DNA of 49,083 nt, counting the filler, from Porpidia crustulata (lineage: Eukaryota): NCBI GenBank assembly GCA_964255105.1. It is 2 parts of 2 records of this genome, joined end to end, with 100 filler letters (N's around TTAATTAATTAA, not from the genome) between each part and the next. Parts side by side here need not be neighbours in the genome. Positions count along the whole stretch, not along the records: positions 24,599 to 49,083 come from CAXUWE010000058.1; 1 more part is not named here. One strand, given 5' to 3'. Shown piece after piece: positions 1-49,083 of this stretch (within the stretch, counting starts at the first letter, position 1; each line of letters opens with the position of its first letter). The notes beneath the pieces are model-generated. The model had not been told where the DNA came from. It worked only from the letters and a program-made list of their open reading frames with translations, and made no database searches. The position numbers and the translations under genes were made by a program.

Positions 1-914
1 GTACTGCTCACAGAAGGGTGTCATCGGTGTCCGAGGTTTCCGGATGAGACCCCAGCACCAGCGTACCGCGAAGCCCTCGCCGCCACCTTTTCTCCACCCG
101 GCGTCTGCAAAAATTACGAGCATGGTCCGGCGTTTTGATTTCACGCTTCCTCCGAACGTCATTGTTGCTGGCTTATATTCTGGGGTGGGTGGCACCAAAC
201 GTGTAAGCTAAGGAGATTTGCGAAATACCCCAGGGTTTCTAGGTCTTGCTTTCATAGGGGGGGAACTTGGGACGATGTCATGCGATGTACGTATAGGTTG
301 GGATCTGCTATTTTAGAAGAGGAACGGACAATCAATAGGGAAATGAAAGGAAGTCGCGTTGACAAAGAGGACTTGCGGGCAGTGTGTTGGTATGATGGTC
401 TAGCAATGTGACGTTGCGCCTGCAATGAACCTCTCAATCTGAGGAACTTCACAAATGTCGCCAGTCCCAGATATAGCTTCAACGCTCTTTTCTCTTCCCA
501 CTTTCTAAAGCAGGCGTTTTCCAGAATTAGCCCCCCCCCGACGTTGCGCGCCATTCGTTTTCCGGCTTCGGTTCAGCTACAATGGATAGGTCTGACACAC
601 AGGGGCTGAGCAAGCAAAGTCAACCGGGTAACAGAACATCTGCTTGCGCGTTGGGAAAATGAAGACGAAGAGGGAGGAACCAGGTCCCAAAAGTTGTGGC
701 AGTATCTTGCTCGGGGATGGAAGAGTTTCATGTTGTCAAGTAGTTGTACGTGTATGTATAGACATGTATCCAACGCCTTTCAACGCCGTCGTCTCCTGCA
801 TGACACCTTGTCATGGGCCCCCCTCACGTACTTGACACTAATTCTCGGATCATAACTGAGTCCCATTCCACCTCCACCAACATTTCATTCCGTCCCTCTT
901 GTCCTCTTGCCCGC

Positions 915-3900
915 TCATGCCCACACCAACTTCTTCAATGAGTGACCCCATTGCTCTAGCAGCCCCGTGCTCTTCCTTGCATCCCCCAAACTTATAATCT
1001 CACTATCTTCAATGAAGCTTCTGTCAGGTTTCTCTCTATCTCTGCTTCCACCAGCACCACCGCTGTCCGCACCAGTAGCTTTTTGGATCTCAATGCAGAT
1101 GTTTGTTACAAGTTCTCGTTCGGTAGGGGAGTGTGTGGGAGGGCAGGAAGACGAGGCAAAGCTAGAGCGAGCGGAAAGGGCTTTGAAGGCAAGGATCTTG
1201 AGGGTCGAGTGGTCGCCTTTGGAGGTCTTAATCTTACCTTTCGGCTCGTCGCCATTGTCGTTCACTTGGGAATGTTCAGCCTGCTGTTGAGCGCCTTCTT
1301 CCTCGGATTTGATTTCTTCTGTTTCGGCGGCCGTGTTTAAAGACCTGGTGTTTACCCTCGAAATATCTTCCTTGCCTGGTCGATACTTGACTACAAATCC
1401 AACATTCCTCTGCTCATCCGTCTGTGCAGCCGCTAATGTTGATGTGATATAAGTCCCGCATAGGATACCCGTGATGCTTCTGAGGTCGACTCTCTCGAAC
1501 GAGGACACCTTCTCCATATTCCAGTTGAAGCGAACAGCATAAAGTGCGGCGTCCGTGACCAGCAAAACCACCTCTTCAAACGGGAACGTCCGAACAGTAT
1601 TTGGTTCCCTGGGACTCAGCAAAGTCCAACCGCTAATCAACTCTTCGCTTTGATCAGCAATCACGATTTTGGAGCTCGTGTCAATGGCATTAGCGCGCAA
1701 TTTTGGCATAGACATTGCCGGATCCCCACTCATCATTTCTGCTTCAAATTCCTCAAAGACCTGTGGGGTGACATTTCCCAAAAAGAAATCGACAGCAGCC
1801 TGAGAGAAGTAGTCGTTCACAATATTATTGAAGTATCTGCTCAGTGTGAGTCCAAAATCGTTCAGCGCCCCCCGATAATTGCGCTTTCGCGTTCTTGTGT
1901 AATCGCCTTTGAGCGCAGCAGTCGAGGAATACTGCTTCGATATTGCGTCGCCATTATCGGCCCAAAGAGTATTGAACCATTGCGTCGTGGGATCATGTTG
2001 CAGATTTACCTCCAAACCCTCCTGTTTGAGATGAGATTCAAGGACGCGTTGGGCGCAGGCGGATTGGACCACGTTTGTGCGATCAAGACAGTCCATACAA
2101 TTTGTACGGAGGATACCAACTTGTCTGCGAGTGATGGTATCATTCTGCTCGACAGTCCAGCCAAAATCTTCAATCCTGGAGTCTAAGAGGTCGATCAACT
2201 TGGCAACATTTTCGAATTTCATGCCTCTGCATTCTGTGTGATAGTCCCACCATATGATCGCCAGCTTTTTGTTTGCCTGTTCTGTTTCCTCGTTCAGCTG
2301 CCGTGCGTGCCCCTCGTACTGCTGTCCGATTTGCATCTCGCCGCCATGCTTATCGACTAGCAGGACAATCTGAACGAGGCCGTACTTGGCCTGAAGATTT
2401 GCAAAGTGGCGTCTGAATGCCACATGATTCGTCTCGGGTGAATGCTGTAGAACAGGCACCGGCTTGAAAGAGTATGGCGATTGGGAGAAGAACAGTGGGA
2501 TTGAGCCTCGAATTTGCGTGAAGGAGTAGACATTGTCTGAAGCTCCCCAGGACGCTTTTGAGAGGATTTGTTCCGTTTCGACGCTGTTTGCTGTATGGCC
2601 GTCATCGTCGACCCCTCGCCGCAAATAGCGGAGGCCAGGGCGTAATATGGATCTCCGTGATATCAGTGTCAGCAGATAGCTAGTGTCCCTCTTTTCGCTA
2701 TTCTGTAATTCAATGACGTTCTTGGGGTCCTCTCGAGCTTCAGATATGTTTTGAAATGGACGTCCTGGAGCATCAGCTATGGTGAAAGCCCGCTGCCCGA
2801 CAAAGCCTTGCATCAAGGGAAGTACAAAGGCGTGATACCCACCATCAATGAACGGTGATGTCAGATGGTGATTCCAAAAAAACTTATATAATCAGTCAGC
2901 CTTTGCATTCAAAAGAAGTACGAAACTGAAAGTGTTATGGAGAGCTTACAAGTGGATCCACAGTCCTATGCATTGGTATCTCGGGGCTTTTGACTTCTTG
3001 ACTACCCAGCCGTCGCGTTATATCGCAATCGTATGAAAAGAAGAAGCTCCGAGACCCAAAAAGCATCTTCGTAGTTCGGAGCAGCTTCGGAAGGAGAGTG
3101 AATGCAACGTCGTTCATATTAGGGCCCTTGGTTTGACTACCACTCGGTGACTGCTCTATTGGGCCTTTTTTAATACTGGGTAAACCACTCACACTCTGAG
3201 CGATCGTCGATGTGTAGAGCTGGGCTTGATCTGGCTTTTCTGTGTCGACACCGCATCCGTCCACCTGTGATTGTCCCATCGTATCTGTACTCATTCCTTG
3301 AGCCCTCTTCTTCTCCGTACTCCACCCCTTCTTCGAGAACCATCTGTCCGCGAATCTTCCGTACTGCCCCTTTCTGCCAATAACATCTTCAGCCACACTG
3401 GAGGTTGTGTCCTTGGTTCCTGGTAACGGCACAGATGCCGGGATTGTTGGCGATGCCGAGCCTGCAGATTTGGGTTCATCATCGTCGGTATGGCTATCTT
3501 CAGGATGGATCTCTTCGTCGTCTGAAGTGTCGCTATCACCCGCTACTCTACCCTGCCCAGCCGCCTCCTTTTTCAAATTCTCCTTGGCTTCTAATATTGC
3601 AATTTCTGCGTCTTGTTGCGACGACACAGGTATCAGAGTAACTCTAGTGATTGTGTATATCGGTGATCCTCGAATCTGTGCGACTTGCTCTCGGCTCGAG
3701 ATAGATAACAAGTAGGAAACCGAGGCGACTGTCAAGAGTCCTACATGTACATCGCTATCAGTGGGAGGAAGTTATGTCTCATCCAAAGGGTGACTACCAA
3801 CAATGCCATGACTATCGATCGAGATTGATGCTCCGTCTTTTATATGCGGAATATTGTCTGCAGGGCTGATTTGATGAGTCTTATATTTGATAGAGAGACC

Positions 3901-3993
3901 GGGTGTAGCTCTTTGGTTGCGATGAGTTGACGGCTGAAGTACGAGACCATCGACAGCAGCTGAGATGAACAATTTACGTACCAGTACGGGCAT
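915..3993 (-). CDS. SacI-homology phosphoinositide phosphatase with C-terminal hSac2-like domain (INPP5F/Sac2-like), 3 exons
   Basis: Exons 3993-3798, 3740-2950 and 2882-915 join in frame through GT-AG introns 3741-3797 and 2883-2949. Sac motifs are present: LISRRS..RPGLRYLRRG, NSVETEQI, QIRGSIP, catalytic RTNCMDCLDRTNVVQ, and WADNGDAIS.QY. Confidence 0.93.
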
Positions 3994-4280
3994 TTTCGGA
4001 GGCAGTGAACCGAATCACTCTCACTATCGACCTCACTACGATTCTACGGTACGTGATGGAGTAACGCCGATGACGTAAGTACCGTCACAGGCACTGTGCA
4101 TCTGACGAGTATCTACTCGAAACGCAAGACCAAAACGGCCGTATCCTCGAATGTGGCAAGATTCTTACTGTAAATAAAACCACAGGCAACAGAAATACAT
4201 CATGTGCTAAATCTCGTTGATCCATGCAGTAGGCCGACAAGCATGCGCCAATCTCCTGGTATCTTAGCTCCTATCCTAAA

Positions 4281-6280
4281 TCAAAGCCAGATTGAACTCC
4301 CTGTCTCAGATATAGAGAAAGTACACCCTAATTGAGCCTCCCTTTCACGCTCTTGTAGCTGCGTGAATATCGTTTCACTGAGTGGTGGGCCATCCTTCAG
4401 CGTATCTTTTACGTGTATTATGATAATTTGAAGACCTTCCAGCGGTCGAGTGCCCGATAATTGCTCGTATACCGGCATCGATGGAGTGCACATCATGCCA
4501 TTATCCTGATCCGTCCCAACGGCTGCACCCTCAAGATTGGGGATCAGGTCCAATCCACGGCCGGGAGGACGAGTGGAAGTAGGACTGATGCTCAGCACTA
4601 GGGAATTCTGCCACGATTTTGGTGTCGTTGGCCCTTCTGCAGTCTCTTCAGAGGGGCTGGCGCCCGAAGTTTTTGTTCTCTGCCGCGTCTGGTGCGGATT
4701 GTGTCCTCGTTGACTTAGATCGCCCTGATCACCGTGCATATTGAATCCGTTACTTTGGCGCTTACGTTTTCGCGATAACAACGCCTCTTCGCTGCGTTTG
4801 ATCGCAGCAACTTTTTCACCGAGAACTTGAAGCTCTACCATCAGATGACGTGGCGTAAGGTGTCCGAATAGCAATTTATCCTCTCGAGAGTCTTCGTAGG
4901 AACACTCAATAACAATACCTGTAAGGACTCCAGCACTGACTTTCGGCGCAGCGTCATGCCAAACCATAGCATTCCTAGGATTGGCTGAAAGAGTGTCTGG
5001 TTCGACATCACCAAATATGAGTACTTCGTTGCCGGTTTGTTCGTCGCGCAGGAAGAATGCAGCGCTCTCTATCACACTATCCATAGCGTTTCCTTGGCTT
5101 TGTCTGCGAGAAGGTGTGCTCCGTGACGATCTTGCAGGAAATTCTTGGGGGAAGTGTCCTTCCTGTATATTACCACCATTACTTCCACGATGGCTATCCC
5201 CTCTCATGCAGCTACCATGACTGACACTTCTGCTTTTCACTGCCAATCCATCACATAACTCGATATAGCCCCGGCCCCCACCTTCACCTACTGCCTTATT
5301 CCCCCCTTCAGAAAGCCGCGAGTAACTCAACAAGCCAATTCCACCGTCCTCGTCGGACATATTCGGCCATATCACGTCGTTGAAGATATGAGCTTTGATG
5401 GCATCGATCGTGGACGGTAGCGCCGCAAGCCGCTTGGGACGAGAGGTCTGCTCGAATGAGGCTGTATTGACACCGAAACCCGCCATGTGGTCTAAGTGGG
5501 GATGGGTTATCAAATATGTTGTGATAAGCTTACGGATTATGTAGGCCGCATTTGCCTTTGCAGACTCATGTGGAAGCTCGAGACCAGCGAAAGGGCCGGT
5601 CGTGAGGCATAGCTTAGGCTTGGAGGTGTCTCCAGGAAGTATGGGAGACGCTATGCTACTCCCTTTGACCTGGTTTAGCAATTCCGAATCTGCAATACGA
5701 CTTGACAGATGAGTTGACTTAGTCGGTGAGGTCACGCCGTTGACATGGGATGCTGTCGCTTCGACTGTGTACACGAAGCTTGCGGCCTCCGAGGGTCTTC
5801 TGTAAACTGCATTTGGCAGATGCTCTTCAAGAATTCTGATGATTGAAGCCAAATGAGTACCTCCATCAACTGCGAGTATAGAATCTTTGGTCCACTCAGT
5901 TGCTGCCGATCTGACGAGAAGGCCTGTAGTATTGTCCTCGATAGGACCACCCCCGGATCCCTAGTTCATAAAACGTTAGCATGATTCCCAAAATCTATCA
6001 AGCTCATGTTCGGATTCATGGTATGGCTGTGTCAAATATCACGGAATGCAAGGTCGACAAACGCTGCTGCAGGAGAGCTGCGCAAGCCTCCCGAGACAAT
6101 TATCAAACTTGGATTTGGGGACAATTGCATATGGAAACGAGGTAATCCAAGCGCAAGTAGTTGAACAAAGCCAGGCTTGATACACAGCTGTTCCGTACTC
6201 ACCAATACAATAATCTGGAATGCTGGTACGCCGGTCCGATTGCCCCCAGCGTCTGCCGCCTCAACCCCATCAACTCTCAT
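4281..6280 (-). CDS. PDE1: Class II (low-affinity, metallo-beta-lactamase fold) cAMP phosphodiesterase, 2 exons
   Basis: Exon 6280-6203 (MRVD...FQIIVL), intron 5961-6202, exon 5960-4281 (GSGGGPIEDNTTG...). It has the class II PDE signature ITHPHLDH plus FNDVIWPNM, FGDVEPD, IECSY, LFGHLTP and IHVK. Confidence 0.92.
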
Positions 6281-6691
6281 TGAACGTTATTGCGAGTGCT
6301 TTGAAATACGAGTGCCAAGGGGTGATTGAGAAATCCTGCGCTGCATTGACACAGGGTTCCGTCTGCGCTTCACACAATCCTAGTCCCGATGTCCGCTAAT
6401 CCCCCAAGTGCGGGTGTATCTGGCTGCAGTTACCCGTACTGCTGCTGACGTTTGAGTATTTTGCGAGGTTGATCTTGAGGCTACACCGCAGGAATCCGGA
6501 GGGGTTAGCGGTTCGAGAGACAGGTTGCTGGTCTTTGCATATGATGATAGCGACTGATACTCCTTATGATGGAGAAGGCGTCAGATGTAAAGGAATGTTC
6601 ACTTCCAATCAGCATGAAGCATTGTTGTCTGATGAACTCATCGGATTGTGCGCTTGGTTTATTATTGGGTTGTCCCAAACATGACACGCTA

Positions 6692-6800
6692 CTCGTACTC
6701 ACCCCTAGTTTGGCCACACCCCTATCTCGGCCACCAAACCAAGGGTTAGGGTTAAAAATCCAAATTAAGCGAGCGTGGCCGAGCTAGGGGTGAGTACGGG
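6692..6800. mobile_element. 109-bp MITE / internally deleted Tc1-mariner (Fot1/pogo-like) element
   Basis: 26-bp TIRs at 6692-6717 (CTCGTACTCACCCCTAGTTTGGCCAC) and 6775-6800 (reverse complement CCCGTACTCACCCCTAGCTCGGCCAC), 23/26 identical. TA flanks both ends (6690-6691 and 6801-6802). A second internal copy of the CCCCTA..T.GGCCAC motif lies at about 6719-6734. Confidence 0.8.
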
Positions 6801-9476
6801 TAACCGATTTTCGTCCAAACTTTACGTGTTGAGCTAGTCGATGAAAACGGCTATCTCAAACTATCATTTCCATAAGCTGCAAATAGAATCTCAGATCCTT
6901 TCACAATGGAGGGCACAAACAATTGCCATGCATTTAATCGAGCGACTTAAAAGGTGAACGAAACGGTAGCTTTTAGTCCTTACCGTTGTCTTTGCACTCG
7001 TTACTATTGCAATCATTCTCATCACTACACTTTTGATCAGCGTTCCACTTCGCTTCTGACCTTTTCTCATCTTCTCCTCTCCTTGCAGTGACTCCATGTT
7101 CCAGATACAGGTCAAGAGAATATCGAAAAGAAGCGAGAAGGACAGTCGATTTGTTATTTCCTTATTTTCCCTTTCGCTCTTACCTCATCCTAATCATTCC
7201 TTTCTTTTAATCCGGCGTTCTGTCATCTTCAACTTCTTCATGAACCTTGGAGCCAATGACTCAACATCTGACGAATCCATCGAGAAATAATTTACCGCAG
7301 CACCAGGTTTTCAACCCGCGATTATTAATCGATGATTGATTTCAAAGATGGTCTGACACGTACCAACGTAGTTTGACTAATTTACACATCGTATCTGAGA
7401 TGCCTTGCGAGGGAACGTTGCAGATGCACGTTGTGGGGCCGTCCCAGAGTCTCTCAACATCCTCACAACTTATCTTCCTACTGATCCAGCGATCGGAACG
7501 GTGAATCTTATTGTGGAGCAGTCAAAGCTGACAACGGTCAATGAGAGGCGCAAGAAATTACGCCGCGAGATACGACAATCTGACAAGAGCTTTATAGCGC
7601 TACGCAAACCTCTTTGCCACCGAGCTTCGTAAGTCCTATATTGTCCCCAGAGCTTCCATATGAGCTTCTATTTCGTTCCCTTATACCATCATCTAATCTA
7701 TCCATCTCATTAAGCAAGACAACCCTCCAAATCACCATGTTCGCCAATACTGTAGCCCTCCCATTTCCCCCTTCATCCCTTCCACCAATGCTAAATCTTA
7801 AAAATAGCTCACCCTACTACCGGTCCTCTTGGCCCTGACCCAAGCCAGCCCCCTCGCTGCCCGTCAAACATATACAACAAATTTCACGACGGAGATTGGC
7901 ACCACAACCTGCTCAGGTGGTCAAGCCCTTCCAGGCACGATATCCACGGACACTGGCTGCATTAACCTTACTGCCAGCAGTCATTTGATTGGGGAGATTC
8001 CTGGTTAGCAATCCCCTTGATTCTTTTGTACCAACACCTTGCGTCTAGTCGGCCGCCACGGTTGCAGAGCTTCCTACCATGCCTATAAAGCAGCTGGAGT
8101 GTTCCCTTTACCATAGGAGTGTACCCGTTACAACGACTAACGTGGTGATATTATTATCTAGCGGTCGACTGCAAATTCACCATTTACAATGGCTGGGGCT
8201 GCCCTGCTGGCGCTGTAGATACCGTAACGGATGTTGCTGCGGGTAGTGGAGATGTTTGTGCGGCTGCAGGCGTCTATGATGGCGGAGTGTGCTCGTATTG
8301 TGTGAAGAAGAGTGCGATATTCTCTTGTGCTTGATTCGGGGTTTAGATGTGGAAGAATTGTAGAAGCTTCACAGAGTCTATTAGGCAAAGATCAATCTTG
8401 GTTCCGTCTTAATATTACACTCATTAGATTCTTGCATATTGCTACTCCCTTATGGTTCATTAATTTGATAGATATTCGCGACAACTCTTTTCTTTCAATC
8501 TCGGGACTTCAACCCGATGCCCTTGACCACCGTGGTTTAGTTGTGCACATTTGCAGGTAGATCTTCTCATTATCGTACAGCTTTGAGGTCTTGATAGCCC
8601 TACTAGCACCTCTTACAGAGAACGATTTGGCGAATTTCGAATTCTTCATGCACTAGTCATCGAAAGAAGCCCACTTCTCCCAGAAATCAATCCGCAACAG
8701 GTCCAGCGTAATACGTCGACGAACAGATTTCGCCAGTCTACAAGTCTTATGTCCAGCAGCCAACTCCCTCAAAAATATTATTTCCCTCCACACCGGCAAC
8801 ACCTGGTTCTGTTGTATCCAGGTGACTTGAAGACTATGGGCCGTCCGACCACCCAGTCACACTGTTCTATGGGCACTCATCGTGTATTGGTGAAAAAATG
8901 GCTTGCATGTGAGATCTTCCAGAGTCGCTCGAGACGCGAGTTCTAGCAATGTCGCGCGCACTCTACCAAGACCCATCATGGTATTCCACCACATAAGTCA
9001 GTACCCCAAGTGCCCATGTTACGACGAAAGAGATATGGTACATGGTGTTGAGGGTTTACCCTTCAATTCCGAACAAGGCATTGGCGAAATAAGAGATGAT
9101 GACGAGATAAGTCGATTGATAAAGGCAGGAGATGCTGCAGGCAGTGGTCAATGAGCATCCTGAACAAAAGATCAACCATGAGCTTGCAGGCCACCACTAA
9201 CAGGACTCGGAACGGATTCGCCGAAGCAGTAGATGAAAAGTTATACCAGGTAAAAAGATCACCTTGAGCATATATACTACAACCACTATAGCTTCCCGCA
9301 TCGTACCCTACGCTGTCCCGTTCTCACAGCCGTTTTTGAAACCCGAGCCCAGACCGGTTTATCGCCCCAACCCATGATGCCGACTCCTTCCATTTCCCCA
9401 AAACGCTATAATTCTAATCAATTCCTTCCAATGCATCCATGGGACGTCGTAAGCAGACCAAAGCTAACGTGATCGT

Positions 9477-11142
9477 TTAATCGTTACTCTCATCCTGATC
9501 TCGATCCCAATCCCGATCCCGATGCAACACCTGTCCTCTTCCTCGCCGCGGATCGTCGTTCCCAACCGCGACATCATAACTTGGGACTTCTGGACTCAAA
9601 CTTGAGCCCCTCAACAGCGGCCTTTCCTCATCCCCTTCATCCTCTGCACTATTCCGCTGACTTTGCATCATAAGAGAGCCTTCCGGACTTGTGTAATCCG
9701 GTGGCGGCTGCCCTGAGAAGTCAAGGGTCTCCACGAACCTGGCCCCAAATGCATCGCGACTTGTACCCTCACCAACGTCTTCGTTCGAAGGAATGTGGGC
9801 GAGCTGTGCCAGCGATATCTCTGTAGGTGAACGTATGGGTCCTGGGCTCATCGGGGGAGCAGCGCGGACATGTCCACTCCAGGATCGAGAATGCCTAGCG
9901 TCAGGGTAGGAAGACTGGTTGGCTTGATTGCCTGCACTATCTCGGCCGGCCTCGAGGAGGATGCTTCCTTGCTCGCTCCCGTACGGGGGGGGGGGAGCAA
10001 GACTTCCTGTCATGGGCGCGAGCCCCCATTTCTTTACATTGGCCTCTATGAATACGAAACCGCTTTGCCCAAAGTTGACATGGATTGTACAAGGGCCATT
10101 GGCGCCTACGGTGGGGAATAAATTCTGGGTTTTGAGGCCGTGAGCAACGTCATCAAGCTTTTTGCCGTTGCGTGTGAAGAAGACAGTGCCAGTCCGAGGA
10201 CGGTAACCAACACCGATAACATCACCTTGAACGAATTCAGGACCGTAGTCTGATGGATTAAAAGGCTGGTTGAAGCGGCGATGGCCGTTGGAAGTGTAAG
10301 CTATTGAGGATTTGTGCCATCCTATAGGAGGTTAAAGTTTCGAAACCCAGAAGATTGACGCGGAGTGACTGACCTGGTAATCTGAAGAGTGGGTATGGCT
10401 TGGTGGACATTCCAATACTTAGAAGAGACGATTCTGGCTTGTCGTAAATCTTGGCTTCCCAATAGTACACTTCATTTTGCTTTGGTACAGGTAGGTTACT
10501 CTGGACGCTGCATTCCGAATCGAAGAACTCTATCTCTGTTCGCCCTTCAACGAAGCAGTTTGCAATTTCAAGCTCAGGTTCAAACTCCCATGCTGAGACA
10601 CCCTTTTCTTGTATGGCCAGGAACTGTGATAGCGAGATATCGGTCTGGAACGACTCTGGTGGGTTGGCTTGTATGAATGCTATGAAGGATCAAGTACTTA
10701 GCTATTGGTGCTTTGGAAGAGGCCCGTAGCGTCAATACGAGAATCGTTCCCTACCTTTTGCCCTCAGATACTCAAGCCTGTCAAGGTCACTCATGTCCTC
10801 CAGCGCTCCCGCCTCCTCTCTCGCCAAAGCCTGCTCATCGTCGTATTCTCCCGGTGTCCCTATCCGATCCAAGAATATCCTTCCACGACTTGTGTACCTG
10901 AAAAAGTAGAAGATGGCGAAGATGAGAACAACGAAGGCGGCGGAGCCAAAGGCGGAAAGCATGCCGATGAGGATGCCTTTTCCGGTCGATCCATTATTGC
11001 TGCTGATATTGATAACAATGTTGGTCCCCTCATGTAGCGGTGTCTCTTTCCAGGGAGGGGAGGTCTCGGTAATAGTGTGGGAGGCGGGAATAAATGACGT
11101 TGAGAGAGTGGTCGCAAACTCTTCCGTACCAGTCTTGGACAT
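9477..11142 (-). CDS. SSH4: Ssh4/Ear1-like single-TM SPRY-domain protein (Rsp5 adaptor family), 3 exons
   Basis: Exons 11142-10755, 10679-10374 and 10321-9477. It has an N-terminal TM helix (ILIGMLSAFGSAAFVVLIFAIFYFF), a SPRY core (YYWEAKIYDKP, TKPYPLFRLPGWHK, GDVIGVGYRP, FFTRNGKKL, ANFGQSGFVFIEANVKKWG) and PPPPY/PPPDY PY motifs. Confidence 0.88.
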
Positions 11143-11666
11143 CTTATTGCATTCTGCCGATATAGTTGTAGATACAAGCTTTTACGTGGTGAATCATAGA
11201 CCAGAGTCGGCTTTGCTCTGAGTTGCTGCGTAAAGCATAGCCTGAATGGGTCTAGATAGTTTCATGACCCGTGACCGTGGGACCGGCAGACCATCTTCAG
11301 TATTTTGTTACGATGAATACCTTCGGCTGTACCTACTTAGCCGGCTATGCAGCGACGGAATAATTATTATGCGTCTTGATCCGCGGGAAGTCACAGTGGA
11401 AGCCAAAAGTCATTGGATAAAGCGGACGGGAGAATACCGCTAAAATGTGTAATGACTTTCGGCGCCCGCGGCTCGTGACTTACGCAACCCAGATCTGGCA
11501 CGTATCAAATACCTAAGCTAAGCACTGTAAGGTACCAACCCCTCCATCCACAAGGTTCTCATGGTCTTGGATCTACATTCGGTATATCTAGTCTACCGAA
11601 TGCTGCGATGTAGCTCCCGACTACCCACCTACCACCTACTTATGCATCATATGAATTCAAATATTC

Positions 11667-12791
11667 TCATCTCACACCTAGTTGAGCTTCCTTAGCATCC
11701 CTTCCACTCTTGTTCTGTTCCTGTGTCCTCGCCAAAGTCTTTGCCTTGGCATCTCCAATCCAATTTTGATACACGTCTTCGCTATCCCGCAGTTTGGCCC
11801 CCGCCACACCCTTGAGTACCTCTCCAATAAACCCGATGAAATTATGCTTCCGTAGAGCATTCTCCCACTGCCACGCGTTCCTCTTTTGTTCCTCCCGATA
11901 TAACCAATCTTGATCCCCAACTTCCCTCGCGCGTAAACGCAGGTCACGCACCATGGCGAGGAGATTGAACCTTATCTCGTGCGCAGGGTAGCGCTCGATG
12001 CGCCGCTGAAGCACAGGTATGACTTTGCCAGGAAAGTCATCAAAAGTACAGCTGCCATGAGAGATAGGGGCAGGCTGAAGGCCGTCGAGCTCGTATAGTA
12101 CGCCATTGATGGGGGTATAGGCGATGAAGTGGTAAACATCATCTTCTTCGGTGGCTTGCCGCTGGGCTTCGTCGATGAAGGGCGAGGAACGAGCAAAGGA
12201 GTTGTGGACGTCTCGAATCAGTTCTGAGTTGGAAAGCGCTTCCCCTCGTAGCTGTAAGGATCAGATCAGCTTGCGACAGATGCATAGACCTTAGAAGCAA
12301 CTCTTACATCTGAAGGGAAAGCGCCTGTAAATTCCTTGAATTCTTTGAGCTGCGGCCCGATTTCCAGCTGGTCTTGCTTGTTCAAGAGAACAGATAGAAG
12401 CGCTTGTGTACCGCAAGCATTTTGTATCGTCTGCGCAGCGAAAAAGAGCGTTTCTGCCGCCTCGAAGTCAAATTGCCCATCATTGGGGGTATCAGTGGGC
12501 TTCTCGCCCGAAGGATATTTGAAGAGGAAGATGACGCCATAAACAGGACTGCAGAGATCCGACGGGTCAGATGAAGCTGTCGAGTGGGTTCCCGAGTAAG
12601 GCGCACCTTTGCTGCCGCAGGAATTCAGCGTCGAGAGCTACAAGCTCTTCGAATTGCACATCTTTGACACCGAGGTTATCGACCAGATAGGTAAAGACAC
12701 CCTAGAGAAGTCAGCCAGCGTAAGTGTAGAAAGCGACTCGTTCTATCACGCTTACTGCATCGGATTCGATCGTGTTCCATCCTGCGGACAT
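11667..12791 (-). CDS. UCH2: Ubiquitin C-terminal hydrolase UCH37/UCH-L5 (peptidase C12), 4 exons
   Basis: Exons 12791-12756, 12701-12607, 12548-12308 and 12251-11667. Motifs: MSAGWNTIESDAGVFT, catalytic QTIQNACGTQA, YHFIAY, YELDG, and the C-terminal ENALRKHNF typical of UCH37. Confidence 0.92.
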
Positions 12792-13417
12792 TATTGAATA
12801 AGGATATTGTGGAAAATCGTAGTGGAAAAGATGTGACGGACGATTCCAAGGCTTTCGTTCGTAAGCGAAGCATTTACGACTATCTATGATCAAAACATCA
12901 TTTATCTATTTATATTTGTATTTGATATCGGTCACAAACCTCCAGTGGTTCTTCATGCGTAGCAAATCTGACATTACAGACTTGACTCTCTCCATGCACA
13001 CGCCGTTGGAAAGCTCAAGCACAGATAGAGTACTGTGTAATAGACAATAGATTACTATTTCACTGCCATTAATTACTATGATAATCAATACCATAGTTCC
13101 TGGTTTCGAAGACTCCACCCTCCAGCCAGAAAGGCCGCCAGAATGCTGCTGTTAATTTTACAAATGCTATCATCGCTGTTTCGATCCCTTAAATCCCACT
13201 TGCTAGATATCGCATTTTCATGATTCCGTATCCATGGCCCGCAAACTGGATTGTGAATATTATAAGACCAGCCATTTGGAGACAAGGTGAGATTGTTCGT
13301 CTCAACAAGCTTAGAACGAAGAAGCAGATTAAGGTCGTTCAATGGTATCGCCGTTCTTTGCCCTTTTGTAAAGACTCATCGTACTGGGGTGTCCTGGATC
13401 TCGGGTCAGGTCCGCTA

Positions 13418-15319
13418 TCACGCCCACAATATCGGGGCCACAAACTCATTACTATAGCCTGGCGAATGCCCTCCGAAAGCAAAGGCCTGTTCATCACCAG
13501 TGTACCCTGGAGAATAAGCGGGCGATTCGCCACGAAAACTATACGCTGATAGAGATCGATTATCAAAAGAACCATCGCTCAATCTGGGCGAGTGCTCGAA
13601 CTGCTGCGAATTTCGTTGGGATGACGGCGAACCGTACCGAAGAAATGGAGACGCTGGTGTGCTCAGATCTTCTAAGCTTTGGTTCGACATGATGGGAAAT
13701 GGACCTGGAAAGCCATTCGGATAGCCCGCCGGTGTGCCAGGTGCAAAGCTAGGAGTGGTCGGTTGAGATCCAAGGCTGAGATGCTGGAAGCCGTATGGGC
13801 TATGCTGTCCTTGTACCTGTATTTGAGCGGTGTCGTGGCTCTCTGTGTTCTCAAGGCGATATCTGGCTAGCATCAAGCGTGAAAACTGCATCATGCCATC
13901 TAGATCCGTAGGATCCGCTTCTCCAAAGCGTCTATTACCCTGATTGAGGCGAAGCTTGCTGTCAATTTCCTGTATGGAACGAACAGTCAAAGATCCCAAG
14001 GCCGCACCACCAAGCTCAGGCAGTGAAGAGTCAACCGCAAGAGCTATCGTGTATAATTGGGCCAAGAGGATCATGGCCGAGCTCTCGATCTCGTCGGCTT
14101 GGCTAAGCTCCACAGGCATCCAGAAGAGCCAGGACCGTAGGGGTTGTAGTTTCTCAAAGATTTGGTCACTTTGCATCGTGGCACTGTAGGTTTGAATATC
14201 TCCGGTAAATTCTAGCATCTGGTTGAGGTGGCGAGAAAGCGGATGGTGGCTCGCCAATCTGTTGGACAATCGCCGCAGCGCACCTGTCGCCAGTACTAAC
14301 GATTCATCGTCCAATGAGAGGGTCGAAGGCTGCAGACTCCTCGGCGAGAAAAAGCCGGGATTGTCCTCAATGTAAGCCGCGAATCTGGAGCTACCTTTCC
14401 ACGAGCTCATGGAGGAGACGACCTGCTCATGGGTCAAATCTTGGTTTTAGATGGTGATACCGTGATACTTACTGTGGAGATTCCGCGCATCAAGGATGTC
14501 CAGCCACCCCTACGTAGTTCTCATTAGCTGCTATCAATCAAGATAGACTGTAGTATCCTACCAATCAGCCGCCTGCCACGACAGTAAAATCGAGGCTGCC
14601 AGTACGGCATCTGAATTTCTTCTTGAGAAATTGCCAATAGCACCATGCAATCCCTTCAAAGCCACCCCTCGGTGGTAATAAGCAAGGTTCTTGGTCTCAG
14701 TTGAGTCAGTCATCCAAGCAAGAGATGTGGCCGAGAATGCTAGGATGGAGCTCATCACAAAATCGAAACCCACAGCCGCATTGAGAAAGCTAGGTGGCAG
14801 GAGGTGAGTAAGGATCTAGCGGTGAGTATTGATCGTAGAGTATTTCCATACCTTGGTATCTGCTGCACCCACAGAGTGTACGGCGCAAAATGGGAATTGT
14901 GCATATCTCTATGACTACTTGATAGATGATAGATCAACCGCAAATCAATCGCCGATAGTCCATGAAAGTGTTGAAAAGATTGAATATCAAGTTCTTGAAA
15001 AGGAAATACTCCTGTACGCTGCCAGGCTTCGACCTCTCGCTCGATCCTCGGTGTCCAGAGCAAATTTGGTCCTTTGGGATATCTTGCTGATTCTTCCGGG
15101 GGTGCCGGGCAGTCCATGTAATCGCACCGGCAATTATGTTTCGTGCAATTCTGGCTAGTCGACGCTGTTAGCTACGCTAAGTGGACAGTGCGTGAGCGAT
15201 CAGGCTCACCATTGTGGGAAATTCTCGTCACACCGAATGTGTCTTTTCTTGCAGGTTTTGCAGCCTTTCCTTGACTTGGTATGGCTTTTGCGGGGTGGGC
15301 CTCCACCTGGGCCTGCCAT
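13418..15319 (-). CDS. Zn(II)2Cys6 transcription factor (Upc2-like / Fungal_trans_2 type), about 5 exons
   Basis: Spliced N-terminus MAGPGGGPPRKSHTKSRKGCKTCKRRHIRCDENFPQC|QNCTKHNCRCDY (intron 15155-15209) contains six Cys. Further introns are at about 14790-14851, 14510-14561 and 14423-14472. The middle region reads AYYHRGVALKGL..NSDAVLAASILLSWQA. Confidence 0.9.
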
Positions 15320-18300
15320 AGGATAGTGAAACTTTGGATACTGTTTCGCGAGCAGTGACCGCAAGGCCAATTTCTCGCCAGTTACAGTCTGATATCAACT
15401 GGGGACCTAACAAATCCTGGTCGATCGACAGGATCCTGCTGGAACAGCTCCTCCGGAAAACGGAAACCTTGACCCTGCCTTTGCTCCCCTGGGACCTTAG
15501 CGTATTGGTGTCTAGGATGGCTGGTGTAGTGGGACGAAAATTTTCGAGGCGAACCACGAATCTCTCCTTCCAAAGCGAGCGTGGTGGACAGCGCCGGTGA
15601 TTTGTAGAATTGCGATTGAACAGAAAGTAGAGCGGAATCAGGCAGAGTCGTTACAAAATCGAGTACTTGATGTTTTCAACCGTCATAAACGAGCGTACAG
15701 CAGAAAAACACGAAACGAGTGTGTAAAACGTCAGGAGGCGGGGTACGAGGATGAGGAGGGGGGTGAAGGGTTTCAGGGTCACGACCGAGGATGAAGCCTT
15801 CCAATATGTATGATAATGTGATGCAACTAGCATAGGGTACCTGACAGTCTTCAGTGGCAGCTAAGACTTGGCCGTATAATCAACAGACAAATGTTCGAAA
15901 ATAGAAACAATACCGAACGGAGGGAATGGAGCGAGCGACTTATGTACTGCAACCTAGCTCGCGAGGTTCGGGTGATGTCTGCACGGTAAAGGAAGTTTAT
16001 TAAACGCGATCTAGATTCGGTGATAGTGTGGTCTTGCAGAGTCACAACGAGGTATCCACCGGGGAGGGGGGGTTTGGATTAAGGGTCGGTGAGAAGGTTA
16101 AGGTGCGTGTATTTTTTGGAGATTCGACAGTAAGCTAGGGGAGAGGCGGTCGGTGGAGGCGTGCCTTGAGCATGACCGTCATGAGGGGGAAGAAGCAGAA
16201 GCAGAAGAAGTAGAAGGGGGAAACGACACTAGTATGAGGCGCTTTGACAGGCGTCGGTCTGTTTCACGCGACCAACGAGACGAAAGAGAAGGTGAGAGAG
16301 GGGAGGGGGCGTTCAGCTGAGAGGCAAGGAGGTAAGAAGGCCAAGGTGAGATGGCAGCTGGTAGGATGGCAAGCGAGGGAATACAGTATCAGAGCTGGGC
16401 AGCTGGCAGACTGGAAGACTCGACTGGCAATTCCTTAACTCCTAATTTCTTAGTCAACCTTGACCTCTTTCATTAGTCTGGAACCCCCAACAGGCAACAC
16501 GAAGCGGGCCGAACAAGCTTGGAATTGAAGCGCACATGAGGCGCAGAATCATGTGCTTGTGCTTGTGCTTGCTCGGGCCAAGTCATGTGTGTGTGCGAGA
16601 CTGCGTGTGGTTTGCGAATTAGGACGATACTGCTAAGGTAGTGTTCGAGCGCCCGCGAGGCTTCCGCTCCGAGTCAAGTCCCACAACTTATAGAAAGCAA
16701 GTAAGCCACAATTGTGTGCAGTACCCAGAGTCCCGCATCTTCTACTATCTATCTACCCTCCGCGCCTCCACGCAGGAATGACGGTGTCGTTGTTGTCATA
16801 TCATTGGGCATCTAAATGTAGGATACTTATGTACGACATAGGCCCACGCGAGGTGAGCGAGTATTTAGCTTGCCAAGCTCCCCCCATCCCTAAGACACCT
16901 AATACAAGCGCCCAATCGTTCATGATAGTTGGAAAAGACTTTATTCTTCCGCATCTCCCTGAAAGAGTCATTGTTGCGAGATAGCTGGACACCGACCACT
17001 CACTGCTACCTTTTGGACTATTGGCTCATTGCAAAGACACGTAGAAATAACTTAGAGTATCCTTTATTTAGATTGCTACATGACTGTCACATACGTACAT
17101 GTGCATCTACGTCTACATATGCACAATAATCCACCGATCGTCACAGGGATCGTATCTACTACTTTGCCTACTTAAGTTTGATGTTGCGCTCAGAAGCAGG
17201 AGCACCATGTCTTGGCCCGTCTTCCCGCAGCGACGACATTGAGTAGCCCAATGCTCAAGGTCCTACAGTGCCGACTTATTGAGGTAACGATGATATGTAC
17301 GAAGGATAATGCGCAGTACCTTGCGTTGAACCGACGTACCGTATGGATTGGTACTTGAATTATCCAGTCGTCAGTGTGCTCTATGTAGGTACCGTAGCAC
17401 TTGAGGTGCAGCCTTGTCAGACCGACTTCATTGCCGGCGGGGCTCGATTGTGCAATGAGGATGGCTGTCCGACATGACCGCAGCGGAGCAATCATGTTTT
17501 GCACAGCCTCCATTCCATCTGATTGATTTGAGGTTGACAAGCGGTCGACGTGTATTTTTCTTTACCGTTATGGCGTGTTCCTGTAAGCGAAGCTTTCGTT
17601 ATTGGCGGTTCGTGGAGCTCATTGTGCCGCAGGTATCTTGGCATTTTGGGTATTGCCCATTATACTGTCCGAGAAGCGACGCAAGGAGGGTCGAGTGTAC
17701 TCACAAAGGCCAGAGGCTCTCTAAAGGGCTGAGTTTGTGGCTTCTCATACTGTACTTGACGAGATGGGCAGGTTGAAAGCTGCACCAGTCGACGATGTCG
17801 ACGGGACATCCCATGCCAGTCTCTTGCGGCCCTGACGAGTGTGCAGCCGTTCAGCTTCACCTGAACTGCCTAGTGACAGACCAGACATACCCCTTTTGGC
17901 TTTTACCTTTTAGTTGCTGGCATGGCATGCCGGCGCTGCGTTCGGTGGAGGCTAGTTGCTCATGCCACATGCCACCACAAGCATCAAAGTCCAATTATAG
18001 ATTTATAGATCCCGGCGCTAACTAGCTTGGGCCCATCGCTTGGCTTTGCTGTTTCGAGAGATGCGATTGGGACTGATGGTTTAGTGAACACACTTCGTCG
18101 ACAATAAGAATGCTACCCTAAGCTGACTGTCTCCCCAAGGTTGCCAGCAGAAATAAGTAACCAATGAAGAAGATCTAATAACGCAATCTCAATATCATTA
18201 CTATCAATGATGCAAATATTGGGTCAATGCAACACTGCACCCCTTTGTGGAGAGGTCATATGTTTATACCGTGCGCTCCCGTCCCTTGCTTCCGCAAAGT

Positions 18301-19318
18301 CCTTGATGAGGTGATGAGGTCTCATGATCAATGGCGGATGTCGTCGTACGATCAATGAAGATTGCGCTTACTAATGGTGCAAAGCATCTCCAATTTCGCC
18401 TCAGCCGCCTCCTTGCGCGCAACGCCGCCACCAGCGTCGAATGATGAATAATCGTCCCGACACAACGATCGGGACGATGTCCGGCATGATTACCTACGCC
18501 AGAGTGGGAGGTCTCCTAGTGGTAATAACTTTCCACGCCATCCTACCAGCCAACCGCGGCCCAGGACCTGTTGTTTTCGAGAGCGCTGGAGGAATTTGGC
18601 ACCACACGACCTAGTATTTTCGGAATTACAAGGATAACCAAACAGACATTACCTATGCAATATCCCGAGGAACTTGCCGATTGACATGATCGTCTGCAGT
18701 CAAGTTCTCAGGCTGGATCTTCAGCTCGCTCTCAGCCCAGAATAAGCTGAGCCTGTGGATACCAGTAGCTTTCATTTCCAGCAGGAGATGCAATCGCTAC
18801 TTGGATTGGAACCTACGTCGAACGGTGGTGCCTCTACTACAAAATTAAGACCTCTTCTTCCCTATGGGCTAAAAAAGTCTCAAGGTCCGTTGTGCGAAGG
18901 CATGCTTCTCGAGCAGGCAAGATCACCGCGATACTTTAAAGAGAATTGCTGGTGCCATGGAACTTCTATACTGTAATGCAAGTGCTATGCCCGGAAATGA
19001 ATCCTGCAAACCAAAATCTGTAGGCAAGCCGCTGGTGAACTGCTCCTCCATGAAAGCAGCCCCAAAGATCAGGAAAAACGCCGGGTATGTATGCAACATG
19101 AACGACTATAATCCCATACCTACATAGCTTCCTTGCCCAGAAACACCAGTAATGAACCGCCATCGCTGTAACAAGATGGCTGCGTAGCAGCTCTATTTAT
19201 ATCGAGAACCGTGCATGCGTTATTATGATCCCTAAATCCTTCCATAGTCCGTTGACGTCATCACAGCATGTATCTTCGTACAATTGCATTGGCTTCTGTT
19301 CGAGATCGAAAATCTACA

Positions 19319-22290
19319 TTAGAGGCCAAACGAAGCCCGTAACCTCTGCTGGTCTGCTTCTTCCAACTGGCCAAGGAAGGCACCGAAGTCCGGGATCAAT
19401 GACTTGTAACCGAGCAGATTCTATGTGTAAGATCAGTTAAGTCTTACGGTCCACGGGTAATGCCAGCCTTACCCTTCGGAACGACTCGAAGCTCTCCTGA
19501 TGGTACTTGAAAATTATTTTGGTGCTTGTGAAGGCAGCGCTAGCCTTGAAATACTCAAGCAGGCATTCTCCCATGGCCTGAGGGTTCTGTTCTATTGTGC
19601 GATTGAAGCCGAGGAACGCATGCCCTTTCTCATCGGTGTCGTCAACAGGCTCTATTATCTGTAAAAAAGGTTTGGCAAAGTCCGCTAGGTGTGGGGCGAG
19701 AGCGTGTGGGCAGTCCACCCCTAATCGCCCCAGTGCAACAGCAGCATTCTCATTGACGGAAGCTGGTACTTCAGGATTGCCAATGATATTAATTAAGCGA
19801 TAATAGAGTTTCTCAACGTACGGTTCCATCTCCCTTTTCTGCATCATGGCAATCTCACCACACGACCAGCAAGCGTTATTGACGACGCTTAATCCGGTAT
19901 CTATGTCCACGTCTTGGAGACTGTCTAGGTCAAGCTGCTGGATCAGGACCGGCATGAGATTAGGAAGGAATGGTTGCAATTGATTGAAAATGTTGACAGC
20001 GCAATCTCCTAGTAGAGCATACGATGATTGGCGCACGTCATTGAATGGATCCTCCATGCAGAATTGTAGTAAGTCGAAGAATCTGGGCTGAGCCGAGGAA
20101 ACCAATTCTCCTGCCTTTGCAGAATCAAGAGCCTGGATGATGGCACTCAGGAGGTCTAGACTCGTGACCAGGAAGTCTTTGTCAGGCTTCTCCATGGGCT
20201 CATTATTAACTGCCACAAGATACTCTTCTAGATTTTGATGAATAATTCTGATACAACGAGCAAAGATAGGGACCGCAAATGGTGCAAAAGAGTCACCTAA
20301 GGCAGTCGCAACATACGAAATACACTCAAGTAATGGGAAGAGCTCGCGTGACTGATCTTGCACCTTACTCCACCGCTGAACGATAGCGGGCATCAGGATG
20401 TCGATGAGTTCAGGCCTAGCCAAAGCAGGGCCAACATGCTCTGCAAGCGTCTGAACACAATCATAGAGTATGCGCATATTGCGATCTTTATACCTATCGA
20501 AGCATTGTACGAATTGTCGTATAATTGGCTCACAGTATGGTGTCAGCTCATTCGTAGCTTTCTCCTCCAAGTTCGCGAATGCGGAAGCAGCAGACTCCTG
20601 TACTTTCTTGTTTCTGTCAAGCATCCTGTTCAAGATTCCATCCATTGTAGGCTCGAAATACCGTTTCTTGTCTGCCGTATCTTGGAGGTGCGACGCCCAG
20701 CCCGAATAACGCCCAAGCGCCCAACATGTTATCGTTCTTACAGCGGCCTCGACATCACTGAGCAGAGAGATAAGGTATGGTATTAATTCCGGCAGATGAG
20801 GCGTGACGGCGTTCATGCATCCATCAGCGAGGGCGCCAATTGCGAGCACCGCAGCCTCACGATTAGGCCAGTCATGGTGTCGAAGGTTGTCTTTCAGGTA
20901 GGGCAGAGCAATTACAAACACGGGTTCGTGGAATGTCGTTGCAAGAACATCTAGGGCTGCAGCCGAGCATTTTCGGAGATTCCACCTATCCTCGACATCG
21001 TCGCCGCCATAGTCATCATCTTCTTCTATCTCGCCTTCACTTAGACCATCATCGTCGCTCGTCGAAGTGCCTCTATAATTCGAAAGCCCACCTCCGTTGG
21101 TACGAGCTGGAGCGGTATCACCATTGGTGGCAGCCCTCGAATTTTTAGATTTCGCAAACTGCGGCTTCAGATCTTCGGCTCTGTCCTCTTGGTCTGCATC
21201 ATCTGCGCCTCCTTCGAGACGTAGAACATCCTCCTCGTCATAGACCATACTTTCCAACAAAACAGGAATAATCTTATGTAAAAATGGTCCCAGACTACCG
21301 CACAGCTTATCGTTCTCACCAATGCAGAGCCAAAATTCGGCAGCCTCCAAAGCCAAATCTGGATCATCGGTGTTTCTCTGTTGCAACGCCATATAATCGA
21401 CCAATCCTTCCATATGTGGTCGCACTTTATCTGGCCTTATGTCCACAATTTGCACAAATGATCGGCAAACATTACGACGAACATCGTCACTCGGGTCGCT
21501 TGCCAGTTGGAACAGCCGGGCGAGGAGAGAATCTAGAAGTGCCATTACCGCGTGCGGTTTTTGAGGAATGAATGAGTTGATACTGGCCAGCGCCAATGCC
21601 CGTACTTTCGCAATCTGGCTTGCCGTAATGCCAAGAAGTCTGGGTATTATCACATCCAATGGTCTCTGTCCTTGAAACTCCCTGTCTAACGCTTTCTTAC
21701 TGTCCTCACACACTTTGGCAAGCGCACCCATTGCCCCCTCTTGGGCGGCAAGAGATGTAGTACCTCTTTCATTGCTTGCCAGCGAAAGAAGCTCAGGTAA
21801 TAATTCCGGCCAGCCTAGAACACCTCCCCTTTGCACAATCTCTGTTATGACACTGCCACCAAAGTTTCGTATTTGTAAATTTGGGTCTTCCAGGCATGAT
21901 AATACCAGAGCACGAACGTAAGCCTGGCTAGATTCTGGTAAAGCCTTGTAGCATACCCGTATATTATTTTTCAGGTTGATAGCTGCCGAACTTCGCACTA
22001 GACTTGTGCTTTCTGAATTCAGATTCAGTTGGTTTAGCAGTGGGCCGTTGGAAAATATGTATGCCAAGTATTTGGTGATTTCTGGGTTATCTTTGGCTTG
22101 TGTAAGCATCTGAAAGCGAGAAGGCCGTATAGATTAGCAAAGACGCAATACAAAGCTTCGGAGTTAAGTAGAGACTCCTTGGGCATACCATTGTAGCATG
22201 TTTCTGTGCCTTCTGATCATGAGCACTGAGGGTATTTTTCAAGTAGCCAGCCAATTCCCTCAAGGGTTCCGGCTCTGGTTGCCACGACAT
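19319..22290 (-). CDS. KAP104: Importin beta-2 / transportin, 3 exons
   Basis: Exons 22290-22189 (MSWQPEPE...), 22109-19473 and 19420-19319 (NLLGYK...FGL*). HEAT-repeat protein with an acidic loop followed by WNLRKCSAAALD, plus ALEAAEFW, KKVQESAASAFA, NNACWSCGEI and ENAAVALGRLG. Confidence 0.95.
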
Positions 22291-24498
22291 GCTGATCGCA
22301 GTATTGATCGCCTAGATACGCCACGGAAGGCCAGTGAAGAATAGGTGCTGCGTTGACGCTCCGCGACTGTCCAATCTGCGCCCCCTCCACGGTTTTCTGT
22401 TTCAGAATTAGTGCTCTGAAGACTGAACGCATATGAAGACGGGAAAGCGCCGAGGCTCTGTGGAGTCACGTAACATCCAGGGCCGTGTGCATTGAAATTC
22501 TTCGGTCTCTAGAAATTGATTATGGCGTAATGATGGAAGTATGGCTATACATTTGGTGACCTATCGGCGGAGACGCCTGATCTGATTATCTCACATGCAC
22601 AATCTCGAAAACCAACGTAAGATGGATTGAATCTACAATCCACTGCTGGCGGCTCGTCAATGTTTAGTCGAAAGAGTCAAGACTCCAGGAGCCATCAATG
22701 AGCCAGGAAGGCTTTTGTTAACAGTAGAGATCAGTGTAAGAAAGTGACTAGGAGATTATTAGCTAAGGGTGAAAAGACGCTGAGGTATGATAGGGAAATA
22801 TGTGCAATGTGAATGTACCTAGTTCCTGAGCCGGAAAAACATAGTGCGAAATTCCCGGCACTAGGCGAAAGGCAACTGCAATTCCGAACCCTCATCCGGC
22901 CATAATGTCAAAAATCTTCGCTCTGTTCAAAGAAAACCACGCTTGATAGCTGGTCGTGTGTAAATTGTGTGATATCTAGCTATTGCGCCAATCTTGGAGC
23001 AGCATTCCACGTTTATGGTAATATTCCAACAGCCGCGAGAATGTTAGATCCAGGTTCTGAGAATATCTGAGATACAGGACTTACCGCAATCTCATCTCCC
23101 ACCACGCAGATGTATTGAGCATCCAGTCGATTACCTTGTACTTCTGACTGTCAATCGCCATCCAGAGAGCAAGACATCAAGTCGATCCGATATCTTGAAA
23201 TCTCTTCTAAGGTCTTGGTAGGTTCTCTACGCAAGATGAGCAAGCTTTAGTTGCCGCCTTTCGTGTCAGCAAACAAGTCTTCAACTTCAGTGCCATCTAT
23301 GCCTTATGCAGTCTTATTGAAGTAGATGTATGTATCTATTCCAAACCGAATAAATATGATTGGAAAACTGTAGAGTCACGAGAGGGCCCTAATGATCACA
23401 TCAGATCAGGATCAGGACCATGATGTACATGGAAAATAGTTTCAAAGCTCGAAGAAAAGAATGGCTATTGAGATCAAGCATTATTACAGAACCTGGTAGT
23501 ATATTGGCCCAGAACGTCACCTTACTTAACTTTCAGTTGGTGACCCCATATAAGTTCTCATTTCTATTTTTCGAAGACCCTTGAATGAAGATGTCAAGAT
23601 AGCGGAAGACTCGGGACATACCCGCTCTATTTGATTAAATGCAATTTGTACACCCGCCAACGCTGCCATCTCTCATCACAACTCGAAGATGTCATTTGCC
23701 CCTGGGCTGTGAGAGTTATTTCTCTAGTCTAAGTTTGCGAGAATGACTACGAAATCCCCCCTAATCGCAGCCGTACGAGAGGTGAGGAAGGCTCATTAGA
23801 GATTCGCTTCTCGCTGTTGCTGGAGGCTGCAACTTGGGCCGAGTGCGGCGATCACTTGTGAAGAGCCATGCCTAGATGTCCGTCCGCTGAAAGAAATTGT
23901 CAAAATTCTTTTTCGTAATCATATTTCGAGGAGCACTCTTGACTTCACATGAATAGTCAGAATCAAAGCTTACGCCTTCTTGATCATACTCCAGAAAATT
24001 TAGGTTCTACCATTCTCCACGATATACAGCACTGATGTCGAGAAGAAGTTGAAAGGCAAACTGATCAGCCTTGGCAGTCATAATGATTTGGACTCAATGC
24101 TGAAGTCAGATCCAATCCGTCTATGCAGTTCTCACATTGAGGATGAGACTGAGAGCCGTTCGAGCCGATGAAAAATTAAGGTAATGCTATCTAGAACTGA
24201 GATTTTGTCCCGTGCCGCCTCATCATATAAATCTGCATATATATCAGAAGCTTGGTAAATATTCTAATTCGTAGTACAGATACATACAACCTCTTCAGTC
24301 TTTAGAGCTTGCTTTTCCCGGGCACGTTCTATATTGACTCTAACATCATCGCTGACAAGTAAACGTTAAGATCTGATACTTGTAGACCTCAGCGAAGATC
24401 TCTTTGAGGATTTCTCTTGTCTCAGTTCTCAGACCTGCTTCATTAGGCCAGCGATGAAACCCACCTGTACGCGGTGCTGGCTACGAACCTTCTGTTTA

Positions 24499-24598
24499 NN
24501 NNNNNNNNNNNNNNNNNNNNNNNNNNNNNNNNNNNNNNNNNNTTAATTAATTAANNNNNNNNNNNNNNNNNNNNNNNNNNNNNNNNNNNNNNNNNNNN
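24499..24598. other. Assembly gap with artificial six-frame-stop linker (N44-TTAATTAATTAA-N44)
   Basis: Two N runs enclose TTAATTAATTAA at 24543-24554, a palindrome that gives stops in all six frames. The total length is exactly 100 nt. Confidence 0.95.
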
Positions 24599-24638
24599 GT
24601 GTTAGTTGTGGTTGGTGGGGAGGGGGTGGGGGGCTTAC

Positions 24639-24892
24639 TCTTGGCCCTGCTGGCCATATCCCTGCTGGTGCTGACCTTGACCTTGGCCGTACTGCTGCTG
24701 CTGGCCTTGTTGGCTGTAGTTGTCCTGGCCGTAACCTTGCTGTTGCTGGTGCTGTCCTTGTTGGCCGTAGCCTTGCTGTTGGCCATATGGCTGCTGTTGT
24801 TGACCTTGCTGGCCGTAGCCTTGCTGGCCATAGGGTTGCTGCTGGTTTTGGTGGCCTTGGCCGTAAGAATTTTGACCGTATTGATCGGACAT
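24639..24892 (-). CDS. First exon of a Gln/Gly/Tyr-rich low-complexity (prion-like) protein; the 3' part is lost in the gap
   Basis: [30 protein letters not shown]... with a strong start context (CCCAAAATG). The apparent TAA lies within a GTAAGC splice donor at 24638-24633. A TATA-like CTATAAG lies at about 25050-25056. Confidence 0.75.
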
Positions 24893-25580
24893 TTTGGGTG
24901 TGATTTGATGCTTCCGAGGGTTTGAAGGTGATGTCGTAGAATTTTTGATGATGATGAGTGATTATGGTTGTTATTGTGGAGGAATGTGAGAGATGATGGA
25001 GGGGTTGAGGGGATGTCGTTTGGTTGGAGGGGTAGTGAGGGATGAAGTTCTTATAGGCAGTTCAGCTACCCGCAATTCATGCGCGCTAGTTGATGTAAGT
25101 AAGCTGACCGAGAGCGATAGAACACATGCACATATGAGTAAGATGTGGCTGATGAATGGACACGCCTTTGATTGATTGCGAGACTGGTTGGCTGGAAGTA
25201 TGTCGAAAATAAGTCTCTCTGTAAGCTTACGTGTAAGTCCTTGTGGCTGAGGAATTGCCTCTGGTGTTCAAATCCTGCATAGCCCCATAGTGGCCCCTGG
25301 AGAGCTGCCCATATTGGCCGCGACTCTTACGATAAAAATTGAACACTCTGGAATTCTTCGCCACTTTGGGTCACGCTATGGCTGGCTGAAAGATGAAAAT
25401 CTCTCTCATCTTTCATCCTATGGATGAATATTCTTACTTCCAAGCTGAGTATGTGGGCCTTCCGGCTGCAGCTTTGGTAGCCAGAATTTGACGCAGTTGT
25501 AGCGATACGAGAATCCAGATATCGAGCAATTCCTTTCCTCCCACATTGTCTTGGCCTGAAATTGACATCGTTTAGAAGCA

Positions 25581-26661
25581 TCAAAATATCGTATAACCAC
25601 CTAGCTTCTGATCAGCCCCATATTCAAGTAGAGTTCAGTCAATCTCACCATCAACCATTATATTCGTTCCCGTCATGAATTTTCGAGCAGCACTACACAG
25701 CAAAACCACCGCTCCAGTCAAATCTTCAGGATCTCCAATTCCCATGGGCGAGCGTTCCAGCCACAGCCGTCGCAGATCAGCTTGGGCAGGTCCGCCGGAT
25801 AGACGAGTGTTCATGATTCCAGGAGAGATCGAATTGACCCGAATCCCATGGCCAACCCATTCTGCGGCTAGGGAACGGGTAAGATGGAGAATGCCGGCTT
25901 TGGAGACGGCATAAGCTGGATGTGGCTGAGGCGTGTTGACAATGTGACCAGACATGGAGGCCGTGAAGACAATGGTGCCACTTGCTTTGCGGGCGATGAT
26001 GTCCCTGCGCGATTCTTGAGTTTGTTCCGTTACTATCGACGTACAAAAGGACAATCGTACCTGGCTACAGCACGAGCTACAAGAAAGGAGCCGTGTAGGT
26101 TGACATCCACAATCTTCCTCCATCTGCCAATATCATAATCAACAGCAAGCTCACAACCGGTAATGCCAGCAAAGCAGATGAGAATATCTATGCCTCCAAA
26201 CATGGCCGAGACATCTGAGACAGCCTTGTTCACAGCACCTTCGTCGGTCACATCAACACAAATGGAGCTGATGCTAAGTTTCTCGTCTTTACAAAGTGAC
26301 TGGAGATGCTCAACCGCTGCAGATCCCTGAGCACCATCCACATCCAAAATTGCTAGGCTAGAAACGCCGTGCTCGATCAACGCTCTGGTACACACTAGGC
26401 CAATTCCTTGGGCTCCGCCGGTGACTTTGTGCTTCTTAGTAAATGTTCAGGTTCTTTCTCCCCCAGGTTCGAAGCCAGAACATCAGACTTACCGACCGCG
26501 CGCTTTCCTTTCAAGGAAAATCGAGCTGATGCCCGCTCTGTTGGAGTCATTTCTGAATGAAGAACGTCTGGGATTGGCTTCGGAGGAAACGGATCTGGCG
26601 CGATTGGAAACGGTGTCATATATGGCACAGTACCCTTTGGAGGACCCGTATCGGAAGCCAT
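25581..26661 (-). CDS. Short-chain dehydrogenase/reductase (D-arabinitol 2-dehydrogenase / sorbose reductase-like), 4 exons
   Basis: Exons 26661-26493, 26424-26061, 26004-25649 and 25600-25581. Motifs: VTGGAQGIG Rossmann motif, FAGI, ASMSGHIVNTPQPHPAYAVSK (YxxxK), IRVNSISPG, and VDGGYTIF*. Confidence 0.9.
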
Positions 26662-27561
26662 GATTGACCAGGAGTTGGAGCCAACTAAGAGCACGAAGAT
26701 TGTTCTCTAGTAATAAAGAGCTATCAAGTTATTTGATCAATGCGTTGGGTACGTGGAACGCATGGGACGATCGGTCATTCAAAAAGCAGAAGCATTTCGT
26801 AAGCTTGATGAGACACTCCAAACTCCGATTTACTAAAGATCTATGGAGCTGTCGGAACCACAATCGCTAAGAGGCACTATCTCCAGATCTAGGTGAGGTG
26901 GTTTACCTAGGTATCCACGTATCCTAATGCGGGCCTCTCTCTTTTCTCGGCCGCTACGTCATCGAAGCCTCTAGCCATCTCTGTATTAGCGTCATGTCTT
27001 GCCTCCCACCTCCTTTCCTCCTTTCCTCCATTTCATTGCCATTCAAACCTGTCTCGGAACAACAATCTATAATAGCCACTACTATTGTAGTACGTCCACG
27101 ATGCTGGCCATCTCATGTCTACTTGAATGAGTAGATTATGTCAAGAGCTCTACCTATAACTTGTCTCGTGACAGCTGAGCTTGACAAGTTTTCCTTTGGT
27201 ACGACAAACTGGGCTGGACGTTGGCCAAGCTTCAGCTGCCGTAGGTACACCGAAGAGTTTTGCGCAGTGACTGTAGCTAAGGGTCGCTCAGCTGGGGGGA
27301 AGGTAATTTGACAATGTCTCAATTTATCAAATGGTCATGGCTCCTACGACTCGATGGAAATATCTTTGAAATTACGTTCAAGGCTATTAGATTTATGAGG
27401 TATCAAAAATTCTATATATATACATGACAGCCCTGTACATTTTGCTATTATGAGATTCTCAACATAAGATACCCATCACATCAGCTCTTAATATGAGAAT
27501 TCGTCAAGTCTGTCTGATTCCAGAACCAAACTTTTTATGCTGCAGAGTACCAGTACTCGGT

Positions 27562-27998
27562 CAAGTCTCCAACATCAGCGTGTGTCCGCCACCACGATCG
27601 TACTGCATCCCTAGAATTTCGGCGTCTTCTTTCTGAGCATCATCGTTTGCATCGCAGCTGTCGGAATCGGGCCGAGTTGGGAGTTCTATGTCCCTCGATT
27701 GCGGCATTTCTTCGCCATTGGCTATATTCTAAAACCAGTCTTGGGGAATAGAACATATTCGATTAGTATGGCCGTCCTTACCATCATCAGAGAGTCACTA
27801 GGCTTCCTAACACTTCCGAAGACGATACGCTCGCTACGCTTGCCATACGGTGACCATGCCGATCAACAAGGCTGATATCCCGAAAACGACGGTCGTTATG
27901 GTACCGCTTGAATCTGTCGGATTAGAAGTGAGCACCGGAACTGTCGTGAACGTATAGTTGTTGCCAATAGGCATTCCCAGCCGGGTAAGCGGCGCCAT
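27562..27998 (-). pseudogene. Probable decayed gene for a small single-TM protein
   Basis: ATG at 27998 gives MAPLTRLGMP...GTITTVVFGISALLIGMVTVWQA*RAYRLRKC*EA*, a hydrophobic helix followed by a basic tail broken by three TAG stops. A GTAAGG donor at about 27781 and a TTAG acceptor at about 27729 precede an acidic open segment. Confidence 0.4.
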
Positions 27999-28653
27999 AT
28001 TCGCCCCTTTCCTGGAGTGCAGAGTGTTACTTTCTCGGACGAAGAAAGTTCTGCGAGGAAAATGGGGAGGTTTGACGCCCTATCCTAGTTGAGGGTCGGG
28101 AACCTTATGATAAAAGGATTAATTGATGCTTTCCACTAGATGGATTTCCCTTACACGACCGGCCGTTGCATTATCGCCAAGATCAGTTAGGCCAGATCTA
28201 ACATCGATGCTGTCAGTCTCGTGATATCGAAGCCTCCATTTAAACTAGCTCACAATATGATGTTCGGAAAGGAACTCATATAAAACTGGGACCCACGGCT
28301 TTATATATAGCACCTTGATATATATAGTGGATTAGTCAAGAACAAAACGCGTTCGCATTTTATGAATGTTGAAGGATAATATATATAATGGAGAGTGTAG
28401 CAGAGAACAAGTGCGAAGGCCCGTTTCTTATAGAAATCAAGACCTCGAAAGATGTAGCGATCAACATTCGCACGCCAAGAAGCACTTCACTTTCGTTGAT
28501 TGAATCGCTTACATTTCGTGATAAAAAATTGAAGATTCGACTTCGTGAAGAAATTTTCTTCACACAGATACACATGCGTATGCAACTATGTATGGAATTT
28601 CACTTCATCTGTTAAGAGAAAGTGCTGAAAAATTATATCTATAGTGAATCGGT

Positions 28654-28844
28654 AAAGAAAAAGTGCGTTTGCAGGTTGAATCAAGGCCAATTCTTTCACA
28701 CGAATACTGCTGGTGCCTAGCAACTGATCCAAAACAGTATTGCAGTAGTGGCCTTGCTGTGGCTTCACCAGACGTCGACCCGCTCCTTCTGCAGCCATCC
28801 GATTTTGCGCAGCTTAATGATGAAGCTTGGAACATTATCTGCGT
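28654..28844 (+). repeat. Diverged direct repeat, copy 1 (partner at 39326-39533)
   Basis: Aligned by eye; shared blocks include AAAGTGCGTT, TCACACGAAT, CCAAAACARTATTGYAGT, TGGCCTTGCT, CGATTTTRCGCAGCTTAA, GAAGCTTGGA and TTATCTGCGT. Confidence 0.85.
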
Positions 28845-30141
28845 CTACGGCAGATATGTCTGATCAACTGTGTATCGTGTCTGTGAGTCCACTGACGGCT
28901 ATATGAATCAGATAACCCATTCCATCAATTTATGATGCGGTGTGATATTGTTTTCACATCCCCCTGCGATATTCTTTTTCCAGACAGCATTTGGACCGCG
29001 TAGGTAGATCTGCTAGAGAGGAGCAAGAAGATGGCTCTATTCGATTCTCTGCAACGTATGACCTCCACTCCCGAGGAGACGTCTAGCTAAACCTCAAATC
29101 ATCCAAATGAAGGTCGTGCGAAGTTTGGTTCGCTCATGTCCATCAACATCAACATCTCAATCCATGCAGCCTTCCATTACAGCAGGGTGTGGCAATGAGT
29201 CACGTCGGTCGCTGCTTGTTTCCGAGATTGGTCGGGTGCTCTCTCATCGCAATCTCTAAATCGACACTTCGATATTTCGTTTTTCCATGATGGCTGACAG
29301 CAATCGACATCATTGTCGCCGTGGAGCTGTGGTAGAGATTTACGCTCCTTTCAGTGCCTGCGCACATCAGACACGTATCCCCCTCTCGATTCTAGTTCCA
29401 CATCGATTCTCCTGCTTTGCAAGCACCCAAAAGACTCACCTGTCACCTCTCACAATATTCAATGCGATCGGATTTGGTATCCTTTTCTTAGATCTTTAAC
29501 GTAGGCTCAAAACGTGTACTCTCACGTTATGGCGTTCAGCAGCTAAGAATATTGAGAGAGACATCAGAGAGGCGCTGTACGGGTCAATCTGTCGCTGCTC
29601 GCTTGTATGATTCGACAACTTGGCCGTAATTGCTTCAGGTCGTCTAGTTTAGCGGCTTCGTCATCACTTTCTGCAGCCATCTGATGGAGGTCTTATTTTG
29701 GATGGTGGTAGTGATAAGATACCATTGCAGGTACCCGAGCCGCTGCTCCCGCTTAAAGAAATAGCGCTCCCGAAGCAGCCGCGGAAGTCGTTCTCTAGAG
29801 GAGTTTTTGAAACTTTTACAATCCGATCCGGTCGGATCCTTTTCTGGTCGGTAACAAAAAGTGAAAGAGCACCATTATGGAGGGTCCATGCCCATCAATA
29901 GACAACAAGTGCACGAATGACGAAAATATCGCCAGCGTGGCTAAATACAAGGCATGAGAACCAACAAATCGTACATATTGATCCATGGAATACCTTTCGT
30001 CATTGAGCGTTCACAGTATTCTTGGCTGGCCGTGAGCTTTTTTGTCACCGGATTATCGGATCTTGCAGGTCTAGCTTATTATTAGCTTTTCCATAGTTCT
30101 TACAAAAATGTCTCTGCTAGGTTCTGGTGAACTTAACATTT

Positions 30142-32481
30142 TCAATTTAGTCGCAAGTTACTCATAACCTGATCACGAACATGACGCTGGAATTGCCAAT
30201 CATCCTTCTTATCTCGGATGCCTCGTGAGAGACATGTTTTGACAGCCCAGGCGTACCTGGACCCCACAGTATGGGCAAGCTTCTTATCGCATAGTCGTAT
30301 AAAGGTATCCCTCAATATCTCTGGATCATTGATGTTTGAGAATGCCTTTCTTTCTGGATCTAACGCATATATTGGACGCCAAAATGCAATTTCGAGCAGG
30401 AGGATACCCTATTAATGATAATCAGAGCCATCTATTTATTGTGATCGGATATCGTCGCTTACTCACCAATGCATAGATGTCATGCTCCCTTCTAAATTTC
30501 ATCGGCCGTCCCCAGCGATCTGGATGAAGGTAGAGGTTGCTTCTCAAATCCCAACTAGCATGCATGAGGCTTTCCGCTGCGGTTGGTCATGAACAGTCGA
30601 AGCCGAGAAGGAAAGGCTTGGAAAGATCAGCCATGTCTTTCGGCTTCTTGTCCGAAGAGTTTTCATCCCTATCAACGCTAGAACAGAAAAATGTCAGGAC
30701 GTTCTCGCTTTTGATATTCTTATGCAACCAGCCAATTGAGTGGAGCCTAACGACCGCGGCAGCCACTTTGTAAGCTAGCTCCACGCGAAGTTCGAGCGGT
30801 ACATTCGGAGTCTCTCGGTAGCATTCTGCTAGGATCAAGTGAGACGAGGCCGAGTACTGCTCGGGAATTGCGTAAATGAATCCTAGGCGAGGCCGGTGTA
30901 AATGCTCACGAACAATGCCTTTTCCAGCTAGGGTGCAGAATATTTCGTCCTTTGGTTCTGCATGCAATGTTGCAACCTTCTCAGCTTGCATAATTGCTGC
31001 TGCGGGTATCTCTTTCGTGGCAATGCCTGTCCGTGCAGAGTCTGGAACTTGGTAGTAGTATTCCACTATCACTTCGACTTCTCCTATCATCCCTCTCCTG
31101 AGTCGTTCTCCGTCCTTAGCAGGATCCTTGAAACGGACCTTCGTGTCCTCGAAAGACTCAGCCTTGGGTACCAGCTCTTTCAGTAACTCAAGTCGCATTG
31201 AAACCCTGTTCGCCAGTCCGGACATCCTGGTTCCTTCTATCGCCGCTAGATTCTGGAGCTGTCTTGGACTAGTATTTGCAATACAGTCCTCAATGGTCTC
31301 TAAGAATGCTTGGCTCTTTCTTTTCAGATTTTTGGTAATCTCAACAATGTAAGCCTCATCTGGTCCCATGGGCGGAATAGGTCTGTCAACCACGGAAATA
31401 AGATCTTCGAAATGATGCACAAGACTCGCTTTCGCAGCAAGCGGGATACACGTTGCATCTACACAATCGTCTTCCAGCTTTTGTTCGCAAAGTCTCTGCC
31501 CGACATGTAGTACGCTCCTCGCTTTCGTGTACGCTTCGCTTATTTCGATAGTGGAAACAATCCTGGGTGAGGAAATAGTCAACCACTGCATTATTCTTTC
31601 TTTCTGTATTCCGCTTGGCTCCTCAAAGAGCGATATGTCCATGCGAAAAGAAGGCGATTGATCACCTTGCAGATGAGCGAACAATTCATTAAATAACACA
31701 AGTTTACGAAGTGTTATACTTTCCCCGGCTATTGGAGCGTAGAATGGTTGTTGTTGTAGGTTGGACTCTTTCTGGAGGAGACGCTTGTACAAGGTAGTAA
31801 TTTCAAAGCTTCCGTATTCCTGTAAATTTTGTCTCATCTCCATCATAAGGGCTTGAGTAAATGATGGATAAACTTGCCCGACACCGGGCGTACGCAATCC
31901 CATTGCAGCGGCAGCTAAGATTTCGACTTTGTGAGAGGCCCGGCTTCTCACGACTTGGCCGGCAAAGCAGCAGTCTAACAGGATCAAGACATCGGATTCC
32001 GCGTCTTCCACAATGGGTTGAATCAAATGCCAGCGGACTGTTGGTCCACCAACCTTTTTTCTATGCATCCAAATTAGACCAGCAATGCTCTCAAATCTAG
32101 TGACAGCAACGAATCGGGCCCTTACGCTGCCCATACCGCTTGCCTTTCTCCCGCTAAGTCTGGGTCGCCATGGCCTGCGTAATAAATTAAAATCAAGTTC
32201 CCAAAGGCTCCATACGTGTAGAGGAAGTCCGATACTGCACGGTTGAGAGAGTCTTGTGGTCTGTCAGTGTGTATGAAAAATAGCTGCACACGATAACCAA
32301 AATCTGTCCTTAGGATTGCAGCAAATTGCTGCACTTCTGCAAGGCAACCAAGATCATCGTCTTGCCACAATAGCATCAACGCCGTTACCAATTTGTAATA
32401 TCTTCCCCTTTGTGGTCGATACTGCCTCAGTCGCGCTGTTAGATCTGCTTTGAGGGAGGTGGTCTCCTTCGATTCCATCAT
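30142..32481 (-). CDS. Caspase-like (clan CD/C14-type) domain + helical linker + pseudokinase; 3 exons; one in-frame TGA at 30587-30589 (possible pseudogene allele)
   Basis: Exons 32481-32126, 32060-30467 and 30408-30142. The dyad motifs are LILIYYAGHG and DVLILLDCCFAG. The C-terminus reads LHSIGWLHKNIKSENV, PFLLGFDCS*P, NLYLHPDRWG, HDIYAL|GILLLEIAFWRP and GSRYAWAVKTCL, the pattern of fungal HeLo-associated kinase-like domains. Confidence 0.8.
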
Positions 32482-32696
32482 CCCTAATACTCTCGATTGT
32501 TGATGTTGAAGTCCTTGGAGTATGCTGGTAGGTGCTAGCTACTGGCAAGGCTGATAGCCTAGCTGCTCGATACTTTAGGGTTAGGGCTTGGTCGAATAGT
32601 GTGTTGGAAAAGTAGAGTACAGTTCTTTTCAATACTTTTTTCTCACGTAGTGTCGCAGGCTATAGATGCTTTAAGATATCTATCTCTAGTATTCCA

Positions 32697-35600
32697 ATGG
32701 CTTCAAGCATCATTGCTACCTCCGTGGATCGTCAAAGTCAATGGTGGTCAGACCTGGACACCTGGAAATCTCACGCCAACCCTATTGCATCTCCTAGAAT
32801 TACCCCGTATTGGGACTTCCTACTTGCTGCCGCAAGTTCTAAATCCGACTTTCTGACACTCTCGGGTCTCGGCCTGTACTCCGATAGGTATCGCACTGCT
32901 GGTGCTGGAGCTACTTGTATCGTTCAGATTGGAAAGACAAGTCGTGGCAAGCTTGTCGCCGTCAAGGTTGACCGTGCAGCGTCACAACCGTTGCAGCGAA
33001 CTGCTCCTGGTCAATACGAACAGACCCTTTCTCAACTCGCAAAGGAATTACGGCTACTGAGCAATGAGAAACTTAGACAGGATCCCTATATCATAGACTT
33101 GCTTGGTTTTGGAATAGAAAGCCTTGGCGGCTCGATTTCGTGCTTCCTGGTCACAGAATATTGCGAGGTGCGTTCCCGTTTTCCGGATTCTCCCAAACCT
33201 TTCTGCAGTGACCATCTTGATCATTTCGAGAAGATTAAAGCCTCTCGCATAGTGTTTCACCCTAGCAAGTACTTTAGAACCTTCCACAGATCGAGCAGTA
33301 GCCTTGACTAATGCTTTATACTCGGCATAGTTAGGTGATCTCAGGCATTTTCTGAAAATGAAATGGCCAGTATCCGTCCATCAAAAGCTTGGTTTTTGCC
33401 GAGACATTGCGCACGCACTGAAATCGTTGCATCGACTGAACATTTGCCACGGAGATGTTAAGTTGGAAAACGCTCTGGTCTCTGCGTCCTCTGTGCACAC
33501 CCACTGGCATCTCAAGCTCTGCGACTTCGGCCATGCACAAATAGGCCAAGGGGACGGCCCAGATACCATGGTAACGCCCACAATTGGCACCCGCTTACTC
33601 TGCGCTCCCGAGTTGTACCAAAGCCAATCGTCGTCTTTGAGAACTATGAGCATCTCACAAGCCATCGCCACAGACATTTTCTCCTATGGTCTCCTGATTT
33701 GGGAAGTCTTCAAGCATGGCGAGTCATTCTTCAATGATGCATGGCTGAAGGATTCCAGTATTCGTCGTGATGGCGCCAACGTAGAAGCGAAAGAAGATTT
33801 CATGCTTACTCTTCACAATGAAGAGCTTTGTGAGCTTGCAGTGAAATCCTTGACTATTCTCATGACTGGAGGAGACAAGAGGTTGGAGCGTATCACTAAG
33901 CTCATCTATAGTACACTCACTTATAATTCTCAACTGAGGCTGACTATCTGCGATCTGATTCCTATTCTGGGAGACGATTCGCACAAAAGGTGACATGATT
34001 CAATCCATCCTCACTTCTACTCAACTAAGAGCAACAGCGACGACTCTGTTTCTAAGGAGAAATTAGACAGGCCAGAGAGTACTCGCCATGATGCTGCCTC
34101 AGCTATGATACAAGCATCATCCATAAGAGAGGTAACGTGTAAATAAGAAATGGTGTTTTCCTGGATCTGCCCTAATTCTGCTAGATCTTCAACTTCGCCT
34201 TTGAAAACAGCTGCTTTGATATGGATAGTATCCCCTTCGCGTTTTGCCAAAACATTATCGAAGACTTGAAGAGAATTGAAAGTAATTCAGACATGACTGG
34301 CTCAGAACGAGCTAAGGCGGATATGCTGCTAAGTGAATGCTACGTTCATGGCATGGGAGTGAGTACAGACTCTACCATGATGCTCTATTGGCTGCATCGA
34401 GCTGCAGTTCTAGGATCAAGAAAAGCTGCTGCATGGTACCACCGTGTCAACATTGCCATCAACGTTTCACCAGCGCAATGCTCAGAGGCTATTGATGGAA
34501 AAGAATTTGATCTTGCGTGGCTAGACTTACCGAGCGAGGGTTATCTTCTAGCACGCATTCGGCATTTTCAACACACTCGAAAGATAGTAACATTAAGGGA
34601 ACGTCAATCTTTTACATCAGGGGGCTTATGTACAGAGATACCACCAAAATCTACGTATCGCTTACCAACGTTCAACGAAGATCAGCAGGATGAGCTGAGC
34701 TTATTACATTTTGCAGCCTTTGCAGACAGTAAGGTGAGTGTCAGCAATCCCACAATCTAGCCATACTGGCAACCCAGCTGTAATGGTGGAGGAGGTAGCG
34801 TCTTTCGCCTCTCATTTGCTGTCCCTAATCTTGGACTGGAAACACCCTCTTTACTGACCACTGGATTCGCCACCAGGCTTTACGTAACCTCGAAATTCGC
34901 GAAACATCCAACACGACAAAGTTTGGACGTAATCTGCTGTTCTATACTTGCTTTGCAGGTGATATAGTCAATCTGCGATACCTGATTAAATGCCAAGGTG
35001 CCCTAGCCCAAGATGATCGTTTTGGAATTAATCCGCTGCACTTGTGCATATTCTTCGATTCAGAAGAAGTTGAAGAGGCTGTGTCTACACTACTGAAGGC
35101 GGGCGCGAACATTGAATCGTCTTCAAACTTCATTTGTTGGGAAGATCATGACATCGGCCTCTTCGGTACAGCAATCGAGTGGGCAGTTCATTGTCGTCAT
35201 CTTCGTCTCGTCCAAGTCCTGCTGCAGCATGGGGCAGCGCTCAAGGGTCTGGATATCGCCGTCAGTCTGTTTTACTACGAAATTATAGACTTCATGCTGG
35301 AGCAAGATGATTGCAGCGCAAGGAAGGAAGAGTGCCTATCGGCGATTCATGTAGTCGACCGATCTTTTCGTCACTGGATTAGTCACGGTAAAGACCACCT
35401 ACATGCGATATCGAGGACTTTTGATGTTCTTCAGAGCCATCGTGTTTCCATTAATAGTCAAATAATAAGGACAGAAGACAGCAACTTGCTCATCAGCGTT
35501 ATTCAAAGCACATGCACGTCTGAGGACTTCGAAACTATCCGACAACTTGTCACTAGAGGCCAGGATATTAAGCATAAAGACGGTATGGGTTATGATCTGC

Positions 35601-36835
35601 TTGGGTGGGCTATCCAAAGATCGGGGCAGGACGAAGCATGGGCTCCAATCTTGGACTTTATCTTAGATTACTTCACCGTCGAGGAATTAGAGGGCCCTTT
35701 CGTTTCTGAGGAATCATATCTTCATTATGCAATCATCTCAGATAGCGTCGGTGCCAAAGCTCTCCTCCGCAAAGGCGTGAACATTGACCTAGTCTCAGAA
35801 GATGTGCTCGGCTATACGCCTCTATTGTATGTTGTTGAGGGTGATAAATCAGGTGAGATGATAGATCTACTCTTAAGTCATGGCGCGAGCATTGAACCTG
35901 CAGGGCTTTTGAGACAGACCCCGCTTGAGACAAGACTCTCAGGTCTTCAGCGTACTGGCCAATCAGTTGACAAACTCCTAGAGCATTACTCTTTAAACCG
36001 TCTGTGCGTACGTAGCCTTCATTCTACATTTGAACGCGTCATTGGGGGTCAAGAAAGGCCGGATAGAACCCGGGATGACTGTCTTGAAGGTTTTCGACAT
36101 ACTATTGGAAACCCATCTGTCCGAAAAATCCTCGATGAGCCAGATTCAACCGGTCCGGAAGGCTCGCTCTTGCACAAAGCTGCATCACTGCTGCAGCCAT
36201 ACCTGGTGCAACTACTCCTAGAGGCTGGGGCCGATGTAACACGGACAACCAGAACCGTTCTTGGGGATCTCAATGCATTACAAATTGCTGCAGAAAATGC
36301 AAGGGCATTATGTTATTTGAATCTGAGTGGCCCTTTGCAAATCCACGGCACACTTGGGAAATCCAGGCAAGGTGCGTTTCAGGTGGCTTACATGATCCTC
36401 AGCGAGCATCAATCACAGCAAGATATCGCGTTTCAGGGTATCAGTCCACTCCATCTTGCTGTAAAAATAGGTGATCTCGAGAGTGTTCAAAATTTGATCG
36501 CTTCACATCCAGAAGCTAAACAAAAATTGGGTCGGTGGCCTGGCTACCTACACAAGGTAAAGCCTTGTGATCTGATCAGCTATCGTTATAGGATCATCAA
36601 TCCCTACTTGACTCTATCTGAGATTCAAGAAGCTCCGAATCTCTCACAGCCTCAGTTTCGCTTTGAAGGGTCTATTCAGGAGTTGAATAAAGCGATGCAG
36701 GAACATCCGACAAGCTTTCAAGACATAATCACTGAAGGTGAGGAGATCAATGGAAACCCGATCAAAGTGTGCTATTCCTGGCGACGCGTTCTTGAACATA
36801 TAACGAAAATTTGGGACTTGGTGAAAGTTGAGTAG
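32697..36835 (+). CDS. Ser/Thr protein kinase + SEL1-like repeat + ankyrin-repeat protein, about 5 exons
   Basis: Exons about 32697-33167, 33331-33989, ~34030-34130, 34185-34733 and 34877-36835. Kinase motifs are GAGATCIV, VAVK, KELRLL, HGDVKLEN, KLCDFG, APE and DIFSYG. SEL1-like segment: LSECYVHGMGVSTD...YWLHRAAVLG. Ankyrin motifs include GINPLHL, GYTPLLY..LLLSHGA, LLHKAA..LLLEAGADV and SPLHLAV. Confidence 0.85.
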
Positions 36836-37601
36836 CCGCTCGCCTCATAAACCTAGGTCTCAAAAAATAAGTATGCACATCCCATAATTGGAAACCCTAC
36901 TCAAGAATGAGCTTCGATGTTGACTTTCAGAGGACCAAATGCCACCTTGTTTAGCTCAGAGAACTAGCGTCTCTACGCAAGAAGCGTGCTTCAACTCTCT
37001 CTGAGTAGACTGCGCCAGTAGCTAGGTCTTTCAACTCGAAGTGATGATTCGGCAGCGCCATAGTGATCTGGAATGGACCCAAAGCAGCTCGAAAGGAGGG
37101 TTTAAGGATGTATACGGTTTCTCCGATTTCGAATGGGAACTGTGTTAATATTTAACACAGCTGGATCTTTAACAACAAGACTAGAGTCTCGTACATCCAG
37201 AGGCACAGAATATTTGGCAACATATGATCTCCAATCGATGTCAAAATCCTAATTGCGGATCAAAGACAGATCGCGAACAGCATGTTGGGAGATTACTACT
37301 TCATCTGATGTATTCATTTGATTCGCCTTCGACGACGTGGAGCTCTTAGGTGTGTTTTCGGTAGACTTCTCCATAGCGATAAAGCTAAAGTTTGATGGCA
37401 CTGGCAAGACGAGACTGGAATGAAATGTTATGAAATCTAGCATAAACGGTGCCGGGGCGCAGAGTGAACGTCGTACAGCCTGACCCCACCTGATACAGTT
37501 TCAGGCAGTAGTCTTAGCTGGTGACGTGGCAAGCCCGGTAAGCACGCCGAATGGCCGATGGGAATTGGTTTCATGCAGGCCAGCGTGCTCCATGATAGAA
37601 G

Positions 37602-38869
37602 ATGCAGCAAGAGCCCATTCACCAAAATTGTACACACAACGTGGCGCTGCTAGCAATGATTAAATTACAGAAGGGTAAAGGCATCAATTACCAAGGGCTC
37701 TTCGGGACCCAAACCGCTAATAACGTTTCTTGTGTAGTGGAAGAATACCAGCGAGGATATTCTCGTCTGGCCGCTTTCATGAGCTTAGATGCGAATTTCT
37801 CGATGGTCAAACGATTTGACTTCTTACATATGAGACACTTGCTCTATCTCCAAGACAGCCTCATATATCAGCAAGAACGACTAGACACCTGCGATGATGC
37901 TGATGACATCCAACTACATCACAGCAGTCGACGCCAGGATGACAATGAGACAAGGAAAGCTTTGATGCAAGAGCTCGAAGTTCTGCTGAACAAGTATGGT
38001 TAGGCAATCTTTTTGGTCTTTTTCTCAACTATCCTACATGGCATAGATAATCATGAGCTGAGACACAACTTGTTTACAAGACGAGACGGTTCTACGGTTC
38101 GGGAAACTCCTAGACCTAAACTCTGTCTCGGATAGTAGCTATGAGAGCGTCAAGAACTGGGTTGATGGCAACAAGCCGCTGGTACGATCTGAGTCCCGAC
38201 TCTTCCTCCAGGAAGTCAGAGATAGGGATATCATTGCCCTGAAACAAACCGACGAAAAGGGGGACTTCGCCCAGCTTCTCATCCGACTTGCCAAATTCGT
38301 TCATCCGAGGCTCTCGCGCAAAGTAGGTCCTGTGATGGTGCTTGACGTACTGGGAGTGTACTGACGTGTTGTCGTTCAAGCTGCTGTCAAGCAATGTCAG
38401 CAAGGCACATTTTCGCGCACTCCTTTACTCATGCCATCATTCTTATTATCGCCGGCACATGAGCCTCATACTGACCATTGTGTATGCATACATTCAGGCA
38501 TTCCTCGCCCAAAGCAAAGACACCAACATCTTCCTCTACCAACCGGAGAACTTAAGGCGCATGGAGCTCATCATGACCGTGATCGTTGCCTCATTCTGGC
38601 TGATCACTCCAACTTATGCCTTCTACTACGTCTCACGCCCAGTCACTCGCGGTTTTTTGTTCTTGGTGTGCCTCGTAGGTTTCTCCATTATAGTGAAGCC
38701 TAAGAGTACCAACGCCAAGTATGAATTGCTTCTTGCTCTGACAGCGTAAGCTTCTTGTATTATCCTTTTTCCATTCAATTGAACAGAGGTGGAGAGATTG
38801 ACATTGGACTCCAGGTATTGTGCTATCCTGAGTGCATTTTACTCAAATACCGGCGACTCTAAGAAATGA
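37602..38869 (+). CDS. DUF6594-like fungal membrane protein, about 5 exons
   Basis: Exons about 37602-37674, 37738-37998, 38081-38322, 38498-38745 and 38815-38869. The N-terminal VEEYQRGYSRLAAFMSLD..FSMVKRFDFLHMRHLLYLQ, the middle SVKNWVDGNKPL..E and three C-terminal hydrophobic helices ending ..LTAYCAILSAF match the DUF6594 pattern as I recall it. The start codon is uncertain. Confidence 0.78.
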
Positions 38870-39099
38870 GATGTCGTCTACTATCCACAGACTCGCTAGT
38901 CTATGTAAGTTCTTCTATCCATCCATAAACCGATCATCGCTTTATGAAGCTTCCACCTCTTTACGCTCGTTACGGCCGATATCGACACTTCACCTCAGTC
39001 TACGTATAGATTCGGGGTTGAAAAAGGAAGTTTTGATTTTCAGGAAAAGTGCGTTATCGAGGCTGTGCCAGACAACAGTGCTGAGAATTTCTATTATTA

Positions 39100-39305
39100 T
39101 GTAAAGAGAGCAGCATATAGCCGGGTACTAGGCAGCCGATTCGGGCTCCCCGCCTGCTGCGCCCACTACATCGCTCCCCCGTACTCCCTCTATGCTCTCC
39201 CCGTACTCCCTATATGCTCCCCCCGTGCTCCCTCTAAAGCAGCTCTGCCCCCTTTCCCGGAAGAAAATAGCAATCTTCAATGCTAAGTTCGGGGTATGTC
39301 TAATA
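39100..39305. mobile_element. ~206-bp insertion (possible solo LTR) containing a 3x ~21-bp tandem repeat
   Basis: It interrupts the homology with repeat copy 1: AGTGCTGA.AATT at 39077 resumes as ATAGT..AAAGA.AAAGTGCG after 39310. It begins TGT and is flanked by TATTA / TATTT. The unit GCTCCCCCGTACTCCCTCTAT is repeated about 3 times at 39173-39236. Confidence 0.4.
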
Positions 39306-39325
39306 TATTTAAATAGTAGATTAAC

Positions 39326-39533
39326 AAAGAACAAAGTGCGTTCGCAATTCGTACAAAGGTATTGTCGGTCACACGAATCCTGTTGATGCCTGGCAGCGGA
39401 CCCAAAACAATATTGTAGTGATGGCCTTGCTATGCCTTCATCAGTGTGATACTGATACTGATGTCGATCCACTCCCTTTGCAGCTATTCGATTTTACGCA
39501 GCTTAAGAAGGAAGCTTGGAGTGTTATCTGCGT
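39326..39533 (+). repeat. Diverged direct repeat, copy 2 (partner at 28654-28844)
   Basis: Same blocks as copy 1, with a short TGATAC-repeat expansion at about 39447-39461. Confidence 0.85.
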
Positions 39534-41448
39534 TTTCATGCTTGCCTTGTCGAATAGAAAAAGAATTCCCCTCTGACTCAAGTTTCGAGGCTCCGATAAC
39601 AGCTTTGCGGTTATGATACTGCACCTTACCGTACACAACCCGCTTGTCTTGCATTAAGACCAAAGGTTCACACAACAATCGGAAAGACATTAGCGTACAA
39701 AGAGCCAAAGGAAGCTATTCTGAAGATCCAAAGCGGCTAGCGAGGTCGAGGATTCCGAAAAGAATATGCAACATTAGTATACGTAGCAGCGTCATTGTCT
39801 TGCTACATGAAGTGTCTAGTCACAACCACTTAGACGTCTTAGAACCTATGGTAGGAGTGAAATCTGACTTCGAATCAGGGCCGAATATCGATAGTTCTCA
39901 TCGGCAATTCGAATGACATCAAATAATTAGAGACTACAGCCAACGGCCACTCGACTATCGACAGGCCAGCCATATTTTAATCCTTGCGCCGCTCCTCGAA
40001 GACTTTTGTGAACTTTTTATCCGGGTGCTGCAGCCTCCGTCTTAATTGAATGCGCAGAAGAACCGGAAGACCCATATTTCACTGTTGCAAGATACTGTTA
40101 CACATCAGGCAGCAAGCACAGCCCTAGATATGGCAGCCTTCAAGAGAAGCCGTATAATGGGCTGCAGGCTGTATTTAACCAAGGACGAGCAAGGATGAGC
40201 CAAGAGCAGCCGTATAACAGTTTAGTGCTACCGCACGTTTTCGAACGAAGTGCTGTCCTCCCTTGCCCCTTAAGCAACGCAAATTCCCACCCGCAGGCAA
40301 GCATACTGAAAACTTACAGGAGAAATCAACCAAAGAGCTGCCGGCTTAATTGAGCCTCATGTTAGACTGAATAGGTAAGCCTATGTACGTGGTATTTCGT
40401 CAGCCAGCATAGTGACGCTCGAAAATCGTAATCGGCATACCCAAAGTTTTGCGGGTCTGGAAGGGAAATGCACCGTTGCCGTTGCCGACGTGTACGTGAA
40501 CGACACAAGAGTCGTTGACGAAGAATTGAGATTTCGATTGTATAAGCGACATCGCCTTCTGATCTATTAGTGTTCCATCAAAGTACAAGAGCGCGGTGGG
40601 CCTCTTCGATTGCACAGTACTCGAAACTCGGTGTCGGCGGGAAGTCGTCCTATGAGATAGAGAAATTCGTGGCCACGGTCAAGACCTGGTGATCTGTTAG
40701 GTCGAGGATAGTGTTGACGTTGAAGCCTACGTCCTGTAAACGGCGATGATGTGTGCCACTACGCCCACTCCATGATGATTGGCAAAAGGCACATTCTGAG
40801 TTGGGAGCCAGAAGAGGCCTTTTACCCCAGTGTAAGCCAGCTCATAGTCAGCATGGTAGAAGCGTACAGCTTACTCCAGCTCGACGCCACATGTAAGAAT
40901 GATTGGAAGCTTTGTCCAGCGACAATAAAAAGGTTGGAAAGAGATCAAGAAAATGACGAATGCCCGATACTGCTTTCGGCTGATTAGGGTTTGGATAATG
41001 TACTTAACATAGAAGATAATGAGCATTGTCAGAAGTGTTGAAATTCATTGTCTTTGAGCCGAATGGTAGGACACGGAACTCAACAACGATCGAGACAGAG
41101 AAATGCTCCAGGATCAAGCAACAGGATGGAGATTGACCTACATCAAATTTCACGTCATAGTCGTGGTGTGCGAGCTTTACAGGGTTCAAGACCAACAGAG
41201 CTTTCCACCACCGTGAAGGATGAAGCTATGAAACCATGATGCAAGTTTCAGGAGATGTTTTTGGAGCCTGGGTAAATACTAATTACACCCATTGACAGCA
41301 CAGGGCTTTCCCCTGATAGAATTTTACCAGGTATCTTTCCCTCGTGAGTGCCGTCAACTTTGCTTCCGCCACTTAAGCCGCGCTCACCGCTCTTCGAAGC
41401 AGATTCAACGCTTACAAACAAGAGCGGCAACGCGGATTGACTTCATAG

Positions 41449-42444
41449 CTACCATGTCGTCTCAGCTTCTTTCTTTGGCTCCGCGTTCCAGCCATCGTTG
41501 CCAGTCTGCACTGGAGCAGAACTGGCAGCCCAATCTGCGCCATCAGCTTCCCAGCTTGACCCAGGCTGCGCACCAGCGGTATTGGAAGCGGCGCTGAAAG
41601 CAGCTGCGCCACCCGGAGCACCGCCAGGTACTTCCCACTCCGAGTTGCCGGCGAATCCTTGGTCGACGGCAGCCGGCCCGACTTCATCGACACCTGGAAC
41701 TTTGCCTTCCTCCACGCCTGCAGCGTCCTTGTTCTCCTCTGCTTCGGGGTCGCGGTAGAAGTAGAGATCAACCATCACATCCCATTCGGTCTCTCGGTTG
41801 GCAAGAGTTCCACGCAGACGAAGGACCTCACGGGCCAACATCCACCAAATCAAACCTATCGCATGACGACCTTTATTGTTTGTAGGGATTGCAACGTCCA
41901 CAAACTCCGTTGGTGAGTCTGTATCGCATAGGGCAACGACGGGAATGTTGACGTAGGAAGCTTCTTTGATAGCTTGCGCGTCAGTACGAGGATCGGTGAC
42001 GATGATGAGACGGGGTTCCTTGAACGATCGAGTAATGTAATTTGTGAAATTTCCAGGGGTGAATCGTCCAGCAATAGCGACAGCACCAGTATGAGCGGCG
42101 AACTTGAGAACAGCACGTTGACCGTAGGGGCGGGCCGATATAACAGCGATATCAGCAGGATTATCTACGGCCGCGATTATACGCGCCGCAAGTACAACCT
42201 TTTCCCTACAAGAGCAGAACATTCAGCGCTCATTCAAGACCAAGAGAGGACTGTCATTTGTAAGAAGGAATTACCAGGTCTTGCCGATGTTGATCACATT
42301 AATACCATCGGGACGAGTCTTCCACAAGTAGGGTTCCATATGCACTTGTAAATTCTTGCTGCCCAAATGACATTGCGCTGCAAGAAGCATTTCGATATCT
42401 TGGGAGGTAGCATTGAAGATTGGAGGGAGATTCGCTGGGGCCAT
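41449..42444 (-). CDS. RPS0: 40S ribosomal protein S0/SA (uS2), 2 exons
   Basis: Exons 42444-42275 and 42205-41449. Motifs: [67 protein letters not shown] and DLYFYRDPE. Confidence 0.97.
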
Positions 42445-42700
42445 GATTGCGGTCTAGATATCTGAGGTATTGACTGAGACGGACTAAGTGTTTCTTGTCG
42501 ATGACTTGTAACGCAACCTTTTTCTCGAAATAACTTTATGCATGGAGAAATCGCTTCGGGTCTGTGTGCGCAGCTAGTGTAAGTTTAATGAGCTAAACTA
42601 GCTCAAAGACATTAGAATACACCAAGCCTTTGTTGAGACAATGAATGTTAAAAACATATCTACAGTACATAATTACCTCTCAATCAAAGATCACACGAGA
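42445..42700. promoter_or_regulatory. Putative bidirectional promoter between RPS0 and mitochondrial uS15
   Basis: 256 bp separate the divergent ATGs at 42444 (-) and 42701 (+). Confidence 0.55.
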
Positions 42701-43750
42701 ATGGTGTTAAAGACTTCAGTCTATGTACCTTCACGCGCGGTCTCCGGTATGTTTTTCCCAATCTCGTCAGAAAATATGATAGCTTACGCAAACATAGAAT
42801 ATCTCCGGGGGAGCATAAATCCAACCCGGTTTATATCGAAAGCACCTCAGTGCCTTTTCTCTACGACACAAATCACACCAGCGCCGAAAGAAATTCGAAG
42901 AAGCGACTACGCCGACTCGTACGCATTCAATCATGCTCGGCAACGGAAAGAGGCCAACGTAAGCCGGCAAGCAGTGCTGAAAGAGGAACGGGCGAAAGCG
43001 ATGGGGGACCCCATTCGAGGCATCCCTACACCCTTTATAGAGTCCTTTGATACGGCGATCCCTCAAGCAGTACGGCCCACTGTGGATCAAATTTCTGCCA
43101 GTACCACAGAAGAGAACCCTGATAAGCCACCGCCATCTCCACCCAAAGTTGAGCATCTGAATCACTACTTGTCGAAGTCGGAATTACAAAGGTCGTTGGA
43201 GTTCTCTTATGACCTTACGGAGCCAGTCGCTTCGCAAGATAGGGCGACTGCAGATCCCCAGTCTGAGGCGGACAATGTCGAAAGGCACCAGTCATGGCAT
43301 ACAGCAGCGTATGAAGCTGTCTCACGAATTATCAACCTAGGAAATGCCAATAGCCAGCAGCGAACTCGGGCAAATGTTCGAAGGATCATTGATACTTTCG
43401 GAAGACACAACACAGATCAATATCTGAAACCGAAGGCGCCCTCAGCTGCTCAGCTAGACCCTTCTCTACCACATCAAATACCAACGCCAAGGGCAGGCCC
43501 AGATACAGGATCTTCAGAGGTCCAGATCGGTATATTGACAGCCAAAATCCGCGTACTTGCGGATCGCTACGAGGGTCCTAACCGTATGGATAAGGTCAAT
43601 AAGAGGAATCTAAGACTCCTCTTACATCGACGGCAGAAGCTTCTAAAGTATATGGAAAAGCGGGAAAGAGGATCTGAGCGTTGGCACAATATGATCCGAA
43701 CACTGGGTTTGACGGAAGCCACTTGGAGAGGCCAGATAGCAGTGAATTAA
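42701..43750 (+). CDS. Mitochondrial 37S ribosomal protein uS15m (S15 family; yeast Mrps28-like), 2 exons
   Basis: C-terminal S15 domain GPDTGSSEVQIGILTAKI...DKVNKRNLRLLLHRRQKLLKYM. The likely start is ATG 42701, followed by an in-frame 51-nt intron at 42747-42797 (GTATGT..CATAG) and a presequence-like N-terminus. Confidence 0.9.
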   Translation: MVLKTSVYVPSRAVSGMFFPISSENMIAYANIEYLRGSINPTRFISKAPQCLFSTTQITPAPKEIRRSDYADSYAFNHARQRKEANVSRQAVLKEERAKAMGDPIRGIPTPFIESFDTAIPQAVRPTVDQISASTTEENPDKPPPSPPKVEHLNHYLSKSELQRSLEFSYDLTEPVASQDRATADPQSEADNVERHQSWHTAAYEAVSRIINLGNANSQQRTRANVRRIIDTFGRHNTDQYLKPKAPSAAQLDPSLPHQIPTPRAGPDTGSSEVQIGILTAKIRVLADRYEGPNRMDKVNKRNLRLLLHRRQKLLKYMEKRERGSERWHNMIRTLGLTEATWRGQIAVN

Positions 43751-44618
43751 GACTTGATCATTCTCTCACTGGGCAACAATATCAATTCATGAAGACGAAT
43801 ATGACCGTCGTGGATTGACAAATGACTGATCATTTTGTGGGAGCCGATATATACCCTATCAATGAATGGACAGCTGTTTATAGCAAGCCTCCGGAACGGC
43901 ATGGTTTTACGTCAGTCTTGACGCTTACGCTACTCGGGGAATTGAAGGAGATTCCACGTTTGTACGGCGACTTGAGGGCCTGGCCCTCGTTGACGCCTAC
44001 ACTAAAAATACTATAATCGAAGACAGACGTGTGTTGCATAATTAATGATCCAAACACTATTGGTGATGTGTTGACAATATAAATTCAATAACAATGCGTC
44101 ATTTTTTGACAATTGTGAGATATCAAACATTCAACACAACTGGCAGTGACAAAATTCAGAGCTCTATAAATTAGCGTGTAGAGGTTCTTCACGACGATGT
44201 GAGGTTGAGTTCTCGATTAAGTGATCTTCATGACAAAAGCTGATGATTACGAACGAACATCAGACTCGGAATCTTCTACCATTACCCCTTGAGAATCCTG
44301 ATGGAATTTTGAGAAAATCTGAGAAGCTAAAGATGGGGTTTGATGGTGTGTTTTCAGCCTTGTGCTCAGCCGCCCTTGACCGCTTTCAGGTAAGCGCGCT
44401 AGTGTAATCGGCAAAAAAACAAGTTAACGTCGTCAAGCAACGCAACAACCATCGTCAACAACCACACGCCATACTTTCCCGCATCTGTGTTGCACCTACC
44501 GTATCATCCAGCAAAAACCCTGCATTGACTTCGACAATCGACATATCGCGCGAAAGGCCTGGGATAGTCGCGAACGAACGAGCAGGCTGGGCTGAACTCC
44601 TATCACTGAGACGTCAAG

Positions 44619-47600
44619 ATGCCGACTACACGGGCGAGAAGACAGGCCCAAGAACAGTCTGGAGTTCCACCATCGCCCCAAAGCGTCCTCCCGGCAACCC
44701 TACGAAGACGTACTCGATCAAAAAAATCAGAGAAGGCCTTGGAAGCATCAGTAATAAAAGCGACGGAACATGTGGAGGATCCCAAGAGTGAGATACAGGC
44801 TCATTTATCAAGTCCCATTGCACATCCCGTGCTGGAAGCGGTATCCGTATCGCCTTCTATCGTTGCTCCCTCATCAAGCGCTGCCGCACAGCCCGTGCCG
44901 GAAGTAGTGTGTACGTCTCCTACCGTTATGACTCCCCAACTGGCAAATATTGGTGTGGGCCGAATTGTACATTCTGCTCCGAGACTCCCCGTACCCGCTG
45001 CAACGTTTGATTCAGCGTCGCGCAATTATTCTCCAAGTGCAGCCAGGTATCCCCTACCTGCTGTCGAGAATATTGCCCCCCTCGCTCGCGTTCCCGCAGT
45101 ACCTCAAACACGAATGCACCTTTGGGTAGACGTCACTTCAGAGAACATGTCAAGTATTGAACCAAGCAATGGCCCCTCGCTTGCCCTCACAATGCCTTCA
45201 AGTCTAGTTCCTGAAATTATGGCATTGATCGCACGTCGACCAGCTATAATGAACAACAAGCTTACGCACGCTGCAGTTACAGAATCATTTGCACCGTCAC
45301 CAACGAAACGCAAACTTTCGGACGACGCCGATATGCCGCGGGCAGCCCACCGACTCCGCATCGAGGAACGTCACGGCTCCGCTTCTAGTCCAAGTTCTCG
45401 TCAACGAAGACCCCTAGCCGAGTCTAATTTACAATCGAAACCTTTCGAACTACCGTCAACAACAAAATGGAAGAGGCGCCGGATGCTAAAGCAAAGAGCT
45501 TTGTACGACAGAAACGGCAATATGCAATTGAGTGGCCTAGATGAAGATCATACGTGGGAGAATACTGAACTTGCTGTGGACAAACTTCCACACTCGCCAT
45601 CATTCAAAGAAAATTTACAAGCTAACGACATCACGAGTTTAGAAGGAAAAGCGGATGAGATGCTTCGCATGCCAGAGTTAGAACGCCAGGAGCCAGTAGA
45701 GCGCGAGGGTGAATCTGCAGCAATCGAGTCTGGTGCTCAGCTAGTCGTTGCAGCCCGAAATGATCCCACGACACCAAATGCTTCAAGATGGGGGTTCGGA
45801 AGCCTCTTACATTCTGCTCAGACTATTACAAAATACATCCCGCTCCTTAAATTGAAATCTACAGCTGCAGCCCCAAAGGTCGCCGAACTCGTGAGTGTAG
45901 TGGCTCCTCCAGCGCAGCCGCCGTTATCTCAGGTTATGGCACAGACCGAACCCCGACCCGCCACCCAGTCTAGCGTATTCGACAGCTCGCCTGCGAGCGA
46001 GAAAGTCAGACCTGCTAGGAATCCCCGGTCTCAGAAAGCGCCATTAAAGAGTGCTTTAAAATCTAAACAGGAAGTTATTGATAAGCGCAAGCAAAGAGCA
46101 GAGAGAGAATTCATGCGTGAACAAGCTGATTTCGTCAGAGCAGACGACGCTCGTAAGGCTCGAGAGGCTCAAGATCGGGAAACTATGCGGCGTCGAGCTG
46201 AGGCGGCTGTTACTCCTGGTGGGAAACGCAAGCGCCTACCGTCACCAGACACTATCCCTAACCCACCAGGCGTTAGTTTTGGCATGGACCTAGACTACTT
46301 CTGCTACTCTAGCTCAGACGAAGATGTGGAACAGATTACCCCAACGAAGCAGCCTCCAAGTAAGAGGGCCAGGATCAGCTTACCGCAAGCTATGCCTGGG
46401 CCATTGGTGGGTGATCCGCTCAGAGCACAGCCGTATACTGGTGTTCTCTTCGCGGACCCCAAGGAGAGCTACCATGGTGGTAACATATTCGGTGAGACCG
46501 CATCAAGTGCGAATGCTGCCCTAAGAGCTGCCGATATGGTGCAAGCACGTGCAAGCCCTTCTCCCATGCGAGAAACCAGCGCTACCGCAGCCAGAGTAGC
46601 AGCTATAGGTTCCATCACCGGCGAAGCTCATGCAACAGCGACAGATTTCATTGCAAATGGACATTCAAATGATGCTCCCAATCTTGGGATACCTGCTCCA
46701 CCCGTCATCACTCCGTCAGTCACTTTTGCGGTACCCGACCCTTCAGATAGCGACAGCGATGAAGAGAGTGAACCTCAGGATGCTGCCTTAACGGGTGCTG
46801 TACAAGTTCCAACTTCTGCTAAACCCACCGACAAATGGACGCAACCACCCCCTCCGCCTCCTACTCCTGCCCATGCTACTTTGCCTTCTAGTGGAATAGA
46901 CGACGAGCAATTGAATGATGCTATAGCAAGGGCTCGTGCAAATGCCAGGAAGTACGCTCCAGCTAAATCGAGCTTACTCGGGCAGTCAAACGAAGTGGCT
47001 AGTCCTTCGGCTACTTCAAAAATCAATAGCAATCAGTCATTGAAGAGTGTAGGACCTACTTTTCAACATGCTGCACAAACTACTGGACAGCCAGATTCGG
47101 CCATTAACGGATCAGAGAAGCCCCCCAACGCTTTCGAGTTACACGAGGCCATTAAAAACTATGCAAAGTGGAAATTGGAGGTGGATCCTGTGGTCTCACA
47201 GTTGGTGGACGATGAGTGGACAGGGCAAGATCTTAAAGCCGCAGAGGATGGGTTGGAGGCAGAATTACAATTCGCAGAAGATGGACAGGAGCTAGAGCTC
47301 AATGAACCTCTCGTAGCGGATGAGCGCGATTTAGACGAAAGTACGGACCAAGCTCTTGATGACTATTTGGCGACCGATAAGCCCGATGCTATCGATACCA
47401 TGGACCAACAATCTGGAGAATTTCTTGCAGTCAACGACCCCAGTTCGGACGAAGACATGAACTTTCTCGCAACCAATGAGCCCGGTTCTGATGATGCATT
47501 GGATCAAGCTCTTGCCGAGTACTTTGCGAGCGAAGCACACTCCGCGGAAAGCACAGTGGCTAATCACCACGCCGAACGAGAGCTACTGTCTGATGAAACA

Positions 47601-47999
47601 CAGTCTCTTCAATATCCCATTTTGCCAGATAATCCTCATGAGAAACCCGGATCGGCCTTTCGTCCAGATTCGCCTGCAGGAGTCTCAAGCGCGGACATGA
47701 CCTCGGACAAATACCTGGCAACAAATCCAGGGCATCTCCGTTTATACACTCCAGAGCCAGTCGAGCTCTCAAGCGCAGAGTTGGACGCAAGCCGTGAGGA
47801 AAGTCTCGGACTTCGTTCGTACATATCAGAAACCGGAGACGCAAAGATGACAGCTCTTGACGGGTTTGGTGCCTTTGATGCCTTTCTGCATACGACTGAT
47901 CCCAATGTAGCCAACATGATCAGTCACGTGTCGGCCACAAAGGTTCCAGACTTCATGGCGGCCACATCCGAGGAGGTCATGGGTGATGGGCCTTTCTGA
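44619..47999 (+). CDS. 1126-aa largely disordered hypothetical protein (basic N-terminus, acidic C-terminus, NLS-like motifs)
   Basis: A single uninterrupted 3.4-kb ORF rich in P/S/A. It contains a coiled-coil-like KRKQRAEREF...RRRAEA segment and short motif islands (GKRKRLPSPDTIPNPPGVSFGMDLDYF, WTQPPPPPPTPAHATLP, ARARANARKYAP). Confidence 0.8.
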   Translation: MPTTRARRQAQEQSGVPPSPQSVLPATLRRRTRSKKSEKALEASVIKATEHVEDPKSEIQAHLSSPIAHPVLEAVSVSPSIVAPSSSAAAQPVPEVVCTSPTVMTPQLANIGVGRIVHSAPRLPVPAATFDSASRNYSPSAARYPLPAVENIAPLARVPAVPQTRMHLWVDVTSENMSSIEPSNGPSLALTMPSSLVPEIMALIARRPAIMNNKLTHAAVTESFAPSPTKRKLSDDADMPRAAHRLRIEERHGSASSPSSRQRRPLAESNLQSKPFELPSTTKWKRRRMLKQRALYDRNGNMQLSGLDEDHTWENTELAVDKLPHSPSFKENLQANDITSLEGKADEMLRMPELERQEPVEREGESAAIESGAQLVVAARNDPTTPNASRWGFGSLLHSAQTITKYIPLLKLKSTAAAPKVAELVSVVAPPAQPPLSQVMAQTEPRPATQSSVFDSSPASEKVRPARNPRSQKAPLKSALKSKQEVIDKRKQRAEREFMREQADFVRADDARKAREAQDRETMRRRAEAAVTPGGKRKRLPSPDTIPNPPGVSFGMDLDYFCYSSSDEDVEQITPTKQPPSKRARISLPQAMPGPLVGDPLRAQPYTGVLFADPKESYHGGNIFGETASSANAALRAADMVQARASPSPMRETSATAARVAAIGSITGEAHATATDFIANGHSNDAPNLGIPAPPVITPSVTFAVPDPSDSDSDEESEPQDAALTGAVQVPTSAKPTDKWTQPPPPPPTPAHATLPSSGIDDEQLNDAIARARANARKYAPAKSSLLGQSNEVASPSATSKINSNQSLKSVGPTFQHAAQTTGQPDSAINGSEKPPNAFELHEAIKNYAKWKLEVDPVVSQLVDDEWTGQDLKAAEDGLEAELQFAEDGQELELNEPLVADERDLDESTDQALDDYLATDKPDAIDTMDQQSGEFLAVNDPSSDEDMNFLATNEPGSDDALDQALAEYFASEAHSAESTVANHHAERELLSDETQSLQYPILPDNPHEKPGSAFRPDSPAGVSSADMTSDKYLATNPGHLRLYTPEPVELSSAELDASREESLGLRSYISETGDAKMTALDGFGAFDAFLHTTDPNVANMISHVSATKVPDFMAATSEEVMGDGPF

Positions 48000-49083
48000 A
48001 GGAGGCCTTCCTTTATGATTCAATGTTAATTTACGACACGCCCTCGAGCTGGTTTTTTTTTTTTTTTCAAAGGATCACAAATTTGGTATGGTTTTGTTTT
48101 ATCAGCGGTCTTGTTTTTCCAGAGATACGAAGCCACATATTACAGTTCGGACGTTTTTATTTCTTGAGGCTGGACCTAGTCGATTGGCTACCCACCTGTG
48201 GCCCAGATCAAGAATTCTGGCGGTATTGGAAGGCCGTCCACAACGACACGGTCTCGGTTTGGTCCTTTTCGTCCTGCGAGTTTGCGGAAATTCATGAAAT
48301 GGAGTTTGCGTGATTTTTTGACTTTTGCATTGGCGCAGCATGAGATACCCCAGGGGCCCAATGTTTTTAGGAGTCGTGTCAGCATCAAGTCTTGTCATTA
48401 CAGTTGCAATCCGGATAGCGTGGCGTTTTTTTCGTCCTCCTCCAGAAGTCGTGTTGGTAGCAAATTCTTGTACCTCAGTTACGAGTCTCGAAGCACTATG
48501 AACACCATGGCGTTTGTTTTTTTTTCAAAAGTCATGTCGGCAGCAAATTCTTGTATTTATTCTAGTCGTAAATTCCAAAGCTCATAGTTTACAGTAGCTG
48601 ATGTTTGGGAGATGATGTGCCGTAAACGTGATGAGGGAAATGGTGATGATAAGATGTAAGGATTGACTCGTAGAACATGGTGCTGTTGACAGACAACGAG
48701 GGTTGGTGGGGTGAGGTGGTGAGTTCTGGTGTTTGGTGCTTGGTGTGCTGGTAAGGTATGTATGATTATGATGAGTCTTTGAAGTCATGGAAATGTTGCG
48801 ACACTGTGTTGGATTCACGCGTTGGATTTTAGAAAGTTTGGTGTGGAAATTGTGATGTGAAAGTGTTCGAGGGTTTCCTTTTATAGATGCAGTGAGAGAG
48901 GATGCAATTGGAGAGGGTTTGGTATGGTATGGTGAGTGAAGTTTCTCTCTTTATTATCGTGAGAAAGTAGATAGTCCGTCATTTCCATATTTATTCATTC
49001 CCATCCCCGTTCCCATCCCCACTCCCACAAAGAGAAATACATCATCTTACCAATTCAGATCCCTATTATATCTACTAATACAT

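Follow-up and report, generated by a model that had tools for sequence, protein, structure and literature searches.

Three neighbouring genes in the window, the whole 49,083-nucleotide stretch of DNA that was analysed, probably constitute a hitherto undescribed switch for cell death or defence that resembles necroptosis, and a search of the literature found no published description of their arrangement. G1 (30142..32481, minus strand) encodes a predicted caspase-like protease fused to a DUF7580 pseudokinase, G2 (32697..36835, plus strand) a protein kinase followed by a linker and ankyrin repeats, and G3 (37602..38869, plus strand) a DUF6594 membrane protein. The clustering of the three is not due to chance. 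Because their co-location is conserved, in six loci with shuffled gene orders and in named genomes, there is strong support for treating them as one linked module, in which an apparently active kinase is encoded beside a caspase-like protease that a pseudokinase would gate. A reading of the sequence alone had placed a candidate immunity or cell-death module of three genes at these positions. The gene models agree with it on the genes and on the 215 bp between the divergent ATGs; the linked kinase and pseudokinase-protease set at the core of its proposal has stood, on the evidence of co-location and of sister modules bearing HeLo domains, and the SEL1 repeats and the accessory block have not. 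The gene models, the domains, the kept and lost catalytic residues, the linkage and the HeLo-bearing sister modules all come from the present analysis.

The G1 model comprises exons 32481-32126, 32060-30467 and 30408-30142 on the minus strand, or 738 codons, and is supported by its splice sites, by its reading frames and by colinearity with 15 aligned homologues and with homologues of 727-754 aa; 39 homologues were found across Pezizomycotina. The identification of the N-terminal domain (31666..32394, minus strand) as caspase-like, and hence as a predicted protease, holds on the combined evidence of the C14 profile, the fold and the catalytic dyad. On exon 1 of the window's G1 the Peptidase_C14 match (E 0.0024, 18 bits) is under the Pfam cutoff of 21.4 bits, and in the family the profile is matched at E<=0.01 by 7 of 10 members, the best being P0022 with 26.6 bits against the same cutoff. 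For residues 1-250 of this ortholog, 26 of the 30 Atlas feature matches fall in the C14 set, and the structure matches to C14 clusters have TM scores of 0.70-0.85. The protease His and Cys, which lie in the motifs YY-x-G-H and L-D-C-C (His codon 32172-32170 and Cys-Cys codons 31972-31967, minus strand), are conserved in 12 of 12 caspase-type loci, and both motifs are also present in all eight full-length NCBI homologues, which bears out the caspase-like assignment made from the sequence. Neither Pfam nor Atlas places a HeLo or 4HB four-helix bundle at the N-terminus of G1, where the caspase-like domain stands instead.

The assignment of the C-terminal domain of G1 (30145..31096, minus strand, interrupted by the intron at 30409-30466) as a protein-kinase-like pseudokinase likewise holds, as judged from profile comparisons. 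DUF7580 matches the last G1 exon of the window with E 1.2e-4 and 22.3 bits against a Pfam cutoff of 27, and exceeds this cutoff in P0023 (35.6 bits), P0032 (29.0) and P0022 (27.4); the G1 orthologues are matched by both DUF7580 and Pkinase. When the G1 profile is compared with that of the G2-type kinases using hhalign (96.5%, E 7e-10), the HGD motif of the kinases aligns with HK-x, and the catalytic Asp stands opposite a residue that varies (the window has H-K-N, and the G1 family N, G, E or A) and has been lost, as the earlier description of this domain as a pseudokinase implied. In the window, HKNIKSEN (30724-30701, minus strand) takes the place of the catalytic loop and GFD (30604-30596, minus strand) that of DFG; in the G1 family a conserved Ser/Thr follows the GFD motif.

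The reading frame of G1 is interrupted, as had been noticed, by an in-frame TGA at codon 610 (30589-30587, minus strand), which sits inside the motif GFDCS[R]P. An Arg occupies this position in 14 of the 15 aligned homologues (13 of them within an exact GFDCSRP and one as Ala-Arg in GFDCARP), and a stop is found there in none of the 15. The relatives X2, X6 and X7 have G at plus-strand position 30589, which gives CGA, while run X1, the probable source of the window, is identical to the window at the TGA. The frame 3' of the TGA is still open and conserved. The nonsense codon is private to this genome, and because G1 carries it the module is likely to be inactive or changed in this case.

G2 begins with the ATG at 32697 and has exons 32697-33167, 33331-33989, 34038-34131, 34185-34733 and 34877-36835 on the plus strand, which together encode 1243 aa without an internal stop; orthologues occur at L001 (E 3e-102, residues 406-1241) and L004/5/8. 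The 215-bp region between G1 and G2 (32482..32696) is presumably a shared promoter, and it is unalignable in X2 and X7, where the contigs stop at 32537/32541 and start again at 32694/32656. The kinase domain (32874..33989, interrupted by the intron at 33168-33330) matches Pfam Pkinase with E 6.5e-19 and contains the VAVK Lys (32964-32966), HGDVKLEN (33448-33471), DFG (33523-33531) and an APE motif. Across the G2-type kinases, alignment A4 (10 rows) shows hardly any variation at H-G-D, K and N, alignment A6 shows none at H-G-D, K, N and D, and the Lys, the Asp of HGD, the Asn and the Asp of DFG are all retained. With this full set of catalytic motifs G2 is an active-looking Ser/Thr protein kinase. 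The ankyrin region (34877..36506, plus strand) matches Ank_2 with E 3.8e-26 and 91.9 bits against a cutoff of 27.3, and is also matched by Ank, Ank_3, Ank_4 and Ank_5, so that both the active kinase and the ankyrin repeats of the sequence-only reading find support. The linker exon (34185..34733, plus strand), which has conserved columns among orthologues in alignment A2, had been called SEL1, a label that finds no support: no Pfam family matches the linker at E<=0.01, the single Sel1 repeat that appears in a search at E<=10 (13.5 bits, E 0.12; cutoff 30.7) is not significant, and the orthologous linker stretches of L001 and L005 have no Sel1 match. Nor is a hypervariable repeat signature like that of NLRs supported for the ankyrins, no tandem or internal repeats being found at the DNA level in this region. 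An NLR identity was considered and rejected, as Pfam shows no NACHT or NB-ARC family in the exons of the three genes or in G2 orthologues.

The preferred model of G3 has exons 37602-37998, 38081-38322, 38498-38745 and 38815-38869 on the plus strand and a product of 313 aa. A variant with a third intron of 58 nt instead of 175 nt would encode 352 aa, and relatives with single-base deletions at 38410 and 38414 favour the long intron, as does the ortholog alignment; an alternative start at 37656 combined with an intron at 37675-37737 gives a better match to the N-termini of the orthologues. DUF6594 (PF20237) is matched on all three pieces of the gene, with 55.3 bits against a cutoff of 30 on exon 1 (best E 1.1e-14) and 24.6 and 29.4 bits on exons 2 and 3, and all 30 Atlas feature matches of the ortholog P0153 are in DUF6594 clusters. 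Hydropathy marks three hydrophobic C-terminal helices (38567..38860, plus strand, interrupted by the intron at 38746-38814), and an AF2 model of P0153, of moderate quality (pLDDT 69), has helices at residues 197-225, 229-250 and 255-279; this is in line with the description of G3 as a DUF6594-like protein with three transmembrane segments. Comparison of G3 with HeLo using hhalign yields 0.4%, and the best PDB match of the G3 profile has E 0.057. With the same ortholog model (pLDDT 69), Foldseek returns nothing at E<=0.001 and VIA returns generic helical-hairpin matches only, with Z up to 9.1.

The genes on either side of the trio are housekeeping genes, neither flanking repeats nor signs of mobile elements were found around it, and it is present and colinear in all three relatives compared, so that its supposed position in an accessory block is not supported; presence/absence polymorphism, proposed as a check, was not seen among these three relatives. 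Recurrent microsynteny, another of the proposed checks, was found. The trio is adjacent in six distinct metagenome loci, in which G1 identity is only 26-40% and which display at least four different gene orders and orientations. As a caveat, these loci were found with G1 patterns after a first detection by tblastn with the window's own proteins, and the HMMs were built partly from the same loci. Across the 11 distinct caspase-type G1 loci from metagenomes, a DUF6594 gene lies directly beside G1 in seven and a G2 gene in six, the remaining four having no usable flank (L011, L012, L021/22) or a 3' flank only (L018). G1, G2 and G3 are the only families common to at least three loci, and no fourth gene recurs in at least three of nine. 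In addition, three named genomes, which belong to two classes, have G1 and G3 as neighbours: in Lophiostoma, KAF2647153.1 (G3) and KAF2647154.1 (G1) share an 11,420-bp contig; in Bathelium, the pair is M1821_007048 and M1821_007049; and in Cercophora, KAK0659741.1 and KAK0659743.1 lie on one 50,523-bp contig with one gene between them. When the top 20 G3 matches were looked up, five lay on a contig equal in size to that of a G1 match. Locus L007/9, which is nearest Mollisia in the DUF7580 tree, would add a third class if counted. The distances between pseudokinase domains are correlated with those between the neighbouring kinase domains (r 0.80, 91 pairs), a value reached in none of 5000 permutations.

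DUF7580 proteins of the non-caspase type, found at 15 distinct loci, show what else this pseudokinase is joined to. Three of them (L024, L026, L028) have a Pfam HeLo N-terminus and a further five have a HeLo-like one (hhalign 92%, E 5.6e-7), an architecture that MLKL also has, with a pore-forming domain joined to a pseudokinase. The DUF7580 tree places the caspase type as a single branch next to the HeLo types. A gene for a kinase-ankyrin protein or an HGD kinase lies at most 2 kb away in 10 of the 15 loci, and the kinase-ankyrin neighbours are of the 'HGD' subtype, like G2. The head-to-head arrangement, whose recurrence was to be tested, is found in 9 of these 10 sister kinase pairs. G3 accompanies the caspase variant only: its gene is present in seven of the 11 caspase-type loci and in none of the 15 non-caspase ones (Fisher p 5e-4), or 7 of 7 and 0 of 13 when only loci with a flank are counted (p 1.3e-5). 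At L040 and L042 a kinase and DUF7580 are found in one reading frame, and the fused kinase is of another subtype, HHD rather than HGD.

We give about an even chance to the reading in which G1, G2 and G3 are a conserved set in filamentous ascomycetes that works as a RIPK3-MLKL-like switch with a different executioner. G2 would then be the sensor, its ankyrin region receiving the cue, and its kinase, which would be active and of a distinctive non-RD 'HGD' subtype, would target the MLKL-like pseudokinase domain of G1, where the conserved Ser/Thr that follows GFD would be the likeliest site of phosphorylation. The caspase-like protease domain of G1 would thereby be freed of its block and would act on G3, the DUF6594 three-helix membrane protein, probably turning it into a membrane-damaging or signalling form, and the end result would be regulated cell death or defence. 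We infer all of these biochemical steps and the biological outcome: phosphorylation of G1 by G2 is suggested by one thing, the adjacency of an active-looking kinase gene; the repeats are putative ligand sensors, and the release of the protease and the cleavage of G3 are putative steps; and casting G3 as the target of the protease, and not as an anchor, a sensor or an inhibitor, is guesswork based on the association of the genes. A wider proposal, possible if doubtful, is that filamentous ascomycetes have an ancient cell-death system, gated by phosphorylation on the plan of RIPK3-MLKL, in which the gene for a dedicated non-RD HGD kinase with ankyrins stands beside an MLKL-type pseudokinase with interchangeable killing domains, mostly HeLo, and in which one branch would employ a caspase-like protease whose cut activates DUF6594, a membrane executioner of a new kind.

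Several observations weigh against the switch. G1 is broken in this genome, the MLKL matches are weak, with E near 0.01, the ankyrin repeats of G2 lack the DNA-level repeats seen in hypervariable fungal receptors, and G3 has no likeness to known pore-formers. The last of these also suits a trio that signals and does not kill, with G3 serving as a membrane anchor or receptor and drawing in the kinase by way of its ankyrins, the pseudokinase as a scaffold or allosteric kinase activator (cf. STRAD-LKB1, KSR-RAF), and the protease processing a substrate involved in signalling under stress, in development or in symbiosis. We regard this as rather unlikely; conserved linkage is compatible with any functional coupling, the scaffold pseudokinase KSR2 is among the weak PDB matches, and the window and several relatives apparently come from lichen-forming fungi, but the DUF7580 pseudokinase is fused to a HeLo or HeLo-like domain in 8 of the 15 sister loci. 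Because the sister pseudokinases carry HeLo, which according to the review PMC12881547 is a membrane-targeting cell-death domain, an output in death or defence would be the simplest common denominator.

Less likely still is that the trio acts as a het-like element of allorecognition or as a selfish toxin-antidote element, in which one gene (e.g. G3 or the protease) is toxic and the others restrain it, so that separation is lethal and linkage is maintained. Tight linkage does persist despite the shuffled orders, the nonsense allele of G1 is private here while the three relatives are intact, and the G1-G2 gap cannot be aligned between relatives that are otherwise 93-95% similar; such an element is, however, at odds with the constant presence of the trio in these relatives, with coding divergence that is unremarkable at 3.4-9.8% per aligned piece, and with surroundings free of repeats and mobile-element signs. 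It is very improbable that the genes are neighbours by descent only, as a kinase-pseudokinase tandem duplicate with a DUF6594 hitch-hiker and no functional interaction. The pseudokinase is homologous to the G2 kinase, so their adjacency could in part be a relic of tandem duplication, which also counts against the switch, and DUF6594 has many members, a search with a single exon giving 610 representatives at E<=0.001. Against mere descent, adjacency is found in at least two fungal classes (three with L007/9) though order and orientation changed at least four times, DUF6594 is confined to caspase-type loci, and no families besides these three recur in three or more loci.

Regulated cell death in fungi is at present explained by NLRs, by amyloid templating of HeLo proteins and by protease-activated gasdermins, and we know of no description of a kinase-to-pseudokinase route. 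If the wider proposal is right, the kinase-pseudokinase logic of necroptosis did not originate with animals, and DUF6594, a large orphan family, gains a function; the role proposed here would be the first for a family with hundreds of diverged members, on which no paper was found in the literature searched. The caspase variant would bring kinase gating and proteolytic activation, two logics of cell death, together in a single module, and the pairing with one specific kinase subtype would name the missing upstream partner of the pseudokinase proteins. Such a 'fungal necroptosis-like' pathway can be tested directly with three genes and a few point mutants.

The closest architectural parallel is RIPK3-MLKL of animals, which likewise combines an active kinase with an effector whose C-terminal pseudokinase gates an N-terminal killing domain. 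The best kinase-like PDB matches of the G1 profile A9 are MLKL pseudokinase domains, with weak scores (6vbz, E 0.0068; 4m68/4m69, E 0.013), and in these weakly scoring alignments MLKL has GFE where the G1 family has GFD. The loop after the GFE of MLKL holds the RIPK3 phosphorylation sites. The effector of MLKL is a four-helix bundle, whereas that of G1 is a caspase-like protease, and the fungal kinase bears ankyrin repeats, with no RHIM identified; moreover, the putative fungal partners are encoded side by side together with a third gene, DUF6594. In plants, kinase and pseudokinase form one immune unit in the tandem kinase-pseudokinase proteins WTK1/Yr15 and Sr62, which the single-frame fusions of L040 and L042 resemble, but the window has two separate genes, and the kinase of those fusions is HHD. 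Among bacterial conflict-system caspases, the Atlas class 'caspase, EACC1-associated type' resembles the predicted fold of the G1 N-terminus (TM 0.70 by query), but is fused to HSP70/MreB or TPR modules and not to a pseudokinase. Fungal HeLo/HELL-pseudokinase ('MLKL-like') proteins, to which one sentence of a 2025 review (PMC12881547) is devoted, noting no more than that certain HeLo-like domains belong to kinase or pseudokinase proteins, share the DUF7580 pseudokinase domain with G1, where a protease replaces HeLo, and that sentence and its surroundings name no partner kinase or gene pairing. In the gasdermin/protease clusters het-Q1/het-Q2 (Clave et al. 2022, PMC8851545), in whose main text the word 'kinase' has 0 occurrences, a protease in a two- or three-gene cluster is likewise encoded beside a putative membrane-active protein whose activation it would bring about by cleavage. 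G3 is a DUF6594 protein and not a gasdermin, and, whereas the proteases of the het-Q work are of the S8 or CHAT type and are fused to repeats, the C14-like protease of G1 is fused to a pseudokinase and the repeats are carried by a separate kinase, G2.

G1, which encodes a caspase-like protease with a DUF7580 pseudokinase, G2, which encodes a kinase with ankyrin repeats, and G3, which encodes a DUF6594 membrane protein, occur together in six distinct metagenome loci with varied gene order and orientation, and the module that the sequence-only reading had proposed for immunity or cell death is in this respect a recurrent cluster. The loci were obtained by scanning metagenome contigs with G1 motifs, which yielded 43 loci (35 distinct) with a total length of 280,270 bp; synteny was assessed on these contigs and on the order of accessions or locus tags in three genomes. 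A caspase-type G1 is present in 11 distinct loci and is 26-40% identical to the G1 of the window in those with linked genes. In seven of the 11 a DUF6594 gene adjoins it (L001/2, L003, L004/5/8, L006, L007/9, L013 and L016, where a slashed name denotes one distinct locus), and G2 is also present in six, with its kinase domain seen in L001/2, L004/5/8, L013 and L016; L003 and L006 show just its ankyrin end, at the edge of the contig. The four caspase-type loci that are without both G2 and G3 comprise three with at most 1 kb of flank (L011, L012 and L021/22) and one (L018) whose flank is restricted to sequence 3' of G1, a side which is equally empty in the window. With arrowheads for orientation, the gene order is G1<>G2>G3 in the window, G3> <G2<>G1 in L001/2, G1> <G2<>G3 in L004/5/8, G1> <G3 <G2 in L003 and L006, and G2> <G3<>G1 in L013 and L016. 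An all-against-all comparison of the ORFs of nine loci gave no fourth conserved gene, in that no other family was common to at least three loci.

The linkage extends to relatives of the window and to named genomes. In contigs from three sequencing runs that represent relatives (X2, X6 and X7), G1, G2 and G3 are colinear with the window. The best full-length matches of the first exon of G3 include genes that are paired with a G1, on contigs of equal length, in Lophiostoma macrostomum (Dothideomycetes; G3 KAF2647153.1, G1 KAF2647154.1), Cercophora samala (Sordariomycetes; G3 KAK0659741.1, G1 KAK0659743.1) and Bathelium mastoideum (G3 M1821_007048, G1 M1821_007049). As indirect evidence, two further G3 matches lie on contigs equal in length to those of G1 matches (31,482 and 121,442), as does one G2 match (9,627), and 15 of the 20 G3 matches checked have no such counterpart among the 39 G1 homologues listed. 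On a short contig (L020:1777-2633), the terminal exon (1777-2016) of a minus-strand DUF6594 gene directly abuts a partial pseudokinase (plus strand, from about 1992) of which the N-terminal two thirds are missing; the arrangement has the appearance of a cluster that was rearranged or has decayed to a remnant.

The window sequence is fungal, with spliced genes, and the three genes lie where the sequence-only reading had placed them, its spacing of 215 bp between the start codons of G1 and G2 being confirmed by the gene models. G1 lies on the minus strand in three exons (32481-32126, 32060-30467 and 30408-30142), and its 738 codons are colinear with homologues of 727-754 aa; G2, on the plus strand, starts at 32697, ends at 36835 and has five exons encoding a stop-free protein of 1243 aa; and G3, on the same strand as G2, runs to 38869 and, in the preferred model, specifies a protein of 313 aa. 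The flanking genes are housekeeping genes (a Sac1-type phosphatase, a cAMP phosphodiesterase, UCH, an importin-beta-like protein, an SDR, ribosomal protein SA and mitochondrial S15). Within 26000-42000 there are no direct or inverted repeats of at least 25 nt that could mark the borders of a mobile element and no matches to RNA families, and no tandem repeats that would give a hypervariable-repeat signature are found in 30000-39000. A plus-strand ORF of 1129 aa at 44610-47996 is without a Pfam match at E<=0.001. The intergenic region between G1 and G2 (32537-32694), presumably a shared promoter, is alone unalignable in X2 and X7, with flanking coding sequence about 93-95% identical; the contigs of both break in this region and continue with dissimilar sequence.

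The protease assignment of G1 draws on the family as well as on the window copy, in which the Pfam match of Peptidase_C14 to exon 1 is weak (18 bits vs a cutoff of 21.4). A C14 match is found in seven of ten members of the G1 family, an ESM Atlas model of residues 1-250 of the G1 ortholog P0022 has TM scores of 0.70-0.85 to C14 clusters, and the His and Cys motifs of the protease are conserved in 12 of 12 caspase-type loci and in all eight full-length NCBI homologues. The last exon matches DUF7580 in Pfam, and hhalign (96.5%, E 7e-10) shows this C-terminal domain to be a homologue of G2-type kinases that has lost the catalytic Asp, since the equivalent of H-G-D reads H-K-x. The stretch between the two domains (approximately residues 255-320 of P0022; about 31100-31650 in the window) contains a conserved motif, R-W-x-T-x-x-S-P-S. 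A repeated weak PDB profile match of the middle region to the archaeal peptidyl-tRNA hydrolase 1xty (E 0.003-0.0045) was judged uninformative and is probably due to chance. An in-frame TGA interrupts G1 at 30589-30587, where 14 of 15 aligned homologues have Arg, the context being exactly GFDCSRP in 13 of the 15 and GFDCARP in one. X1, the probable source run, which covers the whole stretch at a depth of about 11, has the same codon as the window. Because the contigs of X2, X6 and X7, which come from three other studies and are roughly 90-97% alike per piece, read CGA, the TGA represents a nonsense change (C to T) that is private. The frame 3' of it is open and conserved, and G1 is broken in this genome.

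G2 matches Pkinase (E 6.5e-19) and Ank_2 (E 3.8e-26) in Pfam, and its catalytic motifs VAVK, HGDVKLEN, DFG and APE are all retained, as befits a kinase that is active-looking to judge by its sequence. The SEL1 label that had been attached to it is not supported, as there is no Pfam family of that kind at E<=0.01 and a single Sel1 repeat appears at E 0.12. A profile search with G2 recovered four orthologues, and its matches were mostly generic ankyrin proteins. Relative to the window, single contigs of X6 have 43 differences in the 512 bases (8.4%) of the ankyrin piece (35594-36105), 14 in the 407 (3.4%) of the kinase piece (33213-33619) and about 5% in the G1 pieces, a slight indication that the ankyrin region may be evolving faster. 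Paired one-base insertions and deletions, each producing a short compensated frame shift, are seen in G2 exon 1 of X2 (32853/32858) and in G3 exon 2 of X7 (38254/38266).

DUF6594 matches each of the three pieces of G3 in Pfam, and the C-terminus has three hydrophobic helices. For the Cercophora ortholog, AF2 predicts from 14 sequences (pLDDT 69, pTM 0.46) an all-helical structure in which three C-terminal helices accompany a long hairpin. A conserved stretch, [ST]-x-D-x-N-[IV]-F, occupies the low-confidence loop that immediately precedes the first membrane helix and is a candidate site of cleavage. The predicted structure resembles nothing informative among known folds: Foldseek gave a best E of 1.1, VIA gave only coiled-coil hairpins with Z up to 9.1, under its stated noise level for helical proteins, and an Atlas search returned only DUF6594 clusters. 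Comparison of G3 with HeLo by hhalign gave 0.4%, and its best match in a PDB profile search was a chemotaxis receptor (E 0.057). The closest full-length relatives are Fusarium DUF6594 proteins of the P0133 cluster (Fusarium fujikuroi species complex, e.g. FVEG_12493), with 52% identity over exon 1; there is no Fusarium protein among the 39 G1 homologues listed.

The same pseudokinase is found behind a non-caspase N-terminus in 15 further distinct loci, this N-terminus being a Pfam HeLo domain in three (L024, L026 and L028/29), HeLo-like by profile comparison in five (92%, E 5.6e-7), an in-frame kinase of another subtype in two (L040 and L042) and without assignment in five. A kinase gene lies at most 2 kb away in ten of the 15, head-to-head in nine; ankyrin repeats follow this kinase wherever the sequence continues (L023, L024, L028, L039 and L041), and H-G-D takes the place of H-R-D in all neighbouring kinases with a catalytic loop covered by the contig. 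Five sister loci are without such a kinase, and three of these (L026, L033/34 and L036) have little flank. DUF6594 genes are present in none of the 15 sister loci vs seven of the 11 caspase-type loci (Fisher p 5e-4) and, counting only loci with flank, in none of 13 vs seven of seven (p 1.3e-5), so that among the loci scanned DUF6594 is found with the caspase type only. In L040 (8198-10618) and L042 (3872-6307), the kinase, with the catalytic loop H-H-D and not H-G-D, forms a single ORF with DUF7580, and L040 has an additional separate H-G-D kinase ORF 4.1 kb upstream.

Pairwise distances among the pseudokinases are correlated with those among the neighbouring kinases (r 0.80, 91 pairs from 14 loci), a value reached in none of 5000 permutations; the correlation reflects co-inheritance as pairs and not interaction, because common descent of the organisms accounts for part of it. 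In a maximum likelihood tree computed for the pseudokinase from 36 rows and 184 columns, a single branch (support 88/96; recovered in 91% of bootstrap trees) has every one of the 21 caspase-type rows to one side of it, a topology with which a single swap of the N-terminal domain would be compatible. The domain assignments show an exchange of HeLo for caspase on the same pseudokinase.

In the mechanism proposed here, G2 would sense a cue via its ankyrin part and would phosphorylate or bind the pseudokinase of G1, and the G1 protease, freed by this action, would act on G3. The putative role of G3 as protease target is read from gene content: with a built-in HeLo killing domain two genes may suffice, while with a protease a third gene, for a membrane protein, is always added. 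No short amyloid-like or docking motif common to G1, G2 and G3 was found, all comparisons giving E > 0.05 except the kinase/pseudokinase homology.

Neither "DUF6594" nor "DUF7580" was found as a term in the literature searched, and the portions of that literature covered hold no description of the kinase-pseudokinase gene pairing or of the trio. A 2025 review of fungal cell death mentions the occurrence of some HeLo-like domains within kinase/pseudokinase proteins and the possible fusion of gasdermin-controlling proteases to kinase-like domains (PMC12881547). A partner kinase, the trio and DUF6594 are unmentioned in the passages covered of this review and of PMC8851545, PMC9815663, PMC10197012 and PMC12258605, whose supplements (e.g. 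Dataset S2 of PMC8851545) could list related architectures. The tandem kinase-pseudokinase layout of L040 and L042 can be likened to that of plant tandem-kinase immune proteins. When the full-length G1 profile was compared with PDB sequences, the top kinase-like matches were, weakly, the pseudokinase domains of MLKL (6vbz, E 0.0068; 4m68/4m69, E 0.013), with RIPK1, IRAK4 and others ranking after them, and in this weak-scoring profile alignment the GFE of MLKL is aligned with the GFD of G1. A Ser/Thr conserved in 17 of 18 aligned members of the G1 family falls in the MLKL loop that carries the RIPK3 phosphorylation sites.

Follow-up and report, generated by a model that had tools for sequence, protein, structure and literature searches.

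The described systems that come closest to the locus analysed here are the RIPK3–MLKL pair, the fungal protease clusters of the gasdermin and HET-Q2-like type, the fungal HeLo/HELL-pseudokinases, the metacaspases, and a sensor–helper pair of wheat. In mouse MLKL, the RIPK3 sites are S345, S347, and T349 (PMC11893596, in the portions available); the available portions of PMC9022980 contain nothing on phospho-sites. According to figure legend text in PMC12881547, proteases that control gasdermins can be fused to “predicted kinase-like domains,” and HELL domains are present on kinase and pseudokinase proteins. The available sections of the same article list fungal HeLo-pseudokinases and protease–effector clusters without naming an activating kinase or a trigger.

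Here, we studied a window (the whole stretch of 49,083 nucleotides from Porpidia crustulata, assembly GCA_964255105.1) in which a gene predicted to encode a caspase-like protease fused to an MLKL-like pseudokinase is linked to genes for a separate kinase, a small barrel-like protein, and a DUF6594 protein. The fusion resembles MLKL in combining a helical bundle, a putative brace, and a pseudokinase with a GF[D/E] motif, and MLKL provides its best sequence matches in the PDB; an activation-loop Ser/Thr falls at the cluster of RIPK3 sites, and a separate, apparently live kinase is a likely upstream partner (compare the available portions of PMC11893596 and PMC12881547). Unlike that of MLKL, the fungal bundle is internal, truncated, and without a hydrophobic first helix, and a protease is fused in front of it; unlike RIPK3, the fungal partner kinase carries Sel1-like and ankyrin repeats and is encoded next door, with two extra genes in the cluster. 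The gasdermin and HET-Q2-like clusters (PMC8851545, available text) similarly place a multidomain protease gene beside the gene of a likely membrane effector, whereas here the protease is Peptidase_C14-like rather than S8 or CHAT, the linked gene is DUF6594 rather than gasdermin, and the cluster further encodes a small barrel protein and a separate kinase. Fungal HeLo/HELL-pseudokinase proteins (PF14479 plus PF24476; PMC12881547, available sections) share the pseudokinase family, but keep a hydrophobic first helix and come without protease, DUF6594, or small gene. The wheat R3NLR/R3AK sensor and helper MLKL (10.64898/2026.08.07.743466, available portions) are likewise paired genes with an MLKL-like executor; in contrast to the caspase cluster, the wheat sensor is an NLR and the wheat 4HB kills directly. 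In its proposed working, the caspase cluster is RIPK3–MLKL-like upstream and gasdermin-protease-like downstream; having neither a complete bundle for reaching membranes nor a gasdermin Pfam match among its shared genes, it appears to belong to neither class.

A literature search covering main texts found no paper on the four-gene cluster; Dataset S1 of PMC8851545 may list related architectures, and the word “kinase” has 0 occurrences in the main text of PMC8851545. The cluster is not described in the available portions of PMC10197012, PMC12258605, 10.1101/2022.03.16.484565, PMC13304501, or 10.64898/2026.08.07.743466, and the search likewise found no paper on DUF6594 or DUF7580.

Gene structure and premature stop

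The caspase–pseudokinase gene lies on the second contig of the window (positions 24,599 to 49,083, CAXUWE010000058.1), which belongs to a fungal assembly of 22.9 Mb. Because the run of Ns at about 24499–24598 joins two contigs, gene order across it is not real. The gene model occupies the minus strand, with three exons (32481–32126, 32060–30467, and 30408–30142) and 738 codons. Exon 1 (residues 1–119) holds the catalytic His104 (codon 32172–32170) and is followed by a 65-nt GT–AG intron (32061–32125) that is found at the same place in relatives. Exon 2 encodes the second half of the protease, including Asp148-Cys-Cys150 (31975–31967), then a WLTxxSP segment, a helical remnant, and most of the pseudokinase; after a second GT–AG intron (30409–30466), exon 3 supplies the end of the C-lobe and the true stop. 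The motifs on which the original prediction was built, YYAGHG (32184–32167), LLDCC (31981–31967), HKNIKSEN (30724–30701), and GFD (30604–30596), were all recovered, as was the first intron. The splicing of the His and Cys exons into one gene, also proposed there, is borne out because intron 1 occupies an identical codon position in 6/6 related loci listed and because 40 of 179 collected proteins align end to end with the spliced window model. The second intron (30466–30409), an in-frame stop at codon 610, the helical remnant, now recognized as HeLo-like, and three linked genes (32697–38869) were absent from that prediction.

The stop is a TGA (30587–30589, minus strand) that directly follows GFDCS; with it, the protein loses its activation segment and the larger part of its C-lobe. 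Arg occupies the position in 121/122 homologues. Among four sequencing runs covering the site, three from relatives at ~93–95% identity have an Arg codon and the fourth has the stop; this fourth run is probably the source and is therefore not independent. The contig of run X1 over the site has a depth of 11 and a single letter only. Placement of the TGA inside an intron was ruled out, since conserved kinase motifs continue in frame beyond it and relatives carry Arg there. Among the 40 differences listed, 38 of them coding (304 further differences exist), the changes specific to the window lineage comprise 15 synonymous and 10 non-synonymous changes plus the stop, so the reading frame seems to have been constrained until recently and the nonsense break of the gene in P. 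crustulata looks recent.

The family and its protease domain

A word search returned 39 homologous proteins; with a profile, 395 representatives scored E 1e-30 or better, 150 of which were listed. Named homologues come from Rusavskia, Bathelium, Ophiobolus, Lophiostoma, Cercophora, Lasiosphaeris, Biscogniauxia, Mollisia, and other genera, which we take to represent four ascomycete classes; the gene is one of a family conserved among ascomycetes. In Pfam, exon 1 matches Peptidase_C14 at E 0.0018, which is below the cut-off, and the last exon matches DUF7580; the Peptidase_C14 cut-off is passed by the homologues P0008, P0023, and P0027. In a 129-row alignment the dyad is strongly conserved among rows that have a residue there, with His in 56 of 61 and Asp-Cys-Cys in all 106. 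For homologue P0044, which is 35% identical to the window protein, the AlphaFold model has a pLDDT of 89.7, and its residues 35–246 match metacaspase 4 (6w8r) with Z 19.1 and an rmsd of 2.7 over 200 aligned residues, which supports the predicted caspase-like (C14, clan CD) fold of the N-terminal domain.

Metacaspases share this fold and the His-Gly and Asp-x-Cys dyad motifs. Unlike them, the modelled protein begins with a 28-residue helix in place of the proline-rich prodomain of type I metacaspases, bears a putatively regulatory helical/pseudokinase tail, and has no match at E < 0.05 when its protease half is searched by sequence against the PDB. Foldseek and PDB structure searches with the full model returned kinases only, and CHAT (PF12770) had no Pfam match in the window pieces or the 33 family proteins scanned. 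A segment with invariant Trp and Pro, WLTxxSP (31547–31654, minus strand), follows the protease and also occurs in stand-alone caspase paralogues. The protease probably cuts after Arg or Lys, a preference predicted because Asp precedes the Cys and from available passages of PMC13304501. Since homologue P0106 joins the second half of the protease and the WLT segment to an unrelated 700-aa tail, the protease module is shuffled among partners. As a lead only, one atlas cluster groups 92 arthropod caspase-plus-kinase proteins at a feature score of 0.86 against P0044.

The pseudokinase and its activation loop

The C-terminal domain (30145–31144, minus strand, spanning intron 2) has Glu at the position of the beta3 Lys in 116 of 124 rows of the 129-row alignment, no catalytic Asp, and GF[D/E]. 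Residues 430–735 of the P0044 model match kinases with a best Z of 21.0 and rat MLKL with Z 18.4, so that structure search does not single out MLKL among kinases. By contrast, when a sequence profile was compared with solved chains, the top six were all MLKL (best E 4.9e-10); with a smaller 32-row profile, MLKL ranked only seventh and was not significant. Together these comparisons support the view that the domain is a dead, MLKL-like kinase, as had been predicted.

Six residues past the conserved Arg, the activation segment carries a Ser or a Thr in every one of 122 rows. In the window this is Ser616 (30569–30571, minus strand), which lies beyond the premature stop. A profile alignment pairs the position with the middle Ser of the S-x-S-x-T of mouse MLKL, which by spacing is S347.

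A HeLo-like remnant between protease and kinase

In fungi, this type of kinase domain was expected to stand behind a HeLo domain, and its nearest relatives do carry HeLo heads. Six helices separate protease and kinase in the P0044 model, corresponding in the window protein to about residues 292–414 (31175–31543, minus strand), which we read as a truncated HeLo-like bundle with brace-like helices. HHalign matched this middle region, with a probability of 92% and E 6e-7, to heads taken from eleven HeLo-like pseudokinases at related loci; disjoint subsets of those heads gave E of about 1e-4 twice and 0.004 for the third, against E > 0.15 for reversed controls and E > 0.27 for a set of five helical controls. 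With three classical HeLo heads (group A) the region had no HHalign match (E 0.15), and HeLo (PF14479) had no Pfam match in the window pieces or family proteins scanned. In the atlas, a structural match from residue 305 leads to a DUF7580/HeLo cluster with a TM of 0.80 by its row. Modelled alone, the region has a best Z of 7.7 to generic helical hairpins, and neither MLKL nor HeLo is listed among the matches; each of the two models places two helices ahead of the kinase, and the alignment to MLKL 56–178 is collinear at 0.8 bits only.

Peak hydropathy of the first helix is 1.3–2.3 in HeLo-like heads vs. 0.7–1.15 at the corresponding position of seven fusion proteins. By profile comparison, helices 2 and 3 and the last helix of the HeLo-like head are kept, as is the probable brace, and only the hydrophobic first helix is lost. 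The original prediction had proposed that a protease took over the position of a pore-forming HeLo domain; the protease does sit in front, where it replaces the hydrophobic first helix, but the retained remnant rules out a clean swap of effectors.

The partner genes

Head-to-head with the caspase–pseudokinase gene, with start codons 215 bp apart, lies a five-exon gene for a kinase with Sel1-like and ankyrin repeats (32697–36835, plus strand, about 1244 aa). Its open frame contains a complete set of motifs (the beta3 Lys in VAVK, the aC Glu, HGDVKLEN, DFG, and APE), so that the predicted partner has the sequence motifs of an active protein kinase. All 13 of 13 partner kinases read HGD. Non-RD kinases are linked to immunity. 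The gene is without a close paralogue in the P. crustulata genome (one match at E 1e-8), and a search for long homologues of its ankyrin exon gave generic ankyrin proteins. No contig in the related runs spans both head-to-head genes. The database proteins P0165 and P0126 are predicted fusions of the caspase–pseudokinase with its kinase–ankyrin neighbour and are probably merged gene calls.

Farther along are a small three-exon gene (36951–37374, minus strand, about 105 aa) and a five-exon DUF6594 (PF20237) gene (37602–38869, plus strand, about 290–340 aa depending on splice choice), both readable without stops. The small protein ends in a 60-aa SH3/Tudor/KOW-like stretch, a fold name that is a lead only; it is without a Pfam family, has one homologue, and has atlas leads at 0.87–0.90 only. 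The DUF6594 protein has a helical N-terminal part and hydrophobic stretches toward its C-terminus. A Ser-[Ser]-Arg-Arg loop between two of its helices (window 37930–37940), with Ser-Arg invariant in 7 of 7, offers a candidate site of cleavage by an Arg/Lys protease. Complex prediction for P0032, the first DUF6594 exon, and the small protein of locus L012, run without alignments, scored 0.00, a value that counts neither for nor against binding. DUF6594 family members occur on at least 17 contigs of the P. crustulata genome, and three of its five stand-alone caspase paralogues have one within about 3 kb.

Linkage of the four genes

A scan of metagenomes yielded 42 loci, nine of which contain both protease and pseudokinase and form six distinct groups. 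A homologous kinase–ankyrin gene lies beside six of these nine caspase-type loci, head-to-head at L009 and L010, tail-to-tail at L013, L014, and L015, and in tandem at L019; a seventh, L011, has an ankyrin end at the contig edge, and none was seen at L012, which is a short locus, or at L021. When the rest of the DNA of the window and of 16 loci was compared all against all, exactly two further shared genes emerged, DUF6594 and the small gene; no neighbour had a Pfam match to gasdermin. By profile, DUF6594 is present at 8/9 and the small gene at 7/9 caspase-type loci, and each is present at 0/14 caspase-less loci of 10 kb or more, which are of the HeLo/HELL-pseudokinase type and have a divergent kinase gene at 9/14. 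The four genes are kept at 30–55% identity across five gene orders, represented by the window, L009, L011/L012, L013, and L019.

Distances between pseudokinases correlate with those between partner kinases (rho 0.59, p 1e-4, 13 pairs), a correlation that host relatedness could also give, and distances between proteases with those between DUF6594 proteins (rho 0.63, p 0.016, 8 pairs), to which shared host ancestry may contribute. The window, L009, and L013 cluster together in both the pseudokinase and the partner-kinase tree and L019 does not; L019 has no detectable small gene, and its kinase falls outside the other caspase partners. At L021, none of the three partners is found within its 8 kb, which include only about 20 bp of upstream sequence. 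There, a Goodbye-NACHT-TPR NLR lies tail-to-tail with the caspase–pseudokinase gene (L021:3058–7756) and may be an alternative sensor.

Flanking repeats and neighbouring genes

The four genes lie between two copies of a degenerate direct repeat (about 190 bp), the left at 28660–28844 and the right at 39333–39533, which are 75–81% alike and 10.7 kb apart; a shorter third piece lies at 28318–28360. The P. crustulata genome holds no further near-identical copy, and the repeat may be what is left of an old mobile element, or the scar of an insertion. A DUF3435 gene (L009:14262–15278) lies 2.3 kb from the cluster at L009; DUF3435 is a family that we take to be the recombinase of Starship elements, and the cluster may therefore be cargo there.

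Related loci have NLR, HET, CHAT-TPR, and HeLo genes as neighbours. A gene with a Pfam HET domain lies upstream at L013 (4128–7985), where similar-looking ORFs occur on both sides of the cluster, also at 17860–19107, and a TPR-CHAT protease gene adjoins a HeLo-like pseudokinase/kinase–ankyrin pair at L041:1089–4313. Downstream of a kinase-TPR gene, a kinase–helical–pseudokinase fusion, which gives this type of pseudokinase yet another head, is found at L038:2645–10618 and L039:207–6307. The P. crustulata genome itself also contains a classical HeLo-pseudokinase tail-to-tail with a gene of two kinase domains (L051:1286–5956).

Proposed mechanism and alternatives

We lean toward reading the four genes as a relay that runs from partner kinase to pseudokinase to protease to DUF6594 and serves defence or cell death, the central gene being recently broken here. 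The ankyrin and Sel1 repeats of the partner kinase would sense a trigger, and the kinase would phosphorylate the activation loop of the pseudokinase, as RIPK3 does on MLKL. The brace and the truncated HeLo-like bundle would relay the change; the bundle would no longer insert into membranes and would instead free or cluster the protease. The protease, probably cutting after Arg or Lys, would then act on the DUF6594 membrane protein, the small barrel protein serving as an adaptor or a brake, and the relay would probably end in membrane damage and in a regulated cell death that serves defence or non-self recognition. Most likely, the family began with a fusion that placed the protease from a caspase/barrel/DUF6594 trio in the HeLo-pseudokinase from a kinase/pseudokinase pair. 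In P. crustulata, the stop at codon 610 probably switches the pathway off. A narrower and somewhat doubtful proposal is a hybrid death pathway in which a non-RD repeat kinase acts through an MLKL-like switch on a fused caspase-like protease, and DUF6594 represents a new class of membrane effector.

The same linkage and the same invariant Ser/Thr could also arise from the opposite logic, in which the partner kinase, by constantly phosphorylating or binding the pseudokinase, holds the protease off, and the protease is freed onto DUF6594 once the kinase is lost or inhibited, through a microbial effector or on fusion with a strain of another type. The broken protease gene beside open kinase, small, and DUF6594 genes is the safe order of loss for such a poison–antidote pair, but this is one allele only and drift gives the same order; the alignment with the activating sites of MLKL favours activation, and we regard a guarding kinase as unlikely, if worth keeping in mind. 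Somewhat less probable still is the same relay without death, in which cleavage would serve stress or developmental signalling by freeing a soluble part of DUF6594 or remodelling a membrane complex. The literature found describes no function for DUF6594, the family is spread over at least 17 contigs of this genome, and the shared neighbours lack a gasdermin-family match, all of which would suit such a role; however, NLR, HET, CHAT-TPR, and HeLo genes neighbour related loci, and small clusters of this kind are typical of fungal cell-death systems (PMC12881547, available sections).

We give little credence to a reading in which chance fused the kinase/pseudokinase pair with the caspase/barrel/DUF6594 trio, variable islands carry both passively, and the pseudokinase does not control the protease. 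Both modules do occur separately, degenerate repeats surround the cluster, and a DUF3435 gene lies beside L009, but the four genes have been kept through five orders at 30–55% identity, with the dyad and the activation-loop Ser/Thr invariant. It is highly improbable that the TGA is an assembly error, is bypassed by read-through or RNA editing, or leaves a 609-aa product acting as a functional released protease, for although the frame was under constraint until recently and the stop is seen in one run only, probably the source, that site shows no alternative letter at depth 11 in run X1, and editing would yield Trp where the family has Arg.

If the relay from kinase to DUF6594 holds, the cluster would supply a candidate kinase, one invariant candidate phospho-site, a protease read-out that is easily assayed, and a candidate substrate, and would make it possible to test with purified proteins whether RIPK3–MLKL logic runs in fungi. 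It would also provide a first proposed mechanism for the orphan families DUF6594 and DUF7580. Should the hybrid death pathway be true, necroptosis logic upstream would be coupled to pyroptosis logic without gasdermin downstream, and a caspase-family protease would be controlled directly by a pseudokinase switch. The family would then show how fusion can give a death switch a different output.
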